A stretch of 64,000 nt of DNA, from NCBI GenBank assembly GCA_045587665.1, contig JAZNCT010000065.1, positions 95-64,094 of the forward strand, in the 5' to 3' direction. Of this stretch, positions 1 through 64,000 are shown piece by piece (within the stretch, counting starts at the first letter, position 1; every line of letters starts with the position of its first letter). A program made the position numbers and the translations under genes. The DNA is from Eubacteriales bacterium (GTDB lineage Bacteria; Bacillota; Clostridia; Oscillospirales; CAG-272). Under the pieces are notes generated by a model that saw nothing but the letters and a program-made list of their open reading frames with translations, had not been told where the DNA came from and ran no database searches.

Positions 1-2
1 TT

Positions 3-758
3 GAAACAGGGGTCTCAAACGCCCTTCACAGCACAAAAACAGGCAGCGTGATAAGCGCAGATGATGTTTCGCCCTTGGCTCATCCTCTTTCTGTCAGGGT
101 AAGCTCAAAGAACCTGCTTCACTTTGTTAAAGACGTGGATGACACACGCAACGGATTAAAGATAACAGCCAGTGCAAACAGTTCAAGCTTTACCGCAGAC
201 GGTACATCTACCAACAGCTCAATAATAGGATATGCTTTTCCGTCAATGCCGCTGCCGCCGGGCACGTATACCTTGAGCATATCCGATGTTCCTTTTTCCG
301 ATAAAGAAGGCGCCGACAGAATACATATAAACGGTAAAAACCCTCTTACAGGCTCGAGCGAGGTGCTCGCATATATCTATTTTGACGGTAGGCAGAAGAG
401 ACTGACCTTCACCATGACGGAAACCTGGGAAGTGTATGTACATTTCCTGTTTTCTCCCGGAAGGACATGGGAAAATCAAGAATTTACTGTCCAGCTCGAA
501 AGAGGGACAGAGGCAACGCCATATGTCCCCTATACCGATGTGGAAGGAACGACGATCACGCTCACGGACGGCGAAAACGAGCAGACTGCTGTGGCAGATG
601 CGGATGGCAATGTCGCAGGACTTGTATCGGCTTCGCCGAGTATGACACTGACAAGCGACACAGAAAACGTAATCATCGAATGTGAATACAACCGAGACCT
701 TATGAAGGTCATAGATGAATTAACAAATGCAATAATAGCCCTTGGCGGCAATATCTAA
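3..758 (+). CDS. phage tail-fibre / receptor-binding protein, C-terminal part (5' end outside window)
   Basis: The reading frame is open from base 3, with no stop upstream of the GTG at 48, so the ORF is partial. It sits directly upstream of the XkdX-like and lysis genes. No family motif was recognised. Confidence 0.4.
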   Translation, partial: ETGVSNALHSTKTGSVISADDVSPLAHPLSVRVSSKNLLHFVKDVDDTRNGLKITASANSSSFTADGTSTNSSIIGYAFPSMPLPPGTYTLSISDVPFSDKEGADRIHINGKNPLTGSSEVLAYIYFDGRQKRLTFTMTETWEVYVHFLFSPGRTWENQEFTVQLERGTEATPYVPYTDVEGTTITLTDGENEQTAVADADGNVAGLVSASPSMTLTSDTENVIIECEYNRDLMKVIDELTNAIIALGGNI

Positions 759-780
759 CTTAAAAAACGGAGGAAAAAAT

Positions 781-972
781 ATGTTTAATTTAAAGGATTT
801 TATAAAAGCAGGACTTCTTGATGCTGTTGGCAAAATGGCAGACTACAAAATTATACTAAATGCGGCAGGCTGGCACGAAAAAGGCGTGCTTGATGAAAGC
901 GACCTTGCCGAGATAAACGCAGCTCTCAAGGCAAGAAAGGGCGGCGAGAGTGTGGAGGATGCGGCAGAATGA
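781..972 (+). CDS. XkdX-like small phage protein
   Basis: GGAGG RBS precedes ATG 781. The 63-aa product begins MFNLKDFIKAGLL. Its position between fibre and holins is typical of the XkdX family (recalled, not searched). Confidence 0.4.
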   Translation: MFNLKDFIKAGLLDAVGKMADYKIILNAAGWHEKGVLDESDLAEINAALKARKGGESVEDAAE

Positions 973-1250
973 ACCTTGCATACATAGCGGCTCTCATCGG
1001 TGAGATAGGGGTTCTTATCGGAGTTATCCTGCCTGTGATAGTAAGCGTCAGGAAGATAGCAAACGGCCAGAAGTGTCAACTGCGCAGTGATATGCTCCGC
1101 ATCTATTACCACAACAAAGATAAAAAGTCGCTGAGGCAGTATGAATATGAAAATTTCGTTATGCTCTATGAGGGCTATAAGGCCCTCAAGGGTAATTCCT
1201 TTATCGACAAGATATATTCGGAAATAAAGACCTGGGATGTGCTGACATGA
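969..1250 (+). CDS. phage membrane protein (one N-terminal hydrophobic helix)
   Basis: Start overlaps the upstream stop. Hydrophobic segment IAALIGEIGVLIGVILPVIV. Lies in the lysis-cassette context. Confidence 0.35.
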   Translation: MNLAYIAALIGEIGVLIGVILPVIVSVRKIANGQKCQLRSDMLRIYYHNKDKKSLRQYEYENFVMLYEGYKALKGNSFIDKIYSEIKTWDVLT

Positions 1251-1528
1251 AAAGAAGAAGCGAATTTTCAAAGAGGATCATCATCTTTATGACGGTCTTT
1301 ACACTTGTGATAACAGTCTTTGCCCTTGCGCTTATGTGGAGGACGGGAGATACCTCTCCCCTTGCATATCTCATCCCCTCGGTGTTTGCGGAATATGCAA
1401 CAGCCACAGGCTTCTATTATTGGAAAGCACGGGCAGAAAACAAGATAAAGCTGATGCGTCTTTACGGTAAGAGTGCTGAAAAGGTGCTCGAAAACGAAAG
1501 CGATCAAAACTATAACGGAGGATATTAA
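1247..1528 (+). CDS. putative holin (two hydrophobic helices)
   Basis: 93 aa with IIIFMTVFTLVITVFALALMW and a second hydrophobic stretch, followed by a charged C-terminus. Lies upstream of the endolysin. Confidence 0.45.
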   Translation: MKRRSEFSKRIIIFMTVFTLVITVFALALMWRTGDTSPLAYLIPSVFAEYATATGFYYWKARAENKIKLMRLYGKSAEKVLENESDQNYNGGY

Positions 1529-1531
1529 ATT

Positions 1532-1873
1532 ATGTCGGTCATTAACTTTATAACTACACATTGGGACAGTATTCTCATTGTCCTTTTTGCCTGCATGGCG
1601 TTGGGACTTCTTTATTTTAAGGGACAAAAGAGTCTCGTATACAAGATCCTTTACTCTCTCGTGACCGAGGCGGAAAAGCAGTTCGGCGGCGGTACGGGTG
1701 AGCTGAAGCAGGCTTTTGTCCTTAAACAGGTCTACAACACTCTTCCCGGCATGCTTAAGGCTTTCGTTTCCGAAAGAAAGCTGACAGAATGGATAGAGGA
1801 TGTTCTTGTCATGGCTAAAAAGAAATGGTCACAGAACGGGAATATTGCAGATTACATAGGCGGAGCAAAATAA
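1532..1873 (+). CDS. putative holin, LL-H-like
   Basis: 113 aa with N-terminal helix WDSILIVLFACMALGLLYF. Immediately precedes the endolysin. Family call is from memory. Confidence 0.4.
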   Translation: MSVINFITTHWDSILIVLFACMALGLLYFKGQKSLVYKILYSLVTEAEKQFGGGTGELKQAFVLKQVYNTLPGMLKAFVSERKLTEWIEDVLVMAKKKWSQNGNIADYIGGAK

Positions 1874-1894
1874 AGCAGACGAAAGGAAGTTTAT

Positions 1895-2458
1895 ATGATA
1901 ATACCATTCAAATGCAATAAAGTTAAACTTACATCCGCATACGGTAACAGGGTACTGAACGGGGTAAAGCAGTTCCATGGCGGTTACGATCTTGTGGGCG
2001 TTGGTTCATATGAAGTAGTTGCCGCTGTCCCCGGCAAGGTCATCCGCTCACGGATCGTCACCGACAAGACCAACACCACATGGCAGTGGGGCAATTACGT
2101 TTGCGTGCGGGGCACTGACGGGCTTGACTATTATTACTGTCATTTGGCAAGCCGCGCCGTTACAGAGGGGCAGACCGTCCGTGCCGGGGACAAGCTCGGC
2201 ATTATGGGCAACACGGGCTATTCATTCGGTGCGCATCTGCATTTTGAGGTGCGCAGGCAAGGCAAGGCTATTGATCCTTCTCCTATTCTTGGAATACAGA
2301 ACAGGATAGGTACATACCGTCTCCCGGACCAATACGAAAAGGACATCGCCATTCTCTCTGAAAAAGGCGTGATATCCTCGCCTTCCTACTGGCTGAAGCG
2401 CAAAAACGTCGACCCCTATTTCCCAAAGCTTATTCACAATATTGCGAAACAGTTTTGA
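1895..2458 (+). CDS. M23 family metallopeptidase (phage endolysin)
   Basis: M23 zinc motifs HGGYDL and GNTGYSFGAHLHFEV. Last gene of the prophage lysis cassette. Confidence 0.8.
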   Translation: MIIPFKCNKVKLTSAYGNRVLNGVKQFHGGYDLVGVGSYEVVAAVPGKVIRSRIVTDKTNTTWQWGNYVCVRGTDGLDYYYCHLASRAVTEGQTVRAGDKLGIMGNTGYSFGAHLHFEVRRQGKAIDPSPILGIQNRIGTYRLPDQYEKDIAILSEKGVISSPSYWLKRKNVDPYFPKLIHNIAKQF

Positions 2459-2490
2459 CACTAAATTTATAATTTGAGTAGAAAAAACCG

Positions 2491-2526
2491 AAAAAAGCTA
2501 AGTCAAATTTTGACTTAGCTTTTTTC
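2491..2526. terminator. bidirectional intrinsic terminator
   Basis: Perfect hairpin aaaaaagctaagtca/tgacttagctttttt, flanked by an A-run and a T-run. Confidence 0.7.
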
Positions 2527-2571
2527 TTAGCTTTCGGATTTATGGGGTACGATCCGGTTGATCTCATAAAA

Positions 2572-2604
2572 AACAAATACCGACACAAATGTGCCGGTAT
2601 TTGT
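2572..2604 (-). terminator. terminator of tRNA-Met
   Basis: Stem aacaaataccg/cggtatttgtt, followed on the minus strand by a T-run, directly after the tRNA 3' end. Confidence 0.6.
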
Positions 2605-2607
2605 TTT

Positions 2608-2684
2608 TGGTGGGGCATCAGGGACTCGAACCCCGGACCGACCGGTTATGAGCCGGTAGCTCTAACCAACTGAGCTAATGCCCC
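2608..2684 (-). tRNA. tRNA-Met (anticodon CAT), CCA encoded
   Basis: The reverse complement GGGGCATTAGCTCAGTTGGTTAGAGCTACCGGCTCATAACCGGTCGGTCCGGGGTTCGAGTCCCTGATGCCCCACCA folds as a cloverleaf. The anticodon loop is CTCATAA. A lysidine-type tRNA-Ile2 cannot be excluded. Confidence 0.9.
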
Positions 2685-2706
2685 TTATTTATTTTCAGCA
2701 AGAGAT

Positions 2707-2735
2707 ATTATACAACAATCCGTGCCATTTGTCAA
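2707..2735 (-). promoter_or_regulatory. sigma-A type promoter of tRNA-Met
   Basis: Minus strand reads TTGACA, 17 nt, TATAAT, about 20 nt upstream of the tRNA 5' end. Confidence 0.65.
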
Positions 2736-2848
2736 GCCCTATTTTTGAATTATTAGTAATTATTTTAAAAAGTTTTTTTGCTGTGGGTATTGATAGGATT
2801 TTTGGTCAATAATTATTATTAAGTAAATATAAATTTAAGGAGAACAAA

Positions 2849-3550
2849 ATGTCGGAAAAAGAAAACAAAGCAGATCAAAAACAAAACGATAGCTCTTCCT
2901 ATAGCGACTTTGAAGGAATAATCAAAAGCGGAAGCGTTGTTACCAAAAATTCAGAAGAAACCATTCACTGTCTCAGCATCATCGGTCAGGTAGAGGGTCA
3001 CTATCTGCTGGGAGAAAGTCAAAAAACAACAAAATATGAGCACGTTATACCCCTTCTTGTTGCCATTGAAGAAAGCGAGGATATAGACGGTCTTTTAATT
3101 GTTCTCAACACAATGGGAGGCGATGTTGAGGCCGGTCTTGCTATTGCTGAAATGATAGCTTCAATGTCAAAGCCAACTGTTTCCATAGTTCTGGGCGGCG
3201 GACATTCAATAGGAGTTCCTCTTGCCGTTGCCGCAAAAAAATCATTTATCGTGCCCTCAGCAACCATGACGATCCATCCTGTTCGCATCAACGGACTTGT
3301 TCTCGGTGTTCCCCAAACCTTCAGATATTTTGAAAATATGCAAAAACGGATCATCGACTTTATAACAAATCATTCAAACGCAGATGCCGACACACTGAGA
3401 GAGCTGATGATGCGCCCCGACGAGATCGCTACAGATGTTGGTTCGATAGTTGACGGCAACGAGGCTGTTGACATTGGAATAATAGATAAAGTTGGCGGAC
3501 TTTCTGATGCTTTGGCAGAGCTCAAAAAAATGATTAAGAATAATTCTTAA
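2849..3550 (+). CDS. ClpP/TepA-family Clp-fold serine protease-like protein
   Basis: Segment LIVLNTMGGDVEAGLAIAEMIASMSKPTVSIVLGGGHSIGVPLAVAA resembles the TepA/ClpP fold. Good RBS AAGGAG. Confidence 0.7.
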   Translation: MSEKENKADQKQNDSSSYSDFEGIIKSGSVVTKNSEETIHCLSIIGQVEGHYLLGESQKTTKYEHVIPLLVAIEESEDIDGLLIVLNTMGGDVEAGLAIAEMIASMSKPTVSIVLGGGHSIGVPLAVAAKKSFIVPSATMTIHPVRINGLVLGVPQTFRYFENMQKRIIDFITNHSNADADTLRELMMRPDEIATDVGSIVDGNEAVDIGIIDKVGGLSDALAELKKMIKNNS

Positions 3551-3566
3551 TTTTTGCAAAAACCTA

Positions 3567-3594
3567 TTGACAAATAAAAAAAATGTGTTATAAT
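3567..3594 (+). promoter_or_regulatory. promoter of perR-rbr with Fur-family-box-like AT dyad
   Basis: TTGACA, 16 nt, TATAAT. TTATAATATTATCA overlaps the -10 and resembles Fur/PerR boxes, but its half-site spacing is not canonical. Confidence 0.5.
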
Positions 3595-3635
3595 ATTATC
3601 AGAGTTAAGAACCATTCCTAAAAAGCGAGGTTATT

Positions 3636-4004
3636 ATGACCAAACAACGAAAGCTTATACTCAATATTATCAACACATCACGATCACATCCAAATGCGGA
3701 TGAAATATATCATAGAGCAAAGGAGATAATGCCTTCTATTGCGCTTGGAACTGTATACCGGAATTTGGGTTTGATGGTCAAAGACGGGGACATACGCAGG
3801 CTGGTGAGCGAAAACGCTCCCGACAGATACGACCGGGTCACCCCACTGCACGATCATATGGTTTGTACCAGGTGCGGAAAAATAAGTGACACAGATATTG
3901 GTTCACTTTGGGACGCCATTGAAAACTGCGTTGGAGAAAAGATCATCGGCTATGAGCTGATGGTTAAACACGTTTGCAATAGCTGCAAAAGCGAACAAAA
4001 ATAA
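3636..4004 (+). CDS. perR: Fur family transcriptional regulator, PerR-like
   Basis: Fur-type winged helix (LGTVYRNL), HDH motif, and CxxC pairs (CTRCG, CNSC). Directly upstream of rubrerythrin. Confidence 0.7.
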   Translation: MTKQRKLILNIINTSRSHPNADEIYHRAKEIMPSIALGTVYRNLGLMVKDGDIRRLVSENAPDRYDRVTPLHDHMVCTRCGKISDTDIGSLWDAIENCVGEKIIGYELMVKHVCNSCKSEQK

Positions 4005-4030
4005 ATTTATTATTTGAAAGGGTTTAAATT

Positions 4031-4570
4031 ATGGAACTTAAGGGATCAAGAACAGAAGCTAATCTTATGGCGGCATTTGCCGGCGAATCGCAGGCAAGAA
4101 ACAAGTACACATACTACGCTTCAAAAGCAAGAAAAGAAGGCTACGAGCAGATAGCTGCCCTCTTTGAGGAGACTGCTCATAACGAGAGGGAGCACGCAAA
4201 GATCTGGTTCAAGCTCCTCCACGACGGTGAGATCCCCTCAACTGCTGAAAATCTGAGAGATGCAGCAGCAGGCGAAAACTATGAGTGGACAGATATGTAT
4301 GCAGAGTTTGCAAGAGTTGCTGAAGAAGAGGGCTTTAAGAGAATTGCTTATCTCTTCAAGGCTGTTGGTGATATCGAGAAGGAGCACGAGGAGAGATACC
4401 TCAAGCTGCTTGACAATGTTGAAAACGGACTTGTATTCTCTAAGGACGGCGACGCTATCTGGAAGTGCAGAAACTGCGGTCACATCGTCGTTGGCAAAGT
4501 AGCTCCCGAGCTTTGCCCCGTTTGCGCACATTCCAAGTCTTATTTTGAAGTTAAGGCTGAAAACTACTGA
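4031..4570 (+). CDS. rbr: rubrerythrin
   Basis: Ferritin-like N-terminus [21 protein letters not shown] with ExxH motifs. C-terminal rubredoxin-like CRNCG....CPVC. Confidence 0.9.
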
Positions 4571-4585
4571 TAAACAAGTTGATTT

Positions 4586-4615
4586 GCCGAGACGCATATG
4601 CGTCTCGGCTTTTTT
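4586..4615 (+). terminator. intrinsic terminator after rbr
   Basis: Hairpin gccgagacgcatatgcgtctcggc followed by tttttt. Confidence 0.8.
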
Positions 4616-4705
4616 CGTTATGGACTCTTTTTGCTTCAAACACCTTGATTTTTTGATCTTTTTGTGGTAAAATAATCTTTGATTTTTTAGAGAGGTATAA
4701 AAATA

Positions 4706-6106
4706 GTGAAAAAAAGCTTGTTTGCGCCTACGGATATGACCGTTGGCACACCTTGGAAAAGTATTGTTATGTTTACCCTGCCTATGCTTATAGGCAACAT
4801 CGCTCAGCAGCTATACAACACTGTAGACAGTATTGTTGTTGGGCAGTATATCGGAGATAATGCGCTGGCTGCTGTTGGCAGTGCAGGTCCGATAGTCAAT
4901 CTTCTTCTCGTTCTCTTTATAGGAATCTCTGCCGGAACAAATGTTATGATCTCTCAATATTTCGGGGCAAAAAACAGAGAAAGCCTTTCCTATACCGTTG
5001 GAAATTCCATTACGGTAACCGCCATTGCTTGCATACTTCTTATGCTTCTTGCAACACCTTTTATAAGACCTCTTCTCGTTGTGCTCAACACCCCCGAAAC
5101 TCTTATTGAAGGCTACAATGATTATACCATTCTCGACGCCTGCACAGAATATCTCACCATTTCTGTTATCGGAGTTGCCGGTATGGCTTTTTATAATATT
5201 CTCAGCAGCATAATCCGTGGAATGGGAGATTCGGTTTCGGCACTTATATATCTGCTTGTGGCAACAGTGGTAAACATAGCTCTTGATATTTATTTTGTTG
5301 CTGTTCTCAGAATGGGCGTTGGCGGCGTTGCTCTTGCAACGGTTATTGCGCAGATCATCTCATCGGGGCTTTGCCTTCTAAAGCTTGCAAAAATGAAGGA
5401 GCATTTTGATTTCAAGCTGAAACATCTTCGCCCTTCCTCTCTTTTTGTTAAAACTATAATACGCCTCGGTCTGCCTGCAGGCCTTACACAGGCTATATTT
5501 TCCTCTGCAATGATCATCGTTCAGTCACTTACAAACTGCTTTGAAGAGCAGTTCATTGCTGCAAACGTTGTCATTATGAGAGTTGACGGCTTTGCCATGA
5601 TGCCAAACTTTTCTTTTGGCACAGCTCTAACAACATATGCCGGCCAAAATGTTGGTGCAGGCCTATATGACAGGGTTAAAAAGGGCGCAAAGCAAGGCAC
5701 GCTGATTGCAGTTGGCGTTTCAAGTGCCATAACGGTTCTTATTCTGCTTTTCGGAAAAAATCTCATGTGGCTTTTTACAGACACAAAAGAGCTTGTTGAA
5801 ATGAGCTATAATCTGATGCTCATTTTGGCAGTCGGATATATCGCCATGGCCGTTACTCAAAGTCTTTCGGGAATAATGAGAGGAGCAGGCGACACAGTGA
5901 CACCTATGTGGATATCCCTTATCACAACTGTTGCCGTGCGTGTCCCAATTGCATACGGAATCTCATATCTCACAAGAACTCCCTCTCTGCCCTACGGTAT
6001 AAAGGAATGTATTCAGATATCGCTTCTTTCATCATGGGTTATCGGAGCTATCCTTACTGTCATCTTCTACTGCGGTGGAAAGTGGCAGAAAACTGCTATT
6101 CAATAA
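4706..6106 (+). CDS. MATE family efflux transporter
   Basis: 466-aa polytopic membrane protein. N-terminal MATE signature PMLIGNIAQQLYNTVDSIVVGQYIG. GTG start with GAGG RBS. Confidence 0.85.
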   Translation: MKKSLFAPTDMTVGTPWKSIVMFTLPMLIGNIAQQLYNTVDSIVVGQYIGDNALAAVGSAGPIVNLLLVLFIGISAGTNVMISQYFGAKNRESLSYTVGNSITVTAIACILLMLLATPFIRPLLVVLNTPETLIEGYNDYTILDACTEYLTISVIGVAGMAFYNILSSIIRGMGDSVSALIYLLVATVVNIALDIYFVAVLRMGVGGVALATVIAQIISSGLCLLKLAKMKEHFDFKLKHLRPSSLFVKTIIRLGLPAGLTQAIFSSAMIIVQSLTNCFEEQFIAANVVIMRVDGFAMMPNFSFGTALTTYAGQNVGAGLYDRVKKGAKQGTLIAVGVSSAITVLILLFGKNLMWLFTDTKELVEMSYNLMLILAVGYIAMAVTQSLSGIMRGAGDTVTPMWISLITTVAVRVPIAYGISYLTRTPSLPYGIKECIQISLLSSWVIGAILTVIFYCGGKWQKTAIQ

Positions 6107-6288
6107 ATTTAAAAAGGTTTAGCACGGCTATGAAAGAAAAGAGATTCTTGATTGCTTATGATATTCATCTCTTCCATATCAGTGATATGTCTTAAGCACA
6201 AAGGAAATATGCAGCTTTCTATTTACAACTTGAAAAAAAACGTGTATAATATATATGATATTTTGTTTTCTAAAGGAGAAATGTTGAT

Positions 6289-7566
6289 ATGAAGGATAGA
6301 AGAATAGAAACGATCTGCGTTCAGGGAGGCTACACTCCCGGAAACGGCGAACCACGTCAGGTTCCGATCTACCAGAGCACCACATTTAAATATGACACCA
6401 GCGAGGATATGGGAAAGCTTTTTGACCTTGAGGCTTCGGGATATTTTTATTCCCGACTGCAAAACCCCACCTGCGACACAGTTGCAAGCAAGATATGCCA
6501 GCTTGAAGGCGGCGTTGCCGCAATGCTCACATCCTCAGGTCAGGCGGCAAACTTCTATGCCACATTCAATATCGCAAACGCAGGAGATCATATCATTTCC
6601 TCATCCACCATATATGGCGGAACCTTTAACCTTTTTGCGGTTACTATGAAAAAAATGGGCATAGACTTCACCTTTGTTTCCCCCGATTGCTCTGATGAAG
6701 AGCTTGATGCAGCCTTCAGACCAAACACCAAGGCTGTTTTCGGAGAAACGATCGCAAACCCTGCCCTTACCGTTCTCGATATAGAGAGATTTGCAAAGGC
6801 AGCTCATGCACACGGCGTTCCGCTGATAATCGACAACACCTTTGCAACACCTGTTAATTGCCGCCCCTTTGAATTTGGTGCTGATATCGTTACACATTCA
6901 ACAACAAAGTATATGGACGGTCACGGTGCACAGGTTGGCGGATGTATCGTTGATTCCGGCAATTTTGATTGGCTCGCTCACGCCGACAAATTCCCTGGAA
7001 TGTGCACTCCCGACGACAGCTATCACGGCATAACATATGCCAAAAAATTCGGCAAGGCAGGCTATATAACCAAGGCTACTGCACAGCTGATGCGTGATTT
7101 TGGCTCAACCCCCGCACCGCAAAATGCCTTTATCCTTAATTTGGGTCTTGAAAGTCTTCATGTTCGCATGGCTCGCCACTGCGAAAACGGTCTCGCCGTT
7201 GCAAAATTCTTAAAGGATCACCCCATGGTAGACTGGGTAAGCTATCCTTCGCTTGAAGGCGACAAATATTATTCACTTGCCAAAAAATATCTTCCAAGCG
7301 GCTCTTGCGGCGTTGTTAGCTTTGGAGTTAAGGGCGGAAGAAAGGCTGCTGAGGCATTTATGAAAAAGCTGAAGATATTTGCTATCGAAACCCACGTTGC
7401 AGATGCACGAAGCTGCTGTCTGCATCCTGCGTCTGCAACTCACCGTCAGATGAATGACGAAGAGCTGAGAGCCGCAGGCGTTGGTCCTGAGCTGGTTCGC
7501 CTTTCCTGCGGTCTTGAAAGCGCAGCGGACCTTATCGCAGATCTGGCTTCCGCTCTTGAAGGATAA
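6289..7566 (+). CDS. metY: O-acetylhomoserine aminocarboxypropyltransferase (sulfhydrylase), PLP-dependent
   Basis: Cys/Met-metabolism PLP family with [14 protein letters not shown] and [11 protein letters not shown] (PLP lysine). Adjacent to metA. Confidence 0.85.
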
Positions 7567-7592
7567 AATATAATAATATTAAGAGGTATTAT

Positions 7593-8513
7593 ATGCCAAT
7601 TAAAATTCCAAACGAGCTTCCAGCTACAAGGATACTTGAAGAAGAAAACATATTTGTGATGACAGAAACCAGGGCTATCACTCAGGATATACGTCCGCTC
7701 AGAATTCTCCTGCTCAACCTTATGCCAACAAAGATAGACACCGAAACACAGCTTTCACGTCTGCTCAGCAATACACCTCTTCAGGTGGAGCTCTATCTTA
7801 TGCACACGGCAACTCACAAATCTCAAAATGTTGCCGAAGACCACCTCACGGCCTTTTACCAGACCTTTGACGCCTATAAAAACGAATATTTTGACGGCAT
7901 GGTGATAACGGGTGCTCCTGTTGAAAAAATGGATTTTGAGGAGGTTGACTACTGGAATGAGCTCTGCGAGATCATGGAGTGGTCAAAAACTCATGTGCAC
8001 AGCACCTTCCACATCTGTTGGGGCGCACAGGCAGGGCTTTACTATCATTACGGTATAAACAAACAGCCCCTAAAGGAAAAGCTGTTCGGAGTGTTCCCCC
8101 ACAAAGCCGACTATGCAAGATCTATACTCCTGCGTGGTTTTGACAATGTGTTCAGCGTGCCCCATTCTCGTCACACAACGGTGAAAAGAGAGGATATCGA
8201 GGCCGTGCCCGATCTTAAAATAATTGCCTCCTCGGAAGAGGCCGGCGTATATGCCGTTTCCTCTAAAAACGGTAAACAGATATTTATCACAGGACATTCG
8301 GAATATGACCCACGGACTCTTGAAAAAGAATATCTCCGTGATAAAAACGCAGGTCTTCCCATATCTGTACCCAAAAACTATTACCCGGGTGATGACGATA
8401 CCAAAGAGCCGCTTGTGACCTGGCGCTCACACGCGAACCTGCTCTATTCCAATTGGCTCAACTATTTCGTCTACCAAACAACCCCCTATGATATTAAAAA
8501 AATGTCAGAATAA
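7593..8513 (+). CDS. metA: homoserine O-acyltransferase MetA
   Basis: [11 protein letters not shown]....LLNLMP....ICWGAQAG is the typical MetA family signature. Confidence 0.9.
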
Positions 8514-8520
8514 TAAAACA

Positions 8521-8548
8521 AGCTCGGAGCTTTTCTCCGAGCTTGTTT
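8521..8548 (+). terminator. intrinsic terminator after metA
   Basis: Hairpin agctcggag/ctccgagct followed by a T-rich tail. Confidence 0.7.
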
Positions 8549-8868
8549 GGCTTTAAGCAATAATATATCGGATTTCAGAAAATAAACTTAAGCTTTATCT
8601 CATAGCAAAAACTCTATTTTGGGAAACAGGCTGAGAGTGGCAAAAACAACTTACGCACATTTAAGTTTTTTGAATCATTAACTGAACAGCATCCTCAGGA
8701 GAAAATCCGAATTTTCAGTTGACTTTCATTTAGCAAAATGTTAAAATAAAAAAGAGCGAGCAAGTGTTAAGTGATAGATAAGATTACGGTTTCGGTCAAA
8801 TCCGGAATGACACCAAAACAGTATATTAAACAGCAAAAAAGGTAATTTTAATCGCATTTCTTATTAAA

Positions 8869-10605
8869 ATGAAAGATTTGGTGATTTTTATGAAAAAAAG
8901 CACTTTTGCAAAACTTTATACAAAAGAAGGAAAAGAGCTTACTGCCTCTGCCCTTCCGCACAATATATATCCAAGACCGCAAATGGTAAGAGATTCATTT
9001 TTTTGCCTCAACGGTGTTTGGGATTTTGGACACGGAAAAAACGAATGTTACGGAAAAGAGATAACAGTTCCCTTTCCTCCTCAGTCCTTGCTTTCGGGAA
9101 TTGGATATGACATAGACCAAAAAGAAACACTTTTTTACCGACGCCGTTTTTCTTTGCCTGCAGAGTTTTCTTGTGATGACAGCAGAATAATACTGCATAT
9201 CGGTGCGGCAGATCAGTGCACAAAGGTATATCTAAACGGCAGCCTGTTGGGAGAGCATAAGGGAGGCTATGACCCATTTTCTTTTGACATCACAGACTCT
9301 TTGGAAAAGGAAAACGAGCTGAAACTCCACATAAAGGACGAGCTTGATAAAAAGATCCTTCCATACGGAAAACAGCGAAAAAAGAGAGGGGGAATGTGGT
9401 ACACCCCATTTTCGGGCATATGGCAGACGGTATGGATAGAAGCCGTGCCGAAAGATCATATCAAAGAAATCTCAATTGATTGCAACACAAGCAATGCGAA
9501 AATAACTGTTTCGGTTTGCGGCAATGACGAGGGAGCGGTGCTGATATTCGAAGAAAAAGAATATCCCTTCGTAAACAAAAGCGTTACGATCAGTCCAAAA
9601 AACAAAAGGCTCTGGTCCCCTGAGGATCCGTATCTGTATTCTTTTAAAATACGTCTTGGCAAGGATGAAATAAGCTCATATTTTGCCCTGAGAAGCATAT
9701 ATGCCGATGTCTGTAACGGCATACCTCGCCTAATGCTCAACGGACGACCTTATTTTTTACACGCTGTATTGGATCAGGGCTATTTCAGTGACGGTCTTTC
9801 AACTCCCGCAGATCCGATCTGCTTCGAAAATGACATAATGCTTATGAAAAGCATGGGCGTCAACACACTCAGAAAGCATATAAAAGCTGAGCCTGAGCAG
9901 TTTTATTATGACTGTGACCGTCTTGGCATGATAGTGATGCAGGATATGATAAACAATGGCTCATATTCATTTATAAGAGACACCGCCCTGCCAACTATAG
10001 GCATGAAAAGAATGAACGACACTTTTCTTCACAGAAGCAGTGCGGCAAGAAAGGCTTTCATAGACTGTTCTCTTGAAATAATAAACCGCCTTAAAAATCA
10101 CCCCTCGGTTTGCTATTTCACAATATTCAACGAGGGCTGGGGACAGTTTTGCGGCAAAGCAATATATAAAATGATCAAAAATCTTGTGCCAAATCACATT
10201 GTTGATACGGCATCAGGCTGGTTTGAATGTAAAGAAAGCGATGTTGTAAGCCCCCATGTTTATTTTAAACCCTTCAAATTCAAAAAGGCGGAAAAGCCCG
10301 TTGTCCTCTCAGAATTTGGAGGCTATTCGCTGTCTGTGCCGGGTCATTCGTTCAACAAGGAAAAAACTTACGGATATAAGATATTTCATTCATCTGAGAA
10401 GCTCGAAAAGGCACTGTCAGAGCTTTATGAAAACGAAATAATTCCTGCAGTGAGCAAAGGTCTCTGCGGTGCAGTTCTCACTCAGCTTTCGGATGTAGAG
10501 GACGAGACAAACGGCCTTGTAACATACGACAGAGCGGTAAATAAGATTTCACAAAAGGCTATGAAGCACCTTTCTAAAAAAATATACAACGAACTTGAAT
10601 TTTGA
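8869..10605 (+). CDS. glycoside hydrolase family 2 protein
   Basis: 578 aa. N-terminal sugar-binding-like region (YPRPQMVRDSFFCLNGVWDF) and TIM-barrel region (NTLRKHIK, FNEGWG). The real start may be ATG 8890. Confidence 0.7.
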   Translation: MKDLVIFMKKSTFAKLYTKEGKELTASALPHNIYPRPQMVRDSFFCLNGVWDFGHGKNECYGKEITVPFPPQSLLSGIGYDIDQKETLFYRRRFSLPAEFSCDDSRIILHIGAADQCTKVYLNGSLLGEHKGGYDPFSFDITDSLEKENELKLHIKDELDKKILPYGKQRKKRGGMWYTPFSGIWQTVWIEAVPKDHIKEISIDCNTSNAKITVSVCGNDEGAVLIFEEKEYPFVNKSVTISPKNKRLWSPEDPYLYSFKIRLGKDEISSYFALRSIYADVCNGIPRLMLNGRPYFLHAVLDQGYFSDGLSTPADPICFENDIMLMKSMGVNTLRKHIKAEPEQFYYDCDRLGMIVMQDMINNGSYSFIRDTALPTIGMKRMNDTFLHRSSAARKAFIDCSLEIINRLKNHPSVCYFTIFNEGWGQFCGKAIYKMIKNLVPNHIVDTASGWFECKESDVVSPHVYFKPFKFKKAEKPVVLSEFGGYSLSVPGHSFNKEKTYGYKIFHSSEKLEKALSELYENEIIPAVSKGLCGAVLTQLSDVEDETNGLVTYDRAVNKISQKAMKHLSKKIYNELEF

Positions 10606-10633
10606 GATATTCTTCTATTATAGCCATAAAAGA

Positions 10634-10669
10634 ACAGCCTTTCGGTTAGAGCCGAAAGGCTGTGTTTTA
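10634..10669. terminator. hairpin terminator shared by GH2 gene and the fragment ORF
   Basis: Stem acagcctttcgg/ccgaaaggctgt, then gtttta. Confidence 0.6.
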
Positions 10670-10855
10670 TACCAGCGTGATCTCTCTTGCGCATCTTGGT
10701 TCAACGGCAAGCTTTATTTTGCGCTCGTGATCCCGATTATCGGCCCTAGTCAGATGAGTGTCGCTGAAATGTATCAGCCTCAGTGGCTTCGGGAGTCCTA
10801 TATCAATTTTTGTAAACAGCTTTTCCATAATAAGATCTGATCTTAAAAAATCCAT
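10667..10855 (-). pseudogene. N-terminal fragment of a metallophosphoesterase (62 codons)
   Basis: Contains calcineurin-like motif I, LRLIHFSDTHL, but stops after 62 aa, far short of a phosphoesterase domain. Confidence 0.45.
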
Positions 10856-10932
10856 TTTAGCCTTGTTTTATCACACATTCATCAAAGAATCTACCGCAAA
10901 ATCAAAAGTTTGCTGAAAATTTTGTTAAAATC

Positions 10933-10961
10933 TTGCAAATTGCGAATAAATGTGTTATCAT
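10933..10961 (+). promoter_or_regulatory. promoter of trpS
   Basis: TTGCAA, 17 nt, TATCAT, about 45 nt upstream of the ATG. Confidence 0.55.
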
Positions 10962-11005
10962 ATAAGGGATTATAAATATGAGTATATAACAAAGAGGTAA
11001 TAAAA

Positions 11006-12001
11006 ATGCTAAAGGATAAAAAAGTCTCATTTTCCGGAGTTCAGCCAAGCGGTAATCTCACAATAGGCAACTTCCTGGGTGCGCTCCGCAATTTTTCTAA
11101 ATACAGCGATGAATATCAAACATTTTACTGCGTTGTCGATATGCATGCGATAACGGTACGTCAAGTTCCCGCAGAGCTTCGCCGCAGAACATATGAGACC
11201 CTTGCCCTTTATATCGCTTGCGGTCTTGACCCGGAAAAGAACTGCCTCTATGTGCAGTCGCACGTTCCGGCACACGCAGAGCTATCCTGGATACTCAACT
11301 GCTATACTATGTTCGGAGAGCTTGGCAGAATGACTCAGTTTAAAGACAAAAGCGCAAAGCATCACGACAATATCAACGCAGGTCTTTTTACATATCCCAC
11401 ACTTATGGCAGCAGATATATTGCTTTATCAAACAGACGTTGTTCCCGTTGGCGTTGACCAAAAGCAGCACGTTGAGCTTGCAAGAAATATTGCTAACCGC
11501 TTTAATCAGGTATATTCCGATACCTTTACTGTTCCGGAGCCTATTATAGAAAAGAGCGGAATGAAGATAATGTCTCTTGCCGAGCCCACAAAAAAGATGA
11601 GCAAGTCTGACGAAAACACAAATGCTGTGGTTTATATTCTTGACGACAAGGACACAATAATTCGCAAATTCAAACGGGCTGTAACCGACTCTGACACCGA
11701 AGTGCGCTACGCTGAGGGCAAGGATGGCATAAACAATCTTATGTCTATCTATTCCTGCTTTACAGGCAAGAGCATGGCAGAGATAGAAGCCGAATTTTGC
11801 GGTAAGGGATATGGCGACTTTAAGCTTGCTGTGGGCGAGGCTTGCGCTGATGCGCTTTCTCCCGTTCAGACAAAGTTCAAAGAGCTTCTCCAGGACAAGG
11901 CTTATCTCGAAAACGTTATGAAAAACGGCGCTGACTGCGCATCTTATTTTGCTTCAAAGACACTTTCAAAGGTTAAGCGCAAGGTTGGATTTGTTATTTA
12001 A
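11006..12001 (+). CDS. trpS: tryptophan--tRNA ligase
   Basis: Class I signatures: a HIGH-region equivalent (GNLTIGNFLGAL) and KMSKS (KKMSKSD). 331 aa. Confidence 0.95.
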   Translation: MLKDKKVSFSGVQPSGNLTIGNFLGALRNFSKYSDEYQTFYCVVDMHAITVRQVPAELRRRTYETLALYIACGLDPEKNCLYVQSHVPAHAELSWILNCYTMFGELGRMTQFKDKSAKHHDNINAGLFTYPTLMAADILLYQTDVVPVGVDQKQHVELARNIANRFNQVYSDTFTVPEPIIEKSGMKIMSLAEPTKKMSKSDENTNAVVYILDDKDTIIRKFKRAVTDSDTEVRYAEGKDGINNLMSIYSCFTGKSMAEIEAEFCGKGYGDFKLAVGEACADALSPVQTKFKELLQDKAYLENVMKNGADCASYFASKTLSKVKRKVGFVI

Positions 12002-12016
12002 GAAAGGATTCTCAAA

Positions 12017-13177
12017 ATGCACGCTTCGCTTATAAAGGTGATAATAGGTATTGCGGCTGTGATCTGCGCCGCTCTTCTTGCCTATGTTTGCACGCCCCTT
12101 GTCAGGGTCTTAGCTTTTAAGATCGGTGCTGTAGATGTTCCCAAGGATCATAGACGTATGCACAGCGTACCTATTCCGAGAATAGGGGGCCTTGCAATTT
12201 TTATCGGTTTTGCCCTCACACTTCTCGCCTTTTGTCCCCCCAGCCGCTTTAATGCTGTTGCTCTTTTCGGCGGTCTTATCATCGTTGCAATGGGAGTCCT
12301 TGACGACATTTTCGCTCTCAATGCCTGGATCAAGCTTGCCGCGCAGGTGCTTGTTGCTTTTATTGCTGTGGCAGAAGATATCACCATTGACTTTCTCACC
12401 TTTGGTGACAAAATGGTGTCGCTTGGCGCCTGGGAGATACCAATAACGGTGCTTTGGATAGTTGGACTCACCAATTCCATAAATCTTATAGACGGTCTTG
12501 ACGGTCTTGCCTGCGGCGTATCCGCCATATGCTCCATGTCTCTTTTTGTGGTTATGATAATCTTAGGCGATTTCAGATCCGCTCTTATTATCGCCATTCT
12601 TACAGGTGCCTGCATAGGATTTTTCCCATTCAACGCCCACCCTGCAAAGATCTTTATGGGAGATACGGGCGCACAGACACTTGGATATCTGCTTTCTATC
12701 ATATCCATTCAAGGCGTGTTTAAAACTCACACGGTCTTCTCATTTCTCATTCCGCTTTCAATATTTGGCCTGCCGATCTTCGACACCTTTTTCGCTGTTT
12801 TCAGAAGACTGATCCACGGAAAAAGTCCATTCAGCTCGGACAGAGGTCATATACATCACCGTCTTATCGACATGGGCTTCGGGCAAAGAAAAAGCGTCAG
12901 TATCCTTTATTCGATATGCGGTATTCTCGGCATTGCCGCTGTGCTCCTGACCCTTAAATATTATATACCTGCGATCCTTATCTTTGTTTCCGGTGTTGCA
13001 CTTTTCATCACAAGCTCCTATGTTTATAAAAGTCCGGAAACAAGAGCCTATACAGCAATGTTTACAGACGAAGATGCTATCGAAAGCGGCATTAGGATCG
13101 CAAGCGACGAAGAACTTTCAAACCGCGTTGTAAATCTTGCAATAACGCCCGAAACAGAAAAAGAGGAAAAACAATAA
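12017..13177 (+). CDS. MraY/WecA-family glycosyltransferase (GT4, polyprenyl-phosphate sugar-1-P transferase)
   Basis: Polytopic membrane protein with NSINLIDGLDGLA, FMGDTG and HHRL motifs. Confidence 0.85.
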   Translation: MHASLIKVIIGIAAVICAALLAYVCTPLVRVLAFKIGAVDVPKDHRRMHSVPIPRIGGLAIFIGFALTLLAFCPPSRFNAVALFGGLIIVAMGVLDDIFALNAWIKLAAQVLVAFIAVAEDITIDFLTFGDKMVSLGAWEIPITVLWIVGLTNSINLIDGLDGLACGVSAICSMSLFVVMIILGDFRSALIIAILTGACIGFFPFNAHPAKIFMGDTGAQTLGYLLSIISIQGVFKTHTVFSFLIPLSIFGLPIFDTFFAVFRRLIHGKSPFSSDRGHIHHRLIDMGFGQRKSVSILYSICGILGIAAVLLTLKYYIPAILIFVSGVALFITSSYVYKSPETRAYTAMFTDEDAIESGIRIASDEELSNRVVNLAITPETEKEEKQ

Positions 13178-13205
13178 TAATTATATTTTATGGCGGAGGT
13201 GCTTT

Positions 13206-14042
13206 ATGCCAAAGAACAAAACAAATAGTGTTCAGAGCGATGCAGGCTCTGCCATAAAGGCTATTCTTCTTATCAGTGCAGTTGTTATAGCTGTGCTGAT
13301 GATAGTTGGAGGAATATATCTTGCCGGGCTATACGGTTCCCGTGGCGACGGTTCCAAAGAAGGCGTGGAAAACGATAAACATTTTTCCGCCTTTATAGAT
13401 AAAAACGGCGATAACTATGCCGAGCTTTCTGATATGGTGATCTCGCAAGATGAATTTGAAGAGCTGGTTTTGCTGTATGAGGGCCGCTCATCCTATTATC
13501 ATGAATGCACAGTTAAGCTCTCGGGGCAGGGAGGCGAGGCTGTGGAAAGAAACAAGCGAATAATAAAAAACGGTGAAAAATTCAACGTCAGAACATACAG
13601 AAAAAACACCTTGCTCGAAACTATCAAGTGCGACGGTGAAAGAATAATGATCATAAACGAGACTACAGGCGAAAGCTATGTCATTCCTGCAAAAGGACAG
13701 TCGCTTTATTCACTTGCCGGCGTCCCGGATCACGATGAGATAAAAGGATATATAGAAGAATATCTTAAGTCAGATAGCGAAGACACCTCGGTTTTATCCG
13801 AGTGTGCCTATCTGCTTGAACGAACAAGAGACGAAAATATTCTTACGCTTAATTTAACATACAGGGAAACCGGTATTTTAGAAAAATATCAGTATTACCT
13901 TGATTCCGGTATAATATATCGCTGTGAATCCACCTATGAAGCCTCGGGGAAAAAGATCACCCCATATCAGATGACCACCACATATTTTAAAGATGACCCT
14001 TCTGATATGATAAGCGAAGATTCGTTTTTGATAGACGACTGA
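13206..14042 (+). CDS. hypothetical membrane-anchored protein
   Basis: 278 aa with one N-terminal hydrophobic helix (AILLISAVVIAVLMIVGGIYLAGL). RBS GGAGG. No motif recognised. Confidence 0.5.
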   Translation: MPKNKTNSVQSDAGSAIKAILLISAVVIAVLMIVGGIYLAGLYGSRGDGSKEGVENDKHFSAFIDKNGDNYAELSDMVISQDEFEELVLLYEGRSSYYHECTVKLSGQGGEAVERNKRIIKNGEKFNVRTYRKNTLLETIKCDGERIMIINETTGESYVIPAKGQSLYSLAGVPDHDEIKGYIEEYLKSDSEDTSVLSECAYLLERTRDENILTLNLTYRETGILEKYQYYLDSGIIYRCESTYEASGKKITPYQMTTTYFKDDPSDMISEDSFLIDD

Positions 14043-14130
14043 AAAGACTGATTTCAAATTAAGACATTTTAAAAGCAAACAGATCCGCCTAAAATAGGCG
14101 GATCTGTTTGCTTTATTTATTATAATCTCT

Positions 14131-15648
14131 TTATACGGTTTCGCAGAAACGTACAAAGGCGGCTTGGCCTTCCTTCGTGCGCTTGTAAACTCCCGCATCT
14201 TCAAGCACCTTTACAAATGTTTTGCCTATCTCGGCCCTGAGAATCTCCATAACATTGCTGTCAGTAAATTCATAGTCCATTTCAAAGGCTTTAAACCAAT
14301 CCTCGTGCTTTGCAGTGCGCTCATCGGACGCCAAGTCTGCCTTTTCAAGGATCATAGAAGCGACCAGCTCCATTTCCCCCTTAAGCCTTGCAGGCAGAAC
14401 CGCAAGACCCATTACCTCAATAAGACCGATGTTCTCCTTTTTGATATTGTGAAGCTCTGAGTGTGGATGATATACCCCCATGGGGTGCTCTTTTGTGGTA
14501 ATATTATTGCGCAATACCAGGTCAAGCTCAAAGTCTCTACCCCGGCGGCGTGCAATAGGTGTTATTGTGTTGTGAGGCTCTCCCTCAGTTTCAGCAAAAA
14601 CAAAGGCACTTTCATCAGTATAGCCCCTCCATGTGCAAAGGATCTTGTCAGCCAGCTCAACCAGCTGCTCTTTTTCTGATGACCTGAGACGAATTACCGA
14701 CATAGGCCACTTAACTATTCCCGCACTCACATTCTCAAAGCCTGCAAAAGAAAGCTCTTTTTCGATCGGGGCTTTCTCCATTGCAAACGTGTACCTTCCT
14801 CCCTGCATATGATCGTGGCTGAGAATCGAACCGCCAACTATAGGCAGATCAGCATTTGAACCAATAAAATAATGCGGCAGATACTCTACAAAATCCAGAA
14901 GCTTTGCAAAGCTTGAGCGATTGATCGCCATAGGTGTGTGCTCTTTGCTCAGCGCAATGCAATGCTCGTTGTAATATACATAGGGTGAATACTGAAGGAA
15001 CCAGTCACAGCCATCGATCTTCAGAGGAATCAGCCTTATATTCTGTCTTGCAGGATGATCAAGACGACCTGCATAGCCTTCATTCTCACGGCACAGCAGA
15101 CATTTGGGATATCCGGACTGAGGCAGAAGCTTTGCAGCGGCTATTGCATTTGGATCCTTTTCGGGTTTAGATAAATTTATTGAAATATCTATATCTCCAT
15201 ACTCTGATGGAACAGACCAGCGCAGATCCTTTTTAACTCTGGCCTCTCTTATATAATTGCTCCTGCGGCTGAGGGCATAAAAATAGTCTGTTGCCTTTTC
15301 GGGGCTGTCAAGATAAAGAGCATCAAATGTCTTGCACACTTCGCTTGGACGCGGCATTATGGCACCCATCAGCTTTGTGTCAAACAGATCCCTGTAAACA
15401 ACACTGTTCTCTTCGATCAAGCCCTTTTCGTAAGCATAATCGCAAATCGAATTCAGTATAGAATCAAGCTCATCCTCCTGTGGTGACAGCACCTCGGGTA
15501 TTTCACTGTCATCCGCCTCGCTGTAGTCGTCAATTGAAAGCACCTCAAGCAACCTGTTTGTGGCATAGGGAATGTCACTGCTCTCGATAAGCCCATTTGC
15601 CTTAGCATAATTTATCAGTCTCTTGATTTGAATATCTATTGTTTTCAT
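14131..15648 (-). CDS. galT: UDP-glucose--hexose-1-phosphate uridylyltransferase (GalT, type 2)
   Basis: 505 aa, typical length and layout of the Gram-positive GalT family. Histidine motif SHDHMQGG. Confidence 0.8.
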   Translation of the reverse strand: MKTIDIQIKRLINYAKANGLIESSDIPYATNRLLEVLSIDDYSEADDSEIPEVLSPQEDELDSILNSICDYAYEKGLIEENSVVYRDLFDTKLMGAIMPRPSEVCKTFDALYLDSPEKATDYFYALSRRSNYIREARVKKDLRWSVPSEYGDIDISINLSKPEKDPNAIAAAKLLPQSGYPKCLLCRENEGYAGRLDHPARQNIRLIPLKIDGCDWFLQYSPYVYYNEHCIALSKEHTPMAINRSSFAKLLDFVEYLPHYFIGSNADLPIVGGSILSHDHMQGGRYTFAMEKAPIEKELSFAGFENVSAGIVKWPMSVIRLRSSEKEQLVELADKILCTWRGYTDESAFVFAETEGEPHNTITPIARRRGRDFELDLVLRNNITTKEHPMGVYHPHSELHNIKKENIGLIEVMGLAVLPARLKGEMELVASMILEKADLASDERTAKHEDWFKAFEMDYEFTDSNVMEILRAEIGKTFVKVLEDAGVYKRTKEGQAAFVRFCETV

Positions 15649-15793
15649 TATAATTCTCCATGTTTATTTCTAGTTATTATACCACCATAAGCAAAAAAGT
15701 AAATATAAAAACAAAAAACATTTTAACTGCACTCATCGTATAAACAATAATTTATTGGGATGTGGGGCGCTGCCACGCAACAAAAAACAAAAA

Positions 15794-15815
15794 AGAGTGC
15801 CCTGCAAAGCACTCT
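15794..15815. terminator. bidirectional terminator between galT upstream region and recX
   Basis: Stem agagtgc/gcactct, flanked by an A-run and a T-run. Confidence 0.6.
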
Positions 15816-15822
15816 CTTTCTT

Positions 15823-16455
15823 TTATGTATCAAAATGCGCAAAAGCATATTTGATATCACTCATAGAATATCCATAACGGCAAAGAGAAGCAATAAGCTT
15901 TTGCCTCTCTTTAATGTCGCCGGGCAAATCATCACAGCAGCTATACAGCTTCTCAAGACAGCGGGGTGCAAAATCTATTTCCGAAAGCATTTCCTCAGCC
16001 TCAAAAATTGCTTCATCCTCATATCCCCTTTGATGCAAATGAGCTATAATTCTGCTTTTTCCCCAAAGCTTACGCAAACACCTTTCAAGTTCTCTGACAA
16101 TATCCTCGTTTTCATTCAGATACCCCTTTGTGCGCAGAAGCTCAATAGCCGCCCCGGCAGCTGAGCTATCAAAACCCCTCCTGCGAAGCTTTAATTCAAG
16201 CGTGCGCGCTGTATTGGACCCAAAAGAAAGTATGTTCAGCCCCCTGATATAGGCATCGCATATGCGTGAGGCTTCTTCTATTTCCTCATATGTCTGCCTT
16301 GATATCTCTCCTCTTTTCAGCCTAAGCCCGGCATATTGAGAGGAGAGGAGCTTAAATCGGTTACGCTCGGAGTTTTCCCCCTGCTCCACCAAAATGTCCA
16401 CACACACAACGTCGCCCTCATTTGCCATAGAAAGGCGCACAATTTTTATTGTCAT
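15823..16455 (-). CDS. recX: recombination regulator RecX
   Basis: 210 aa, immediately downstream of recA. Repeated helical RecX-type segments (LRRRGF, LRTKGYL, LHQRGY). Confidence 0.8.
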   Translation of the reverse strand: MTIKIVRLSMANEGDVVCVDILVEQGENSERNRFKLLSSQYAGLRLKRGEISRQTYEEIEEASRICDAYIRGLNILSFGSNTARTLELKLRRRGFDSSAAGAAIELLRTKGYLNENEDIVRELERCLRKLWGKSRIIAHLHQRGYEDEAIFEAEEMLSEIDFAPRCLEKLYSCCDDLPGDIKERQKLIASLCRYGYSMSDIKYAFAHFDT

Positions 16456-16463
16456 TTTGCTTT

Positions 16464-17594
16464 TTATTCCTCATCAAGCTTAAGATCACTGAAATCAAGA
16501 TCAAGATCTGTTCCGCCATCTTCATCAAGCTCAAAGCTCTCCTCAATAAGAGCCCCTGTCTGGTCCTTCATATCACGTATCTTAGCCTCGATCTCATCAC
16601 AGATAGGCGGGTTTTCATCAAGGAATTTTCTCACATTTTCCTTGCCCTGACCGATTCTCTCGCCTTCATAGGAGAACCAAGAACCGCTCTTTTTGATTAT
16701 ATCAAGGGCAACGGCAAAATCAATTATCTCGCTGGTTTTCGAAATTCCCTTGCCATAAAGAATATCAAATTCTGCCACACGGAAGGGAGGTGCAACCTTG
16801 TTTTTGACGATCTTGCATTTAACGTGGTTTCCATAGACCTCACTGCCGTTTTTCAGCTGATCGGCTTTTCTCACATCTATGCGCACAGAGGCATAGAATT
16901 TAAGCGCACGACCTCCGGTTGTGGTCTCAGGATTTCCGTACATAACTCCCACTTTTTCACGGAGCTGATTTATAAAGATAACAACGCAGTTGCTCTTTGC
17001 AATAACAGAAGAAAGCTTTCTCATAGCCTGAGACATAAGTCTTGCCTGAACGCCAACACTTGAGGCACCCATATCTCCCTCTATTTCCTGGCGTGGAACA
17101 AGAGCGGCAACAGAGTCGATAACAACAACATCAATAGCACCGGAGCGAACAAGTGTTTCGGTTATATCAAGTGCGTCCTCGCCGCAGTCCGGCTGAGAAA
17201 CCAACAGATTGTCTATATCAACGCCAAGAGCCTTGGCATAAACAGGGTCAAGTGCGTGCTCAGCATCAATAAACGCCGCCTCGCCGCCCGTCTTCTGAAC
17301 CTCTGCGACGATGTGGAGAGCAACGGTAGTCTTACCCGAAGATTCAGGACCAAAGATCTCTATTATCCTTCCTCTCGGAACACCTCCTATACCAAGAGCC
17401 ATATCAAGCGAAAGCGAACCGGTGGAAACTGCCTGCACTTCCATATTGGTATTTTCGCCCAGCTTCATTATAGTTCCTTCGCCATAATTCTTTTTCAGCT
17501 GCGCAAGAGCGGTGCTCAGTGCCTTTTGGCGAGCGTCTTTATCATTTACATCAATCTTTTCAAATGTCTTCTTAGCGTTTTTAGTCTGCTTCAT
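16464..17594 (-). CDS. recA: recombinase RecA
   Basis: GPESSGKTT Walker [10 protein letters not shown] and VVIDSVAAL motifs, with an acidic C-terminal tail. Confidence 0.97.
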
Positions 17595-17641
17595 TTATTT
17601 CTCCCCTCTTTCGGAAAAACCGATTTACTCATTATGATGAT

Positions 17642-17670
17642 ATTTTACCACGGGTTATCCCCTTTGTCAA
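17642..17670 (-). promoter_or_regulatory. promoter of recA
   Basis: Minus strand reads TTGACA, 17 nt, TAAAAT. Confidence 0.55.
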
Positions 17671-17860
17671 TAGATTTTTCAAAAAATCTTTCCAAAAACG
17701 GAATTTTTATTATCAGACAGGGTAATCCAATAACTTTAAAATCTCTAAACAGGAATTTTAGACAAGCTTTTTTCGGCATGAACAAAAAAAACCGCTGTTG
17801 ACTTTGATTCATTTTTATGTTATCATAATTAAAAACAAAACCGTTAAGGAGGGCGTACAC

Positions 17861-18757
17861 TTGTCAAACACTTGCAGACTGTGTCCGAGAGAATGTAATG
17901 TTGACAGAACAAATCACCTTGGATATTGCAGATCACCAAAGGATATCCTTTTGGCAAGAGCCGCACTTCACCGTTTTGAAGAGCCTGTGATCAGCGGCAC
18001 GGGCGGCTCGGGAACAATATTTTTCTGCGGCTGCAATCTTGGCTGTGTTTACTGTCAAAACTCTGCAATAAGCCGCGGCGATCTCAGAAATACTGCCGCA
18101 AGAGCGGTGAGCAAGGATGATCTGGCCAAGATAATGCTCCGAATTAAAAATGAGGGCGCACATAATATAAATCTCGTCACACCGACACATTATTCGGATG
18201 CCATAGCAGAAGTGCTTATAAATATAAAAGATAAACTGGGCATACCCGTGATATATAATTGCGGAGGCTACGAAAGCGTCGAAAGCCTGCGCCGCCTCAA
18301 AGGCCTTATTGATATTTACATGCCGGATTTTAAATATTTTTCTCCTGAGCTTTCGGCAAAGTATTCAGCTGCCCCCGATTATTGTCTCCGTGCAGTAGAT
18401 GCTATCACAGAGATGTATGATCAGGTGGGGGACGCTGAAACAGATGATAAAGGCATTATGAAAAAAGGACTGCTTATACGGCATCTGGTGCTTCCCGGTG
18501 GAAGGAAGGACTCTGTGGAAATTCTCAAAATAATTTCTCAAACGCTGCCCATAGACAAAATATTTATCAGCATAATGAGGCAGTACACTCCCGATTTTAC
18601 CCCCGACGAATTTAAAGAGCTAAAAAGAAGGCTCACAAGCTTTGAATATGATTTTGTACTGAGCGAAGCCGAAAAAATGGGATTTTACGGTTTTTCTCAG
18701 GATAAAGAATCTGCAACACAAGTTTATACGCCGAATTTTTCTTTAAAAACTTTTTGA
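17861..18757 (+). CDS. radical SAM protein (PflA-like activase family)
   Basis: CxxxCxxC cluster motif CNLGCVYCQN. TTG start at 17861 lies 8 nt after AAGGAGG. The track start at 17798 lacks an RBS and overlaps the promoter TTGACT, 17 nt, TATCAT. Confidence 0.75.
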   Translation: MSNTCRLCPRECNVDRTNHLGYCRSPKDILLARAALHRFEEPVISGTGGSGTIFFCGCNLGCVYCQNSAISRGDLRNTAARAVSKDDLAKIMLRIKNEGAHNINLVTPTHYSDAIAEVLINIKDKLGIPVIYNCGGYESVESLRRLKGLIDIYMPDFKYFSPELSAKYSAAPDYCLRAVDAITEMYDQVGDAETDDKGIMKKGLLIRHLVLPGGRKDSVEILKIISQTLPIDKIFISIMRQYTPDFTPDEFKELKRRLTSFEYDFVLSEAEKMGFYGFSQDKESATQVYTPNFSLKTF

Positions 18758-18854
18758 TTTTTTGAATAAAATCAGACTCATATAGCAAAACTATTTCCGA
18801 AGATGATTTATCTTGAAAACAAAACCTATAAATTTTCGGAAAGGATTTAGGGAT

Positions 18855-19073
18855 ATGATGATTGACAGAATATGCCTGTTGCTGACGATAATAGGCGCAC
18901 TTAACTGGGGTAGCATCGGACTTTTTAAATTTGACCTTGTTGCATGGATCTTTGGCGGTCAAGGCTCACTTTGGGCAAGAATAGTTTATACCGTTATTGC
19001 ACTGGCGGGCATTTGGTGCATTTCCCTGCTTTTCAGAAGCAGAGAAGAGATCGAAGGTCGCTCTGATATGTAA
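18855..19073 (+). CDS. DUF378-family small membrane protein
   Basis: LLTIIGALNWGSIGLFKFDLVAWIFGG matches the DUF378 signature as recalled. Confidence 0.7.
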   Translation: MMIDRICLLLTIIGALNWGSIGLFKFDLVAWIFGGQGSLWARIVYTVIALAGIWCISLLFRSREEIEGRSDM

Positions 19074-19088
19074 ATTTTGATCTTCCGG

Positions 19089-19132
19089 AAAATCCGTTCG
19101 ACCGTCATTTGGGGCGGCTGAACGGATTTTTT
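19089..19132 (+). terminator. intrinsic terminator
   Basis: Stem aaaatccgttc/gaacggatttt followed by tt. Confidence 0.65.
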
Positions 19133-19163
19133 GAAATTTTTTTAAGTTTTTTCAAAAAAGGTA

Positions 19164-19192
19164 TTGCATTTTGCGAAATAATGTGATATAAT
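19164..19192 (+). promoter_or_regulatory. promoter of tRNA-Glu
   Basis: TTGCAT, 17 nt, TATAAT, 13 nt upstream of the tRNA 5' end. Confidence 0.65.
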
Positions 19193-19205
19193 ACTATGCG
19201 TTAAC

Positions 19206-19280
19206 GGCCCGTTGGTCAAGCGGTTAAGACACTAGCCTCTCACGCTGGGAACATGGGTTCGATTCCCGTACGGGTCACCA
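19206..19280 (+). tRNA. tRNA-Glu (anticodon CTC), CCA encoded
   Basis: GGCCCGTTGGTCAAGCGGTTAAGACACTAGCCTCTCACGCTGGGAACATGGGTTCGATTCCCGTACGGGTCACCA forms a cloverleaf with anticodon loop CTCTCAC. Confidence 0.92.
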
Positions 19281-19620
19281 AAAACAAAAGAGCACCACAT
19301 TTGTGGTGCTCTTTTGCTTTTTATGATTCAAACCGAATCGAACCCCACGAAATTCGAAATGAATTTCGTTAGTGCGAGCGTTTGTAAAGAAGCAATCACG
19401 CTAAGCAACAGCGCTCGCTTGGGTTCGATTTCCCGTATGAGCTCACCACATTTGTGGTGCTCTTTTGTTTTTTATGATTCAAACCGAATCGAACCCCACG
19501 AAATTCGAAATGAATTTCGTTAGTGAGAGCGTTTGTAAAAAAGCAATTACGCTAAGCAACGGCGCTTGCTTGGGTTCGATTTCCCGTATGAGCTCACCAC
19601 ATTTGTGGTGCTCTTTTGTT
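19281..19620 (+). repeat. tandem 151-bp repeat (2 units, 145/151 identical) plus three copies of one terminator hairpin
   Basis: caccacattt recurs at 19293, 19444 and 19595. Each unit ends in gggttcgatttcccgtatgagctcacca, a diverged copy of the tRNA-Glu T-arm/acceptor/CCA. Confidence 0.9.
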
Positions 19621-19703
19621 GTTCTCAAACCAAACCTAATTGATCCCCTGAAATCCTTAGGGATTTGTTTTTCAAATTTAAGAACATATATTTACATTAA
19701 AAT

Positions 19704-21398
19704 TCAATTAACCTCTCCAATCGAAACTCCGTTTTCGGTAAGATTAACATACCCATTTTTTATTGAAATATCGAAAAGGTGCGTTTTGGGTGTTTCATCT
19801 CTTGTTACCGCTTTTACTTTTGTAATGCCGTCTTCTCCTTTGACAAAGGAAAGGTCGTAAACCTGAGAATATATAGTCGTTTCGTACTCTATTTCACCTG
19901 TGCTTTTATCCTGAATCAAGAAAATAAAGGTAAACAATCCACTGGTTGTTCCATAACGCATACTGCAATTTTCATCAACTCCATCGCCGTCAACATCAAA
20001 TGTTGCGCTGTCGTAAGCAAGGGGTATTGTTGAGAAATTATCTATGTTTTTGAACTCTGCCCATGTTCTATACGAAACGTATTTATAGCCTTCTTTTACA
20101 GAAAATGGAACCATAAACCTATAAGTGCCGCTTTTCAATATACCAGAATGCTCTGCAACATAGCTCTTTGATTGTGTTTTATTCTTATTCAATACATATC
20201 CTATGGTAAAAAAAATTCTTTCTTCATCGAAGTCCGTCTCCAACCATTCCTCGCCTGATTTATATTCGATAGTAAACATTTCCCCAAAGATTACTTCTTT
20301 TTCTGTCTCATTATGCCAAACCACATTGAAAATATTATGTCCATCTTCGTCTTTATCTATGGAATGAATTGTAATATATACACCTTCGTAATCTGTGTAT
20401 ATATCTTCTCGAGGTGATATAGAATGATCATTCTGTTTTTGCGTAGGATTTGTAAGGAAACAAACCGCAACAACCACACACGCGGTGATCGCAGCTATTA
20501 TGAGCCAAAAGGCAGGCTTTTTGTAGTTAATAATGTGCTTAACACGATCCTTCACATCCACCTCTCCAAAGGCAAGCGGACAAGCCGCAATCATTCGTCT
20601 GTTTACGCTGCAAGTGAGAAGTGCTTCTGAATAGTCGGCTCTTGCATCACAGTCAAGCTCTTTGATAACCTTTTCATCACAAGCAAGCTCAATGTCGCGG
20701 CAAAGTAGAACGTAGCCAAGCCACATCAAGGGGTTAAACCAGTGGAGAATAAGCAGAAGAAAACCGAGAGGTTTCCAAAGGTGGTCTTTGCGCCGAATAT
20801 GCGCCATTTCGTGCGCTACAACGTATCCCATATCTTTCTCATTCATATTGAACGGAAGATAGATCTTCTGTTTTATTATACCGATTACAAAAGGAGATAC
20901 AACATTCTCGCTCTGATAGATGTTATCACAGAGCAAAATTGCAGTTCCGATCTTGCATTTCAGGCGAACGCAGCTGATTACCGTATAAATAAGCAAAGCA
21001 GCCATTCCGATTATCCAAAGCAACGCAAAGGTAGGTATCCATAGCTGTAAAGGATTTGCGCTTGTAGCAGGATTTGGGGCAAAGGAAGTGCCTATCACAG
21101 GATTTACGATTTGGTTGACTATCGGAATACCCGTATTTATTTTGGGAGTTCTATCCACCATAATTTCAGGACTTACCGTTTCAGAGCTTGGTATCAAACT
21201 AAATACACTTTCAATTGAAAACGGACAAATTAGACGAACCGCCACAATGCCCCAAAGAACTACTGTGATCCATTTGGGGGCCTTCTTTAGAAGCAAGCGC
21301 AGAAACAATACGGCAAGAACGATATAACTTGCCGATATGCTCATATTGATTACTCCGAGAAATATCTGTGACATCACTTTTCTCCTTTCCGGTAGCAA
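19704..21398 (-). CDS. BlaR1/MecR1-like M56 peptidase-domain signal transducer with non-PBP C-terminal domain
   Basis: Zinc motif HEMAHIRRKDHLWK in a multi-pass N-terminal half. Start overlaps the blaI stop. The C-terminal ~270 aa has no penicillin-binding motifs. Confidence 0.8.
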   Translation of the reverse strand: MLPERRKVMSQIFLGVINMSISASYIVLAVLFLRLLLKKAPKWITVVLWGIVAVRLICPFSIESVFSLIPSSETVSPEIMVDRTPKINTGIPIVNQIVNPVIGTSFAPNPATSANPLQLWIPTFALLWIIGMAALLIYTVISCVRLKCKIGTAILLCDNIYQSENVVSPFVIGIIKQKIYLPFNMNEKDMGYVVAHEMAHIRRKDHLWKPLGFLLLILHWFNPLMWLGYVLLCRDIELACDEKVIKELDCDARADYSEALLTCSVNRRMIAACPLAFGEVDVKDRVKHIINYKKPAFWLIIAAITACVVVAVCFLTNPTQKQNDHSISPREDIYTDYEGVYITIHSIDKDEDGHNIFNVVWHNETEKEVIFGEMFTIEYKSGEEWLETDFDEERIFFTIGYVLNKNKTQSKSYVAEHSGILKSGTYRFMVPFSVKEGYKYVSYRTWAEFKNIDNFSTIPLAYDSATFDVDGDGVDENCSMRYGTTSGLFTFIFLIQDKSTGEIEYETTIYSQVYDLSFVKGEDGITKVKAVTRDETPKTHLFDISIKNGYVNLTENGVSIGEVN

Positions 21399-21742
21399 TC
21401 TATCATTTTCTGTACTGCATCAATCTCCTCCTCTGAGATCTTCTGATGCTTTGTAAAAGCAGCAATAAACGCAGGGAGAGACCCCTCAAAGGTTTTCTCA
21501 ACCATTTCATTTATTTCGGCGGCTTGTACCTCATCCTTACTTACAAGAGCAGAAACAATAGTGTTCTCATTCTTAAGCACACCTCTTTCAGACAAACGCT
21601 TGATGACCGTATAGGTCGTTGTTGGTTTCCAGCCAAGCTGTTTACGGCAGAGATTCACCAGCTCACTGCTCTTTATAGGTTCGTGCTCCCACAAAATAAG
21701 GCAAAAGCGGTATTCACTTTCAAATACTTTTGGTGTTTCCAT
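21374..21742 (-). CDS. BlaI/MecI/CopY family transcriptional repressor
   Basis: 122-aa winged helix (WKPTTTYTVIKRLSERGVL). Operonic with the M56 protein. Confidence 0.85.
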   Translation of the reverse strand: METPKVFESEYRFCLILWEHEPIKSSELVNLCRKQLGWKPTTTYTVIKRLSERGVLKNENTIVSALVSKDEVQAAEINEMVEKTFEGSLPAFIAAFTKHQKISEEEIDAVQKMIDCYRKGEK

Positions 21743-21756
21743 TTGTGCTCTCCTTC

Positions 21757-21808
21757 CTCTAATATATTAGAGTAAATGTAGTCTAACACATTAGAGCAGA
21801 TTTGTCAA
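21757..21808 (-). promoter_or_regulatory. blaI promoter with two dyad operators CTCTAA-N4-TTAGAG
   Basis: Minus strand reads TTGACA, 17 nt, TAGACT. Dyads are ctctaatatattagag (21757-72) and gtctaacacattagag (21781-96), with centres 24 bp apart. Confidence 0.5.
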
Positions 21809-21919
21809 GAGGTTTTACAAAATTTTTTCAAACTTTTTCTATATACCAATCCAATCCTTAATAGAACGCCTATCAAAAAATATATGCTGACTTTTATATG
21901 CAAAAATCGGGCATTTACC

Positions 21920-21947
21920 TTGACAAAAAGTCAAATATGTGTATAAT
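21920..21947 (+). promoter_or_regulatory. promoter of aspS
   Basis: TTGACA, 16 nt, TATAAT. Confidence 0.6.
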
Positions 21948-21989
21948 AAATATGATATATTTCTTAATATGATTATGAGGAGAATAAAT

Positions 21990-23777
21990 ATGGCACAGTT
22001 GCTTACAAACAACGATAAACGCACCTGCTACTGCGCAGAGCTTTCCGAAAAGGATATCGGAAAAAAGGTCTGCGTTATGGGCTGGGCACAAAGGCAGAGA
22101 GACCTTGGCGCACTTATTTTCATAGATCTTCGCGACAGAAGCGGAATCATTCAGCTTGCTTTTGACGAGGAAACTAAAAAAGACGTTTTTGATGCGGCAT
22201 TCACTGTTAGAGCAGAATTTGTGCTCTGCGCACACGGAACAGTGCGTGCACGCTCATCCGTAAACCCCAATATTCCAACAGGAAAGATCGAGGTTGCTGT
22301 TTCTGAGCTCAAGATCCTCTCTTCTGCTCAAACACCTCCTTTTGAAATAGTTGAAAACAGCAAGGTCGGCGCAGAGCTTCGTTTGAAGCACCGCTATCTT
22401 GACCTTCGCCGCCCCGATATGCAGGGCAATATCATCGCCAGATCAAGGATAACAAAGATCGCACGTGATTATTATGCAGAAAACGGCTTTATGGATATTG
22501 AGACTCCCTGTCTCATCAAGCCCTCTCCCGAAGGAGCAAGAGACTATCTGGTTCCTTCCCGTGTTCATCCCGGCCGCTTCTATGCTCTCCCCCAGTCCCC
22601 TCAGCTCTACAAGCAGCTTCTTATGGTGTCCGGGTTTGACCGCTATTTCCAGATAGCGCGCTGCTTCCGTGACGAGGATCTGCGTGCTGACCGCCAGCCT
22701 GAGTTCACTCAGCTTGACACCGAAATGTCATTTGCAAGTGCACACGACGTTATGGCAATGCACGAGGGCTTTATCAAATATCTTTGGAAAGAATATTTTG
22801 GCAAAGAGCTTGGATATGACTTTATAAAAATGCCTTACCGTGAGGCTATGGAACGCTTCGGCTCGGACAAGCCCGATATCCGTTTCGGCTTTGAGCTTCG
22901 TGACCTTTCTGCTCTTCTTGCAAATTGCGAATTCAAGGTGTTTGCAGCAGCCATTGCCGAGGGCGGATCGGTTCGTGCTATCAATGTTAAGGGAGGGGCA
23001 CGATTCACCCGTAAGGAAATTGATTCCCTCACCGACTATGTTAAGACATATAAGGCAAAGGGTCTTGCTTGGCTCAAATGGGCAGAGGGGGGAGAAATAT
23101 CTTCTTCCTACGCAAAATTCCTCACAGATGAAGAAAATGAGGCTATCAAAAAGGCTATGGAAGCCCAGGCAGGTGACCTTATACTCATTGTTGCCGATAA
23201 AAACAAGGTAGTTTTCGATGCTCTCGGAAATCTGCGCTGCGAATGTGCAAAGAGACTTGGACTTCTCGATCCTCTTGACTTCAAATTCCTCTGGGTTACT
23301 GAATTCCCACTGCTTGAATGGAGCGAGGAGGATGAACGCTTCTATGCTATGCACCACCCCTTTACCTCTCCTATGGATGAGGATATGCAGTATATAGAAA
23401 GTGATCCCGGCAGAGTGCGCGCAAAGGCATATGACATAGTTCTTAACGGCACAGAGCTTGGCGGCGGCTCGGTTCGTATCCACAGCGAGGATATTCAAAA
23501 GAAGATGTTTGAAATTCTCGGTCTCACGCTGGAAGAAGCAAACGAAAAGTTCGGCTATCTTCTTGAAGCATTCAAATATGGCGTTCCTCCTCATGCAGGC
23601 CTTGCATTCGGTCTTGATCGCCTTGTAACTCTTCTGCTCGGACTTGAGGATATTCGCGATGTTATCGCATTCCCCAAGGTTCAAAACGCAAGTGAGCTTA
23701 TGTCAGGTGCTCCCGGGCCTGCTGACCCCAAGGGTCTTGACGAGCTTTGCATAGCCGTTACAAAAACCGAAGAATGA
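21990..23777 (+). CDS. aspS: aspartate--tRNA ligase
   Basis: OB-fold N-terminus (VMGWAQRQRDLGALIFIDLRDRSG) and class II motifs (FRDEDLRADRQPEFTQLD, GGGSVRIH, GLAFGLDR). ATG 21990 follows GAGGAG. Confidence 0.95.
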   Translation: MAQLLTNNDKRTCYCAELSEKDIGKKVCVMGWAQRQRDLGALIFIDLRDRSGIIQLAFDEETKKDVFDAAFTVRAEFVLCAHGTVRARSSVNPNIPTGKIEVAVSELKILSSAQTPPFEIVENSKVGAELRLKHRYLDLRRPDMQGNIIARSRITKIARDYYAENGFMDIETPCLIKPSPEGARDYLVPSRVHPGRFYALPQSPQLYKQLLMVSGFDRYFQIARCFRDEDLRADRQPEFTQLDTEMSFASAHDVMAMHEGFIKYLWKEYFGKELGYDFIKMPYREAMERFGSDKPDIRFGFELRDLSALLANCEFKVFAAAIAEGGSVRAINVKGGARFTRKEIDSLTDYVKTYKAKGLAWLKWAEGGEISSSYAKFLTDEENEAIKKAMEAQAGDLILIVADKNKVVFDALGNLRCECAKRLGLLDPLDFKFLWVTEFPLLEWSEEDERFYAMHHPFTSPMDEDMQYIESDPGRVRAKAYDIVLNGTELGGGSVRIHSEDIQKKMFEILGLTLEEANEKFGYLLEAFKYGVPPHAGLAFGLDRLVTLLLGLEDIRDVIAFPKVQNASELMSGAPGPADPKGLDELCIAVTKTEE

Positions 23778-23792
23778 TTTCTTGACAATCAA

Positions 23793-23823
23793 AAGGGCTG
23801 GAGCATTTTTAGCTACAGCCCTT
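23793..23823 (+). terminator. terminator after aspS
   Basis: Stem aagggctg/cagccctt followed by a T-rich tail. Confidence 0.55.
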
Positions 23824-23825
23824 GA

Positions 23826-24280
23826 TTTTATGTATTAGATCTCCCCTTTGCCGAATTTGGCGGTCAGGTACTTATAGAAGATCTCCCACGCTCATGCCTT
23901 GGCAGAGACTCTACGAGATCGCAGAGATCCTTTCTGTTGACGACAGAACAGGCGTTATATTTGATACAAATCATCTCATGTGGCAGAATAGTTTTGATTT
24001 TACAAAGGCTCTTGGGCACAAGATAGTTTCAACACATTTCTCAGACTACGATTTTATTGTCGAAAATCACTATCTGCCGGGAGAGGGAAAGATCGACCGG
24101 CACTCTCTCATGCACGCCCTTGACGATGCCGGCTACAAGGGTCCCTTTCTTTATGAAATAGGAAGCAGAAGTACTCCAAAAGTTTCACGTCAAGCTGCTC
24201 TCACAGCTGAGGACCTTATCAAAAACCATGAGGAGCTTATAAACTTCAAAGATCCAACTCCACACGATATATTCATATAA
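23826..24280 (+). pseudogene. C-terminal remnant of a xylose-isomerase-like TIM-barrel (sugar phosphate isomerase/epimerase) gene, frameshifted
   Basis: One frame reads FGGQVLIEDLPR. Around 23885 the homologous reading switches frame to ...GVIFDTNHLMWQ...LPGEGKID...KGPFLYEIG. The N-terminal half is absent, since aspS ends only 45 bp upstream. Confidence 0.55.
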
Positions 24281-24464
24281 GCATAATGCCCATTAAATGG
24301 CATGCACAATTTTTTGTAATTATTTGTTTTTAGAGTGAAGAAAGTAATACACGCTGTCTCGGTTGGATAGAAAAAGCAAGTCCGTTATCAAAATATTCAT
24401 TAAAAACGTTTCTGCACATATTCACTATTACCTTTAGCTTTGCAAAAAATCTCATCGGCCGGAT

Positions 24465-26042
24465 TCAGTGAAAAGTGAAAAATAAAAATCTCCCCGAGCT
24501 TTGTTCGGGGAGATTTTTTGGCTGGGCGGATGTGATGAAATCCGAACCATCTTGATTCGAAATATCTGATTCTGCGACGGAAAGTGCTTCAAGATCTTTT
24601 TGCACTTCTTCGTAGGTCACCTGTTTTTCTTTATTTATGTTATAGTAGATGACGAGCTTATCATCGTAAACATAAACGGCATTTATGAATGTATCTATCA
24701 TCTGCTGGCGGTAACTTTCATCTGTTACGTTGCCTGTAATGATGGCTTTTAACCAATTTCGATAATCTTCTTTTGTGAATGCATTTTTACTTGTTATCCG
24801 CAAATTTGCTAAGTCGATCTTCATCTCATCGATTTCGAAACTTAATTTCTCTATCTTCTCATTAAGCTTCTTAACCAAAAGCGAATTTTCGGCGTTTGCT
24901 ATCATAAGATCAACGGATGCATTTACCTCGCGTTCGGCTTTTTCGAGAGCTTTTTCCAGTTTCCCGATATTATCTGCCGAAAAATCCTTCTTGTATTGTT
25001 CATCTAACTTTTCCGCGATAAAATCTATTTTCTGAGGAGTAAGTATGTAATTGATGGTTTGCTCAACAACATATCTTTCAAGAACGTCCTTCTTTTCGTT
25101 TTTCTTTTTGCAGGTATGGTGTTTCTTTCGGGTGGCGCAAGTATAATAACGGTGAACGGTTCCGTCTCTTCCCTTGCCGCTCTCGCCTATCATATTAGAA
25201 CCGCACATTCCGCAGAACAGCTTTCCTTGCAACTGATATTTAATTTTGGCTTTCGAAGCAGCGGGTGCTCTTTTATTTGCTGCGATCTTTTCATTTACGA
25301 GCTTGAAAGTTTCATCATCAATTATTCTCGGATATATCTGCGGAATAATCTCATCCTGGAAGTTATACACTCCGATATATTTTTTGTTTCTCAAAATACT
25401 GTGTAGGCTTCCTATATGGAATTTCGATTTTAATCTAGGCTTAACGCCTCGGTCATTAAGATGCTTGACGATGTATGAGAGTCTCGTTCCTTTGGCATAT
25501 TCGTTAAAAATATACTTGACGATTTCTGCTTCGGCTTCATTTATTACGATCTTTTTATCCTTGACCTCGTACCCGTATGAGATAATTCCGCCGGTGAATG
25601 TTCCTCGGCTTCTTGCTACTTTCAGACCTCTTTTCACGTTCTGTGAGAGATTTGCCGAATAATATTCTGCCATACCTTCAAGCATGCTTTCGAGGATAAT
25701 TCCCATCGGATCTTCAGAGATGTTCTCCATGACAGAAACAACCTTGACATCGTTCTTTTTCAATTTTGATTTATATAAAGCACTGTCATAGCGATTTCTT
25801 GAAAATCTGTCCAGTTTATAAACAAGTACAACATCAAACTGTTTTTTCTCGGAGTCCTTGACCATCTGCTGGAACTGAGGACGGTGTTCTGCGTTTGTTC
25901 CCGTGCAGGCTCGGTCTATATAATTACCGATAACAGTGATATTATTTTGTTCTGCATATCTCATGCAGTCTTCTATCTGCCCTTCAATACTGCGTTCTGT
26001 CTGATTATAGCTTGAGTACCGCGCGTATATTACAGCGTTCAT
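24465..26042 (-). CDS. large serine recombinase (phage integrase)
   Basis: N-terminal resolvase domain MNAVIYARYSS...RSIEGQ with the catalytic Ser region, a recombinase domain, a Cys-rich zinc ribbon (CGMCG...YYTC) and a coiled coil. ATG 26042 follows GAAAGGAG. Confidence 0.9.
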   Translation of the reverse strand: MNAVIYARYSSYNQTERSIEGQIEDCMRYAEQNNITVIGNYIDRACTGTNAEHRPQFQQMVKDSEKKQFDVVLVYKLDRFSRNRYDSALYKSKLKKNDVKVVSVMENISEDPMGIILESMLEGMAEYYSANLSQNVKRGLKVARSRGTFTGGIISYGYEVKDKKIVINEAEAEIVKYIFNEYAKGTRLSYIVKHLNDRGVKPRLKSKFHIGSLHSILRNKKYIGVYNFQDEIIPQIYPRIIDDETFKLVNEKIAANKRAPAASKAKIKYQLQGKLFCGMCGSNMIGESGKGRDGTVHRYYTCATRKKHHTCKKKNEKKDVLERYVVEQTINYILTPQKIDFIAEKLDEQYKKDFSADNIGKLEKALEKAEREVNASVDLMIANAENSLLVKKLNEKIEKLSFEIDEMKIDLANLRITSKNAFTKEDYRNWLKAIITGNVTDESYRQQMIDTFINAVYVYDDKLVIYYNINKEKQVTYEEVQKDLEALSVAESDISNQDGSDFITSAQPKNLPEQSSGRFLFFTFH

Positions 26043-26120
26043 CCTGCTCCTTTCTGCATTTTCGTGAGACCACCAAAATGTCAATTCAAATTTGCAATAG
26101 TATGGCATTTTGAATAGATA

Positions 26121-26149
26121 TTGACAAAAATCGGCAGATATGATATACT
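26121..26149 (+). promoter_or_regulatory. promoter of toxin-like mRNA A
   Basis: TTGACA, 17 nt, TATACT, with TG upstream of the -10. Confidence 0.6.
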
Positions 26150-26266
26150 TATCGGCGGAGATCCGAAAGGAGATCCCGGAGAACACCATAAACGGTGGCG
26201 GTTGCTTCCCTTAATCGGGAATGCAGATTTCTTTTGTTTGCCTTCCCGAGAGGGGAGGTGATGCTG

Positions 26267-26356
26267 ATGTTTGTTACATGGGAACTGCTGTTCCTTTTTG
26301 CGGGTTTTATTCTCGCTCTGCTAACCTACATAGATAATCATAACAAAAAGAAATAA
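26267..26356 (+). CDS. 29-aa hydrophobic peptide, candidate type I toxin (holin-like toxin-type)
   Basis: Product is MFVTWELLFLFAGFILALLTYIDNHNKKK. SD GGGGAGG sits 8 nt upstream (ATG 26261 is an alternative start). One TM helix plus a basic tail. A paralog lies at 28280. Confidence 0.6.
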   Translation: MFVTWELLFLFAGFILALLTYIDNHNKKK

Positions 26357-26424
26357 CCGCCTCACTCCCACATAAGGCGGTTATTTCTATAATCGACAGG
26401 GGGCAACCGACATCGGTGCTCTCC
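26340..26424 (-). ncRNA. candidate antisense RNA A (antitoxin) convergent with the peptide gene
   Basis: Minus-strand consensus promoter TTGACA (26459-54), 17 nt, TATAAT (26436-31). Hairpin 26351-86 followed by ctttttgtt on the minus strand gives an RNA of about 85 nt overlapping the ORF 3' end. RNA ends are predicted, not measured. Confidence 0.5.
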
Positions 26425-26479
26425 GTTATTATTATATACCGCTTTATGCTTTTTGTCAATAGTTTTATTTGATTTATGA

Positions 26480-26516
26480 CCATTTTGTTGATGTCAACAA
26501 AATGGCTTTATTTTTT
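26480..26516 (+). terminator. strong plus-strand intrinsic terminator
   Basis: Stem ccattttgttga/tcaacaaaatgg followed by ctttatttttt. It would end a roughly 360-nt toxin mRNA that covers the whole antisense gene. Confidence 0.7.
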
Positions 26517-26547
26517 AAATTCGTAATCGTTTGGAATTTTGGGCTGT

Positions 26548-27651
26548 TTAGATTAACAGCCTTTGTATCTCCGGAATAGGAACTCTTGCTGGCAATACTT
26601 CGCGAGTTATAGCGTTAATTCCGCTTCCGATGTTATGAGCATAATATAAATAGCTATACATTTCCGCCGAGATGTCATTGAAATCCTCACACAGTGATGC
26701 TTTTACTGCATTAGGATAAATCAGTTTACAAACTATATCGGGATTTTCCAAGCACCAAGCGTATTTTTCTCTTTGAAGTTTCAGAGTTTCCGGAAATGCA
26801 AAGCCAATATCGGTTAAAAGGTGCACAGTACGCTTCTGCATTCCAGCTTTAACAATATCTAAAGGAGAAACATCCTCGGAAATACAAACTATGCCATCAC
26901 CAATAGCTTCTACGAGTATATTTTTATCAAGGCAAATATTTTCTAAGCCGTAATAGCTACTCAATATCGTTTCCCTGATTGCTTCAAGCGTTTCTTGTGA
27001 ATATTTATTAAAGAGTTTTGCCGTATATTCAAATTTTTCACATTTTTCTTCGGACAAGAGAGGGAAATCAAAATCAGCGTCTATTTCCCCCTTGCTTCCA
27101 TCTTTGTTCAATACTCCTAAAAGAACAGCCAATCGGTATATATGTTTACATGGCAGTTGACGTTCTTCAAAATCTCTGCAAGTGCATATTAACAAAGAGG
27201 TATCGTAAATCTCTCCACTGCCGATAAACTGTCCCTTTTGCATAGATGAAGATATGATCTCAGGGATACAGTCGACAGATCTATCAAATCTACTCCATTG
27301 TCCGGGTGAATTTGTTGAAGCCCAACAGCCGAATCCGGATATCATACCGGGTACGGCAGTATCGTTCTTCAAAACCTGCTTAACCTCATCTTCTTTTACT
27401 CCGTCTGCGTCTATAACACCGAGCTCTATAGCCAATCTATACATATGTTTGCACGGCATTTTTCTGCTTTTGAAATCAAAACACTCGCAATATTCAAGTG
27501 TTGTATGATATGTTCCGTGGCTTCCGCCGAATTTTCCGAATTTCTCCTCAACAGAAATATTTAAAGGAGTATTTTCTGCTCTTTTTGCTTTTTCAATTCT
27601 TTTATCTTGCCCCACGTAATCATGGCAATCCGACCATTTTGCAAAACTCAT
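26548..27651 (-). CDS. tandem SWIM zinc-finger protein of unknown function
   Basis: Two CxCxnCxH modules, CECFDFKSRKMPCKHMYRLAIELGV and CTCRDFEERQLPCKHIYRLAVLLGV, within a duplicated ~50-aa unit. The C-terminal ~180 aa has no recognised motif. Confidence 0.7.
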   Translation of the reverse strand: MSFAKWSDCHDYVGQDKRIEKAKRAENTPLNISVEEKFGKFGGSHGTYHTTLEYCECFDFKSRKMPCKHMYRLAIELGVIDADGVKEDEVKQVLKNDTAVPGMISGFGCWASTNSPGQWSRFDRSVDCIPEIISSSMQKGQFIGSGEIYDTSLLICTCRDFEERQLPCKHIYRLAVLLGVLNKDGSKGEIDADFDFPLLSEEKCEKFEYTAKLFNKYSQETLEAIRETILSSYYGLENICLDKNILVEAIGDGIVCISEDVSPLDIVKAGMQKRTVHLLTDIGFAFPETLKLQREKYAWCLENPDIVCKLIYPNAVKASLCEDFNDISAEMYSYLYYAHNIGSGINAITREVLPARVPIPEIQRLLI

Positions 27652-27875
27652 ATTGTTCTTACCAACTTTCTTAATATCGATGCCTCAAAATAATTCAATA
27701 AATTTACCTATATGCCCGTGAGGGTTTTTATTCTTTGTTATTACTTAATATTTCTTATTTATACCCATTTTTTACAATAAAATTAAAAAAACGAGACTAT
27801 TTGACAAAACATAACAAATTTTTCCATAAATTTCCATTATAATTAAATTACCAAATTATAGAAGGAGGAAATATT

Positions 27876-27989
27876 ATGGAAAATCAGAATTTACGTGAAG
27901 AACTGAAGTCCATCATTGAAGATGCCGATTTCAGTGAAAATGAACTGAAGATTTTAGTTGAAAAAGCAAAAGAAATTATGAATACATAA
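27876..27989 (+). CDS. 37-aa micro-ORF resembling the C-terminal helix of the neighbouring XRE proteins
   Basis: GAAGGAGG RBS 7 nt upstream. Product is MENQNLREELKSIIEDADFSENELKILVEKAKEIMNT. ELKILV aligns with ELKVLV of the XRE at 28931. Below the ORF-track size cutoff. Confidence 0.5.
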   Translation: MENQNLREELKSIIEDADFSENELKILVEKAKEIMNT

Positions 27990-27993
27990 TTTT

Positions 27994-28095
27994 TGGTTTT
28001 TGCTTTCAATTAAAAACTTCGCAAAAGACTTGAGCTGTTCGAGCTGTTTATCGTTCACCCGATAGATGTGTTTGAACAGCTCTCCTTTTTCTGCA
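27994..28095 (-). pseudogene. 3' remnant of a fourth XRE paralog
   Basis: Minus frame reads GELFKHIYRVNDKQLEQLKSFAKFLIESKNQK, homologous to the XRE C-termini. The HTH part is replaced by toxin module B and the stop codon is lost. Confidence 0.5.
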
Positions 28096-28101
28096 AAGTT
28101 C

Positions 28102-28130
28102 TTGACAAAAATTGTCAGTTGTGATATACT
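28102..28130 (+). promoter_or_regulatory. promoter of toxin-like mRNA B
   Basis: TTGACA, 17 nt, TATACT, homologous to 26121-26149. Confidence 0.55.
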
Positions 28131-28279
28131 TTTCTCGGATACCCGAGAGGGAATCCCGGAGAACACCATTACGGTGGCGGTTGCTTCCTTTCTTTAATTA
28201 CGAAAGGAACATCTTTGCTCCTTTCGATTAACATTGAAAGGAGTGGTGCTTATGATTTTCATTATGCACCTTGTTGAGC

Positions 28280-28357
28280 ATGGTTACATACGAAGCCTTA
28301 TTTGCTTTTGCTATGGTACTTATTGCGCTTGCGGCTTTATTTATCGACCGCAAATGA
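28280..28357 (+). CDS. 25-aa hydrophobic peptide, paralog of the 26267 peptide (possibly decaying)
   Basis: MVTYEALFAFAMVLIALAALFIDRK aligns with VTWELLFLFAGFILALLTYID. Relative to copy A, extra sequence of about 28 nt separates the SD (28236-43) from the homologous reading frame, and the SD-proximal ATG 28252 is out of frame with it. Confidence 0.45.
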   Translation: MVTYEALFAFAMVLIALAALFIDRK

Positions 28358-28359
28358 TA

Positions 28360-28446
28360 ACAAAAAAAGATAACCGCCTGACTTCCCAATCTAAACGGTT
28401 ATCTTTTAACTATTAGTACTGGGAGCAACCGTCATCGGTGCTCTCC
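28360..28446 (-). ncRNA. candidate antisense RNA B
   Basis: Minus-strand TTGACA (28481-76), 17 nt, TATAAT (28458-53). Hairpin 28367-28406 followed by tttttgtt on the minus strand. Confidence 0.45.
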
Positions 28447-28486
28447 GTTATTATTATATACCGCTTTTTATGTTTTGTCAATAGTT

Positions 28487-28903
28487 TTATTTGTTTTTGC
28501 TCTCATCTAAATATTTTATAAAAACTTTGAGCTGTTCGAGCTGTTCATCGGTCATTTGATCGATGCAAACGAACAGCTCTTTTTTATTATTGTCTATAGG
28601 CGATGCCGGGGCGGCTTCTTCTTTACCCAAAAGGAAATCAATCGATACGCCGAAATAGTCGGCTATATGATTTAACATTGATTTTATGTGCTCAAATAGC
28701 TCTTTCTCGTTGCCTTCTATTGGTGATGCTGGGGGATTTTCCTCTTTTTCTAAAAGATATTCTACCGATACATCAAAATAGTCAGCAATTTTCCTTAAAG
28801 TTGTTTGCCTTGGTACTGTATTATTATCCCAACACGAGAATGCTGCACCCGAAAGCCCAATAGCTTTGCATACTGCCGTAGGTGCTACATTTTTTTCGAA
28901 CAT
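28487..28903 (-). CDS. XRE-family HTH protein with internally duplicated linker module
   Basis: HTH region CKAIGLSGAAFSCWDNNTVPRQTTLRKIADYF. The segment IADYFxVSxxxLLxKEExxPASPIxxNxKELF occurs twice. C-terminal helix DQMTDEQLEQLKVFIKYL. Confidence 0.8.
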   Translation of the reverse strand: MFEKNVAPTAVCKAIGLSGAAFSCWDNNTVPRQTTLRKIADYFDVSVEYLLEKEENPPASPIEGNEKELFEHIKSMLNHIADYFGVSIDFLLGKEEAAPASPIDNNKKELFVCIDQMTDEQLEQLKVFIKYLDESKNK

Positions 28904-28930
28904 AATTTTATAAAAATATCTTTGAACATA

Positions 28931-29254
28931 TTACTTATCGTTTTTATTATCGATTAAATATTTCACCAAAACTTTGAGTTCTTGAATTTGTTCATCGGTC
29001 ATCTGATCGATGTGATCGAACAGTTCTTTTTTATTTTCATCAGCAGGTGAGGATGGGGCGGCTTTTTCTTTTTCTAAAAGATGTTCTACCGATACCTCAA
29101 AATAGTCAGCAATCTTCTGTAAATTTTTAGTGTTTGGCATAGCACCGTTTTTCCACTTTGTAATCGAGCCATGAGCAATGCCAATTTCTTTGACCACTTG
29201 CAACGGCTTCATTCTTTTTTCAGTGCAAAGATTATAAAAGTTATTCCAAAACAT
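28931..29254 (-). CDS. XRE-family HTH protein
   Basis: HTH region VVKEIGIAHGSITKWKNGAMPNTKNLQKIADYF plus the same C-terminal module. ATG 29254 lies 1 nt after the upstream stop (the track start at 29272 is TTG). Confidence 0.8.
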   Translation of the reverse strand: MFWNNFYNLCTEKRMKPLQVVKEIGIAHGSITKWKNGAMPNTKNLQKIADYFEVSVEHLLEKEKAAPSSPADENKKELFDHIDQMTDEQIQELKVLVKYLIDNKNDK

Positions 29255-29255
29255 T

Positions 29256-29579
29256 CTATTTTCTGCTATCAATTAAAAACTTCGCATAAGACTTGAGCTG
29301 TTCTAGTTGGTCAGCGGTCATTCGGTCGATGTGATCAAATAATTCTTTTTTGTTGTCATCTAAAGGTGATGCTGGGACGGTTTCTTCTTTTCCTAAAAGA
29401 TAATCTACCGATACTCCAAAATAGTCGGCTATTTGTGGAAGATATTTAGTGTAAGAGTTACTTTTGCCGCTTTTCCAATCGCTGAAAGCTTGTTTACCAA
29501 CTCCTAGATGTTCACATAAATCTTTTTGTTTTTTTGATTGAATAGATAATTCTTTTATAATATTGTTCAAAATATGCAA
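29256..29579 (-). CDS. XRE-family HTH protein, probable prophage repressor (CI-like)
   Basis: HTH region LCEHLGVGKQAFSDWKSGKSNSYTKYLPQIADYF. The track start 29732 lies inside its own promoter. TTG 29579 after AGGTAAG is the first plausible start, but it remains uncertain. Confidence 0.65.
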   Translation of the reverse strand: MHILNNIIKELSIQSKKQKDLCEHLGVGKQAFSDWKSGKSNSYTKYLPQIADYFGVSVDYLLGKEETVPASPLDDNKKELFDHIDRMTADQLEQLKSYAKFLIDSRK

Positions 29580-29637
29580 AAATCTTACCTGCCTTTCGTT
29601 TATATTCAACGAAATTCGAAAAAATCTTATTTTTGTC

Positions 29638-29666
29638 TTGACAGTAAGATATTTTCGTACTATAAT
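29638..29666 (+). promoter_or_regulatory. rightward early (lytic) promoter
   Basis: Consensus TTGACA, 17 nt, TATAAT. Confidence 0.65.
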
Positions 29667-29687
29667 GTTATTGCAAACAAAAAAATG

Positions 29688-29732
29688 TTTTACTGTTGCT
29701 TTTATTATACAGTAAAAAGATGTTTTTGTCAA
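29688..29732 (-). promoter_or_regulatory. leftward repressor promoter with 9-bp inverted repeat over the -10
   Basis: Minus strand reads TTGACA (29732-27), 17 nt, TATAAT (29709-04). Inverted repeat TTTTACTGT (29688-96) / ACAGTAAAA (29709-17). Confidence 0.6.
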
Positions 29733-29760
29733 GGAAAGTTATAAATAAAGGAGAGGAAAA

Positions 29761-29988
29761 ATGCCAAAGTATCTAACCCGCAAGGAAAAGAAAATCATTA
29801 AGAACCTCAAAGAAAGCTTGACGGCTATGAGTGACACCATGAACAAAGAAGTCTTGAAGCGTTCAAACGAGGGCGCACTCATGACAGATGAAGAGTTGGA
29901 GCGGATGTCACGAACCGAATATCTGATTTCACTTACGCTTCTCTGTCTCGAACGCTTTGAAGAGGCAAAGAGAGGGGGCAAGAGATGA
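29761..29988 (+). CDS. hypothetical early protein (75 aa)
   Basis: GGAGAGG RBS. First gene of the rightward transcript. Helical and charged. Confidence 0.55.
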   Translation: MPKYLTRKEKKIIKNLKESLTAMSDTMNKEVLKRSNEGALMTDEELERMSRTEYLISLTLLCLERFEEAKRGGKR

Positions 29989-30236
29989 AAGACAAAAGGT
30001 ATGAAATGATTTTGGAGAATAGCAGAGATGCACTGCTTGACGCTTCGAGAGCATTAAAGAAAGAAACCGAAAAGCTTAAAAGTGCAAAAGTGCCTGATCT
30101 CACCGCTTCAATGAAGCTATGCGAGGCTCTACATTCCGCATCTTTCGCTTTACTCCGCATGGAAGGGGTCAATGAACCGCTATCTCCCATCGGAGAGTAT
30201 ATTTCAAACAATGTACTTAATTACAAATTTATTTAA
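29985..30236 (+). CDS. hypothetical early protein (83 aa), paralog of next gene
   Basis: Overlapping start and stop. ILENSRDALLDASRALKKETEKLKS aligns with IISNVKDALLDYTKVLKSDVKKSIS of the next gene. Confidence 0.55.
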   Translation: MKDKRYEMILENSRDALLDASRALKKETEKLKSAKVPDLTASMKLCEALHSASFALLRMEGVNEPLSPIGEYISNNVLNYKFI

Positions 30237-30249
30237 AAAGGAGCTTATT

Positions 30250-30504
30250 ATGAACGCACAAACTTACAAGTACAACCCAACCGAAAAAGACCTTGAAATT
30301 ATCTCAAATGTTAAGGACGCTCTGCTTGATTACACCAAGGTGTTGAAAAGCGACGTCAAAAAAAGCATTTCCGATGGTAATGCAACCTCGGAAATGCTTG
30401 ACGGAAGAATTAGAATGCTCGGCTATGTTATGTCCCCTCTTCGTGCCTGCAAAACAATTGAGGGGGATTCTGAATCTGTCACTCAGTATTTTTCCCATTC
30501 GTAA
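30250..30504 (+). CDS. hypothetical early protein (84 aa)
   Basis: AAGGAG RBS before ATG 30250. The track start 30172 is rejected. Confidence 0.55.
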   Translation: MNAQTYKYNPTEKDLEIISNVKDALLDYTKVLKSDVKKSISDGNATSEMLDGRIRMLGYVMSPLRACKTIEGDSESVTQYFSHS

Positions 30505-30725
30505 AGATCTGTGGGGGCGTCACCTTCGGGGTACTGACCGTCAAGGATATCCCATTCAAAACACCCGGTAACATGACAGTATACATTGCTTGCGAGTGCA
30601 ACAGGATCGCTTGCCTCTCCATAAATCTGATTATCAAGAATCAGAGCATATTTTCCGCTTTCCGAACGGAATTTGATAATAAATGTACCAACAGAACTTT
30701 CAAATTTCCACATAACAACACCCAT
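30483..30725 (-). CDS. hypothetical protein (about 76-80 aa) with its own copy of the repressor-type promoter
   Basis: Product begins MGVVMWKFESSVGTFIIKFRSESGKYALILDNQIYG. The track start 30809 lies inside promoter 30801-29. Start is ATG 30725 or 30713, both with a weak RBS. Confidence 0.45.
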   Translation of the reverse strand: MGVVMWKFESSVGTFIIKFRSESGKYALILDNQIYGEASDPVALASNVYCHVTGCFEWDILDGQYPEGDAPTDLYEWEKY

Positions 30726-30800
30726 TTTTAATTTTTTACCAAAGCAAATTTTAACATGAATTTCAAAATTATCAATAAAAATTGTTTTACCGTTGCTTTC

Positions 30801-30829
30801 ATTATACAACGAAAAGCAGTTTTTGTCAA
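30801..30829 (-). promoter_or_regulatory. second copy of the leftward promoter module
   Basis: Minus strand reads TTGACA, 17 nt, TATAAT. Region 30775-30860 is a diverged duplicate of 29681-29763. Confidence 0.55.
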
Positions 30830-30856
30830 GAAAAGAAGTAAACAGGAGGTAAAAAT

Positions 30857-31063
30857 ATGAGTTACAACGAAATCAAGGCCCATTTGGCACTGCTCGGCAA
30901 GACCGGGCGAGACGTGATCGAGGAGTTGCGCCGCAGGGGTATCAACGTTAGCGACAGCACTTTCAGCAAGGCAATAAAGAACGTCGACAGCTCCCCGGCT
31001 ATTCAAAGGATCAGAAATGAAACCATAACTATTCTTAACGAATGGCAAGAACCAAAAAAATGA
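30857..31063 (+). CDS. small putative DNA-binding protein (Cro/Cox-like by position)
   Basis: 68 aa, AGGAGG RBS, helix-rich and basic (GRDVIEELRRRGINVSDSTFSKAIKN). The functional call rests on context only. Confidence 0.35.
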   Translation: MSYNEIKAHLALLGKTGRDVIEELRRRGINVSDSTFSKAIKNVDSSPAIQRIRNETITILNEWQEPKK

Positions 31064-31224
31064 AAAAAGCAACCGCAAATGAAATAAAAAATCCCTGCAA
31101 AGTATTGAGCGGTAGCTCGAACACCTTGTCAAATATAGTAAAAAATGAATAAGTGCGGCGAAATACGTGCGCACCATTTCGGAGACAAGGCTCAAAATAA
31201 CAATTGATATTTAAGGAGACACTT

Positions 31225-31461
31225 ATGAACGGGAGCAACAGAGAAAACAGAATAGTCAAGGGCATTGTTTGCTACAGGAATGATGACGGTTCTTTCAGCG
31301 ATGATATTGATGAAATCTACTGCGACGAATCTGAAGCCGAAGAGCTGACCGAATATGAAAAAACAAAGCTCACATATTTTGCGGAGAAGGTTCTCGCTCC
31401 CATGTTCATTAAGTACGTAAGGACATTAGAGGAGCGCAGGAATGCACCTTCAAATAGATAA
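31225..31461 (+). CDS. hypothetical protein (78 aa)
   Basis: AAGGAG RBS before ATG 31225. Confidence 0.5.
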   Translation: MNGSNRENRIVKGIVCYRNDDGSFSDDIDEIYCDESEAEELTEYEKTKLTYFAEKVLAPMFIKYVRTLEERRNAPSNR

Positions 31462-31475
31462 AAAGGAGAAAAAAC

Positions 31476-31886
31476 ATGAAAAAGATTATCGGAAAGATCC
31501 GCTTTGGTGGGAACGAGCTGGCGTTCAGCTTTGGCAATGGCAAAATGGACGTTGATGTGGAGACCATGAGAGACTTCACGGCAAAAGAACAGGAGACCGT
31601 GAATGAGGTCATCGGCGACATTGCCCGCATCTGCGCAAAGCTGACGAACAGAATCCATTACGAGAGCGAAACAACGAAAGCCTTTGCATGGCTTCCCAAG
31701 CTCTTCCCCACAAAAAAAGTACTTCAAAAAGAAGAACACCGCACTTTAAACACATTGTCCGCAAATTTCGGCAGCGGCGCAAAGAGAATACCCGATACCG
31801 AGCATTCTGACAGATTTTATATTGAGCTTGGCGGAATGAGGCTTATAGAAGAAAATGGCATCATCGTCGGCTGGTATGTGCCGTGA
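31476..31886 (+). CDS. hypothetical protein (136 aa)
   Basis: AAGGAG RBS. No motif recognised. Confidence 0.55.
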   Translation: MKKIIGKIRFGGNELAFSFGNGKMDVDVETMRDFTAKEQETVNEVIGDIARICAKLTNRIHYESETTKAFAWLPKLFPTKKVLQKEEHRTLNTLSANFGSGAKRIPDTEHSDRFYIELGGMRLIEENGIIVGWYVP

Positions 31887-32011
31887 GAGAAATATGGAAA
31901 AGGAAAGATTCACCCCACTGCCGAAATCGGTGGCGGAGAAGATTATTTTGAAGGTTTACAGTCGATTTTTCGACCTGCGGCAGACGAAGATCATGAAAGG
32001 AGCGGGCGGTA

Positions 32012-32233
32012 ATGGATAGCGAAAAAACAACCCCGGCGGAGCATGCGAAAATGACGCTGGCTATTGCGATGGCTAAAGAAAACATTCGTCTCTCCGAAAA
32101 GGGAACTATCAAAGAGGAGCGCAGCGACATCAGAGCCTTAATTCTCGAAGGTGCGTTTCTGATTCTCGAAGATGAGCGATCGCGCCATGAAGATAAAAAT
32201 GCTCCGATAATCGATACAAAGAGGTGGCTATGA
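32012..32233 (+). CDS. hypothetical protein (73 aa)
   Basis: ORF in the co-oriented early operon. Confidence 0.45.
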   Translation: MDSEKTTPAEHAKMTLAIAMAKENIRLSEKGTIKEERSDIRALILEGAFLILEDERSRHEDKNAPIIDTKRWL

Positions 32234-32430
32234 TGGAGACTGTAAGAAACAAGATATACCGTGCCGCAGTATGGATATTAACAATAATTTGCACGCTGAT
32301 TGGATTCTGGATGCTCATATCCTTCTTTGACATTGTGACCCACAACATGGAGAGCTATGCCGGCTACGGTGAGTATCTTGAATGGAATTTCTTCACAACG
32401 ATGTGGGATGTTATCAGGGGGCAGACATGA
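32224..32430 (+). CDS. small membrane protein (68 aa)
   Basis: Hydrophobic helix AAVWILTIICTLIGFWMLISFF. Overlapping start and stop codons with both neighbours. Confidence 0.5.
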   Translation: MAMMETVRNKIYRAAVWILTIICTLIGFWMLISFFDIVTHNMESYAGYGEYLEWNFFTTMWDVIRGQT

Positions 32431-34913
32431 ATTACGACAATTTTTTAAAGGCAAAGGCGATCAGTGCGCCTGTCTCGGGCTTTGACGTTCCGCTCGATGA
32501 GATAAATGATAATCTGAAGCCTCATCAGAAAATAGCGGTACAGTGGGCTGTAAAGGGCGGCAGGCGTGCGCTTTTTGAAGCCTTCGGTCTCGGAAAGACA
32601 GCTCAGCAGCTCGAATACTGCCGTCTTGTTACCGAGCACACGGGCGGAAGGGCTCTCATTGTCCTACCTCTCGGAGTAAAGCAGGAGTTCACAGAGGATG
32701 CGGTAAATCTTTTAGGGCTCGAAAGTCCGCCATACATAAAATCACAAGAGGAAGCAAATGCGACCGATGCAAAGATCCTCATAACCAACTACGAGAGGGT
32801 GAGAGACGGTAACATAGACCCGAGGACCTTTGACTGCTGCTGTCTCGATGAAGCCAGCGTTCTCCGTTCCTTTGGCTCAAAGACCTATCAGACCTTCGTA
32901 GACAAATTCCGCGGAGTTCCCTATAAGCTCGTTGCGACCGCAACACCCGATCCCAACAAATACAAGGAACTGATACATTACGCAGGTTTTCTCGAGATCA
33001 TGGACACCGGACAGGCTCTTACACGCTTCTTTCAGCGCGACAGCACAAAGGCAAACAATCTGACAATATACCCACATAAGGAAGAGGAGTTTTGGCTCTG
33101 GATATCAACATGGGCGTTCTTCCTTTCGACTCCCGCCGATCTCGGCTTTGATGCGGAAGGCTATGATCTTCCGCCGCTGGATATTCGTTATCACTGCGTT
33201 AAGGATATGAGCTCTCCGACATTTGACCGTGACGGACAGATGCAGATGTTCCGTGATGTTTCTGCAGGACTGACGGAAGCCGCAAGAGAAAAGCGTGAGA
33301 GCATCGAAGCCCGTGCAGATAAGATGCTTGAGATAATCGAGAGCGACCCCGAAGCTCGTTTTATCCTTTGGCATGATCTGGAGGATGAACGACACGCCAT
33401 AAAAAAGAGGATCCCCTCTGCCACCGAGATATACGGTGCGCAAGACATTGATCTGAAGGAAAAGCATGTCATAGATTTTGCCCACGGAAGGATCAAATAT
33501 CTTGCAACTAAAAAGGAGATCAGCGGACAGGGCTGTAACTTTCAGCGGCACTGCCACAGGGCGATCTTTATGGGCATAGATTACAAATTCAACGATTTTA
33601 TTCAGGCGATACACCGCATTTACCGTTTTCTTCAGAAGGAAAAGGTCATTATCGACATAATCTACACCGAAAATGAAACCAGTGTTCTCCGTGAGCTTCA
33701 AGAAAAATGGCAGAGGCATGACGAGCAGACCGAGAAAATGCGCGAGATCGTGAAAAAATACGGCATCTATACCGAAAAGTTAGTGGAAAAGATGCAAAGA
33801 AGCATAGGAGTTGAGCGAGTGGAAGTCAAAGGAGCATATTTCACGGCAGTCAACAATGATTGCATACTTGAAACGAGAAAGATGGAAACCGACAGCGTCG
33901 GTCTTATACATACCTCTATCCCTTTTTCGAATCATTATGAATATACACCGTCCTATAACGATTTCGGGCACAACGAAGACAATGATAAATTCTTTGATCA
34001 GATGGACTATCTGACCCCGGAGCTTCTTCGGGTCCTTAAGCCCGGCAGAGTGGCGGCGGTGCACGTCAAGGACAGAGTTCTCTTCGGCAACGCCACGGGT
34101 GACGGTATGCCGACGATAGATCCTTTTTCCGAAATGACGGTATTTCACTTCATGAAGCACGGCTTTAGGTATATGGGAAGGATAACGGTTGTTACAGACG
34201 TTGTAAGAGAAAACAATCAGACTTACCGGCTTGGTTGGAGTGAGCAATGCAAGGACGGCTCAAAAATGGGCGTAGGATGTCCCGAATATATCCTTCTGTT
34301 CCGCAAACTTCCGTCAGATACCTCAAAGGCATATGCAGATGAACCGGTTACCAAGACCAAAGAGGAATATACAAGAGCGCAGTGGCAGATCGATGCACAC
34401 GCCTTTGAGCGTTCTTCGGGCGACAGGCTTATTACCAAAGAAGAGCTTATGGAGACGGACGTATCAAAACTACAGAAGCTCTATACAAAATACAGCCGCG
34501 ATAATGTTTACAGCTACAAAGAGCATGTGGAACTGGCTAAAAAGCTTGACGGAGAGGGAAAATTGCCCGCTACATTTATGGTGGTAGCTCCTGCATCATG
34601 GTCTGATATGGTATGGGATGATATAAACCGCATGAGGACGCTGAACAGCACTCAGGCAAGACGAAAGCTGCAGATGCACGTCTGCCCCTTGCAGCTCGAT
34701 ATCGTTGAGCGCATTATAAACCGTTATTCAAACGAGGGCGATCTCGTATATGACCCCTTTGGCGGTCTTATGACGGTACCTATGACGGCGGTTAAAATGG
34801 GTAGAAGAGGCTATGGCTGTGAGCTTAACCCGGAATATTTCCGTGACGGCGTTGGGTATCTGAAAGCCGCCGAAGATGAAATGGAAACACCGACACTTTT
34901 TGATGTTATTTAA
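32427..34913 (+). CDS. SNF2/DEAD-like helicase domain fused to an N6/N4 DNA methyltransferase domain
   Basis: Helicase motifs GLGKT and CLDEAS. C-terminal beta-class MTase with HTSIPFSN (motif IV position) before DPFGGLMTVP (AdoMet motif). ATG 32427 follows AGGGGG. Confidence 0.8.
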   Translation: MNYDNFLKAKAISAPVSGFDVPLDEINDNLKPHQKIAVQWAVKGGRRALFEAFGLGKTAQQLEYCRLVTEHTGGRALIVLPLGVKQEFTEDAVNLLGLESPPYIKSQEEANATDAKILITNYERVRDGNIDPRTFDCCCLDEASVLRSFGSKTYQTFVDKFRGVPYKLVATATPDPNKYKELIHYAGFLEIMDTGQALTRFFQRDSTKANNLTIYPHKEEEFWLWISTWAFFLSTPADLGFDAEGYDLPPLDIRYHCVKDMSSPTFDRDGQMQMFRDVSAGLTEAAREKRESIEARADKMLEIIESDPEARFILWHDLEDERHAIKKRIPSATEIYGAQDIDLKEKHVIDFAHGRIKYLATKKEISGQGCNFQRHCHRAIFMGIDYKFNDFIQAIHRIYRFLQKEKVIIDIIYTENETSVLRELQEKWQRHDEQTEKMREIVKKYGIYTEKLVEKMQRSIGVERVEVKGAYFTAVNNDCILETRKMETDSVGLIHTSIPFSNHYEYTPSYNDFGHNEDNDKFFDQMDYLTPELLRVLKPGRVAAVHVKDRVLFGNATGDGMPTIDPFSEMTVFHFMKHGFRYMGRITVVTDVVRENNQTYRLGWSEQCKDGSKMGVGCPEYILLFRKLPSDTSKAYADEPVTKTKEEYTRAQWQIDAHAFERSSGDRLITKEELMETDVSKLQKLYTKYSRDNVYSYKEHVELAKKLDGEGKLPATFMVVAPASWSDMVWDDINRMRTLNSTQARRKLQMHVCPLQLDIVERIINRYSNEGDLVYDPFGGLMTVPMTAVKMGRRGYGCELNPEYFRDGVGYLKAAEDEMETPTLFDVI

Positions 34914-34924
34914 GGAGAAAAACT

Positions 34925-35638
34925 ATGCACTTCGAAACTATAAAACGAGACGAGATCCTGCCGATAATAGATCAGGCAAAAGACAGCGAGGAGCAGAAGG
35001 ATATTCTATGCGATCTTCTCGACTGCTCAAAAAAGGAGCTTAACGCTCTTGTTAAAGAGCTGCGTGCAGAGAGGGATAGCACAACAGCGAAAGAAAGCAC
35101 CTCCGGTGAATCGGCTCACATGGATGTCAGAAACAAACGCTGGACCCCGGAGGACTTGGAGAAGCTGAGCAAGCTTCATAAATCCGGAAAGACCTCAAAA
35201 GAAATTGCCGCAGAGCTTGGCAGAAGCACCACGGCCGTTATAAACAAGCTGAGACAGCTCGGGGTATCTGACCGATCGGAGCAGGACGCTCTTGTTCGTG
35301 CAGTTGCCACAAATGATGAGCTTGCAGAGATCGCAGCATATGCAGGTGAGCTTGAAGGGCTTATCAATAAAAAAGACGCAGAGATCCTGACGCTGCAGAG
35401 TGCGCTTGATGCTTCGTCTGCAGAAAAGGATCGTTATAACGAGGAGCTTGAGGCGGCGTGGAAAACAGCAGATGAAAAGGAAAAAGCACTTTCTGTGACA
35501 GAGGAGCGGTTGAAGAGCTTGAGGGAGCTTCTTATGAAATACGACCGCAAGCAGACCGTTCTCTCGTCGGCTCTGGCAAAATCTCTTGAATTTATCGCGT
35601 CGATGAACGCCATTATAGGGGAGGTGCTTAAAGCATGA
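34925..35638 (+). CDS. GcrA-like HTH protein with C-terminal coiled coil
   Basis: RWTPEDLEKLSKLHKSGKTSKEIAAELGRSTTAVINKLRQLGVS aligns residue by residue with the recalled GcrA N-terminus (WT.E....L..L...G.S...IA..LG..T.NAVI.K..RLG.S). Confidence 0.6.
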   Translation: MHFETIKRDEILPIIDQAKDSEEQKDILCDLLDCSKKELNALVKELRAERDSTTAKESTSGESAHMDVRNKRWTPEDLEKLSKLHKSGKTSKEIAAELGRSTTAVINKLRQLGVSDRSEQDALVRAVATNDELAEIAAYAGELEGLINKKDAEILTLQSALDASSAEKDRYNEELEAAWKTADEKEKALSVTEERLKSLRELLMKYDRKQTVLSSALAKSLEFIASMNAIIGEVLKA

Positions 35639-35994
35639 ATGAGAATGTATGCAAGCACTGCGGGCAGGTGGTAATGCCCGGAATGAGCTGTGACTGCCCG
35701 GGCGCCGTGGCAGAAGCACGAACCGAGATACAGAAGGCGAAGGCGCATGAAGCTATTGATACTCTTTTCGGAGAGGGATGCAAAGCCGATGGATATGAAC
35801 CTATCAGCGAGGAAGAGCTTCGGGCCCTCAAAAAGCTCGCTGATTATGTTGCCGAGCGCAAGCTGATATCCGCCTCCGCTCTTCTCGGCGGCGGCGTTAA
35901 GGCAAAGTTTGTCAGAGGAAGCGAAGGCAGGGTTAAGATCGAGCGCAGTGAGAGTAAGAAGTCGCAGACTGAGATAGGCTATTGGAGTAACTGA
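35635..35994 (+). CDS. hypothetical protein with N-terminal Cys cluster
   Basis: CKHCGQVVMPGMSCDC. 119 aa. Confidence 0.5.
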   Translation: MNENVCKHCGQVVMPGMSCDCPGAVAEARTEIQKAKAHEAIDTLFGEGCKADGYEPISEEELRALKKLADYVAERKLISASALLGGGVKAKFVRGSEGRVKIERSESKKSQTEIGYWSN

Positions 35995-36176
35995 AAATGG
36001 CGAAAATCCGAAGCAAAAGTGATAGAGAAAGTTGTGTGCATTATATAAAGCTCTTTAATATGCCCTTTTGTACATACGGCGCAAACGAAAACAATTTGAT
36101 GGACTCGCTGAGAAATCAACCTTGCGACATTAGGCACAAATGTCCCCTTGAAGAAAATGAAAAAGGAGAAACCACC

Positions 36177-37514
36177 ATGAATAAGACGAATCAAATCGTA
36201 ATGATACCCATATCAAAGCTTGAACATCATCCGAAAAATCCGCGAAAAAGTCTCGGAGATCTCTCTGAGCTGTCGGAATCGATAAAAAGCAAAGGAGTTC
36301 TTCAGAATTTGACGGTAGTACCTATTCCCGGCGCAGATGATGAAAGATATTATGTTGTCATAGGCAATCGCCGCCTCGGAGCTTCGAGAATGATCCTTGA
36401 TGAGCTGCCCTGTATAATTTCCGACATGAGCGAGGAAGATCAAGTGGCAACTATGCTGCTTGAAAATATGCAGAGAAGCGACCTGACAGTATTTGAACAG
36501 GCTGAGGGCTTTAAGCAGCTACGCTTTGAATTTGGAAAAAGCGTAGAAGACATATCTGCAAAGACGGGCTTTTCCGAAAGTACCGTCCGCCGCCGTCTTA
36601 AACTCTCTGAGCTTGATCATGAAAAGCTAAAAGAAGTATGCGAGGACAGGCAGATCACTATTGACGACGCTCTGAAGGTTTGCGATATCAAGGACGAAGA
36701 CGCAAGAAACGCCGTTCTTGAAACCATCGGCACAAAGAACTTTGAATATAAGCTTTCCAGTGAAATGGATAACCAAAAGCGCAAGGATCAGATCGAAGAA
36801 ATACTCAATGAAGTACGGAAATTCGCATTTACAAAGCTTGATAAATTCCCTTCATATGGTGACGATGTATGGAGATTTGTTAAATCATATTACACTTGGA
36901 ATGACGAGAAGCCCGAAAAGCCCGATTTTGACGCAAATTTTGCTTATGTTGTGAATTACAACAGCGTATCGCTTTATGCGGACAATACTCCTGAGCCCGA
37001 AGAGGATGAGGAAGAGGCGCGCTACGAGGCTGAGAAAAACGCAAGGATCGCCGAATGCAGAGCCGAGTGCAATTCTCTAAATGACAGGATATATAATCTC
37101 CGCACGTTGTTCGTTAAAAATCTGAAGATCGATAAACCTATGCTGGTAACGATCAATAAATGGGCACTGAAAAAGGCAAATGATTACTGCTCCGGTGTTG
37201 ACGCCTATATAAAGAGAGCTTCAAAAGGACTTGACAGTGGCGCAAATACTAAAGATATTCTTTCCGCTTATGAGCTTGATCCCTATAAACTGGCGTTTCT
37301 TTTGATGTTCGGAAGATACGCCGATGCGAAAACTCAGACTTACATCGACCGTGAATGGACAGGTAAGCCCGAATATAAAGACAACAAAACGCTGGACGAG
37401 ATATATGATGTCCTCACCGATTTCGGATATGAGATTTCAGACGAGGAGGAACAGCTTATAAGCGGCACGCATGAGATCTTCGGAAAAGACTTTTTAGAGG
37501 GGATCGAAGAATGA
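36177..37514 (+). CDS. ParB-like nuclease (ParB/Srx) domain protein
   Basis: IPISKLEHHPKNPRK...VVIGNRRLGASR is the ParB N-terminal domain signature. ATG 36177 follows AAAGGAGAA. Confidence 0.8.
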   Translation: MNKTNQIVMIPISKLEHHPKNPRKSLGDLSELSESIKSKGVLQNLTVVPIPGADDERYYVVIGNRRLGASRMILDELPCIISDMSEEDQVATMLLENMQRSDLTVFEQAEGFKQLRFEFGKSVEDISAKTGFSESTVRRRLKLSELDHEKLKEVCEDRQITIDDALKVCDIKDEDARNAVLETIGTKNFEYKLSSEMDNQKRKDQIEEILNEVRKFAFTKLDKFPSYGDDVWRFVKSYYTWNDEKPEKPDFDANFAYVVNYNSVSLYADNTPEPEEDEEEARYEAEKNARIAECRAECNSLNDRIYNLRTLFVKNLKIDKPMLVTINKWALKKANDYCSGVDAYIKRASKGLDSGANTKDILSAYELDPYKLAFLLMFGRYADAKTQTYIDREWTGKPEYKDNKTLDEIYDVLTDFGYEISDEEEQLISGTHEIFGKDFLEGIEE

Positions 37515-37786
37515 CAACAGCTGAGGCGAAGTGGGCCTTTGATAATGGTGTAATGGTCAGCCTTGAGATAGACCCAATAAAGCAAACACGTGCTTTTTAT
37601 AAATACATATGTGAGATTGGATATCGCCGCCGAAGGGACGGCAAGGTCTATTTGTTTGTCACCTGCTTTGACAGGTTTGCAAACAGTGAGACAAGAACAA
37701 CGGTGAGTGACGTTATGTTTGCACGGAAGGAGGATGAGGAGCGATGCCACAGAGAACTGGGTATCCAAAACGTACAGGTCTTGTGA
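37511..37786 (+). CDS. hypothetical protein (91 aa)
   Basis: Start overlaps the upstream stop. No motif recognised. Confidence 0.5.
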   Translation: MTTAEAKWAFDNGVMVSLEIDPIKQTRAFYKYICEIGYRRRRDGKVYLFVTCFDRFANSETRTTVSDVMFARKEDEERCHRELGIQNVQVL

Positions 37787-38262
37787 AGAAAGAACCGAAC
37801 GGGCGGTTTTATGTAGAGGGAGTGGATATTTCCGCTCTCTCTCCTGAGCTTTACAGCTGCTTATGGAAGCTGAAAGACTATGAGGAGAGCGGAATGTCGC
37901 CTTCGGACGTGGAAACGCTGAAGAACATCTATGACGATGCTTGCAAAACGATAAATAAATTGCGCCGTGAGTGTGACGAGATGCGCCGAAAGCTCATTGA
38001 GCTTCCCATCCGTCCGGGCGATACCATATATGACTGTTCCGAGTTTTTCACCGAAAAGGCGTATCCGGGCATAAAGACTATCGAGGTCAGCTCGGTAGAG
38101 ATATCGAAGGATAAGGACACCGGGCATTACCGCTATACCGTCTGCGAAAAAGGCTTTATAAAAGCCTCCTACCACCGTGAGGACTTCGGTACCAAAGTAT
38201 TTCTTGACCAAAAGAAAGCACAGATGTGCGCTGAGATGAAAGCGAGGGAGAGGGGACTATGA
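37744..38262 (+). CDS. hypothetical protein
   Basis: An alternative coupled start is GTG 37783, overlapping the upstream TGA. Confidence 0.5.
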   Translation: MPQRTGYPKRTGLVKKEPNGRFYVEGVDISALSPELYSCLWKLKDYEESGMSPSDVETLKNIYDDACKTINKLRRECDEMRRKLIELPIRPGDTIYDCSEFFTEKAYPGIKTIEVSSVEISKDKDTGHYRYTVCEKGFIKASYHREDFGTKVFLDQKKAQMCAEMKARERGL

Positions 38263-38498
38263 GACTGTCACAATTAACAAAGCTCATGGATAAAGGCGAG
38301 CTTATATGCGTTGACTATGATAATGTGCCGATAGACCAAATGAACGCTTATAGCGGAAAGGTAAGTGGTATTAAGAGAGACGATGCTATAAATAAATGCC
38401 ATGTTACGGGGATAAGCGCATTTTATGACGTGATATTGGTCTTGATTGAAAAAGGAGAAGACGATGAGCAAAAAGAAAGAACACCGAAAGAGATATGA
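38259..38498 (+). CDS. hypothetical protein (79 aa)
   Basis: Overlapping start and stop codons. Confidence 0.5.
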   Translation: MRLSQLTKLMDKGELICVDYDNVPIDQMNAYSGKVSGIKRDDAINKCHVTGISAFYDVILVLIEKGEDDEQKERTPKEI

Positions 38499-38616
38499 GA
38501 AAAAGCGCAGTTTTTATAATGCTGTGTATTTATGGAGCGCAAATGAGCCCCCGATATGGCACTATATAAAGTGGCTCAAATGGAAAAACAGCCGTCCTAA
38601 GTTAGGAGACTTTTGA
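38464..38616 (+). CDS. hypothetical basic 50-aa protein
   Basis: AAAGGAGAAG RBS. Product is MSKKKEHRKRYEKKRSFYNAVYLWSANEPPIWHYIKWLKWKNSRPKLGDF. Below the track cutoff. Confidence 0.4.
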   Translation: MSKKKEHRKRYEKKRSFYNAVYLWSANEPPIWHYIKWLKWKNSRPKLGDF

Positions 38617-38628
38617 ACAAATAATAAA

Positions 38629-38649
38629 ACCACCGCACATGGCGGTGGT
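38629..38649. terminator. hairpin between convergent genes
   Basis: Stem accaccgc/gcggtggt. Confidence 0.45.
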
Positions 38650-38657
38650 ATGGATTT

Positions 38658-38933
38658 TCAAAATAAGTCGCTATGCGAACCTGTTCTTGCAAGTGTCAGG
38701 ATAAGAATATCATTTTGAATTTTATAGACCAAAAGCCAATCCGGGCGGATATGACATTCCCTATATCCTTTATAATCGCCGATGAGCGAATGATCAAGAT
38801 ACTTTTCCGGTAACGCTTCGCCCGAAGCCAATATCTCAACAACCTTCTCAAGCTGTGACATATCAAGTCCTCGCTTTTGTGATAACTTATAGTCTTTTTT
38901 GAAACGAGAAGTCACTTCTATCTGATATTTCAT
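38658..38933 (-). CDS. yafQ: type II toxin, YafQ/RelE family mRNA interferase
   Basis: MKYQIEVTSRFKKDYKL...RECHIRPDWLLVYKIQNDILILTLARTGSHSDLF is the canonical YafQ signature. Confidence 0.9.
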   Translation of the reverse strand: MKYQIEVTSRFKKDYKLSQKRGLDMSQLEKVVEILASGEALPEKYLDHSLIGDYKGYRECHIRPDWLLVYKIQNDILILTLARTGSHSDLF

Positions 38934-39205
38934 GAGTTAAGCTCCTCAAAAAGCTCTTTAGTACTCGAATATTTCTTTGCGGAAATTTTGCCGGAAAGCA
39001 TATCCTCGGCTTCTTCTATTGCAGCGAGAGTTTCTGCATTTGGAATATCGGTTGCTATCTCAAAAGGTATTTTACCTTGACGCACTACCTGACGAAGAAA
39101 CATATTCATAGCGGTGGTCATATTCAGTCCCATATCAGAAAGCATTGCCTCGGCTTGCTTTTTCAGCTCCACATCCATTCTGATGCTCATATTTGTTGTT
39201 GCCAT
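38930..39205 (-). CDS. dinJ: type II antitoxin, DinJ/RelB family
   Basis: MSIRMDVELKKQAEAMLSDMGLNMTTAMNMFLRQVVRQGKIPFEI. Overlaps the toxin start. Confidence 0.9.
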   Translation of the reverse strand: MATTNMSIRMDVELKKQAEAMLSDMGLNMTTAMNMFLRQVVRQGKIPFEIATDIPNAETLAAIEEAEDMLSGKISAKKYSSTKELFEELNS

Positions 39206-39234
39206 AATTATTACCTCCTATTGTTAGTATATAT

Positions 39235-39263
39235 ATTATACTACAAAATATGTGCATTGTCAA
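39235..39263 (-). promoter_or_regulatory. promoter of dinJ-yafQ
   Basis: Minus strand reads TTGACA ATGCACATATTTTGTAG TATAAT. The ATGCACAT directly after the -35 is also present in the 45.8-kb switch promoter. Confidence 0.6.
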
Positions 39264-39292
39264 TACAAAAAACGATAAAGAAAGGAAACAAC

Positions 39293-40039
39293 ATGAGGCG
39301 AGTTAAGAAGCGCATATATTCGGGCGTGGTCTGTGAGCAGATAGTTTACAGCGTATCGGATAGGATCAAAAATATCGGGAAAAGCTCGCCTCGTGTGCGT
39401 TTTAAGAACGAGGAGGAGAGGGCGGCGCACCGCATCGGCATTGCCAGACGTAAGCACGCACGTCTCGTCAATGAGAATTTTTCTCCGTCCTCTCTTTATT
39501 CCACCCTCACCATGGACGATGAACACGAGGTCCACACATTCGATGAAGCGAGACGGCTTCGCAGTCTGTTTCGCCGCCGTTTGCAGTATGCTTACCCAGA
39601 TGCGAAGATCATTATTTATATGGGCAGAGGCAAGAGCACGCACAGAATCCATTTTCATATGCTTTCTGACGGTATTCCCCGTGAGTTTATCGAAAAGAGC
39701 TGGCAGCTGGGCTTGGTAAAACGAACCGAGAGCCTGCGAGACCACAATTATTATGACGGCATTGATTATGGGCAGGACTATACCGGTCTTGCAAACTACC
39801 TTTTCGACCACTGGACTGCGGAGCAGGGCGGTCATTACTATATGTCAACGAGAAATATGCGACAGCCAGAGGAAGAGGACGCTATCGAGGTCAAACGCCT
39901 TTACACGAAGGACAAGCCTCCGAGGGCGCCAAAGGGCTATGAGCTCCGTGAAAGCAAAGTTACAGAATTTGGCTTCCTATATTATAAATACATAAAAATC
40001 GAAAAAAAGAAGCGGGGGCGTCCGAAAAAGGATGAATGA
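39293..40039 (+). CDS. HUH-type rolling-circle replication initiator-like protein
   Basis: Motif I-like LYSTLTMD, HUH motif RIHFHMLSD, and Tyr candidates GLANYLFDHW / HYYMSTRN. ATG 39293 follows AAAGGAAA. The track start 39077 overlaps dinJ antisense. Confidence 0.5.
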   Translation: MRRVKKRIYSGVVCEQIVYSVSDRIKNIGKSSPRVRFKNEEERAAHRIGIARRKHARLVNENFSPSSLYSTLTMDDEHEVHTFDEARRLRSLFRRRLQYAYPDAKIIIYMGRGKSTHRIHFHMLSDGIPREFIEKSWQLGLVKRTESLRDHNYYDGIDYGQDYTGLANYLFDHWTAEQGGHYYMSTRNMRQPEEEDAIEVKRLYTKDKPPRAPKGYELRESKVTEFGFLYYKYIKIEKKKRGRPKKDE

Positions 40040-40086
40040 CGGCTCCCAAAAAGCCGAATAAAGGTCGGCTATTAAAAGCCTTGTAA

Positions 40087-40199
40087 ATGCGTAAATTTTT
40101 AATACAAAAAGACTGCCTGATCTTTGTATGCTCTGATCGGAGCTGATATCGACAGCTTCAGACGCACTCGGCAGGCGTTTGGATTTAAAATTTACGCAT
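40087..40199. repeat. 13-bp inverted repeat pair spaced 100 bp (candidate origin region)
   Basis: atgcgtaaatttt (40087-99) and aaaatttacgcat (40187-99), lying between the Rep-like gene and ssb. Confidence 0.6.
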
Positions 40200-40247
40200 A
40201 GAAAATCAAGACAAGCTTGATACATAACCAAAGAAAGGATAGTACAT

Positions 40248-40700
40248 ATGGCGAATTTTAATTTTAACAAAATAATGCTTGGCGGAAGGCTGACCGCCGA
40301 TCCCGAGAATAAGCAGACAACTGACGGCACATCGGTGACTACATTCACTGTTGCAGTCAACAGGCGAAGCACCGCCCCTGACGGTAAGCCCATAGCGGAC
40401 TTCTTTAAGGTTATCGCTTGGCGTTCCCTTGCCGACTTTGCTTATAAGTTTTTCCGCCGCGGCTCGGCGATATTCGTTGTGGGAACGGTTCAGAACCGAT
40501 CTTACATCGACCACGAGGGCACAAAGCGATATGTGACCGAGATCATAGCCGACGAGCTGAACTTTGTTGATTCAAAAGCGGAAGCTCCGACATCGACCGC
40601 AGGCACTGACGGTGCGTCCGTCGAGAAGCCTGCTCCTTTGCCGACCAATTTTTATTCGGCTGACCAGCTTGGTAAAGCTGACGACGATCTGCCGTTCTGA
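40248..40700 (+). CDS. ssb: single-stranded DNA-binding protein
   Basis: OB-fold N-terminus NKIMLGGRLTADPE with the acidic C-terminal tip DDDLPF. Confidence 0.93.
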   Translation: MANFNFNKIMLGGRLTADPENKQTTDGTSVTTFTVAVNRRSTAPDGKPIADFFKVIAWRSLADFAYKFFRRGSAIFVVGTVQNRSYIDHEGTKRYVTEIIADELNFVDSKAEAPTSTAGTDGASVEKPAPLPTNFYSADQLGKADDDLPF

Positions 40701-40715
40701 CGGAGGTGATAAGGC

Positions 40716-41132
40716 ATGACCGCAAAAGAACTCCGGGATTACAACGACCTCAAAAAGCTTATCGAACGCAATAAAACAAGACTGGCAGAGATATCCGCAC
40801 GTCTCGATCCCGGAAGTATGGACTTTTCGGGAATGCCGAGAAGCGGAAGTACGCGCAACACCACCGCCGACAATCTGGCACTTTATGTTGACCTAAAGAA
40901 CATCATCGAAAAACAGCAGACCGAATACCTGCGAAAGCAGATTGAGATCGAACGCTTCATCGGCACAGTGGATGATCTTTTTATGCACTGCATAATCTCA
41001 TATCACTTCATCGATAATCTTACATGGCAGCAGACTGCCCAAAAAATAGGCGGCGGCAACACAAAAGACAGCGTCAGAATGGCATGTAACCGATATTTGG
41101 AACAGCTTTCAAAAAGACCAAATGCTTCATGA
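40716..41132 (+). CDS. putative late-gene transcriptional activator (sigma region-4-like / RinA-ArpU-DUF1492-like)
   Basis: 138 aa. C-terminal HTH-like LTWQQTAQKIGGGNTKDSVRMACNRYLEQL. Lies directly upstream of the packaging genes. Confidence 0.45.
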   Translation: MTAKELRDYNDLKKLIERNKTRLAEISARLDPGSMDFSGMPRSGSTRNTTADNLALYVDLKNIIEKQQTEYLRKQIEIERFIGTVDDLFMHCIISYHFIDNLTWQQTAQKIGGGNTKDSVRMACNRYLEQLSKRPNAS

Positions 41133-41140
41133 TAAAAGTT

Positions 41141-41179
41141 GTTCGCTATGTTCGCTTTTTCTGTGATAAACTGTATAAT
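41141..41179 (+). promoter_or_regulatory. candidate late promoter with direct repeat GTTCGCT x2
   Basis: The -10 is ctgTATAAT (41174-79). The poor -35, TTCGCT, overlaps the second GTTCGCT (41141-47, 41150-56). Confidence 0.4.
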
Positions 41180-41292
41180 GCAAAATGCTAAAAGGTACTG
41201 TGAAACAAAAAAGAAAGAGGGCGGGCTCGCTGACCCCACTAAACGCACAGTTAGCAGGCAAAAATTTTGGGAAACTTTAATTGAAAACCATT

Positions 41293-41320
41293 AAAGCAGA
41301 TATTTAATATCTGCTTTTTT
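41293..41320 (+). terminator. intrinsic terminator inside the late leader, upstream of terS
   Basis: Stem aaagcagatat/atatctgcttt followed by ttt. Confidence 0.7.
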
Positions 41321-41355
41321 GCAGCAAAAAGTATGAAAAGGGGGGGTGATTTTTC

Positions 41356-41982
41356 GTGGCAAAAGGTGAAAAAAACGTTGTTTTTGATAAGAATTCGGCT
41401 TATATTTTGCAGGCGGGAACACCTGTTTTTCTTAAAACCGCCGACATTTGCGCAATGACGGGAAAATCCAATCAGTGGATCGGACAACTCACCTCGCAGG
41501 GAACACTGAACAAAACCAAGACGAAGCACGGATCTCTCTATGAACTTCTGCCGAACATCAAGGCGTATTGCGAAATGCTTGAAGAGAGGGCAGAAGAACG
41601 AAGCGATAACCCGGACATTGAGAAGCTCGAAATCGAAAAGCGAAAAGCCGACGTAAAGGCAAAAAAAGCAAAAGCCGCTATGGCAGAGCTTGAGATGAAG
41701 GAGCTGCAAGGCAAAATGCACCGCTCAGAAGATGTTGCGGCGATGACTGCCGATCTGATATACGCCATAAGAGGTGCAATGCTCGCGCTTCCGGGACGGC
41801 TCTCGGTTGATCTGTCGAGCATTTCCGACCCTGCCGAGATCGCTGTACGGATACAGAAAGAAGTTTATCTGGTTATGGACGAGCTCTCGGCATATGAATA
41901 CGATCCCGAAAAATACAGAGAGAGGGTAAAGGAACGCTACGGTCGGGATATAACCCTCGGTACGGATGATGACGACGAGTGA
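41356..41982 (+). CDS. terminase small subunit
   Basis: GTG start after GGGGGGTG. Helix-turn-helix-like N-terminus (ICAMTGKSNQWIGQLTSQG) and coiled coil. Immediately upstream of terL. Confidence 0.6.
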   Translation: MAKGEKNVVFDKNSAYILQAGTPVFLKTADICAMTGKSNQWIGQLTSQGTLNKTKTKHGSLYELLPNIKAYCEMLEERAEERSDNPDIEKLEIEKRKADVKAKKAKAAMAELEMKELQGKMHRSEDVAAMTADLIYAIRGAMLALPGRLSVDLSSISDPAEIAVRIQKEVYLVMDELSAYEYDPEKYRERVKERYGRDITLGTDDDDE

Positions 41983-43879
41983 AATTAAAAAGCTAAATGC
42001 CGCCATAACAAAAGCCGTTGCCGGCATGAAGCCTCCCGAAAATCTCACTGTTTCAGAATGGGCGGACAAGCACCGCCGTCTTTCACCCGAGGCATCAGCG
42101 GAGGTCGGTCAGTGGAGAACGAGCAGGACGCCTTATCTGCGTGAGCCTATGGATGCTTTCACCGATCCGAAGGTGAGGCGAATCGTTGTTTGGGCATCGT
42201 CTCAGGTCGGAAAAAGTGAAATGCTTAACAATATGGTCGGCTATGCCATATCCGAAGATCCTTCAAGCATTCTGTTCATTCACCCGACGAAGGATGATGC
42301 GAGAGGCTATTCAAAGCTCCGCATCGCGCCGATGATACGGGACTGCAAGCCTTTGAAAAGTAAGGTTGCGGAAGCAAAAAGCCGCGATTCCGGAAATACG
42401 ATACTTCAAAAATCCTATCCCGGCGGTATACTCACGCTTTGCGGATCGGGTGAAGCACATGATCTTTGCTCGAAGCCCATTCGTTACATATTCGGTGACG
42501 AGCGAGACCGCTGGGAGGCTTCAGCCGGAAACGAAGGCGACCCCTGGGAGCTGGCAAGAATACGACAGCTGACCTTTTACAACTCGAAGGCTGTTGAAGT
42601 ATCAACACCGACAATAAAAGGTGCCAGCAACATCGAGAAATCCTACAATGAGGGCACGATGGAGCGTTGGTGCAACAGATGCCCTCATTGCGGAGAATAC
42701 AGCGAGATAACCTTTGAGCAGATACGCTTTGAATATACCGAGAGCAAGGTCGGAAACGCAAAAGCCTTTGATGTTGCGGATATATTCTATATTTGCCCCG
42801 AGTGCGGCGGTGTTTCCACCGAGCATGAAATAAAGGCTCAGGATGCGAAATGGATCGCAGATAATCCCGATGCGTATGCGCAGAATCAGACACGCTCATT
42901 CAGACTTACTTCATGGGTATCTCCTTGGGCTTCATGGAAATCGAGCATTATCGAATATCTCAAAGCTCTCGGAGATCCCGAAAGGATGCAGGTCGTTTAC
43001 AACACCCGTTTCGGTCTGCTGTGGGAAAACCGAGGAGAGATCGAGAGTGAGAACAGCATCCTCAGCCGCCGTGAGGACTATGGAACAAACGAAAGCGGCG
43101 AGCCGATAGAGCTTCCCGACGGCGTTTTATGCCTCACTTGCGGAGTTGACACCCAGGATGACCGACTTGAATATGAGGTGGTCGGATATCGACATTTCGG
43201 CGAGAACTGGGGCATCAAAAAAGGTATTATCATGGGGCGTCCTGATACCGATGCAGTATGGAATGAGCTTGATACCGTTATCGATCACGTTTATCGATAC
43301 AAAAGCGGCACGGGTCTTAAAATATCAATGACATTCGTTGACGAAGGCGGACATTTCACAAATGAGGTTCGCCAAAGATGCCGCGAACGTCTCGGAAAAA
43401 AGGTGTTTCCCATAAAAGGCAAGGGCGGCGATGTTCCCTATACCTCTCCACCGAAAAAACAGAAGATCGTTATCGGCGGCAGGTTTATCGGCACATGCTG
43501 GTGGTATCAGATTGGCGTCGATTCGGGAAAGCATATCATTATGGCTAATCTCAGAGTGCAGGAGCCCGGCAGCAAATACTGTCATTTTCCTATCCGGGAT
43601 GATTATGGGCCGGCATATTTCAAAAGTCTTCTTTCCGAGGCGAATGTCTATGATCAGAAAACAAAAAAATTCGTCTGGAAAAAGATCCCCGGTCATGAGC
43701 GAAACGAAGCACTTGACTGCCGAAATTATGCAAACGCCGCCGAAAGGATGTTATCGCCCGATTATGACGCGCTTGAACGCCGTTTGAGAGGGAATACACA
43801 TATAACATCGGCCGCAGCACCAAAGCGTCCGCCTCAAGTTCGAAAAAAGCCAAACAAAAACCATTTCAGTGATTGGTAA
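41966..43879 (+). CDS. terminase large subunit, lambda GpA family
   Basis: 637 aa with TVSEWADKHRRLSPEAS...WRTSRTPYLREPMD and Walker-like SSQVGKSE. Confidence 0.85.
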   Translation: MMTTSEIKKLNAAITKAVAGMKPPENLTVSEWADKHRRLSPEASAEVGQWRTSRTPYLREPMDAFTDPKVRRIVVWASSQVGKSEMLNNMVGYAISEDPSSILFIHPTKDDARGYSKLRIAPMIRDCKPLKSKVAEAKSRDSGNTILQKSYPGGILTLCGSGEAHDLCSKPIRYIFGDERDRWEASAGNEGDPWELARIRQLTFYNSKAVEVSTPTIKGASNIEKSYNEGTMERWCNRCPHCGEYSEITFEQIRFEYTESKVGNAKAFDVADIFYICPECGGVSTEHEIKAQDAKWIADNPDAYAQNQTRSFRLTSWVSPWASWKSSIIEYLKALGDPERMQVVYNTRFGLLWENRGEIESENSILSRREDYGTNESGEPIELPDGVLCLTCGVDTQDDRLEYEVVGYRHFGENWGIKKGIIMGRPDTDAVWNELDTVIDHVYRYKSGTGLKISMTFVDEGGHFTNEVRQRCRERLGKKVFPIKGKGGDVPYTSPPKKQKIVIGGRFIGTCWWYQIGVDSGKHIIMANLRVQEPGSKYCHFPIRDDYGPAYFKSLLSEANVYDQKTKKFVWKKIPGHERNEALDCRNYANAAERMLSPDYDALERRLRGNTHITSAAAPKRPPQVRKKPNKNHFSDW

Positions 43880-43919
43880 TTGGTTCATGGTTCATGGTTT
43901 TTGGATCACCGACAACGGC

Positions 43920-43998
43920 TTCTCGGTTCGTCGACCACTGCTTGCAAGCAAGTCTTACACGATCTCCCCGAGCGTAAATTTGGATGATCCCCACCCTA
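43920..43998 (-). repeat. IS end repeat, tnpB-distal (RE side); candidate omega-RNA scaffold region
   Basis: 79 bp, beginning at the tnpB stop codon on the minus strand. CTCGG...CCGAG and GCTTGCAAGC stems. Confidence 0.6.
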
Positions 43999-45108
43999 CT
44001 GTAAAATTCGCAATCCTTCGTTAAGGATATTCCTTGCGGCGTTAATATCACGGTCATGCACAGCTCCGCACACAGGACAGGTCCATATGCGAACGGACAA
44101 ATCCTTTGTTCCGCTCCACTGTGCGCCGCATGAGGAACAAAGCTGGCTTGACGGATAGAAACGGTCAACGGTGGATAGTTGTTTACCATACCACTTTGCT
44201 TTATATTCCAGCAATCTGCGAAATTCTCCCCAGCTCGCATCTGATATTGATTTTGCGAGCCTGTGGTTCTTTTCGAGATTTTTTACCGCTAAATCTTCGA
44301 TGCAGATCACATCATATTGCCTCATTAGCTCGGTTGACAGCTTTTGAAGCATATCGCTACGCTGTGCAGATATATGCTCATGAAGCTTTGCCACTGCAAT
44401 TCTCGCTTTTTCCCGGCGGTTACTGTCCTTTTGTTTTCGGGACAACCGCCTCTGAAGACGTGCAAGACGCTTTTCGGCTTTGAGGTAGTGCCGCGGATTG
44501 GGGTATTCTATACCATCGGATGATATGGCAAAGTTACTCAGCCCCATATCAAGCCCCACGGCTTTTCCTGTAGGTGGAAGTTTGTCAATCTCCACATCGG
44601 TACAGCATATGGCAACATAATACCTGCCCGACGGTCGCTGTGAGACTGTTGCAGAAAGGATTCTGCCCTTCACTTCCCTTGATACACTGCATTTGACATA
44701 ACCGAGCTTTGGGAGCTTAACAGCTGTATCGGTTACGGCAATATTGCTGCCCGAAGCACCGCTTTTATAGCTCTTGTTTCGGTCATACTTGCTTTTGGAT
44801 TTCGGATAACCCGCAGGCTTGCCGGACTTTAAGGTTCGAAAGAAGTTTTTGTATGCTGCATCAAGATTTTTCAAAGAATACCGCAGGGCAGTCAAATCCA
44901 CCTCTTTGAGCCATTCAAGCTCTTTTTTCAGCTGGGTAAGGTCTTTGAAGCACGCAAAGTAATTCATTGTTTCTTTTGTGCTTTCATAGACCTTTATGCG
45001 CTTATCGAGATAGTAGTTATAGACAAAGCGGCAACAGCCGAAGGTGCGCTGTATTTGGTTTATTTGTTCGTTATTCGGATAAATTCGAAATTTGTATGAG
45101 TACTCCAT
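43996..45108 (-). CDS. tnpB: TnpB (IS605 OrfB-type RNA-guided endonuclease)
   Basis: [16 protein letters not shown]-terminus, RuvC residues in VGLDMGL, ICIEDL and [11 protein letters not shown], and zinc ribbon CSSCG...CPVCG. Confidence 0.9.
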
Positions 45109-45109
45109 A

Positions 45110-45340
45110 TCAGCTGCTTAACCTATGCATTTTGACGGGTTTGGATAGAATTTTATCAAATTCGCAATTTACGTATTCGCAGAACGGAATACCTTGCTTT
45201 GTGGCTTCTTCCTTGAAACACTCGTAGCGTTCCTTGTCAAAAAGAAGCTCTGCAAAGAGAAAGATTTTTTTGATTTGTTTCTCATCAAGGGTTAAATAAG
45301 CTTGTTCAACGAGAGTTTTAACTTCTTCTTTGAGTGTCAT
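45110..45340 (-). CDS. 76-aa protein translationally coupled to tnpB (not a TnpA)
   Basis: GGAGG RBS. Its stop TGA is 1 nt before the tnpB ATG. No HUH/Y1 motifs and no family recognised. Confidence 0.55.
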
Positions 45341-45377
45341 TTTGATACCTCCAAAAAATTATGCTTGTTGACGCAAA

Positions 45378-45456
45378 TTCTCGGTTCAACGACTACAGCT
45401 TGCAATCAAGTCTTACACAATCTCCCCGAGCGTAAATTCGGGTGCGTCCCACCCTA
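45378..45456 (-). repeat. IS end repeat, upstream (LE side)
   Basis: Same orientation as 43920-43998. Ends 37 nt upstream of the 76-aa ORF start. Confidence 0.6.
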
Positions 45457-45469
45457 TTTGAATTTACTA

Positions 45470-45498
45470 TTGACAAGTTCCGCCTTTTATGGTATAAT
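45470..45498 (+). promoter_or_regulatory. consensus promoter of candidate sRNA
   Basis: TTGACA, 17 nt, TATAAT. Confidence 0.6.
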
Positions 45499-45504
45499 GG
45501 AGGC

Positions 45505-45590
45505 AATCGGAGGAGTAAGGCTTCCCCCGATGCCCCTTTGGGTTATAGTGAGTGATTTCCTTTGCGGGCGGTGTCACTCACTATTTTTTT
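45505..45590 (+). ncRNA. candidate ~86-nt sRNA (two hairpins, second is an intrinsic terminator)
   Basis: Hairpin 1 pairs GGCAATCGGAGG with CCCCCGATGCC. Terminator atagtgagtga/tcactcactat plus T7. No credible ORF, because the terminator lies inside the only candidate frame. Confidence 0.5.
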
Positions 45591-45593
45591 ACC

Positions 45594-45716
45594 CTAATTG
45601 TTTTCATTGAGTAGCTTTTGAACTGATACCTTAAGCTCTTCAAGTGTTTCGCACTTGTCGATAAGCTCAAGTACCATTTTCAAAATGTACTCGGTATGAG
45701 TTGCCATCTCATCCAT
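45594..45716 (-). CDS. 40-aa helical protein, divergent from XRE gene
   Basis: AGGAAGTGAGGAA RBS. Product is MDEMATHTEYILKMVLELIDKCETLEELKVSVQKLLNENN. Own consensus promoter. Below the track cutoff. Confidence 0.45.
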   Translation of the reverse strand: MDEMATHTEYILKMVLELIDKCETLEELKVSVQKLLNENN

Positions 45717-45762
45717 TTCCTCACTTCCTTTCATAGCGGGTATCCCCGTGCCTTACACCTAT

Positions 45763-45870
45763 ATTATACACCTTTGAATGTGCATAGTCAAGATGGAATT
45801 GTGCACAAACTTTTGTGTATATTTTTGTGCACAATGTACACTTGAAAATGTGCACATTGCATAGTATAAT
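45763..45870. promoter_or_regulatory. divergent promoter pair with four TGTGCAC-core operators
   Basis: Minus promoter: TTGACT (45791-86), 17 nt, TATAAT (45768-63). Plus promoter: TTGAAA (45842-47), 17 nt, TATAAT (45865-70). Palindromes TTGTGCACAA (45799-808 and 45825-34), ATGTGCACAT (45848-57), and the variant ATGTGCAT (45778-85). Confidence 0.6.
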
Positions 45871-45899
45871 ATATTCATCTGGAAAGGAGGAATCAGAGA

Positions 45900-46121
45900 A
45901 TGTCATTGTCTCACAAAATTGACATACTATCGGCACTAAAAGAAGCAGGTTATTCTACTTATAGACTCAGAAAAGAAAAAATTTTCGGTGAGGGAACTAT
46001 TCAAAAATTCCGAAACGGTGGTTGTATAGACTGGGAAGTATTAGATCGTTTGTGTAATCTTCTTAACTGTCAGCCCGGAGATATATTGGAATACGCAAAA
46101 GAAGAAAACGGAGAGGAATGA
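45900..46121 (+). CDS. XRE-family HTH regulator (73 aa)
   Basis: The pattern ...STYRLRKEKIFGEGTIQKFRNGGCIDWEVLDRLCNLLNCQPGDILEY is typical of short HTH_26/YozG-like regulators. AAGGAGG RBS. Confidence 0.75.
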   Translation: MSLSHKIDILSALKEAGYSTYRLRKEKIFGEGTIQKFRNGGCIDWEVLDRLCNLLNCQPGDILEYAKEENGEE

Positions 46122-46134
46122 CCTCTCCGTTTTG
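46108..46134 (+). terminator. terminator of the XRE gene
   Basis: Stem acggagagg/cctctccgt followed by ttt. Confidence 0.65.
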
Positions 46135-46211
46135 CATATCAAATTTAAACGAAAGGATATTGTTTTATATCCCCATAGTTAAATCACGGGGATAAAGCAA
46201 GAAATAATGTT

Positions 46212-46466
46212 TTGACAAGCCAAGAAGCAAAGCTCCTGTGTGAGCATTATACAACGCTTATAGAAAAGCTTATGGCGGCAAAGATTGCTCTCATAGACGG
46301 CGGTGTTCAGAGCTACACCATAGACGGTCGTTCGCTGACAAAATTTGATTTAGACAAGCTCTCAAAAGAGATTGACGATGCCGTAAAAAAAAGAGACGAA
46401 TACCGTGCGCTTGCAAACGGCGCACGGCCGAGAAAGGCTTTTGGAATTATTCCAAGAGACTTTTAA
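46212..46466 (+). CDS. head-tail joining protein, lambda gpW-like
   Basis: 84 aa with YTIDGRSLTKFDLDKLSKEIDD. Lies between terL and portal, as in lambda. TTG start with a weak RBS. Confidence 0.55.
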   Translation: MTSQEAKLLCEHYTTLIEKLMAAKIALIDGGVQSYTIDGRSLTKFDLDKLSKEIDDAVKKRDEYRALANGARPRKAFGIIPRDF

Positions 46467-46570
46467 TTCTCGGAGCATAAAAAGGTATTCAGCGCAATGC
46501 GCTTAATACAAGCGATCCTCTCGGGTTTTCTCTCCTTTGTCCGAGAGGGTCGCAAACTATATATAGGACG

Positions 46571-48127
46571 GTGATTATCACGAATAATAAAGCAAAAAAA
46601 GCACCAAATGCAAGCGGCTACAGCGATGCGGGCGCAAGCACGTCAAAACGGTCGCTTAGTGGATTTATTGCGAGAAGCAGCGCGCCGTTTCAGGACATAG
46701 ATTTCAACAACAGAACTATGAGACAGCGCGCCCGTATGATCTATATGTCAACGCCTGTTGCGGCGTCCGCTATCAACACCAACAGAACAAAGGTGGTTGG
46801 AACGGGTCTGCACATGCGTTGCGCCATAAACAGAGATATTCTCGGGCTCTCGGAAAACGCCGCAAAGGAATGGCAGAAGAAAACCGAAGCCGAATTTCGC
46901 ATGTGGGCAAAAAACAAACGGAGCTGTGACGCTCTCGGACTTAATAATTTCTATGGACTGCAACAGCTCGCTGTCAAATCATGGCTCATGTCGGGTGACT
47001 GCTTCGCTTTGTTTAAGCGTTATGATGCGACAAAGATGAACCCCTATACTCTGCGCATCCACATGATAGAGGCTGACCGCATAGCAACGCCTACAGATGC
47101 CGGCTTATCCATCGTGGGAAATACCGTTGGAAAGAATTCGAAGAACGGCAACAGGATATTTGACGGAGTTGAGGTAGACAAAAACAATCAAGTCGTTGCA
47201 TATCACATCAGAAGCACATATCCCGGGCAACTGCTAAGCGAAAAGACAGAGTGGTATAGAATTCCCGCCGTAGGAGAGGAAACAGGGCTTCCGAACATAC
47301 TTCAGATAATGGACGCTGAGCGTCCCGATCAATACAGAGGCGTTACATATCTCGCCCAGGCAATAGAACCGCTCCTTCAGCTCCGCAGATATACCGAAGC
47401 ACAGCTTATGGCGGCGATAATTCAGTCCTTCTATACCGCATGGATCGTAACCGAAAGTGCGTCGAATGAAATTCCCTTCGGCGAGGTGGGCGGCGGAGGT
47501 ATGTCGGGTAATCCCGATGATCAGCCCGAAGAGGTAAGCGATAGCGAGAACGAATACGAGCTGGGGCCCGGTACGGTCGTTCATCTCAAAGAAGGCGAAA
47601 AGATAGAATTCGGCAATCCCAACATTCCTACAGCCGGATTTGACGTGTTCTTCAAAGAAATGTGCAAACAGCTCGGAAGCGGTCTTGAAATGCCCTATGA
47701 CGTTCTCATGAAAGAGTTTAATTCTTCTTACAGTGCCGCCAAAGGCGCGCTTGAAGAAGCCTGGGAAGCCTTCAAAATGCGCCGTGTATGGCTCGTTGAC
47801 GATTTCTGTCAGCCTGTATACGAGACTTGGTTATCCGAAGCCGTTGCTATCGGCAGAATTAAAGCTCCGGGATTCTGGAATGATCCGCTGATAAGAGAGG
47901 CTTGGTGCTCTGCGCGTTGGGACGGCCCTGCACAGACACATCTTGACCCTGTCAAAGAAGCGGCAGCAAATAAGATTCTTGTTTCTCAGGGGTGGAAAAC
48001 AAACGAGCAGGTCACAAGAGAATTCTACGGCGGCAGTTTTGATGAAAATGTCGAAACGCTGATCAGAGAAAACGAAAAATTAAAGGCGGCAAACGATGCC
48101 GCGGGAGGTATGAACAATGCAAAATAA
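46571..48127 (+). CDS. portal protein, lambda gpB family
   Basis: 518 aa, sitting after gpW. Family call rests on size, order and recalled similarity. Confidence 0.75.
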   Translation: MIITNNKAKKAPNASGYSDAGASTSKRSLSGFIARSSAPFQDIDFNNRTMRQRARMIYMSTPVAASAINTNRTKVVGTGLHMRCAINRDILGLSENAAKEWQKKTEAEFRMWAKNKRSCDALGLNNFYGLQQLAVKSWLMSGDCFALFKRYDATKMNPYTLRIHMIEADRIATPTDAGLSIVGNTVGKNSKNGNRIFDGVEVDKNNQVVAYHIRSTYPGQLLSEKTEWYRIPAVGEETGLPNILQIMDAERPDQYRGVTYLAQAIEPLLQLRRYTEAQLMAAIIQSFYTAWIVTESASNEIPFGEVGGGGMSGNPDDQPEEVSDSENEYELGPGTVVHLKEGEKIEFGNPNIPTAGFDVFFKEMCKQLGSGLEMPYDVLMKEFNSSYSAAKGALEEAWEAFKMRRVWLVDDFCQPVYETWLSEAVAIGRIKAPGFWNDPLIREAWCSARWDGPAQTHLDPVKEAAANKILVSQGWKTNEQVTREFYGGSFDENVETLIRENEKLKAANDAAGGMNNAK

Positions 48128-49328
48128 CACATTTACGCCGCTGAGCATTGCAAAGCCCTGCTATGCCATGGCAACGGAGAACGGAAGTGAAGCCGAGATA
48201 ACAATGTACGGTGAGATCGTCCAGAGCCAGCCGGAAAATTACTGGACGGGAGAGCCGATCGAGGGCTCTTACATCATCGAAAGCGAATTTCTCGCCGATC
48301 TGAAGAAGATAGAGAAATGCAGTAAGATAACCATAAGGATCAACAGCCTCGGCGGTGATGTCAGTGTTTCAAATTTGATCCACAACCGACTTCGCGACCT
48401 TGCAAACAGCGGTACAGAGCTTATCTGCATAGTTGACGGCGTGGCAATGTCCGCGGGAACGCATATTATGTGCGCATGTGATAAGGTCATTGTCCATCCG
48501 TCCAGCCTTATTATGATACACAAATGTATGGCGCATGTGTGGGGCTGGTATAATGCGGATGAGCTTCGCGCCGAAGCACAGTCGAATGATGCGTGGGATA
48601 AAACGCAGATCGCAATATATCAGCGCAAGACAGGACTTTCCGAGACTGTAATATCTCACATGATGGCTTCATCCACATATCTTTCGGGAAAGGAAGCCAC
48701 CGAAAAGGGCTTTGCGGACGAGCTTTCCGAGGGAGAGGGCGTGACCGTTGCTGCCAGTGCCGACAGACACAGCATTTTTGCGGGAGAAAGAGTTATTAGG
48801 CTCGGCATAGGCATGACAGCTCCCGAAAACATTCCGATAGCAGCCGCACCTTCATGTGCGGAAACTATAAAAACAAATGCCAAGGAGGAAAAAAACATGG
48901 CAAAAAACTTTAATGAGCTCAAAAATGAAAATCCCGAGCTCGCGGCGCAGGTAGAAGCCGATATCAGAGCTTCTGTTGCAGCCGAAGGAACCACAGCCGC
49001 CGCAGAGGCGACAGCGGCAGAGCGCGCCCGTCAGTCGGAGATCGATGAGATCGCTCAGCTTTATGATCCCGAAACGGTTCGCGAAGCAAAGTACACAAAT
49101 CCCTGCACGGCGCAGGAAATGGCGTTCAGAGCCGCGCAGAAAGCCGCAAAGACCGGCACTGCATTTATGGCAGGGATGATGAAGGATCATGAGGCATCCG
49201 GCGCAGGCAGTGTACAGTCTACTCCCGCCCCCGCTGATAATCCGAGGAGCAATGCAGAAAAGAGCGGCGAAGAAAAGCTGGCTGAAGCTCGCGCAAATGT
49301 AAGCGCACTTTTCGGCAAAAACAACTGA
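48117..49328 (+). CDS. prohead protease (ClpP/S49-like) fused to Ala-rich scaffold-like C-terminus
   Basis: ITIRINSLGGDVSVSNLIHNRL...VDGVAMSAGTHIMCACD is Clp-fold. The C-terminal 140 aa is a coiled coil. Confidence 0.8.
   Translation: MQNNTFTPLSIAKPCYAMATENGSEAEITMYGEIVQSQPENYWTGEPIEGSYIIESEFLADLKKIEKCSKITIRINSLGGDVSVSNLIHNRLRDLANSGTELICIVDGVAMSAGTHIMCACDKVIVHPSSLIMIHKCMAHVWGWYNADELRAEAQSNDAWDKTQIAIYQRKTGLSETVISHMMASSTYLSGKEATEKGFADELSEGEGVTVAASADRHSIFAGERVIRLGIGMTAPENIPIAAAPSCAETIKTNAKEEKNMAKNFNELKNENPELAAQVEADIRASVAAEGTTAAAEATAAERARQSEIDEIAQLYDPETVREAKYTNPCTAQEMAFRAAQKAAKTGTAFMAGMMKDHEASGAGSVQSTPAPADNPRSNAEKSGEEKLAEARANVSALFGKNN
48897..49328 (+). CDS. nested in-frame scaffolding protein (Nu3-like arrangement)
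   Basis: A perfect AAGGAGG sits 8 nt before the in-frame ATG 48897, inside the protease ORF. The product begins MAKNFNELKNENPELAAQVEADIR and is 143 aa. Confidence 0.5.
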   Translation: MAKNFNELKNENPELAAQVEADIRASVAAEGTTAAAEATAAERARQSEIDEIAQLYDPETVREAKYTNPCTAQEMAFRAAQKAAKTGTAFMAGMMKDHEASGAGSVQSTPAPADNPRSNAEKSGEEKLAEARANVSALFGKNN

Positions 49329-49343
49329 TAGGAGGATAGCAAA

Positions 49344-49715
49344 ATGTCAGAAAACATGGGCAAGATAGGCGAAATGACCTATGACGGTCTTATAAGCGAT
49401 GTAAGACCTGCTGTTTGTGTCGGCGCAGGCACTATCGCGGGCGGTGAAACAGATACCGAATATAAGCGCGGAACCGTTCTTGCAAAAGCAGAGGACGGAA
49501 AGCTTCACATTCTCGATTCCGAGGGTGAGGCAGACTGTATTCTTTGCGACGATATCACCGTAAAGGCGGGAGAGGACGTTACCGTACCCGTTTATATCGC
49601 AGGCTGCTTTAACACAAACAAGATCACCGTAGCCGAGGGCTACACCATCACAGAAGCGGATAAAGACAATCTTCGCAAGAGAGGCATTGTCTTTAAAGCC
49701 GCAATGAATTATTAA
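49344..49715 (+). CDS. head decoration protein, gpD-like
   Basis: 123 aa, directly upstream of the major capsid gene, as in lambda. Confidence 0.6.
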   Translation: MSENMGKIGEMTYDGLISDVRPAVCVGAGTIAGGETDTEYKRGTVLAKAEDGKLHILDSEGEADCILCDDITVKAGEDVTVPVYIAGCFNTNKITVAEGYTITEADKDNLRKRGIVFKAAMNY

Positions 49716-49728
49716 GGAGGTCTCCAAA

Positions 49729-50796
49729 ATGGAAGGACTTAATCTTTTTAACACTTATACCATGATAGCTCTTATGGAGCAGATCGCACCCGTTCCCACC
49801 TTCTTCCGCGACCGTTATTTTCCTACGGGCGCGGAGGATATTTTTGATGCAGATGAAGTTCTTGTTGAATACAAAAAGAATGGTCGCACCATAGCCCCTT
49901 TTGTATCCGACAGGGTTGGCGATATTCCTGTTGACAGAGGCGGTTATTCGGTTTCCAAGTATTCGCCGTGCAATATCGCTCCTTCAAGAGTTCTTACCCT
50001 TGACGCTCTGAAAAGCAAGGGGTTTGGCGAAGCACTTTTTGCAGGAACAAGCAAGGCAGAGAGAGCCGCAAGAATCCAGATGAATGATCTCGCAGAGCTT
50101 GGCGATATGATAACACGCCGTGAAGAATGGATGGCGGCTCAGACGATGATAAACAACGCCTGCACCGTTCAGGAATATATTGACGCCGATACCCTCGGCG
50201 AGCCCAAGTATATCAAGTTCTATGAAAAGGATTCTGCGGAGCATAAGTACACCCCTCACGCGCCTTGGAATAACGGAGGTGATTTCTTCGGCGATGTTAA
50301 CAAAATGTGTAAGATCCTTGCCGATAGAGGCTGTGCCACCGCAGACCTTGTGCTCGGAAGCGATGCCGCAGACGAGATACTGAATATCGAGAAGGTACAG
50401 AAGCTTCTCGATAAGAACAGCGGTATTATTACAGGCGAGATCAGTCAGGAGCTGACGAAGTATCAGGGTGTTGCTTATATGGGCTTTATCAATTTCGGCG
50501 GTTACAAGCTCAATCTCTTTAGCTGTGACGAATCCTATACCGATGAAAAGGGCGTGACACAGAAGTATTTCCCCGCTACCTCCGCAATGGTAACAGCCCC
50601 CGGATGCGGCGCAATGAGATATGCCAATGTTACGCAGATCGATTTCGGAAAGACCGATTACGAAACCTATACCGGCACTCGTATTCCGAGACTTGAGATC
50701 GAGAAGAACAACCGTAAGCTCGTTCTTACCTCAAGACCTCTCGCAACACCTAAGTATTATGCTCCCTATTGCTATGCGGAAAACGTCATAGCTTAA
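49729..50796 (+). CDS. major capsid protein, gpE family
   Basis: 355 aa. N-terminus NTYTMIALMEQIAPVPTFFRDRYF is typical of the lambda E family. Confidence 0.8.
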   Translation: MEGLNLFNTYTMIALMEQIAPVPTFFRDRYFPTGAEDIFDADEVLVEYKKNGRTIAPFVSDRVGDIPVDRGGYSVSKYSPCNIAPSRVLTLDALKSKGFGEALFAGTSKAERAARIQMNDLAELGDMITRREEWMAAQTMINNACTVQEYIDADTLGEPKYIKFYEKDSAEHKYTPHAPWNNGGDFFGDVNKMCKILADRGCATADLVLGSDAADEILNIEKVQKLLDKNSGIITGEISQELTKYQGVAYMGFINFGGYKLNLFSCDESYTDEKGVTQKYFPATSAMVTAPGCGAMRYANVTQIDFGKTDYETYTGTRIPRLEIEKNNRKLVLTSRPLATPKYYAPYCYAENVIA

Positions 50797-50820
50797 AAAC
50801 ACACGAAAGGAGAACAGGAT

Positions 50821-51204
50821 ATGAAGTATGTTAAGATCACACACGGCTACTACGGAGCGAAGGAGGGCAACATCATAAAAGCCAAAGGCAAAAATGATAA
50901 GCCTTTTCCGCTTCCGGACGAGGAAGCCGACAGAATAGTCGGTCTCGGCATTGCGGAATATGCAGGCGAGACTGTATATACGCAGGAGGCAGATGTTGCT
51001 TCTCGGGACACGGAGGAAAACGGTATTCCCGAGTATGATGACAGCACCGGCATGGCGGAGCTTAAGGAAATTGCCAAGAGAGAGGGCATAGCTGTTCCTT
51101 TTGGTATATCCAAAAAGGATCTGAAAACACTTCTTGACGAGCATTTCGCCGATGAAGATGAGTTGGATGATATGCCCGATCTTACCGCAGAGGAGCCTCG
51201 GTAA
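50821..51204 (+). CDS. hypothetical head-module protein with Rho-N/HeH-like motif
   Basis: MAELKEIAKREGIAVPFGISKKDLKTLL. Confidence 0.45.
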   Translation: MKYVKITHGYYGAKEGNIIKAKGKNDKPFPLPDEEADRIVGLGIAEYAGETVYTQEADVASRDTEENGIPEYDDSTGMAELKEIAKREGIAVPFGISKKDLKTLLDEHFADEDELDDMPDLTAEEPR

Positions 51205-51563
51205 TGAGCTTTAAGGATATGATCGAGGCTGACAACAAAGCCATATTCTTAAACGATTCAGAATTTGCCGAGAGGCACACTGTCAAATATGACGGCAAGG
51301 TGTTTGCCGACATTCCCGTTCTCTTTATCAAGGTAAAAGAGCTTGACAAAAAGGTGCGGAATATGGAAGGTACATACGGCATTACCGCTGTTCTCCATGC
51401 GGCTGAGTGCGATCTTGGCGGCAAGACGCCTGAGAGAGGGCAGCGAATCGCCATCGATACGGGCACAGCCCTCGGCAAGCCGTTTTTTTCTGATTTCAAG
51501 ATCGCAACATCGAAATGCGAGGGCGGCATGGTTACCCTCGAACTGGAGGCTTATGATGAGTGA
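51204..51563 (+). CDS. putative head-tail connector protein
   Basis: 119 aa. Call rests on position only. Confidence 0.4.
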   Translation: MSFKDMIEADNKAIFLNDSEFAERHTVKYDGKVFADIPVLFIKVKELDKKVRNMEGTYGITAVLHAAECDLGGKTPERGQRIAIDTGTALGKPFFSDFKIATSKCEGGMVTLELEAYDE

Positions 51564-52158
51564 AATGAGTGACATACGTAAACTCGGCATGTATATGCAG
51601 GTTGACACAGAAGGAAATCTCGACCGAGTGACAAAGCTTCTTGCAGGATTTTCACACGGTGCAGATAAAGCTATCGGCAGTGCTCTTAAGCGTGCCGCTT
51701 CTTCGGGTGAAACAGTTGCCGCTAAAGCATTAACCAAAGAATATTATTTAAAGCAGAGTGACTTTAAAAAGTACACATCAACAAAAAGAGGAAAGACCGC
51801 AACATCAACCGCTGCAGGAACACTCGCAGAGATCAACTATTACGGTATTCACATTCCGCTTATCAGGTTTGACACTCATATCGGCAAAGACGGACGGATC
51901 GTTACAAGAGTAAAACGCTCTTCCGCTCGCGAGACTATAAATAAAGCTTTTAAAGCACAATTTGGCAGTCATGTAGGTATTTACGAAAGAGTTGGCGAAA
52001 AGCGTTTTCCGATTCGAGAATTACTAGGTCCTTCGACACCGCAGATGATGGAAAACAATGAGAATGTTACGGATGAAATGGAAGAACGTATCAGAGAGAC
52101 CTTTGAAAAGAGACTTGATCACGAAATAACTGCTATCCTCAATGGTTGGAGGAAATAG
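51553..52158 (+). CDS. HK97 gp10-like head-tail protein
   Basis: Start ATG 51553 or 51556 after CTGGAGG. The track start 51343 is rejected because it overlaps the previous gene in another frame. Confidence 0.5.
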   Translation: MMSEMSDIRKLGMYMQVDTEGNLDRVTKLLAGFSHGADKAIGSALKRAASSGETVAAKALTKEYYLKQSDFKKYTSTKRGKTATSTAAGTLAEINYYGIHIPLIRFDTHIGKDGRIVTRVKRSSARETINKAFKAQFGSHVGIYERVGEKRFPIRELLGPSTPQMMENNENVTDEMEERIRETFEKRLDHEITAILNGWRK

Positions 52159-52160
52159 AA

Positions 52161-52658
52161 ATGACAAAAGTAATGCTTATTGATGCTCTGAAATCCTTTA
52201 TCGAAAACTCAGTCAAGGGCTTTTTGCTGCCCGAGAGGGTACAGGAAGGCGACACCGAGGAGATATTCAGAGCCCCTGCGGTGTACAAGCTCCGCCTCGA
52301 TAACAGCGGCGAAGCCAAGAAAAAAGCCCCGTATATAATCCTTCAGCTTGAAAGCGCTGTTGACAGACAGCCGAAATCCGAAAACGGCGAATCGGCAGTA
52401 GTTATCCGTCTGATATTCTGCGTTTATCATGAGAATGAGCAGGAGGGTGCGGTGGCTCTGCTGAATGTAATGGAAAAGGTGCGTCTCGATCTTATGAGAA
52501 CCGTTGTTGTCAGCAAATGCTTCAAGCTGGATGCCGATAAAGGTCTTGAAAGCCTTATCTATAACGAGGACACAGCACCATACTATGCAGGCGAGATGAT
52601 CGGTACATTCTTCATGCCGGCAATAGAAAGAGAGGTTGACACATGGCTAAAACCATAA
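52161..52658 (+). CDS. hypothetical tail-completion-type protein
   Basis: GGAGGAAA RBS before ATG 52161. Confidence 0.45.
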   Translation: MTKVMLIDALKSFIENSVKGFLLPERVQEGDTEEIFRAPAVYKLRLDNSGEAKKKAPYIILQLESAVDRQPKSENGESAVVIRLIFCVYHENEQEGAVALLNVMEKVRLDLMRTVVVSKCFKLDADKGLESLIYNEDTAPYYAGEMIGTFFMPAIEREVDTWLKP

Positions 52659-52927
52659 AGAAAACGGATACCGCCCACAGGGACGGTATCTTTGTTTACA
52701 TCGGGCCGTCTATCAGAGGCGTTATCGTAAGCGGCAGTATTTTCAGAGGAACAAGAGATGAAGTCCTCGAAAAGAATTCTGCCGCTCTTGCTCTCTGCCC
52801 CAAGATAGAACGGCTAATCGTTGCGGACAGCGAAATTATATCCGCAAAAAAGAAAATCAAGGAAGGCGGCAACAGCGTGAACATTGCTTACCGTGCCGTC
52901 ACAGAAAAAATTACAGGAAAGGAATGA
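52643..52927 (+). CDS. hypothetical protein (94 aa)
   Basis: Overlapping start. Lies upstream of the sheath gene. Confidence 0.45.
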   Translation: MAKTIKKTDTAHRDGIFVYIGPSIRGVIVSGSIFRGTRDEVLEKNSAALALCPKIERLIVADSEIISAKKKIKEGGNSVNIAYRAVTEKITGKE

Positions 52928-52933
52928 TGATCT

Positions 52934-54355
52934 ATGCTTAATCATGGAATAAATACCTACAAAAGCGGAACTAACTTTTCAGCCGTAAAGACTGCGGCTG
53001 TGGGTATTCCGCTTTTTATAGGCGCATGGCCCTGCCACATGGCAGGCGGCTATGTGGACGCTCCCGTCCTTGCCACGAGCTTTGATGAGGCGAAGGAAAA
53101 GGGCGGCTACAGCTATGAATGGAGAAATGCCGATTTTTCGCCTAAGTGGAATCTCTGCCAGGCGATGTATTCTCATTTCAAGCTCTTTGGAATGTCCCCT
53201 GCGATATTTGTCAATGTTTTTGACCCTTCAAAGCACACAAAGGATCTCGCTGAGACTTCCGTAAAGGTCGAAAATCACGTTGCAAAGCTCTCGGCGGACG
53301 TTATTGCCGACGGTCTCATTATCAAATCGGGTGATCAGTCACTCAAGGAAGGAACAGACTATGAGCTCATCTATGACGATGGCTGTCTTATCGAGCTTCT
53401 GAAGAACGGGGCAGGCTATGATGCGGTAAGTCTTACCGTTTCGGGCAAGACTGCCGATACTTCGATGATAAAGGCTGCCGATATCGAGGAAGCTGTGGAG
53501 AAGGCTGACCTTTGCAAGACCGTTCTCGGAATCGTTCCCGATCTTATCTGTGCTCCCGGATGGTCGAAGAATCCCAGCGTTGCCGCTGTTATGACGGCAA
53601 AAGCTGCCGCTATCGGCGGCCTGTTCTCCGGAAAGGCTGTATGTGATATCGATAGCTCTGCTGCAGGTGCTCCTACATATGATAAGGTTCTAAAGTGGAA
53701 GAACGACAACGGCTATACAGACGAGAACATGATCGACGCTTGGGGCATTGCCAAGGTGGGCGATTATCTCTTTGATATGTCCCTCATCATCTGTGGAAAG
53801 ATCGCATCGGTTGATTTCGGCAACGCAGGCTGCCCATATGAATCCCCCTCAAATAAAACACTGGCTATCTCAGGACTTGTAAACGAAGCCGGAGATGAGG
53901 TGAATTTGACGCCTGCACAGGCGGATGTCGTATCTGTCAATGCAGGCGTAGTTACAGCCTTTAACTTTGGCAGCTGGGTGCTTTGGGGTAACCACACAGC
54001 GTGCTACCCGGCAAGTGCCGATGTTGCAGAATATTTCATTTGCACAAGCCGTATGCATGATTGGATAAACAACACTTTCACAAACACCTTCTGGAGTGAG
54101 ATCGACAAGCCTATGACGAGAGTCCGCATAGATTCCATAATCAATAGCTTCAACTCTTGGCTCTCGGGCCTTGTTCATGAGGGCAAGCTATATGGAGGAC
54201 AGGTGGAATATATCGCAGACAACAATCCTGCCGCATCTCTTGTGGGCGGCAAAATTCGTCTCGACACCGCATTTGCGTCTCCCGTTCCTATGCAGCAGAT
54301 CAATATGCACTCCGAATTTGATGTAGATACTCTCGTAAACGCACTTAACGGATAA
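52934..54355 (+). CDS. contractile tail sheath protein
   Basis: 473 aa, followed by the tube, chaperone and tape-measure genes. Confidence 0.8.
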   Translation: MLNHGINTYKSGTNFSAVKTAAVGIPLFIGAWPCHMAGGYVDAPVLATSFDEAKEKGGYSYEWRNADFSPKWNLCQAMYSHFKLFGMSPAIFVNVFDPSKHTKDLAETSVKVENHVAKLSADVIADGLIIKSGDQSLKEGTDYELIYDDGCLIELLKNGAGYDAVSLTVSGKTADTSMIKAADIEEAVEKADLCKTVLGIVPDLICAPGWSKNPSVAAVMTAKAAAIGGLFSGKAVCDIDSSAAGAPTYDKVLKWKNDNGYTDENMIDAWGIAKVGDYLFDMSLIICGKIASVDFGNAGCPYESPSNKTLAISGLVNEAGDEVNLTPAQADVVSVNAGVVTAFNFGSWVLWGNHTACYPASADVAEYFICTSRMHDWINNTFTNTFWSEIDKPMTRVRIDSIINSFNSWLSGLVHEGKLYGGQVEYIADNNPAASLVGGKIRLDTAFASPVPMQQINMHSEFDVDTLVNALNG

Positions 54356-54374
54356 AGTAAGGAGGAAAAAGCAA

Positions 54375-54887
54375 ATGAAAGCAGGTGTTATTAACTTTGC
54401 TGTTTATGAAAACGGCAGTGAATATCTCGGTATTGCGAAGGTGACCCTTCCCGATACCGAAAATAAAACCTTTACAGTAAACGGTGCAGGTATCGCAGGC
54501 GATATCGATATGCCCGTACCCGGACACAGAAACGCCATGACGGCAACGATCGAGTTTACCGATGCCACCGAGGCGGCATATAAGCTGGCGGAGCACCGCA
54601 AGCACACTATAGATCTTCGTGCGGCGCATGAGGAGTATGACAGCACAGTGGGTGCTATTGCAGTCAAGGCGTATAAGCATATTCTTGACGTTATTCCAAA
54701 GAAGCTTGGCGGCGGAGATGTTGCTCCCGCAAGTCCTCAGAGCATTTCGGGCGAATACAGCGTGCTCTCCCGCAAGGACTATATCGACGGCGTGCTTGTC
54801 CGTGATATAGACCCTATCAACTTTAAGGACGTTGATGCGTCCGGCAATGACAGCCTTGCGGCAGTGAGAAGCGCACTTGGCAAGTAA
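54375..54887 (+). CDS. tail tube protein
   Basis: 170 aa, directly after the sheath gene. Confidence 0.75.
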   Translation: MKAGVINFAVYENGSEYLGIAKVTLPDTENKTFTVNGAGIAGDIDMPVPGHRNAMTATIEFTDATEAAYKLAEHRKHTIDLRAAHEEYDSTVGAIAVKAYKHILDVIPKKLGGGDVAPASPQSISGEYSVLSRKDYIDGVLVRDIDPINFKDVDASGNDSLAAVRSALGK

Positions 54888-54952
54888 TTTTATCAGCGGA
54901 GAGGGGCAAAAGCCTCTCTCCTGATTTTTAAACATGAAAAGGAGTTATAACC

Positions 54953-55312
54953 ATGGAAGATAATAAGATTCTCGATAATTTCAACGAAGAAACTGACGAT
55001 ATAGAGAAGGCAAAGCCTCAGCTTACATATGAGCTGAAAAATCCTGTTACTTACAACGGTAAGGAATTTAACGCACTTAACATTGACTTCGAAAAGCTCA
55101 AAGGAAAGGACGCAAGAGCGATCACTGCCGAGCTTCAGCGGCTGGGCATAGCGGTTCTTGTTCCCTCACTCTCGGAAGAATATCTTATAAGGACGATCGC
55201 GAAAGCCTGCGAAGAACCCATCGGCGCAGACTTTTTCGATCTTTTGTCTATTTTTGACTTTAATAAGCTGGTAGGAAGAGCAAGGGCTTTTTTGCAGAGG
55301 TCGGAGTTGTAA
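54953..55312 (+). CDS. tail assembly chaperone (gpE/G-like)
   Basis: 119 aa, between the tube and tape-measure genes. Contains a slippery site near its 3' end. Confidence 0.7.
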   Translation: MEDNKILDNFNEETDDIEKAKPQLTYELKNPVTYNGKEFNALNIDFEKLKGKDARAITAELQRLGIAVLVPSLSEEYLIRTIAKACEEPIGADFFDLLSIFDFNKLVGRARAFLQRSEL

Positions 55313-55470
55313 AAAACGACGACACAAGTGATTTAATGAGACTGTGTCTGATCCTATCCCGAGAGACATATACCCCGATATCGTATTGGCTTGATATTCC
55401 TTTGCGGGAGCTTGGGGAGTGGATAAGGTCATATATAGACCTCATAGACGAGCTGAAGAACAAGAGGTGA
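55288..55470 (+). CDS. -1 frameshift extension of the tail assembly chaperone (gpE+E' / GT-like)
   Basis: Slippery heptamer T TTT TTG at 55288-94 in the zero frame. The -1 frame is open to TGA 55468-70 and encodes ...YWLDIPLRELGEWIRSYIDLIDELKNKR. Confidence 0.65.
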   Translation, partial: FFAEVGVVKNDDTSDLMRLCLILSRETYTPISYWLDIPLRELGEWIRSYIDLIDELKNKR

Positions 55471-55474
55471 GGAT

Positions 55475-58400
55475 TTGGCAACAACATATGATATAAGCTT
55501 TAAACTGCAAGCGGGGCTTGCGGCGAGCTTTGGCGGTACTTTCGAAAAAGCGCAGAAAAAGCTTATGGAAACACAGAAAGAGATACAGGCTCTCGGAAAG
55601 GTACAGGGCAATATTTCCGCTTATCAAAAGCAGCAAGCGGCGATAGAAAGATGCCGCCAGTCACAGGAAAAATACAAAACGCAGATCGAAAACGTCAAAA
55701 AAGAGCTTCAAGCCCTAATCGGGAAGGAAGGAGAGCACGCCGCCGGTACATCCCAGCTTTCAAATAAAATCATTGATCTCAAAGAGAAATATGAAAAGGT
55801 AAGGCTCGAAGAGGAAAGACGCTGTGAAACGCTGAAAAAGCTGGATGATTCGCTGAAGGGATCCGGAATAAATACAGAAAATCTCAGCGGTGAGAGTCAA
55901 AGACTCGGAGAAGAGCTTAAAGATCTTAGATCCGAGCAGGATAAAGCTGCCGAAGCTGCCGAAAAATACAGAAACAAATCCGTTTCAGCCTTTACGGCGG
56001 CAGGTGAAGCCCTTGCGGCTTCGGGGATTCTGAGAACTCTCAAAGAGGGTTATGATCTCATGGCGGGGATCACTACAGGTGCGGCATCATATGCCGATGA
56101 GATCGGGACGGTATCGGTTCAGTACAGTATTGCCGCCGAGGATCTCCAAGCCTTTTATTATGCCGCCGAGCTCGTGGACGTAAGCGCGGAAACACTGACA
56201 TCGACCATGAGCCGCAACATTCGTGCTATGAACTCCGCAAGAGACGGCACAGAAAGCTATGTTGAGGCTTACGAAAAGTTGGGGATAAAAGTGACAGACG
56301 CAGACGGACAGCTCCGCGATTCCGAGACAGTTTATTGGGAAGTTATCGATGCTCTTGGAGAGATGGAAAACGAGACCGAGAGGGATGCTGTTGCAATCGA
56401 GCTCCTCGGCAGAAGCGCGCAACAAGTCAATACTCTTGTTGCGGCAGGCTCGGGCGTTATCAAGGGGTATGCCGCCGAAGCCAAAAGAGCGGGATATGTT
56501 ATGAATAATGAGACATTACAGGCTTGCATGGCTCTGGATGATGAGATACAGCGTCAAAACAGTAATTTGATGGCTCTGAAAAACACCATTGGCGCACAGC
56601 TTGCTCCGGAATATACAAAGTTAAAACAGCTCGAAAACGAGGCTCTTGTTGCTTTGACAGCGTTTGCTGATGAGCACCCCGAGCTCGTTAAAGGTATCAC
56701 AGCGGGTACTGTTGCGTTTGGCGGTTTAACGGCGGCTATCGTGGCATGTACAACCGCCGCAAAACTCCTCGGCAGTGTTTCCGGTATAGGCACTATCCTC
56801 GCAGTGGCAGGAGGAGCCGGTGCGCTTGTCGGAGTGCTTGCGGCAATGACCTCTGCTACCGAAGATCAAAACGACGCTTACGCTGAGCTCACGGCAACTT
56901 CACGCAAGCAGGCAAAGGAGATAGATGCGCTGAAAGCTGAATATGCGGAGCTCGTCAACGCAGGCAAGAAGAATACACATGAGGCGTGGCAGCTCGAAAA
57001 ACAGATAAAGAGCCTTTCGGAAGAATACGAAAGCTCAAAGCAAACAGCCCAAGCTCATAGAGAAGAGCTTGAAAGCATTATTACCACCCTTCAAAATTCA
57101 AGGGAAGAATACGAGAATACCATTAACAGCATAGATTCCGAATATGAAAGCAGTATTGCTCTTGTTACTAAGCTCGGGGAGCTCAGCGGCGGTTCGCAAA
57201 TGGTGGCTCAGAATCAGGCTTTAATAGTTCCGATTATCGATGAGCTGAATGAACGCTATGAAGGTCTCGGACTTGCTATCGACTTCACCACCGGAAAGAT
57301 CAATATGGGCTCGGATCAGCTAAAGCAAATAGCAAAGGAACAAGCGGCTGTTCTTAAACAGCAGGCTGACATGAAAGCTTATGCTGATGCGTTGTCCAAC
57401 TCTGCAAAAGCGGAAAACGCATATAAAGAAGCATGCAAGGAACTCAAAGCACTGGAAGAAGAATATTGGAAAGCCTATCGGGCATTCAACGCTGAACCTT
57501 CAGGAAATGCGATAGAAAAATTTTTCCTCTCGTTTACCAAAGATTATGGTGCTGAAGCTCAAATGAATGCCGCAAAACAATCATTGATCGAGCAAGGAAA
57601 AATAGTAGTCGACCTCAGAGAAAAATACGAGGAGCTTGCGGACAGTGTAGAATACTATGAAAAAGTTCTTGGATTTACAACGGATGCTATCGAAAGTGAG
57701 ACCGATGCTCTGGGGGATTATCAAAGCGCTGTTGCTTATGCGGTAAATGCAGTTCAGAGCGATCTTGAAGCCCTTGCCGAAAAGTATAAAGAGGCGTATA
57801 ACGCGGCATATGAGAGCATAACGGGTCAATATGATCTCTGGGATAACGCCGCCGAAGTTGTTCCAAAAAGCATTGCCGATATAAACAATGCTCTTGCAAC
57901 ACAGGCGGCCTATTGGAGCGATTATAACAAGGATATGGCATCTCTTACCGAGAGAGGGGAAAATATAGACGGCCTTGCAGAGGTTATCGCATCCTTTGCA
58001 GACGGCAGCGCAGACAGTGTGAACGCCATAGCCGGAATGGTAGACGCTTCTGATGAGGATCTTAAAGCGATGGTTGAAAATTTCAAAGAGATGCAGGAGC
58101 AGGAAGAAGCGGCGGCTAAAGCCATTCGTGAGAATGCTCTGACAGAGCTTGATGAGATCGAACTTCAAATGATCACATCAATTGAAAATCTCGATCTCTC
58201 CATGGAAGCCGAAAAAGCGGCTCGGAACACGATGGAAGCTTATCTTAAAGGTCTCGAAGAAGGATGCGAAGATATAACAAAACTCCTCTCGGATCTCCCG
58301 GTGCTTTCGGCGATGAGAAACAATCCGTTTATCGCCCCCTATGAAAGAAACAGATCGGAGCTATATCCTATAGAGGCATACGCAAGCGGAACAGAAAACG

Positions 58401-58753
58401 CCGCACACGGATTGGCACTGGTTGGGGAGTATGGTCCCGAGCTCGTATATTTTGGCGGCGGTGAGGTGGTTTATAACGCAATGAAAACAGAGCGGATGCT
58501 AAAGAAATTCCAGGCATGGCAGGATGCTCCGAGCCTTTTAGAGCGGGTTCAGGCATCGCCGCTCGTTATAAACAATACTTTGAGCGGACCGAGTGGCGGA
58601 AAATACGAGATCGCTATCGCCCCTGTTTTCCATATCACAGAAGGTGAAAATTCTTCCGAGAAAATGGAAGAATACAGTAATATTGTTGCAGATAAGGTTC
58701 TTGATCGCTTGAACGAGATCGGAATAGATGGAAAGAGAGGGGCATTTACATGA
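55475..58753 (+). CDS. tail tape measure protein
   Basis: 1092 aa, coiled-coil rich, with a central hydrophobic stretch. TTG start after GAGGTGAGGA. Confidence 0.9.
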   Translation: MATTYDISFKLQAGLAASFGGTFEKAQKKLMETQKEIQALGKVQGNISAYQKQQAAIERCRQSQEKYKTQIENVKKELQALIGKEGEHAAGTSQLSNKIIDLKEKYEKVRLEEERRCETLKKLDDSLKGSGINTENLSGESQRLGEELKDLRSEQDKAAEAAEKYRNKSVSAFTAAGEALAASGILRTLKEGYDLMAGITTGAASYADEIGTVSVQYSIAAEDLQAFYYAAELVDVSAETLTSTMSRNIRAMNSARDGTESYVEAYEKLGIKVTDADGQLRDSETVYWEVIDALGEMENETERDAVAIELLGRSAQQVNTLVAAGSGVIKGYAAEAKRAGYVMNNETLQACMALDDEIQRQNSNLMALKNTIGAQLAPEYTKLKQLENEALVALTAFADEHPELVKGITAGTVAFGGLTAAIVACTTAAKLLGSVSGIGTILAVAGGAGALVGVLAAMTSATEDQNDAYAELTATSRKQAKEIDALKAEYAELVNAGKKNTHEAWQLEKQIKSLSEEYESSKQTAQAHREELESIITTLQNSREEYENTINSIDSEYESSIALVTKLGELSGGSQMVAQNQALIVPIIDELNERYEGLGLAIDFTTGKINMGSDQLKQIAKEQAAVLKQQADMKAYADALSNSAKAENAYKEACKELKALEEEYWKAYRAFNAEPSGNAIEKFFLSFTKDYGAEAQMNAAKQSLIEQGKIVVDLREKYEELADSVEYYEKVLGFTTDAIESETDALGDYQSAVAYAVNAVQSDLEALAEKYKEAYNAAYESITGQYDLWDNAAEVVPKSIADINNALATQAAYWSDYNKDMASLTERGENIDGLAEVIASFADGSADSVNAIAGMVDASDEDLKAMVENFKEMQEQEEAAAKAIRENALTELDEIELQMITSIENLDLSMEAEKAARNTMEAYLKGLEEGCEDITKLLSDLPVLSAMRNNPFIAPYERNRSELYPIEAYASGTENAAHGLALVGEYGPELVYFGGGEVVYNAMKTERMLKKFQAWQDAPSLLERVQASPLVINNTLSGPSGGKYEIAIAPVFHITEGENSSEKMEEYSNIVADKVLDRLNEIGIDGKRGAFT

Positions 58754-58956
58754 CATACACAACAGCACAGGGCGATATGTGGGACAGCATCGCCCATAAA
58801 ACCCTTGGAGATGTCGGGCGCACGGACAAGCTGATGCTTGCAAACCAGGAGCACCTCGGTACACATATATTTCCTTCGGGAGTAGTGCTTACTATCCCTT
58901 CTATCACCGAGTCGCTCTCCGACAGTTTGCCGCCGTGGAAGAGGGTGAGCGGATGA
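58750..58956 (+). CDS. tail protein X-like (LysM-like) protein
   Basis: YTTAQGDMWDSIAHKTLGD...VLTIPS matches the recalled P2 gpX pattern. Confidence 0.6.
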   Translation: MTYTTAQGDMWDSIAHKTLGDVGRTDKLMLANQEHLGTHIFPSGVVLTIPSITESLSDSLPPWKRVSG

Positions 58957-60272
58957 GCCGCAAGGATCTTGCAAGACGAGCCGATATGTCGGTCTTTATC
59001 GCAAATGTCGATGTCACATCATCCGTTAAAAATCATCTGATATCTCTCACTTACACCGATAATGAGGACGAAGCAGACGATCTGCAATTGAAGCTTGCAG
59101 ATCGCGACTGCCTTTGGCTCGAAAAATGGTTTAATACCGTAGTTGATGCCGCTGCGAGTGTTCCGAGAGAAAACGACGGCGAAGAGGATAAGGAAGAAAC
59201 GACTGTAGCATACAAGGTCACCGCCGCCAACGGGGCCGGTGCCTATCTTCGCCCGGATAGCTCGTATACACTGCTTAACGGCATGACTATTCCTTATGGC
59301 ACGGTCGTCGAGGTCAAAAGCATTTCGGGTGGCTGGGCAAATATCGAATACGGTAACGGTATCAGCTGTTATATTAAGTCATCTTATATCACTGCCTTTA
59401 CAGCATCCTCTGCAGACAGCGGAGAACCCGTTTCAAAGGGTCTCGACATAAGCGCATCCGTAGTTCTTCAGAACGAAAAAAGCGACGGCAAGGACAAAGC
59501 CATAGATTGCGGAAGCTTTGAGCTTGATAGCATTGATTTCGACGGCCCTCCGGCTACAGTCAATATCAAATGCACATCGCTGTCCTTCAGAAAGAGTATT
59601 CGCCAAACAAAATCGAACAGGTCGTGGGAGAGCTACTATCTATCGGGTATTCTTGCGGAAATAGCAGGCAAAAGCGGCATGGCGTATATGTATCTCTCAG
59701 CACACGATCCTTTTTACAGTCGCAAGGATCAGATCGACACAAGCGATATTGCCTTTTTGACACAACTCGCTCATGACAACGGCTCTGCGATAAAGGTAAG
59801 CGGTAACATTGTCATAATCTACGACAGCAGCGGTTGCGGTGAAAGCATAAAGACTATAACTCGCGGTGACGGCACGTATCTCAAATGGAAGCTCGGCAGT
59901 GGCGAAGCTGATACCAAATATCATAAATGTCGTGTTTCATATACCGATCCCGAAACAGGAAGGGTGATCGAAGGTACTGCCAAGAGCACCGAAAAGACAA
60001 ATGACGGCAAAAATGAGCAGATCCTTGAAATAAAAGCAAAGGTTTCAAGTGCCGAGCAAGCATCGGCGCTTGCCAAAAAGAAATTGCAAATGGCAAATCG
60101 TTTTGAAAACACGGCATCCTTTACCGTGCCGGGAGATCCTTTTCTCCTTGCGGGATGCGTTGTAACCCTCAAAAAATGGGGGGCATGGAGCGGTGATTAT
60201 GTGATATATCAAGCCAAGCACTCGGTATCAAGAAGCGGATATACCACGCAAATAAGCCTTAGAAAGAAATAG
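58953..60272 (+). CDS. late control gene D-like tail protein (gpD/XkdQ-like)
   Basis: ATGA overlap with the upstream stop, after GAGGGTGAG. Size and position match P2 gpD. Contains an SH3-like insert (GAYLRPDSSYT...GWANIEYG). Confidence 0.65.
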   Translation: MSRKDLARRADMSVFIANVDVTSSVKNHLISLTYTDNEDEADDLQLKLADRDCLWLEKWFNTVVDAAASVPRENDGEEDKEETTVAYKVTAANGAGAYLRPDSSYTLLNGMTIPYGTVVEVKSISGGWANIEYGNGISCYIKSSYITAFTASSADSGEPVSKGLDISASVVLQNEKSDGKDKAIDCGSFELDSIDFDGPPATVNIKCTSLSFRKSIRQTKSNRSWESYYLSGILAEIAGKSGMAYMYLSAHDPFYSRKDQIDTSDIAFLTQLAHDNGSAIKVSGNIVIIYDSSGCGESIKTITRGDGTYLKWKLGSGEADTKYHKCRVSYTDPETGRVIEGTAKSTEKTNDGKNEQILEIKAKVSSAEQASALAKKKLQMANRFENTASFTVPGDPFLLAGCVVTLKKWGAWSGDYVIYQAKHSVSRSGYTTQISLRKK

Positions 60273-60280
60273 GAGGTACT

Positions 60281-60577
60281 ATGCAGGAAAATCTAATACA
60301 GAACATGGTCAGAATAGGCATTGTAACGGCGGTAGATAAGCCCAAAAGACGCGCAAGGGTTCATTTTCCGGATTTAAATATCGTTTCTGATTTTCTCTAT
60401 GTGCTGAGATCCCCTCCGTTTATTCCCGATAAGGATGAAAAACAGCAGACCGAGACCGCCGAAACGCATACTCACGATCTTGTCATAAAGCCGTGGCTTC
60501 CTTCGGTCAATGATAAGGTGCTGTGCCTATACATCCCCTGTGAGGGCGGAGACGGCTTTATATTGGGGGCGATCTGA
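60281..60577 (+). CDS. baseplate spike/assembly protein V-like
   Basis: 98 aa with VRIGIVTAVDKPKRRARVHF, an OB-fold type N-terminus. Confidence 0.55.
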   Translation: MQENLIQNMVRIGIVTAVDKPKRRARVHFPDLNIVSDFLYVLRSPPFIPDKDEKQQTETAETHTHDLVIKPWLPSVNDKVLCLYIPCEGGDGFILGAI

Positions 60578-60978
60578 TGCAAATAGGAAGCTTGGGAGAT
60601 GTTATTTTTAAAGTTTCCGAAGAGGAGATCAAAACGCTCAGAGACGCGCAGTGGAGCGGTAAAGGCGGTTGGCAACAGCATAAACGGCACATGAAAATGC
60701 CTCTGCTCGAATTCACGGGAACGGAGCTTGACAGCTTTAAGTTCAACATCCGCATCTCGGCATATCTCGGCACGAGAGATGTGATGAGTGAAATTGCGCA
60801 GCTTCTCAAATACGAAAGAGAGGGAAACGTTTTGCTTCTCACTTTGGGCGAAAAGAAATACGGCAGATATCGCTGGGTGATAGCATCTCACACTATCAAA
60901 ATGAATTATTTTGACAGTGAAGGTAATCTTACCGATGCCGATCTTTCTATCACCTTAACAGAATATCCCAGAACATAG
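60577..60978 (+). CDS. tail protein, P2 gpU-like
   Basis: MQIGSLGDVIFKV...LEFTG...RWVI pattern, as recalled for the GpU family. Confidence 0.5.
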   Translation: MQIGSLGDVIFKVSEEEIKTLRDAQWSGKGGWQQHKRHMKMPLLEFTGTELDSFKFNIRISAYLGTRDVMSEIAQLLKYEREGNVLLLTLGEKKYGRYRWVIASHTIKMNYFDSEGNLTDADLSITLTEYPRT

Positions 60979-60988
60979 GAGGTAAGCC

Positions 60989-61303
60989 GTGCAAACGATC
61001 ACTATAACGGCAATGACGCCGCAAAAATTTGATTTTATAGAAAACAGCAAGCTCAGGTCCGTGGCGCAGAATATAGCCTTGATCTGTTCAACGAAAAAAG
61101 GAACGGTTCCTTTTTACAGAGAATTCGGAATTCCTATGGCGTTTATAGACAAGCCGTCAAGTATTGCCAGAACTTTGATGATAGCCGAGATAACCGAGGC
61201 CGTTGAGCACTTTGAAACACGAGCCGAAATCAAAAACATCACATTTTATCAAGAAGGAGAAAAATGTTATCCCAAACTGGAGGTTGAGCTGATAGATGAA
61301 TAG
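60989..61303 (+). CDS. baseplate protein gpW/gp25-like
   Basis: 104 aa, GTG start after GGAGG. Lies immediately before the baseplate J gene. Confidence 0.6.
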   Translation: MQTITITAMTPQKFDFIENSKLRSVAQNIALICSTKKGTVPFYREFGIPMAFIDKPSSIARTLMIAEITEAVEHFETRAEIKNITFYQEGEKCYPKLEVELIDE

Positions 61304-62426
61304 TTATATGTTTGCGAGCACAGACGGCGCCGAGCTGTTGTCGGCTCTTGTGGCAAGCTATGAAAAGCTGACAGGGAGGACGCTTCTTCCCGCAGATCCC
61401 GACCGCATATTTATTTCATGGGTTGCGGCTATAATTTGCGAAGAGAGGGTGCGTCAGAACTACATAGGAAATCAGAATATCCCAAGTCGCTCCGGCGGTG
61501 CGGATCTTGATGCTCTCGGAGAGTGGATATATTCTTTTCGCCGTCCGAGTGCCACTGCCGCAAGATGCACGGTGCAATTCAATATATCCGAGCCGCAGGA
61601 AACGTCTATTCTTATTCCAAAGGGAACAAGAGTGTCGGGCGGCGGTACGCTTATTTTCAGCACTATAGAAGATAAATACATTGATATAGGTATGACGTCG
61701 GCGCAGGTGGAGGTGTGTTGTGAAGAGTCGGGAAAGATCGGAAATGATTATCTGCCCGGGCAAATAAACACCTTGATAGATGTGGATTATGTCCTTTATT
61801 ATAAATCCTGCGAAAACATCAATACCTCTTTTGGCGGATCGGATGAACCGGATGATAAAGAATATTTCTCTCTTATGAGAAGCAGTCTTGGCGCCTATTC
61901 GGTGGCAGGACCGGAGGGTGCCTATGTGCATCTTGCCAAATCCGCTTCCAATGATATAGCCGATGTAAAAGCTCTGAACGACGGTCCCGGACGTGTTGCT
62001 ATATATGCTCTTATGAAGAACGGAACACCGGCGCAAGCCGAGATGAAGGAGGCCATTATCAAAGCCTGCAGCCCGGACGACAAGCGCCCTATGACCGATT
62101 TTGTGGTGTCGAAAGACCCTGAAACAGTGGAATATGATCTGTCCTTCAAATATTTCATCCCCGGCGATGCCGAGGCCTCGGCATCGGATATCGAAAATGC
62201 GGTAAACGCCGCAGTGAATGAATATATCTCATGGCAAAGCGCAAAAATGGGCAGAGATATAAACCCAACAGAGCTGATATATCTTGTGAAAAAAGCCGGT
62301 ATAAAGCGTGTTGAAGTGGAAAGTCCTGTTTTCACCAAGTTAAATGACGGCACGGGGGGAACCGTTCCACAGGTGGCAAAGCTCGTGAATATCAATATAG
62401 CAAACGGAGGATATGAGGATGAATAA
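61296..62426 (+). CDS. baseplate J-like protein
   Basis: 376 aa. Size and position between the gpW-like and gpI-like genes fit baseplate J. Confidence 0.75.
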   Translation: MNSYMFASTDGAELLSALVASYEKLTGRTLLPADPDRIFISWVAAIICEERVRQNYIGNQNIPSRSGGADLDALGEWIYSFRRPSATAARCTVQFNISEPQETSILIPKGTRVSGGGTLIFSTIEDKYIDIGMTSAQVEVCCEESGKIGNDYLPGQINTLIDVDYVLYYKSCENINTSFGGSDEPDDKEYFSLMRSSLGAYSVAGPEGAYVHLAKSASNDIADVKALNDGPGRVAIYALMKNGTPAQAEMKEAIIKACSPDDKRPMTDFVVSKDPETVEYDLSFKYFIPGDAEASASDIENAVNAAVNEYISWQSAKMGRDINPTELIYLVKKAGIKRVEVESPVFTKLNDGTGGTVPQVAKLVNINIANGGYEDE

Positions 62427-63045
62427 TTTACCGGGTGCGGATATTCTTCTTTCCTCTTTTCCGCCGTCTCTTGCGGTTGATGGGAATAAGTACACCCTCG
62501 CAAGAGTGATCGCAGAGGAACTTCAAGAGCTCCTTTCAGGCTGTGATGATCTGCGTATATACAGCCGCATGGATGAGCTTGATGAAGAATTGCTTGATAT
62601 TCTTGCTTTCGATTTTGCAGTGTCTTGGTACTTATACAACGGCACTATCGCAACCAAGCGTGCGCAGATCAAATCCTGTTTTTATGTTCGCAGATATATG
62701 GGAACCAAGGCGGCCCTTGTTCAGGCCTTGTGTGACCTTTGCCCCGGCTCCTCTGTTGAAGAATGGTTTGAATACGGCGGAGATCCTTATTATTTTCGTG
62801 TTATTCTTGATGTAACTGAGCAGCGTTTGCCTATAGTCCAGCAGGATGTAGAGCGATATATAAATATTTTTAAATCACTTCGCTCGGTTCTCGAAAGCAA
62901 CAATATAGTATACAGAACCCGTGACGATGTGGGTATAAGTGACAAGGGACAGGTATTCTTTATAAATACTCCAAAAAGCTCAGAGCACAGCTCTGTAAGA
63001 GCAGGAGTATATCCCGAAAGCCTGTTGATAGAATCGCTTTATTAA
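62413..63045 (+). CDS. tail protein I-like (P2 gpI family)
   Basis: LLSSFPPSLAVD....LLDILAFDFAVSWY....KRAQIKSCFYVRRYMGTKAAL. Confidence 0.7.
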   Translation: MRMNNLPGADILLSSFPPSLAVDGNKYTLARVIAEELQELLSGCDDLRIYSRMDELDEELLDILAFDFAVSWYLYNGTIATKRAQIKSCFYVRRYMGTKAALVQALCDLCPGSSVEEWFEYGGDPYYFRVILDVTEQRLPIVQQDVERYINIFKSLRSVLESNNIVYRTRDDVGISDKGQVFFINTPKSSEHSSVRAGVYPESLLIESLY

Positions 63046-63055
63046 GGAGGAAGAC

Positions 63056-63364
63056 ATGGCGCTTACAAGCGAGTTTTTTAACGACATACAAAATTTTGCA
63101 AAAGAAAACATTTCCGCAGCCAGATACATAAGCGGTGAAGGGATTGGGATCTGTGAGCTGAGATCTATAGAGAAAACCGAAAACGGCACCGTTCGTGTTG
63201 AAGTTGCTATCGAAAAGAGCAACATAAAGATCACGGAAATGCAGCTTTACGGAAAAAACGGACATCTCTGGGCAAAACAAAAGCTTGATATAACAATAGG
63301 TCATTCCGAAGCGGGTATTATTTACCGTTTTGAGATCAATCTGAAGGAGGATAAATATGTATAA
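63056..63364 (+). CDS. hypothetical tail-fibre-region protein
   Basis: AAGGAGG RBS. 102 aa. Confidence 0.45.
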   Translation: MALTSEFFNDIQNFAKENISAARYISGEGIGICELRSIEKTENGTVRVEVAIEKSNIKITEMQLYGKNGHLWAKQKLDITIGHSEAGIIYRFEINLKEDKYV

Positions 63365-63914
63365 ACCGACCAAGTGGGAGGATCATGTGGTCGTTCCAAG
63401 AAACGAAATAATATTAGAGCATATCGAGGGCGATCGCTATAGGATCGCAAATGCAGGCGAAGTTATCAACAAAGGAACACTCCTATCTGCCGAAATTTTT
63501 AACAAGCATGAGCACGCTACTTTTGAAACGGTTGTCGCTCTTTGCTCGTTGCTTCAAAAAACTCTCCTGCACGGTGACGAGCTTAAAGCACTCGGAGAGC
63601 AGCTTTCAAAATCTCCGTTCTTCCTAACGGATGAACGTGCGGTAACTCTCGAGGATTTTGCAGAAGGCCCGTCCTTTCTGTACACCGTTGATTTTTCGGG
63701 TGCGAATATCAGAAACAATACCGAATATATCGTAATTCCATTTATAACGGAAGTGACTCGCTCGGTAGAGACAACATCGTATTACGCAAACACTCCGCTC
63801 ATTTACGCTGAAACAAAAAGAACTACAAACATGCTGGTCAGAGTTTGGCGCCCCGATCCAGAAAGTGTGATCGACAGTTTCTCGTTTAGATTTTTAGTTG
63901 TGGGAGGCATGTAA
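63357..63914 (+). CDS. hypothetical tail-fibre-region protein
   Basis: 185 aa with an overlapping start. Confidence 0.45.
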   Translation: MYKPTKWEDHVVVPRNEIILEHIEGDRYRIANAGEVINKGTLLSAEIFNKHEHATFETVVALCSLLQKTLLHGDELKALGEQLSKSPFFLTDERAVTLEDFAEGPSFLYTVDFSGANIRNNTEYIVIPFITEVTRSVETTSYYANTPLIYAETKRTTNMLVRVWRPDPESVIDSFSFRFLVVGGM

Positions 63915-64000
63915 TGAACGTGATAATAAAATCAAGAGATCAGAATAGAGCTGTTGATGCTATTCTTAAAGATTTCGGTCATAGTGAAAGCCCTTCAAAT
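63914..64000 (+). CDS. hypothetical protein, 5' part only (continues beyond window)
   Basis: TAATG overlap with the upstream stop. The frame is open to the window end. Confidence 0.4.
   Translation, partial: MNVIIKSRDQNRAVDAILKDFGHSESPSN

Follow-up and report, generated by a model that had tools for sequence, protein, structure and literature searches.

A probable type I toxin-antitoxin module of the TxpA/BsrG/SprG superfamily, predicted to be built like bsrG/SR4, in a prophage of an uncultured Clostridia bacterium

Locus A lies in a window of 64,000 nucleotides (the whole stretch of DNA that was analysed) from contig JAZNCT010000065.1 of an uncultured Clostridia bacterium. Its sequence and its conservation indicate, with a probability that we put at about 0.8, that it is a type I toxin-antitoxin module of the TxpA/BsrG/SprG (Hol_Tox) superfamily and that it is built like bsrG/SR4. 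The original prediction, made from the letters of the window, was a type I toxin-antitoxin-like locus in which the gene of a hydrophobic peptide is paired with a convergent antisense RNA overlapping its 3′ end. This was supported in silico by the Pfam profile and by conservation in 32 copies. The promoter, leader, SD/anti-SD hairpin, ORF and hairpin that had been described on the plus strand were all found at the positions listed below, and the convergent, 3′-overlapping arrangement that had been likened to txpA/RatA and bsrG/SR4 was upheld. The features of locus A and of its paralogue, locus B, are as follows.

26121–26149, plus strand: toxin promoter, TTGACA at 26121–26, 17 nt, TATACT at 26144–49; 11/12 match
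26141–42, plus strand: TG extension of the toxin promoter
~26156, plus strand: predicted TSS of the toxin mRNA
26156–26516, plus strand: predicted full-length toxin mRNA, ~360 nt, deduced from the covariation of X with Y and from T2
26157–26176, plus strand: P1, hairpin at the extreme 5′ end of the toxin mRNA (GGAgaUCC GAAA GGAgaUCC); folds
26177–26210, plus strand: X, 5′ strand of a long-range helix, CGGAGAACACC, bulge, CGGUGGCGGUUGCUUCCC
26217–26228, plus strand: P3R (CGGGAAUGCAGA), GGGAA-type, alternative partner of the GCUUCCC of X or of the anti-SD; folds
26237–26248, plus strand: anti-SD segment (UUUGCCUUCCCG), of which CCTTCCC at 26241–47 pairs with the SD
26252–26258, plus strand: Shine-Dalgarno sequence (SD) GGGGAGG, paired in every form predicted
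26267–26356, plus strand: toxin ORF, 29 aa, MFVTWELLFLFAGFILALLTYIDNHNKKK, then TAA at 26354–56
26349–26388, both strands: T1 hairpin, directly after and overlapping the stop codon
26399–26425, plus strand: Y, 3′ strand of the long-range helix (GGGGGCAACCGACAUCGGUGCUCUCCG), complement of X
26480–26516, plus strand: T2, intrinsic terminator, 11-bp stem then CTTTATTTTTT
26431–26459, minus strand: antitoxin promoter, TTGACA at 26459–54, 17 nt, TATAAT at 26436–31; perfect 12/12 match
~26424, minus strand: predicted antisense TSS
26338–26424, minus strand: predicted antisense antitoxin RNA, ~87 nt
28089–28497, plus strand: locus B, paralogous module, peptide MVTYEALFAFAMVLIALAALFIDRK, ATG at 28280

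The conserved blocks were arranged in the order P1, X, GGGAA-type segment, anti-SD, SD, ORF, T1, Y, antisense −10 and antisense −35. The leader of the toxin mRNA is ~111 nt long, and the ORF starts with the ATG at 26267, spaced 8 nt from the SD. In the modelled short form of the RNA, which ends at T1, the SD was unpaired with a probability of 0–0.03. The 3′ end of X, GCUUCCC, is a potential second anti-SD. There are four mutually compatible segments, the GCUUCCC of X, the GGGAA segment, the anti-SD and the SD, and alternative pairings among them are possible. T2 and the inverted repeat formed by the leader and the 3′ region were both absent from the original prediction.

The peptide, as read from the sequence, consists of a hydrophobic run of ~20 residues (FVTWELLFLFAGFILALLTY) plus the tail DNHNKKK, conserved in homologues. 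Judged in this way it fits the general form of a type I toxin, being shorter than 60 aa with one membrane-spanning segment and a charged C-terminus. A resemblance to the holin-like toxin family had been suggested, with a profile search as the check; the peptide scored 30.0 bits (E 4.5e-7) against Pfam PF16935 Hol_Tox, above the gathering cut-off of 23.3. TxpA, BsrG and SprG1, with query sequences entered by hand, scored 31.3, 34.5 and 34.6 bits, respectively. Since these three toxins exceed the cut-off, the family has described antisense antitoxins, namely RatA, SR4 and SprF. An antisense RNA of ~110 nt was also detected over the 3′ UTR of E. faecalis EF3263 (Fozo 2010, PMC2887945), and the remark that no antisense partner had been described for the family was mistaken. 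The same study had already identified “holin-like toxins” with the TxpA family and reported that Clostridiales carry TxpA-like sequences (PMC2887945). A 2019 review recorded TxpA-like sequences within Clostridia only for Clostridium bolteae (PMC6563280). When the leader and the antisense RNA were searched against Rfam at gathering and permissive thresholds, none of the families reached its cut-off (BsrG RNA, RF01412, 18.5 bits versus 55; OrzO-P, 20.8 versus 60).

On the minus strand, the perfect promoter said to fire back at the ORF was borne out by its 12/12 match and by its conservation. The antisense −35 (TGTCAA as read on the plus strand) was invariant in 32/32 copies and the −10 was invariant or nearly so. 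The predicted antisense RNA comprises an imperfect 5′ hairpin that looks like X, a spacer and a terminator, with an MFE of −34.8 kcal/mol and a z-score of −5.2. Its 5′ domain is the reverse complement of Y, and its T-run at 26348–26338 complements the Lys codons of the toxin. The terminator that it had been said to share with the toxin gene, with a T-run complementing the last sense codons, was present and was conserved in the copies: on the antisense side of T1 the longest U-run was at least 5 in 31/31 scored copies. These promoter and terminator features support an antisense RNA that is transcribed convergently to the toxin gene and overlaps its mRNA at the 3′ end. The shared hairpin is a good terminator for the antisense RNA only; for the sense RNA the U-tract is poor, and covariation demands extension to 26399–26425.

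Locus B, 2 kb downstream of locus A, contains the same two promoters, the X/leader block, T1 and Y, and repeats the 80-nt block that bears the antisense promoter. Its peptide scored 20 bits against Hol_Tox, under the cut-off of 23.3. Further homologues were searched for using the mechanical 53-aa ORF at 26195–26353 as the query. The search gave 49 protein clusters, mostly 60–97% identical to the query ORF, and 52 genomic loci. The first 31 loci came from ruminant gut MAGs labelled Clostridia, Oscillospiraceae, Ruminococcus, Lachnospiraceae or Eubacteriales, and one of the loci (L002, roe deer colon) was 98% identical. Many homologues are present in the protein collection only as longer ORFs that extend into the leader; the toxin peptide itself, at under 60 aa, is inconsistently called by gene finders. 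Scans of viral contigs with exact patterns returned nothing but one chance match in a high-GC contig (L001), phage genomes searched by blastn yielded short AT-rich chance matches only, and a search of the literature on rumen bacteria turned up nothing relevant on type I systems.

Two full copies from the window were aligned with 30 found on 25 contigs. The promoters in both directions were conserved across all 32, as were the ORF, T1 and the SD/anti-SD hairpin, and both −35 boxes and most of each −10, including those of the toxin promoter, were invariant or nearly so. None of the 28 A-type copies had a disrupted toxin ORF, and each starts it with ATG or GTG at the identical position. Its variable columns numbered 18, 8 and 25 at codon positions 1, 2 and 3, and its codon differences were 2876 synonymous versus 1701 non-synonymous. 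It had been argued earlier that homologues keeping the RNA and losing the ORF would make the locus a pure RNA element; the copies showed the opposite, an intact ORF with third-position-biased change. Tandem arrays were also found, with four copies at L003, three of them complete with Y, and two each at L022, L028 and L030. The fact that the module is duplicated and recurs in 30 further copies with conserved signals indicates that it is more than a product of chance.

Local structures in the leader were conserved as pairings. P1 covaried strongly in RNAalifold, with 9–12 double changes at each of the pairs 66–70:90–94. The anti-SD:SD pairs 170–176:192–198 were held in 25–30 of the 32 copies, with some double changes, and P3R variants in L018, L021, L026 and L029 retained complementarity. 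Beyond the leader, the T1 hairpin covaried as well.

A further pairing joined the two ends of the predicted toxin mRNA. X (26177–26210) is complementary to Y (26399–26425) on the same plus strand over a helix of ~28 bp, which means that the antisense 5′ domain resembles the leader and is not complementary to it. Cognate X:Y duplexes had RNAduplex energies of −39 to −53 kcal/mol (mean −47.3), compared with −18.7 kcal/mol for shuffled Y and −41.8 kcal/mol for non-cognate pairs. RNAalifold predicted the X:Y helix unprompted from the whole plus-strand alignment. When an explicit 28-pair structure was scored on the 32 copies, 94.1% of the cells were paired, and slid registers gave 40–54%. Double changes were found at 12 pairs in 52 cells, compared with 13.1 ± 3.6 in shuffles, and 0/500 shuffles reached the observed value. 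Individual compensations were also evident: GGUUGC/GCAACC became GGUAC/GUACC in L018 and L025, L027 and L028 had matched 1-nt deletions on both sides, a C-G pair became U-A in L022b, and CGGAGAG/CUCUCCG became CGUAGGAG/CUCCUACG in L022a.

The G.U pairs indicate which strand does the pairing. A G.U pair at 118:395 occurred in 31/32 copies, another in 25/32, and many wobbles were variable; on the minus strand these would be C.A mismatches, so the plus-strand RNA is the one that pairs. X carries a bulge of 4–8 nt without counterpart in Y. The X:Y helix was present in the single-sequence MFE of 28/32 copies. The duplex of locus A is the weakest in the family (−38.7 kcal/mol), with an A.C mismatch and with GACAU replacing GUCAU, and in folds of locus A extending past Y the MFE prefers a local hairpin in Y over X:Y.

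Three other pairings were considered. Complementarity between the leader and the antisense RNA of the par type was rejected, as a strand check showed that the two sequences are alike, not complementary. Pairing of the antisense 5′ domain with the SD, in the style of SprA1as, was disfavoured, since it amounts to only 5–7 bp and Y tracks X, not the SD (for example in L022b). An antiterminator formed by the leader and the left arm of T1 (GGCGGUU:AACCGCC) was also set aside, because changes in X are uncompensated there.

The covariation between X and Y implies that a single plus-strand RNA holds both, and hence that the toxin mRNA reads through T1. On this sequence evidence the toxin mRNA probably ends near 26516. 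On the sense side of T1 the longest U-run was 2–4 in all but one of the 32 copies. In both directions T1 has an A-tract, a GC-rich stem and a U-rich tail; since it is terminator-like in the sense direction too, a large share of the transcripts may stop there. A plus-strand hairpin with a T-run at or just past the antisense −35 was seen in roughly half to two-thirds of the copies, and a plus-strand terminator after Y was undetectable in about a third to half. In the Lactobacillus homologue, a canonical terminator follows the 3′ strand of the helix.

We propose that the module works as an RNA switch. The toxin mRNA would read through T1 to the terminator at ~26516, and its 3′ UTR would thereby contain the antisense target in full. 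As long as Y holds X, the SD would be guarded by one partner only and weakly locked, at a modelled opening cost of ~4 kcal/mol. The antisense 5′ domain, having the same sequence sense as X, would displace X by pairing with Y, and the freed X together with the local anti-SD would lock the SD at ~9 kcal/mol. In transcripts stopping at T1 the SD would also be locked. The RNA duplex would probably be cut by RNase III, by analogy with RatA and SR4. In the thermodynamic model, the mean cost of opening GGAGG was 9.4 kcal/mol for RNA ending at T1, 4.0 kcal/mol for RNA including Y, and 9.2 kcal/mol for RNA including Y with the antisense target blocked, and the direction was identical in 29/29 copies. 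The SD was mostly paired even in the modelled long form (probability unpaired 0.04–0.51). In the model, binding of the antisense RNA is predicted to set the leader free and to lock up the SD.

A “two-key” variant of the bsrG/SR4 design, which we offer tentatively and as the less secure part of the proposal, would combine a leaky T1, Y as an activator and an antisense mimic of the leader. The antisense gene, including its promoter, would be nested in the 3′ UTR of the toxin mRNA. T1 would be a leaky attenuator, such that only read-through transcripts gain Y and only they carry the full antisense target. Y would be a translational activator, because it would pull the leader anti-SD off the SD, and the antisense 5′ domain would be an evolved leader mimic capturing Y by strand displacement. 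If this were true, the end-to-end helix would activate the mRNA, whereas in hok and aapA1 it does the reverse.

The read-through bears directly on the exact anatomy of the original prediction, in which both RNAs stop at 26349–88, their only contact is a terminator overlap of ~45 nt that could kiss loop to loop as in par, and the leader resembles the antisense 5′ domain for some other reason. The terminator-like sequence of T1 in both directions agrees with this, as does the MFE of the long form of locus A, which lacks X:Y. We nevertheless consider it unlikely, because the compensatory changes in X and Y (the deletions in L027 and L028, and GGUAC/GUACC in L018 and L025) need one RNA carrying both, the U-tract on the sense side of T1 is consistently poor, and both bsrG and the Lactobacillus homologue have the mRNA terminator after the 3′ strand. 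It is most improbable that the repeat acts at the level of DNA, whether as operators bound by a protein, as a recombination site or as MITE-like ends, or that gene conversion simply homogenised its arms. The arms do flank the ORF symmetrically, just inside the two convergent promoters, and locus A adjoins a serine recombinase; recombinases were found at only 2 of the other loci, however. Nearly every copy shows the same fixed differences between the arms (X GGUGGCGG versus GAUGACGG in the antisense sense), and these exclude homogenisation, gene conversion and a purely DNA-level repeat. In addition, the differences are G.U-compatible on the plus strand only, the bulge of X is missing from Y, and bsrG has a probed RNA helix of the same topology.

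The identity of the peptide could also be read otherwise, as a prophage lysis holin or a ComI-like competence inhibitor beside an incidental antisense promoter. The Pfam name “holin-like”, the position of locus A inside a prophage and the best NCBIfam match, ComI (NF052249), are in keeping with that. The ComI score of 27.5 bits, however, was far under the cut-off of 55, and PHROGs gave no match for the peptide. Locus A is in the integrase/repressor module, remote from the late genes and the terminase. Most members of the family are found on chromosomes between housekeeping genes, and all 32 copies preserve the hexamers of the antisense promoter. We regard this reading as very unlikely, and retain a type I module built like bsrG/SR4.

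In bsrG mRNA of the B. subtilis SPbeta prophage, nt 1–35 pair with nt 232–262 to form helix P1, and SR4 binding leaves nt 1–33 unpaired and lengthens the SD helix from 4 bp to 8 bp (PMC3834814). By equivalence, T1 of locus A corresponds to SL3, Y to the 3′ half of bsrG P1, and T2 to the mRNA terminator. The two systems share the Pfam toxin family, a prophage location and an SD in a helix. In both, a convergent antisense RNA overlaps the 3′ end of the mRNA, a long 5′-3′ helix closes the mRNA with its 3′ half belonging to the antisense target, and the antisense terminator complements the hairpin at the end of the ORF. The architecture of bsrG/SR4 was determined experimentally, while that of locus A is predicted from sequence and modelling; accordingly, the freeing of the 5′ strand and the tightening of SD sequestration on antisense binding are shown for bsrG/SR4 and predicted for locus A. 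The predicted antisense RNA is ~87 nt here, compared with 180 nt in bsrG/SR4. In bsrG/SR4 the antisense promoter is beyond the mRNA terminator; in the Clostridial modules it is placed after Y and before T2, or within T2, which nests the antisense gene in the mRNA 3′ UTR. Locus A also differs in having two CUUCCC-type segments that guard the SD and in its host, an uncultured Clostridia bacterium, and it has no nucleotide similarity to bsrG, as the Rfam score above indicates.

The toxins of txpA/RatA (B. subtilis skin element; E. faecalis EF3263) and SprG/SprF (S. aureus) likewise exceed the Hol_Tox cut-off, and these systems also have a cis-antisense RNA over the 3′ end and occur in mobile elements or in multiple chromosomal copies. 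Unlike that of locus A, their antisense RNAs are longer, and to our knowledge no nested antisense arrangement has been described for them. RatA binding leaves the SD helix unchanged, and its action is attributed to RNase III-dependent decay alone (PMC3834814). As in hok/sok and aapA1/IsoA1, the two ends of the toxin mRNA are linked by a conserved helix that controls, or in locus A would control, the translatability of the mRNA. In those two systems the mRNA is kept inactive by this helix, which also conceals an antisense target at the 5′ end, and is activated by 3′ trimming; in locus A, by contrast, the modelled helix lowers the cost of opening the SD and the antisense RNA would target its 3′ strand. 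The toxin families of hok/sok and aapA1/IsoA1 are unrelated and their hosts are Gram-negative. The par system (fst/RNAII, Enterococcus pAD1) resembles locus A in its convergent RNAs, its shared bidirectional terminator and the involvement of the 5′ regions. Its repeats are direct and give complementary 5′ ends, whereas those of locus A are inverted, so the 5′ ends of the two RNAs are alike and not complementary; the toxin family, Fst, differs as well. A distant homologue from Lactobacillus taiwanensis (L039, MSVYEAISLMLLFGTFVLALLTYIDNHNKK) has a predicted 5′-3′ helix and a T1-like hairpin after the stop codon, and an extended −10 for its antisense RNA lies beyond the canonical terminator.

The window runs from host genes, including that for aspartyl-tRNA synthetase (21939–23777), into a prophage. 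On the prophage side, a large serine recombinase (24465–26045, minus strand) precedes locus A. A SWIM-domain protein separates locus A from locus B, after which come three Cro/CI-type HTH genes in tandem, an SNF2/methylase and a ParB-like protein, and the large subunit of the terminase is at 41966–43879. Locus A thus lies far from the terminase and late genes. The position next to an integrase, which had been pointed out before, is correct for locus A and does not extend to the family: the other 30 loci mostly have housekeeping neighbours, such as the ilv operon, and a recombinase was present in only 2 of them, so integrase linkage is not a family property. Type I modules of prophages and mobile elements are known from C. 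difficile phiCD630, SPbeta (bsrG, yonT) and skin (txpA) (PMC6563280). The position of locus A at the lysogeny end of its prophage matches these modules, which suggests, by analogy, a role in prophage stabilisation or maintenance.

The locus A module is a new subfamily of the known TxpA/BsrG kind, and current understanding of type I systems is unchanged by it. It extends the TxpA/BsrG family, with a complete RNA control architecture, to uncultured Clostridia of the ruminant gut (contigs labelled Oscillospiraceae, Ruminococcus or Eubacteriales), and the conserved RNA blocks could serve to annotate such small-toxin loci. A 5′-3′ helix whose 3′ strand is targeted by the antitoxin has been experimentally established for bsrG only (PMC3834814), and the alignment of 32 copies gives unusually clean covariation for such a helix. 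Because of this covariation across Clostridial copies, the bsrG/SR4 refolding looks ancient and general, not a peculiarity of Bacillus. The most useful product of this analysis is the covariation evidence that a bsrG-type 5′-3′ switch may be conserved from Bacilli to Clostridia.

Locus A lies within the left end of a prophage; this end covers 24465-43879 of the window, and the host gene aspS (21939-23777) stands just outside it. The prophage genes and the paralogous module, locus B, are as follows.

Features of the prophage part of the window
24465-26045, minus strand, large serine recombinase
26548-27651, minus strand, SWIM zinc-finger protein
28089-28497, locus B, paralogous module (counterpart at L022:3293-3693 in another genome)
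32382-34913, SNF2/DNA-methylase fusion
35997-37514, ParB-like protein
41966-43879, terminase large subunit
within 24465-43879, GcrA-like protein

The peptide of locus B, MVTYEALFAFAMVLIALAALFIDRK, starts at the ATG at 28280 and is of a subtype unlike that of locus A, scoring 20 bits against Hol_Tox, below the cut-off of 23.3 bits. An ATG at 28252, downstream of the locus B SD (AAGGAG, 28238-43), is not in the reading frame of the toxin. Between the SD and the true start codon, at 28245-28270, a hairpin of the form GGUGC(16-17 nt)GCACC is conserved. In L022b, one of the homologous copies, the loop ATG of this hairpin is in yet another frame. The hairpin could serve as a structured spacer between SD and start codon; alternatively, the locus B copy may be defective in translation.

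A fragment at 27990-28088, which abuts the upstream edge of locus B, is related to repeats in a minus-strand tandem of three Cro/CI-type HTH genes (28474-29441). The repeated 3′ portions of these genes form direct-repeat families of 99-202 nt with 66-76% identity. A tandem repeat at 19293-19648, with a 151-nt unit present about 2.4 times at 96% identity, lies directly 3′ of the tRNA gene at 19206-19277 and could represent duplicated attachment-site remnants.

Copies in other genomes vary in their arrangement. One copy (L032:946-1405) carries an insertion of ∼75 nt that separates GAGAGG from GAGGAGGTG in the anti-SD/SD hairpin. A distant homologue, MSVYEAISLMLLFGTFVLALLTYIDNHNKK, was found in Lactobacillus taiwanensis DSM 21401 (L039:2914-3216), and its architecture is the same as that of the clostridial module: a terminator of the antisense type is located directly 3′ of the stop codon, the predicted 5′-3′ helix is GAGCGGUGGCU:AGCCGCCGCUC, the 3′ strand of this helix is followed by a canonical mRNA terminator, and past this terminator is the TGcTATAAT element of the antisense RNA.

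The module also occurs in head-to-tail tandem arrays of up to four copies (L003, L022, L028 and L030). In the L003 array, the cores of X, the 5′ leader strand of the predicted mRNA helix, are at 3001, 5189, 5573 and 5959. Within arrays, the antisense promoter of the previous copy is directly followed by the sense promoter of the next.

Just 3′ of Y, the 3′ strand of the helix, the antisense −35 box of the copies on L016, L023, L024, L027 and L028 is located within the stem or loop of a plus-strand terminator-like hairpin, for example GGGAGTTGAC-TT-GTCAACTCC followed by TTTTTT. This placement indicates that sense termination and antisense initiation use the same DNA in those copies.

Follow-up and report, generated by a model that had tools for sequence, protein, structure and literature searches.

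A covarying helix between the 5' and 3' regions of TxpA/BsrG-family toxin mRNAs in ruminant-gut Clostridia, a probable counterpart of the bsrG P1 switch

Introduction

The closest described counterparts of the locus reported here are two toxin genes of Bacillus subtilis. Structure probing of the bsrG mRNA showed that nt 1-35 pair with nt 232-262 to form a long-range helix, P1 (Jahn & Brantl 2013, PMC3834814). The 3' half of P1 is matched by complementary sequence in the antisense RNA SR4, whose binding opens P1 so that nt 1-33 become single-stranded, the helix over the Shine-Dalgarno (SD) sequence grows from 4 to 8 bp and toxin expression is lowered, and the bsrG/SR4 duplex is degraded by RNase III (PMC3834814). 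The second gene, txpA, is paired with the antisense RNA RatA and lies in the B. subtilis skin element (Silvaggi 2005; Durand 2012, PMC3531473). TxpA family members are proteins annotated as 'holin-like toxins' (Fozo 2010). In the literature searchable here, the basis for a 5'-3' helix in TxpA/BsrG toxin mRNAs has mainly come from probing one B. subtilis RNA in vitro.

Here we analyse a window of 64,000 nt (64 kb) from a Eubacteriales bacterium in which two copies of a small toxin module were noticed to share a box in the 5' leader and another downstream of the toxin ORF. The original prediction was that these boxes pair to lock the full-length mRNA in the manner of hok, with the antisense RNA competing for the 3' box. 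We find that the pairing is much more extensive than proposed and is kept by compensatory change, and we consider it probable that the helix is the counterpart of helix P1 in the bsrG mRNA of Bacillus subtilis, in a module carried by a mobile element of a Clostridia bacterium from the ruminant gut.

Results

A TxpA/BsrG-family module present in two copies

Two copies of a type I toxin-antitoxin module lie in the window, copy A at 26121-26460 and copy B at 28102-28482. The copies are identical in the 5' core (26175-26209 in A, 28155-28188 in B) and in the 3' box together with the antisense -10 element, and have diverged in the intervening sequence. Judged by its sequence, the module is a type I toxin-antitoxin system of the TxpA/BsrG (Hol_Tox) family, with toxicity and neutralisation as predicted properties. 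The copy A peptide scores 29.4 bits against the Pfam model Hol_Tox (PF16935, cut-off 23.3), which is its sole Pfam match, and the copy B peptide scores 19.8 bits, under the same cut-off. On this model BsrG reaches 34.5 bits and TxpA 31.3 bits, the BsrG peptide used being 100% identical to the one encoded by phage SPbeta. Genes for a large serine recombinase, a SWIM-finger protein and several Cro/C1-type regulators lie nearby, a neighbourhood that speaks for a mobile element or prophage, as with txpA and bsrG.

At the RNA level, an Rfam search of the window module at gathering and permissive thresholds returned no family, whether BsrG (RF01412), SR4, RatA (RF01776), rli28 (RF01492) or any other, the best score being 18.5 bits for BsrG against a threshold of 55. 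The RatA and rli28 models do match Hol_Tox loci of Lactobacillus (L138, L139 and L156). A blastn comparison of the module with GenBank phages gave no match. Viral contigs were also scanned with the pattern GGAGARCACC-N(4-14)-CGGTTGC, which yielded 78 single-site loci; none was module-like by blastn and these were set aside as chance occurrences.

On the plus strand of copy A, the putative sense (toxin) promoter at 26121-26149 reads TTGACA-17-TATACT with a TG extension (11/12 consensus matches), placing the predicted start of the toxin mRNA near 26156. The sense -35 and extended -10 are kept in about 45 homologous loci with a variable spacer, and the same holds for the hexamers of the antisense promoter described below. 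The mRNA would open with a 5'-terminal stem-loop at 26157-26176, which folds and is recovered by RNAalifold (columns 15-18 with 29-32, 5 compensatory sequences per pair), and which is probably a stabiliser of the mRNA 5' end. It is followed by the 5' strand of the helix discussed in the next section (26177-26210) and by a leader hairpin at 26211-26253, UCGGGAA...UUCCCGA with an inner GCAGAU/GUUUGC stem, nearly invariant among homologues. The ribosome site spans 26254-26269, with the SD GGAGG at 26254-26258; judged from the spacing to the SD, the likely start codon is the ATG at 26267-26269, and many homologues are annotated as 29-aa proteins beginning MFVTWE. The resulting toxin ORF (26267-26356) encodes 29 aa, MFVTWELLFLFAGFILALLTYIDNHNKKK, and matches PF16935.

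Over the end of the ORF, at 26349-26388, lies a hairpin with 14-bp perfect arms and U-rich tails on both strands. Antisense transcription is predicted to end there, and the hairpin may also stop part of the sense transcription. Beyond it come the 3' strand of the helix (26399-26425) and, on the minus strand at 26459-26431, the putative antisense (antitoxin) promoter TTGACA-17-TATAAT, with 12/12 matches. Since its -10 ends at 26431, the antisense RNA should start at about 26424-26427, so that its first ~28 nt would be the complement of 26399-26425. The predicted antitoxin is thus a minus-strand RNA of ~85 nt (26341-26425, both ends predicted), made up of 27-28 nt complementary to the 3' box, a spacer, the terminator hairpin and sequence complementary to the last ~16 nt of the ORF. 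This agrees with the original prediction, in which the antisense RNA was held to start at the 3' box: the promoter adjoins the box and the predicted start falls at the outer end of the box, for which the antisense RNA would then have to compete. The plus-strand intrinsic terminator proposed for copy A is also present, at 26480-26516 (26480-26505 in one scan), and could end a long sense isoform.

Copy B has the same arrangement, with a sense promoter from the promoter scan at 28102-28130 on the plus strand, a 5' strand at 28157-28189 (helix 1 at 28157-28167, bulge at 28168-28172, helix 2 at 28173-28189), a hairpin at 28365-28407 that is the putative antisense terminator, a 3' strand at 28421-28447 (helix 2 at 28421-28436, helix 1 at 28437-28447) and a minus-strand antisense promoter TTGACA-17-TATAAT at 28453-28481 (12/12 matches).

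The two boxes can pair over about 28 bp

Checking the sequence placed both boxes where they had been reported, and the pairing counts were reproduced: GGAGAACACC pairs with GGTGCTCTCC at 9 of 10 positions and CGGTTGC with GCAACCG at 7 of 7. The complementarity is far longer than this, forming a near-continuous duplex of ~28 bp that consists of 11 bp, a bulge of 5-6 nt on the 5' side and a further 16-17 bp. In copy A, helix 1 joins 26177-26187 (CGGAGAACACC) to 26415-26425 (GGUGCUCUCCG) through 11 bp, 10 of which show changes on both sides among homologues. The 5'-side bulge, AUAAAC at 26188-26193, varies between 4 and 7 nt in homologues. Helix 2 joins 26194-26210 (GGUGGCGGUUGCUUCCC) to 26399-26414 (GGGGGCAACCGACAUC) through 16-17 bp, with the pairing GGUGGCGGUUGCUUCCC:GGG(A)AGCAACCG(U/A)CAUC; it crosses GGTGG:(A/T)CATC via two G.U pairs and continues through CTTCC(C):GGGGG. 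The 3' end of the helix 2 5' strand, GCUUCCC, is at the same time an anti-SD sequence, for which the SD is the alternative partner.

The duplex energies are -38.9 kcal/mol for copy A and -44.6 kcal/mol for copy B, compared with -19 +/- 3.5 kcal/mol for 1000 shuffles (z = -5.5 and -7.2), and the combined box motif occurs 4 times in the 64-kb window, where 0 are expected. In a duplex-energy scan of the 64 kb, an unrelated site at 53601 equals copy A's own box, so that neither the energy nor the window alone is decisive. Folding of the full copy A transcript (26156-26516), a check suggested along with the lock proposal, went against the helix: the minimum free energy structure lacks the long helix and both boxes fold locally. 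The copy A helix is the weakest of all loci, at the -38.9 kcal/mol given above and with 19.6 of 28 bp formed in the ensemble. It is the comparative sequence evidence that we regard as decisive for the helix.

Homologues keep the helix by compensatory change

Homologues were collected with a 53-aa extended version of the ORF and an alignment of it, giving 49 protein clusters, while a genome scan returned 80 loci. The whole module was found in ~48 loci at 71-94% nucleotide identity, with homology spanning the 5' box to the antisense -10. The module-bearing loci all come from metagenome-assembled genomes of Clostridia, Oscillospiraceae or Ruminococcus from ruminant guts. Among 46 loci with both segments, the 5' box is missing in only one (L105), and in another (L117) it lies upstream of a leader insertion.

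Covariation was assessed on 42 distinct constructs, each composed of the 5' segment and the 3' segment, in a plain MAFFT alignment evaluated against the 28-pair structure. Paired cells make up 93.5% of 1175, compared with 38-56% when the register is slid. The covariation between the two boxes that the original prediction called for is present in these 42 homologues: both-side changes occur at 15 of the 28 pairs, with 68 compensatory cells, a value as high as which was reached in 0 of 500 shuffles. Moreover, each 5' box fits the 3' box of its own locus (-45.3 kcal/mol) better than those of other loci (-40.2 kcal/mol; permutation p<1e-4). Individual loci display the matched changes directly. These include GUAAGAGUUACC / GGUAACUCUUAC in L102 and GUAGGAGUACC / GGUGCUCCUAC in L111, both accompanied by a compensated extra base pair, GGAGAGCGCC / GGCGCUCUCC in L107, and, in L108, GGAAAGC / GCUUUC together with UAUAUCCCC / GGGGAAGUA in helix 2. 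Hairpins local to each box (CACC/GGUG and ACCG/CGGU) were considered as the selected structure and rejected, as they show 0 compensatory changes.

Structure prediction on the homologues agrees with the alignment. RNAalifold, run on 28 full-length homologues, predicts the long helix unaided, and partition function calculations on transcripts ending just past the 3' box give ~24.5 of 28 bp formed, in 31/31 loci.

Other Hol_Tox subfamilies have their own complementarity between 5'UTR and 3'UTR, in unrelated sequences. These are found in Lachnospiraceae (L126-L134), Paenibacillus (L136-L137) and Lactobacillus (L138 onward); the helices were identified by inspection and by z-scores from mononucleotide shuffles, with RNAduplex over-extending the duplexes on long inputs. 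In the Lactobacillus relatives a sense terminator directly follows the 3' strand. The Lachnospiraceae relatives carry the shared motif GGCGGUUGCU on the opposite strand of the helix.

The helix forms in the sense RNA

Across the 42 sequences, G.U accounts for 130 cells and A.C for 26, and two positions are G.U in 30/42 and 38/42 sequences, switching to G-C and not to a mismatch. This excess of G.U over A.C argues that the helix forms in plus-strand RNA, and pairing in plus-strand RNA implies that a sense transcript must cross the 26349-26388 hairpin into the 3' box.

The hairpin nevertheless has the appearance of a terminator in both directions. After the GC core, its tails contain 6.7 T (plus strand) and 7.3 T (minus strand) per 10 nt over 43 loci. 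Given the U-rich plus-strand tail, much sense transcription may stop before the 3' box, and part of it probably does so at this hairpin; the resemblance to a two-way terminator would mean that the 3' box is carried only by read-through mRNA. Downstream, a terminator-like site on the plus strand within 200 nt past the 3' box was detected in 18/44 loci and in 63/300 background windows, an enrichment of about twofold, and in some loci this site overlaps the antisense -35.

Taken to its end, early termination would mean that no single RNA contains both boxes: the sense mRNA would stop at the hairpin (~26386-26392), and the similarity of the boxes would reflect a leader shared by two RNAs or an inverted repeat in DNA. 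Besides the U-rich plus-strand tail, this account would explain why the predicted sense and antisense RNAs both start GGAGA(A/G)CACC...CGGUUGC, and it sits well with the fact that most loci have no clear downstream terminator. We nonetheless hold it to be very improbable. A five-to-one preponderance of G.U over A.C, together with the two mostly G.U positions named above, is unexpected for a DNA repeat or for two RNAs with a shared sequence; changes between G.U and G-C preserve pairing, and the bulge length is unequal between the strands. On the same asymmetry we rejected a DNA-level inverted repeat and a leader common to both RNAs as explanations of the conservation. Together, the covariation and the G.U bias show, as far as comparative data allow, that the helix exists and is under selection in plus-strand RNA.

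Modelling favours a switch at the ribosome site over a lock

When the 3' box is left out of the folded transcript, GCUUCCC and its flanks pair across GAGGGGAGGUGAUGC, that is, across the SD and the first AUG. Both the anti-SD end of the 5' strand and the SD are nearly invariant in homologues. Accessibility was quantified as the free energy needed to open the region from AUG-16 to AUG+2, which replaced the mean unpaired probability of the SD, a noisy measure with the SD placed imprecisely. Opening takes 17.1 kcal/mol in a transcript that stops at the hairpin and so lacks the 3' box, and 10.2 kcal/mol with the box free, a decrease that is partly a trivial thermodynamic expectation upon adding a competitor strand; it is lower with the 3' box in 39/40 loci (Wilcoxon p=4e-12). 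Blocking the 3' box as the antisense RNA would do gives the same SD accessibility as removing it, according to the noisy unpaired-probability measure. In the model, the lower cost in the presence of the 3' box makes the box an anti-anti-SD element and not a lock. In both states of the model the ribosome site is for the most part closed, and UUCCC:GGGGA (columns 64-68 with 132-136) remains in the RNAalifold consensus, stacked on the long helix. With the site mostly paired in either state and this pairing retained, the translational effect could be small.

These results bear on the proposed hok/fbi- or aapA1-type lock, under which the helix would render the full-length mRNA inert and stable, slow 3' trimming would activate it and the antisense RNA would compete for the box. 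Half of that proposal stands: 5'-3' pairing in the sense RNA is borne out by covariation, the G.U bias, RNAalifold and the ensemble, and the antisense RNA is well placed to compete for the 3' box. The full-length model is moreover still closed, requiring 10 kcal/mol to open, with UUCCC:GGGGA in the consensus, and a helix tying both ends together would guard against exonucleases, as in hok and aapA1 (PMC8167048). It is the polarity that fails. In 39/40 loci the model predicts a more tightly closed ribosome site once the box is removed or blocked, which is the reverse of activation; the antisense RNA complements the 3' strand, unlike Sok and IsoA1, which address the 5' leader; the family relative that has been studied experimentally, bsrG, works the other way (PMC3834814); and the toxin is neither a Hok nor an AapA peptide. 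A lock of this type thus appears unlikely to us.

The helix might instead be an element of stability or processing with no direct role in translation, either shielding the mRNA ends or offering an RNase III site that sets the half-life. A duplex of 28 bp suffices for RNase III, and in B. subtilis the enzyme cuts free txpA mRNA on either side of a long-range helix, at nt 96-98 and 218-220, cuts that are lost with RatA (PMC3531473). The placement of the Lachnospiraceae motif on the opposite strand further suggests that the duplex is kept rather than the sequence of one strand. As a complete account we find this improbable, given that the anti-SD end and the SD are nearly invariant and, in any transcript lacking the 3' box, are predicted to pair with each other. 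A role in stability and a translational switch could both hold.

We thus favour, as the probable explanation, that the boxes are the two strands of a ~28-bp helix closing the read-through toxin mRNA and acting as a switch of the bsrG P1 type. The 5' strand would choose between two partners, the 3' box or, via its GCUUCCC end, the SD/start region. With the 5'-3' helix intact, the SD would be under short local pairing only. The ~85-nt antitoxin, whose predicted start coincides with the outer end of the 3' box and whose sequence complements the box perfectly, would displace the 5' strand, which would then zip over the ribosome site and shut translation more tightly, while the long sense-antisense duplex would be a likely RNase III substrate. 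Thermodynamic modelling together with the bsrG/SR4 experiments underlies our inference of which way the switch turns; the transcript ends, the RNase III cleavage and the toxicity are likewise predictions.

Two extensions of the P1-type switch deserve mention. First, the 26349-26388 hairpin looks like a real two-way terminator, which would give rise to two sense isoforms, and read-through could then gate toxicity. The short isoform would be self-clamped and inert; in the read-through isoform, the 3' box would pull the anti-SD strand off the ribosome site, making the mRNA translatable, while offering the antitoxin its full 28-nt landing site. We regard this as possible but doubtful. If it were true, the amount of translatable toxin mRNA would be set by the frequency of read-through and not by promoter strength. 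Second, its complementarity to the 3' box gives the antitoxin its own copy of the anti-SD (..GGUUGCUUCCC), with which it might also mask the SD directly in trans, a mode of action known from SprA1AS of S. aureus.

Discussion

Significance of the helix

Covariation that includes a compensated base-pair insertion provides an unusually clean comparative proof of a selected 5'-3' helix in TxpA/BsrG toxin mRNAs. The recurrence of the layout in Lachnospiraceae, Paenibacillus and Lactobacillus suggests a family-wide design in which the ribosome site responds, by way of the helix, to an antitoxin that works on the 3' end. In practical terms, the helix and the pair of promoters that face each other make up a compact signature by which such tiny modules, mostly left unannotated, can be picked out of gut metagenomes.

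Comparison with known systems

The module shares with par (fst RNA I / RNA II of pAD1) convergent RNAs, a bidirectional terminator and short boxes conserved close to the two promoters. Those of par are direct repeats, which lets RNA I and RNA II pair at their 5' ends. The boxes described here are inverted repeats on one strand, and the 5' end of the antisense RNA consequently resembles the 5' box of the mRNA instead of complementing it.

With hok/Sok and aapA1/IsoA1 the module has in common that the 5' and 3' ends of the toxin mRNA pair, that this pairing is kept by compensatory change and that the full-length RNA is highly structured. The toxins are unrelated. In hok and aapA1 the helix closes the SD, 3' trimming activates the mRNA and the antisense RNA binds the 5' region of the processed RNA (PMC8167048), whereas the antisense RNA here would bind the 3' strand, whose loss, according to the modelling, would close the SD further. 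Unlike in hok/Sok, the only consensus antisense promoter in the module faces the 3' end.

The likeness to txpA/RatA is closer. The toxin belongs to the same family, a convergent antisense RNA covers the mRNA 3' end, the txpA mRNA forms a long-range helix, SL4, which is cut by RNase III and lost upon RatA binding (PMC3531473), and both systems reside on a mobile element adjoining a recombinase and phage genes. The two differ in that RatA measures 222 nt with an overlap of ~120 nt, that the strands of SL4 lie at about nt 96 and 218 and not in the extreme 5' leader, and that RatA is reported to act via decay only. The antisense RNA of the window also has no Rfam RatA match, which the Lactobacillus Hol_Tox loci do have.

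The closest match is bsrG/SR4. The toxins fall in the same Pfam family, Hol_Tox, pairing joins the 5' part of the mRNA to sequence 3' of the ORF, and the antitoxin is complementary to a region that takes in the 3' strand. The order of parts is also that of the SPbeta locus, namely 5' strand, a CCCC-loop-GGGG hairpin at the SD, an ORF ending in KKK, a hairpin and the 3' strand, with the hairpin just past the KKK-stop terminating the convergent antisense RNA. Antitoxin binding, as modelled here, would open the helix and tighten the SD pairing, as in bsrG. The differences lie in sequence and in architecture. There is no detectable RNA sequence homology, as reflected in the sub-threshold Rfam BsrG score. 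In bsrG the terminator directly follows P1, whereas in copy A the next plus-strand terminator begins 55 nt later, past the antisense promoter, and in the homologues the sense terminator, where found, lies beyond or over that promoter. SR4 is 180 nt long and starts further downstream, compared with a predicted antisense RNA of ~85 nt whose promoter adjoins the 3' strand. The hairpin ahead of the 3' strand looks bidirectional here, and P1 is composed of five sub-helices where the present loci have one near-continuous 28-bp duplex. The principle is thus not new; what distinguishes this variant of the bsrG design is an antisense promoter abutting the helix, a bidirectional-looking hairpin and a nearly uninterrupted duplex.

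The long-range helix and the 5' end of the toxin mRNA among relatives

One motif in the approximately 28-bp long-range helix of the toxin mRNA changes strand between lineages. In the clade of the window, the modules of ruminant-gut Clostridia, GGCGGUUGCU belongs to the 5' strand (compare window 26194-26206), but in the Lachnospiraceae loci L126-L134 it belongs to the 3' strand, and its complement, AGCAA(C/U)CG, is correspondingly swapped between these two groups. It looks as if an inversion, of either the segment between the boxes or the helix as such, took place in evolution between the clade of the window and the Lachnospiraceae. Only one homologous module was found to lack the 5' box (locus L105, 1327-1683): unrelated AT-rich sequence stands in place of the leader, the antisense promoter is retained and the 3' box is retained with slight changes.

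The 5' box of copy A also pairs with a GC-rich stretch elsewhere in the window (53596-53640, plus strand), which has the look of protein-coding sequence. The duplex energy is -40.5 kcal/mol and matches that obtained with the 3' box of copy A itself. We take this pairing to be due to chance, and a complementarity equally good at such a site shows that duplex energy by itself is weak evidence.

A stem-loop sits at the very start predicted for the toxin mRNA (window 26157-26176; columns 15-32 of A4, the full-length homologue alignment). Its sequence varies in nearly every homologue but its pairing is retained, with five compensatory sequences per pair in A4. The stem-loop probably acts as a protector of the 5' end.

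Copy B, tandem modules and neighbouring genes

In copy B (28234-28416), a 22-nt insertion separates the Shine-Dalgarno sequence (SD) from the toxin start. The ATG nearest to the SD (28253) opens a 54-aa ORF that is out of the toxin frame, and the toxin frame itself starts at ATG 28281 without an SD of its own and encodes the peptide MVTYEALFAFAMVLIALAALFIDRK, which scored 19.8 bits against the Pfam family Hol_Tox, under the threshold. Both promoters and both boxes are nevertheless undamaged, and by duplex energy the long-range helix is stronger in copy B than in copy A. Copy B may be a toxin in decay that has retained its RNA parts, or else its upstream ORF may be a coupled leader ORF.

Tandem copies such as A and B are common, since a second module, partial or complete, adjoins the first in several homologous loci (L120, 1063-1360; L111, 2035-2169; L089 and L092, 234-336). 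Copy A itself is 94% identical over 416 nt to locus L079 of RGIG4237, a Clostridia MAG obtained from roe deer colon, so that the window probably belongs to a close relative.

Upstream of copy A, a large serine recombinase gene (Resolvase, Recombinase and zinc ribbon domains; 24465-26042, minus strand) is transcribed divergently from the toxin promoter. Copy B has one complete Cro/C1-type HTH gene on one side and, on the other, only the C-terminal 71 aa of a second such gene, within a row of paralogous genes of this type (window 28040-28090 and 28530-28590; ORFs 27954-28169, 28487-28903, 28931-29272 and 29256-29732, all on the minus strand) that share the C-terminal motif ..(D/T)(E/D)QLEQLK.., with coding sequence GAGCTGTTCGAGCTGTT.

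Comparison with known RNA families

At Lactobacillus and Weissella loci, matches to the Rfam family rli28, described as a 'Listeria sRNA', cover the leader and ORF of Hol_Tox toxin genes (L138, 1396-1580, plus strand; L139; L156). Immediately 3' of the rli28 match, the other strand matches RatA, the Rfam family of the antitoxin RNA of txpA. Because rli28 matches a Hol_Tox leader and ORF with RatA opposite and downstream, this family may represent the mRNA of a toxin and not a non-coding sRNA.

Follow-up and report, generated by a model that had tools for sequence, protein, structure and literature searches.

The window, a 64,000-nucleotide stretch of DNA with a prophage of a gut Clostridia genome, carries a gene for a protein of 367 amino acids with two SWIM zinc fingers. 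It belongs to a large, uncharacterized family, restricted to prophages, whose members behave as optional cargo at two hot spots where defense genes are also found. Inferred from this genomic context, phage exclusion is the most likely role, for which the SWIM protein is a credible candidate. The open reading frame (ORF) is a real, intact gene for a zinc finger protein, and its ATG start is also kept in the closest homologue, P0002. The gene and the parts of its product are located as follows.

26548 to 27651, minus strand: gene for the double-SWIM protein (367 amino acids, ATG start, stop codon included)
27394 to 27651, minus strand: SWIM unit 1, residues 1 to 86 (zinc ligands C55, C57, C67, and H69)
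27334 to 27393, minus strand: linker between the SWIM units, residues 87 to 106 (from the predicted structure)
27091 to 27333, minus strand: SWIM unit 2, residues 107 to 187 (zinc ligands C156, C158, C168, and H170)
26629 to 27051, minus strand: core of the C-domain, residues 201 to 341 (helical with three short strands, acidic)
26737 to 26868, minus strand: HeH/SAP-like helix-loop-helix motif of the C-domain, residues ~262 to 305 (weak, from several sources)

The Pfam SWIM family (PF04434) matches the protein in two stretches, scoring 40.2 bits where the cut-off is 19.6 (E value of 2.3e-10), and is the only Pfam family matched. The zinc signature CxCx(9)CxH is present twice, and all eight zinc ligands are invariant in an alignment of 44 homologues, which confirms the pair of SWIM fingers that the earlier note had recognized. 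The internal duplication described there was also recovered: residues 3 to 86 align with residues 107 to 187 at 40% identity over 84 amino acids (E value of 6e-20). This alignment sets the repeat unit at ~84 amino acids, not the ~50 given previously, and the unit reaches well N-terminal of the 38-position Pfam model. In the AlphaFold2 model computed from the 44-sequence alignment, each unit comprises two helices, three strands, and a zinc knuckle plus helix. The linker is predicted to be disordered (pLDDT of <50 for residues 87 to 113, a stretch that includes the first residues of unit 2), and the placement of the domains relative to each other is modeled with low confidence (pTM of 0.48).

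The SWIM zinc finger domain was reportedly described by Makarova, Aravind, and Koonin in 2002, and among bacteria and eukaryotes its classical contexts are SNF2 helicases and MULE-type transposases. The window protein resembles SWIM proteins of PF04434 in its zinc signature, found twice above the cut-off, and in its predicted strands followed by a helix. It differs from them in that no SNF2 helicase, MuDR/MULE transposase, or kinase is fused or adjacent to the window gene and in that a family-specific C-domain is joined to the fingers.

The 367-amino-acid protein (pI of 5.15) has no hydrophobic segment and neither a membrane anchor nor a lipobox. By sequence, it had no match in the PDB, a single weak match to a family of unannotated function in PHROGs, nothing relevant in NCBIfam, and no match to any family of PADLOC-DB 2.0 at an E value of ≤0.1. 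It has no enzymatic domain, and its sequence suggests a soluble cytoplasmic protein. A membrane-acting exclusion protein of the Sie2009/Ltp type was considered and rejected for want of an anchor or lipobox in the window protein.

The region behind the SWIM units had been described as a domain without recognizable motif; pairwise alignments and an HMM built for it instead revealed a conserved family domain (the C-domain) of ~150 to 170 amino acids, and the HMM recovered 321 sequences from those collected for the analysis. A single-sequence search with this region for C-domains with non-SWIM N termini found the query alone; a profile search returned 11 proteins of 232 to 281 amino acids, five of them with a precomputed SWIM match. 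Modeled alone from an alignment of 77 sequences, the C-domain is predicted to be mainly helical with three short strands (pLDDT of 88, pTM of 0.79). The proposed structural check of this domain thus gave a confident fold but no significant structural relative, because Foldseek searches of the PDB (with the full and the C-domain models) and of BFVD returned nothing at an E value of ≤0.001; the model appears to match no solved fold.

Several similarities below significance point in one direction. Human FAN1 accounted for all 12 of the top 12 Foldseek matches in the PDB (E values of 0.26 to 2.2, probability of ≤0.75, TM-score of 0.28 to 0.37, query-normalized ~0.35), the best BFVD match was a phage “SAP domain” protein (E value of 1.1), and a profile search of PDB sequences found the HeH-type motif of FluMu gp35 (2OUT; E value of 0.045). 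The Pfam models HeH and SAP match 6 and 2 of the 77 C-domain members, respectively (best E value for HeH of 0.0024), and neither matches the window protein itself. The indications of a HeH/SAP-like motif at residues ~262 to 305 are weak, coherent though sub-threshold. The putative motif would share with FluMu gp35 and the DNA-binding, SAP-containing region of FAN1 the succession of short helix, extended loop, and second helix and the consensus form L..eL...l...Gi....K..Li.W; it differs in that the C-domain around it is acidic and in that every similarity score stays below significance.

The pI of the C-domain is 4.55 in the window protein (residues 192 to 340), with a median of 5.5 in the family; for the SWIM unit, the family median is 7.8, near neutral to basic. 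With so acidic a C-domain and protein, a general DNA binder fits poorly. No position of the C-domain is conserved in ≥90% of the sequences, which makes an enzyme unlikely. Among 89 single-unit proteins, mean pairwise identity is 47% for the SWIM unit versus 21% for the C-domain, suggesting that the C-domain evolves fast while the SWIM unit is conserved.

What had looked like a singular oddity is a member of a family of more than 1,000 clusters. A word-indexed search yielded 497 relatives at 90% clustering, and an exhaustive search gave 1,076 clusters at 50% identity with E values of ≤1e-3, 280 of which had E values of ≤1e-10. The window protein is collinear with the relatives P0018 (347 amino acids; two SWIM units and the C-domain), P0010 (281 amino acids; one SWIM unit and the C-domain), P0004, and P0002. 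A BRCT domain accompanies the single SWIM unit and the C-domain in P0002 and P0003 (LigA type in P0002, with an E value of 5e-26 to the LigA C terminus), and membrane segments are added in P0004 and P0029. Transmembrane segments occur in 11 of 246 homologues, and Pfam searches with ten long homologues revealed no informative extra domains. Counted on the distinct ORFs of 163 fetched loci, one SWIM unit plus the C-domain is the usual form (91 ORFs); the other architectures are two SWIM units only (21 ORFs), one SWIM unit only (20 ORFs), two SWIM units plus the C-domain (9 ORFs), and the C-domain only (1 ORF).

Nearly all of the family is confined to temperate phages and prophages of Bacillota. 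Matches come mainly from Oscillospiraceae, Lachnospiraceae, and other Clostridia; some belong to Tissierellia or Negativicutes, and a few lie in metagenome-assembled genomes labeled as other phyla. A relative is present in 4 of the 151 genomes of the host's taxonomic family and in neither of the same-genus genomes. Among 50,697 phage records, one weak, unannotated match was found, and no characterized phage with a SWIM gene; a search of plasmids gave none. One family member is listed in 618 blocks of the assembly collection. The relative of the L145 type has a DUF4942 methyltransferase and a Rep-like protein as neighbors, neither of them informative, and an exact-sequence look-up of it returned no match. 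A search of the published literature for SWIM together with prophage, anti-phage, or SAP found nothing relevant, and no known defense model, solved structure, or paper was found to match the window protein.

In the window, the SWIM gene lies between the integrase and the repressor genes of the prophage, among the following features.

24465 to 26039, minus strand: large serine recombinase, the prophage integrase (Resolvase, Recombinase, and Zn_ribbon_recom), downstream of the SWIM gene and co-oriented
26108 to 26475, no strand assigned: repeat copy A, a type I toxin-antitoxin-like module with a small hydrophobic ORF
26121 to 26149, plus strand: promoter in repeat A
26349 to 26388: bidirectional terminator in repeat A
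26431 to 26459, minus strand: convergent consensus promoter in repeat A
27855 to 27882, minus strand: candidate promoter of the SWIM gene, TTTCCA-16-TATAAT (10/12)
27877 to 27989, plus strand: ORF of 37 amino acids with a strong ribosome-binding site (GAAGGAGG), divergent from the SWIM gene
27990 to 28088, minus strand: 3'-terminal remnant of an XRE repressor gene (99 bp), 70 to 75% identical to the three intact 3' ends
28089 to 28497, no strand assigned: repeat copy B, a type I toxin-antitoxin-like module as in copy A
28102 to 28130, plus strand, and 28453 to 28481, minus strand: promoters in repeat B
28487 to 29732, minus strand: three tandem XRE/CI-type repressor paralogues, on the upstream side of the SWIM gene and in its orientation
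29704 to 29732: consensus leftward promoter of the XRE repressors

The toxin modules said to flank the gene are there: the two direct repeats of ~370 bp (78 to 90% identical in blocks) contain consensus convergent promoters and small toxin ORFs, with a terminator in copy A. In having a small ORF for a hydrophobic peptide, an antisense promoter that converges on it, and a shared terminator, they resemble the bsrG/SR4 type I toxin-antitoxin system of Bacillus prophages, although the Rfam match to BsrG is weak and far under the gathering score (E value of 0.42; 18.5 bits versus 55); the modules lie on either side of the SWIM gene and do not belong to it. Transcription of the gene against its neighbors, as previously claimed, holds for the small plus-strand ORFs immediately beside it (the two type I toxin ORFs and the 37-amino-acid ORF) and fails for the integrase and repressor genes, with which it is co-oriented. 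The gene sits in the lowest-GC kilobase of the window (33.9%). Both the 99-bp XRE remnant and the 37-amino-acid ORF are located between copy B and the SWIM gene, and the remnant is the trace of an old recombination event at the upstream joint of the SWIM cassette.

To survey the gene's position in related prophages, ORFs were called in the 163 loci, and profiles for XRE, serine recombinase, tyrosine integrase, and ImmA were built from these loci. Among 72 dereplicated clusters with enough flank, the order XRE-SWIM-integrase occurs in 41 (28 with a serine recombinase and 13 with a tyrosine integrase), always co-oriented and often with gaps of 0 to 60 bp. Of the other clusters, 8 have XRE upstream only, 8 have XRE downstream, 1 has a tyrosine integrase and no XRE, and 14 have neither XRE nor integrase. 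The ends of the SWIM gene often overlap or nearly touch the repressor or integrase genes in relatives, and tandem SWIM paralogues occur in some loci.

A second slot lies between the tail chaperone and tape-measure genes of sheath-and-tube tail modules (loci L063, L065, L067/L135/L136, L132, and L165 to L167, with two tandem copies in L065); the tail module of the window (52934 to 58753) has no SWIM insert. In L165, the SWIM gene has its own TTGATA-17-TATAAT promoter (11/12) 38 bp upstream and a GC content of 43 to 49% within a phage of 56 to 63% GC, which is a classic moron signature. Tail gene clusters of P2-like phages contain cargo hot spots such as Z/fun, which the SWIM members inside tail modules resemble in having their own promoter and a GC dip and from which they differ in insertion point and in the proteins encoded, which are unrelated. 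Homologues are thus found in lysogeny or tail cargo slots, and no consistent association with replication or recombination modules is seen.

Among 70 IMG/VR relatives of the window integrase (32 to 59% identity, usable upstream region), only one, L179, has a SWIM gene in the XRE-Int gap; in the others, the gap is empty or holds genes for a trypsin-like peptidase, an ion channel, Uma2, ImmA, or unknown proteins. The SWIM gene is optional phage cargo, a moron. The importance that the earlier note attached to the integrase-repressor gap is borne out, in that the gap is a variable cargo slot where defense-type genes adjoin the SWIM gene in relatives. In 79 loci with XRE, SWIM, and Int in this order, the SWIM gene or genes are alone in the slot in 42 and accompanied by further cargo in 37. 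Strong PADLOC matches were obtained for 7 of 20 sampled co-cargo proteins, namely, two AbiD (E values of 8e-65 and 3e-94), two PD-Lambda-1 (about 1e-84), and one each of PDC-S19 (1.5e-145), PDC-S05/RhuM (3e-146), and PDC-S13 (5.5e-114); this fraction is an upper-leaning estimate, since the first sampled batch favored large ORFs. RhuM and Uma2 genes follow the SWIM genes in L001 to L004. The slot of the SWIM genes is a defense hot spot, and the guilt by association with defense genes is modest.

Lysogeny modules of well-studied phages carry exclusion or defense cargo, as in cI-rexAB of lambda, lactococcal Sie2009, Ltp of Streptococcus thermophilus, and the prophage-mediated defense of mycobacteriophages. 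The SWIM gene is like these in being an optional, low-GC gene between repressor and integrase, co-oriented with both, and in sharing its slot in relatives with AbiD, PD-Lambda-1, and RhuM-type genes; unlike them, it encodes a protein without sequence or fold similarity to any of theirs. The defense-gene neighbors in the slot, the cargo status, and the combination of a conserved SWIM unit with a diverging C-domain favor a defense role. The SWIM gene is probably expressed in the lysogen, and we regard superinfection exclusion or defense of the lysogen by a binding-type protein as a serious possibility, though short of an even chance. The prophage would express the SWIM protein in the lysogen and the protein would protect it against other phages, acting by stoichiometric binding and not by catalysis; the conserved SWIM unit or units would bind a ligand that is itself conserved, be it nucleic acid or protein, and the C-domain, which diverges fast, would make the protein specific for a partner that varies. 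Lysogen expression, binding activity, and anti-phage role are putative, each inferred.

That the SWIM unit is highly conserved among phages whose hosts belong to many taxonomic families points to a conserved ligand in the cell, and it also suits a host-directed or counter-defense factor, in which the SWIM unit would bind a conserved host protein and either alter host physiology, recombination, or SOS or shield the prophage from host immunity. SWIM domains of Sws1/Shu2 and MEKK1 bind proteins, and the acidic C-domain, the lack of a catalytic signature, and the LigA-type BRCT fusions in some relatives are consistent with such a factor. However, a position among bona fide defense genes in the lysogeny slot is more typical of defense cargo, and counter-defense genes are usually early lytic; we consider a host-directed function unlikely.

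The tight coupling to repressor and integrase genes in many phages would also fit a regulatory role. The SWIM protein would then be an accessory of the lysogeny switch, either a sensor or antirepressor-like adaptor or a cofactor of the integrase or of its directionality, linking, for example, DNA damage to the repressor or integrase. The gene is usually placed directly after the repressor and directly before int, the XRE repressors of the window have no LexA-type cleavage domain, and SWIM, SAP-like, and BRCT domains are modules of the DNA damage response type. Such a link is, however, difficult to reconcile with the presence of the gene in only 1 of 70 relatives of the window integrase, its pairing with both serine and tyrosine integrases, the members in tail operons far from any repressor, and the terminator-bearing toxin module between the window SWIM gene and the repressor operon. 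No word of ≥10 nt is common to the switch region and the SWIM promoter region. In a co-divergence test, which is noisy, the divergence of the C-domain and of the SWIM unit gave Spearman coefficients of 0.04 and −0.04 with the adjacent XRE repressor (Mantel P values of 0.26 and 0.77) and of 0.12 and 0.08 with the integrase, respectively, which lends no support to recognition of either neighbor by the SWIM protein. Taken with these last correlations, the 1-in-70 presence and the two integrase types disfavor an integrase cofactor or recombination directionality factor.

The order XRE repressor, middle gene, integrase is shared with the ImmR-ImmA-Int operon of ICEBs1 and many Bacillota phages; unlike ImmA/IrrE (Peptidase_M78), the SWIM protein has no HExxH motif and no M78 match. 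In 28 of 164 loci, ImmA-type M78 proteins are encoded in one operon with the SWIM gene, usually in the order XRE-ImmA-SWIM-Int (34 of 40 of these proteins have HExxH). Because both are found in one operon, the SWIM protein does not replace ImmA, and an ImmA substitute was rejected. The presence of these proteases also argues against a switch accessory, which on balance we deem improbable.

The window protein itself forms a singleton cluster. Its SWIM unit 1 shares 81% identity with the one unit that P0002 has, and unit 2 and the C-domain have at most ~33% identity to anything else. Both units are closest to the units of single-unit proteins and not to the P0018-type two-unit lineage, and nucleotide homology to the locus of the closest relative (L006/L084) ends at position 27419, just past the first SWIM helix. 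These comparisons show the two-unit protein to be a mosaic, unique within the family. The same break in homology, the singleton status, the repeats of ~370 bp that bracket the gene, and the adjoining XRE remnant could also point to a passenger without current function, made recently by fusing the 5' end of one member to a whole second member between recombinogenic repeats. Decay is not what the gene displays, however: the frame is open across 367 codons, all eight zinc ligands are intact, both domains fold confidently in the predicted structures, and the P0018-type lineage likewise combines two SWIM units with a C-domain. We assign the passenger little probability.

It is hardly credible that the protein is a partner split off from the prophage's SNF2-like helicase-methyltransferase or is left over from a MULE-type transposase. 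The helicase fusion does lie in the window (32382 to 34913, 4.7 kb away), and the closest relative, L006, has both genes. However, the helicase gene runs on the opposite strand, within the early operon, and has a homologue within 6 kb of the SWIM gene in only 2 of 163 loci (L006/L084), on which ground the SNF2 partner was rejected. No transposase or DDE domain is present and SWIM is the sole Pfam family, which speaks against a MULE/MuDR-type transposase-derived protein. The view of the gene as standing alone, without an SNF2 or transposase partner, is thereby upheld.

Returning to exclusion of other phages by a binding protein, the family as a whole might represent an undescribed class of single-protein, non-enzymatic prophage immunity factors that combine a constant SWIM “grip” with a hypervariable, acidic C-domain of novel fold, an idea that we put forward as speculative. 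The grip, sometimes doubled, membrane anchored, or extended by a LigA-type BRCT domain, would recognize a feature that is conserved, either in incoming DNA or in the machinery of replication and recombination; the C-domain would set which phages are excluded, and new specificities would arise by domain-level recombination, as in the mosaic protein of the window.

The window gene documents domain-level mosaicism inside the SWIM family, and, whatever its function, the family marks two prophage cargo hot spots in Bacillota. If the family is protective, bacterial SWIM fingers would gain a concrete function beyond SNF2 helicases, and the family, with its more than 1,000 clusters, would constitute a very widespread binding-based anti-phage mechanism of gut Clostridia prophages.

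At its integrase end, the window prophage, whose integrase is a large serine recombinase at 24465-26039 (-), directly adjoins an open reading frame (ORF) for which only the C-terminal part of a profile was matched (positions 139-234 of 249), and this ORF is probably a host gene that was cut by prophage integration. Further features lie beyond the SWIM gene (26548-27651, -), which encodes the 367-aa double-SWIM protein.

23822-24280 (+), 152-aa ORF, partial profile match to a xylose-isomerase-like TIM-barrel family
27877-27989 (+), 37-aa ORF, MENQNLREELKSIIEDADFSENELKILVEKAKEIMNT
27990-29732, three tandem XRE/CI paralogues and a 99-bp remnant of the 3' end of a fourth
29638-29732, two face-to-face sigma-70-type promoters, lysis-lysogeny switch
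32382-34913 (+), 843-aa fusion of an SNF2-like helicase and an N6/N4 DNA methyltransferase, early operon

The 37-aa ORF has a strong ribosome-binding site and is oriented divergently from the SWIM gene. The XRE/CI paralogues and the remnant have a repeated C-terminal module in common (repeat families D1 to D3), so the immunity region arose through repeated rounds of duplication and recombination. Both promoters of the switch (rightward, 29638-29666; leftward, 29704-29732) match the consensus perfectly, with 12/12 positions each. In the early operon, the helicase part of the fusion shows weak likeness to DrmD, DrmA, and BrxH, and the fusion gene is 79% identical at the nucleotide level to that of the related loci L006 and L084.

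Among the fetched loci of relatives, family genes were found in the lysogeny slot (between the XRE repressor and the integrase), in the tail slot (flanked by the genes for the tail chaperone and the tape measure), and beside a relative of the window integrase.

L001 8001-9811 (also L002 to L004), tandem paralogues in one lysogeny slot
L074 5740-10437, lysogeny slot with a SWIM gene and three PADLOC candidate defence genes
L179 5775-6968, SWIM-family gene, 397 aa
L165 7001-7834 (also L166, L167, L067, L135, L136, L063, L132, and L065), tail-slot family genes
L065 4969-5820 and 5863-6768, tail slot with a tandem pair of family genes

In L001 to L004, a protein with two SWIM units and the family-specific C-domain (347 aa) is followed by a two-SWIM-only protein (205 to 209 aa) and then by RhuM (L001 and L004) or Uma2 (L002 and L003). 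The L074 slot is a compact prophage defence island, in which ImmA and the SWIM gene precede PDC-S19, PDC-S13/Bro-N, and PDC-S05/RhuM, consecutively, and then the integrase. The L179 gene is the only SWIM-family gene found adjoining a relative of the window integrase, and its product has a sub-threshold Pfam match (E 2e-4) to LigA N-terminal domain Ia; besides the LigA-type BRCT domain of the homologous proteins P0002 and P0003, this is the second part derived from a ligase among family members. The tail-slot genes, such as that of L165, come with a promoter of their own and a drop in GC content of 15 points. Because 618 blocks of the assembly collection list the L067-type protein, the phage carrying it is very common. 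The first L065 gene encodes the C-domain with no detectable SWIM unit, the sole such case seen.

Around the SWIM cassette lies a pair of direct repeats.

26108-26475 (copy A) and 28089-28497, direct repeats of ∼370 bp, type I toxin-antitoxin-like modules

The copies are 78 to 90% identical in blocks and spaced about 2 kb apart. Each contains a plus-strand promoter (TTGACA-17-TATACT, with TG), an ORF for a hydrophobic peptide of about 25 to 31 aa, and a convergent minus-strand promoter of perfect consensus; a bidirectional terminator was detected in copy A. Recombination between the two copies would lead to loss of the SWIM cassette.
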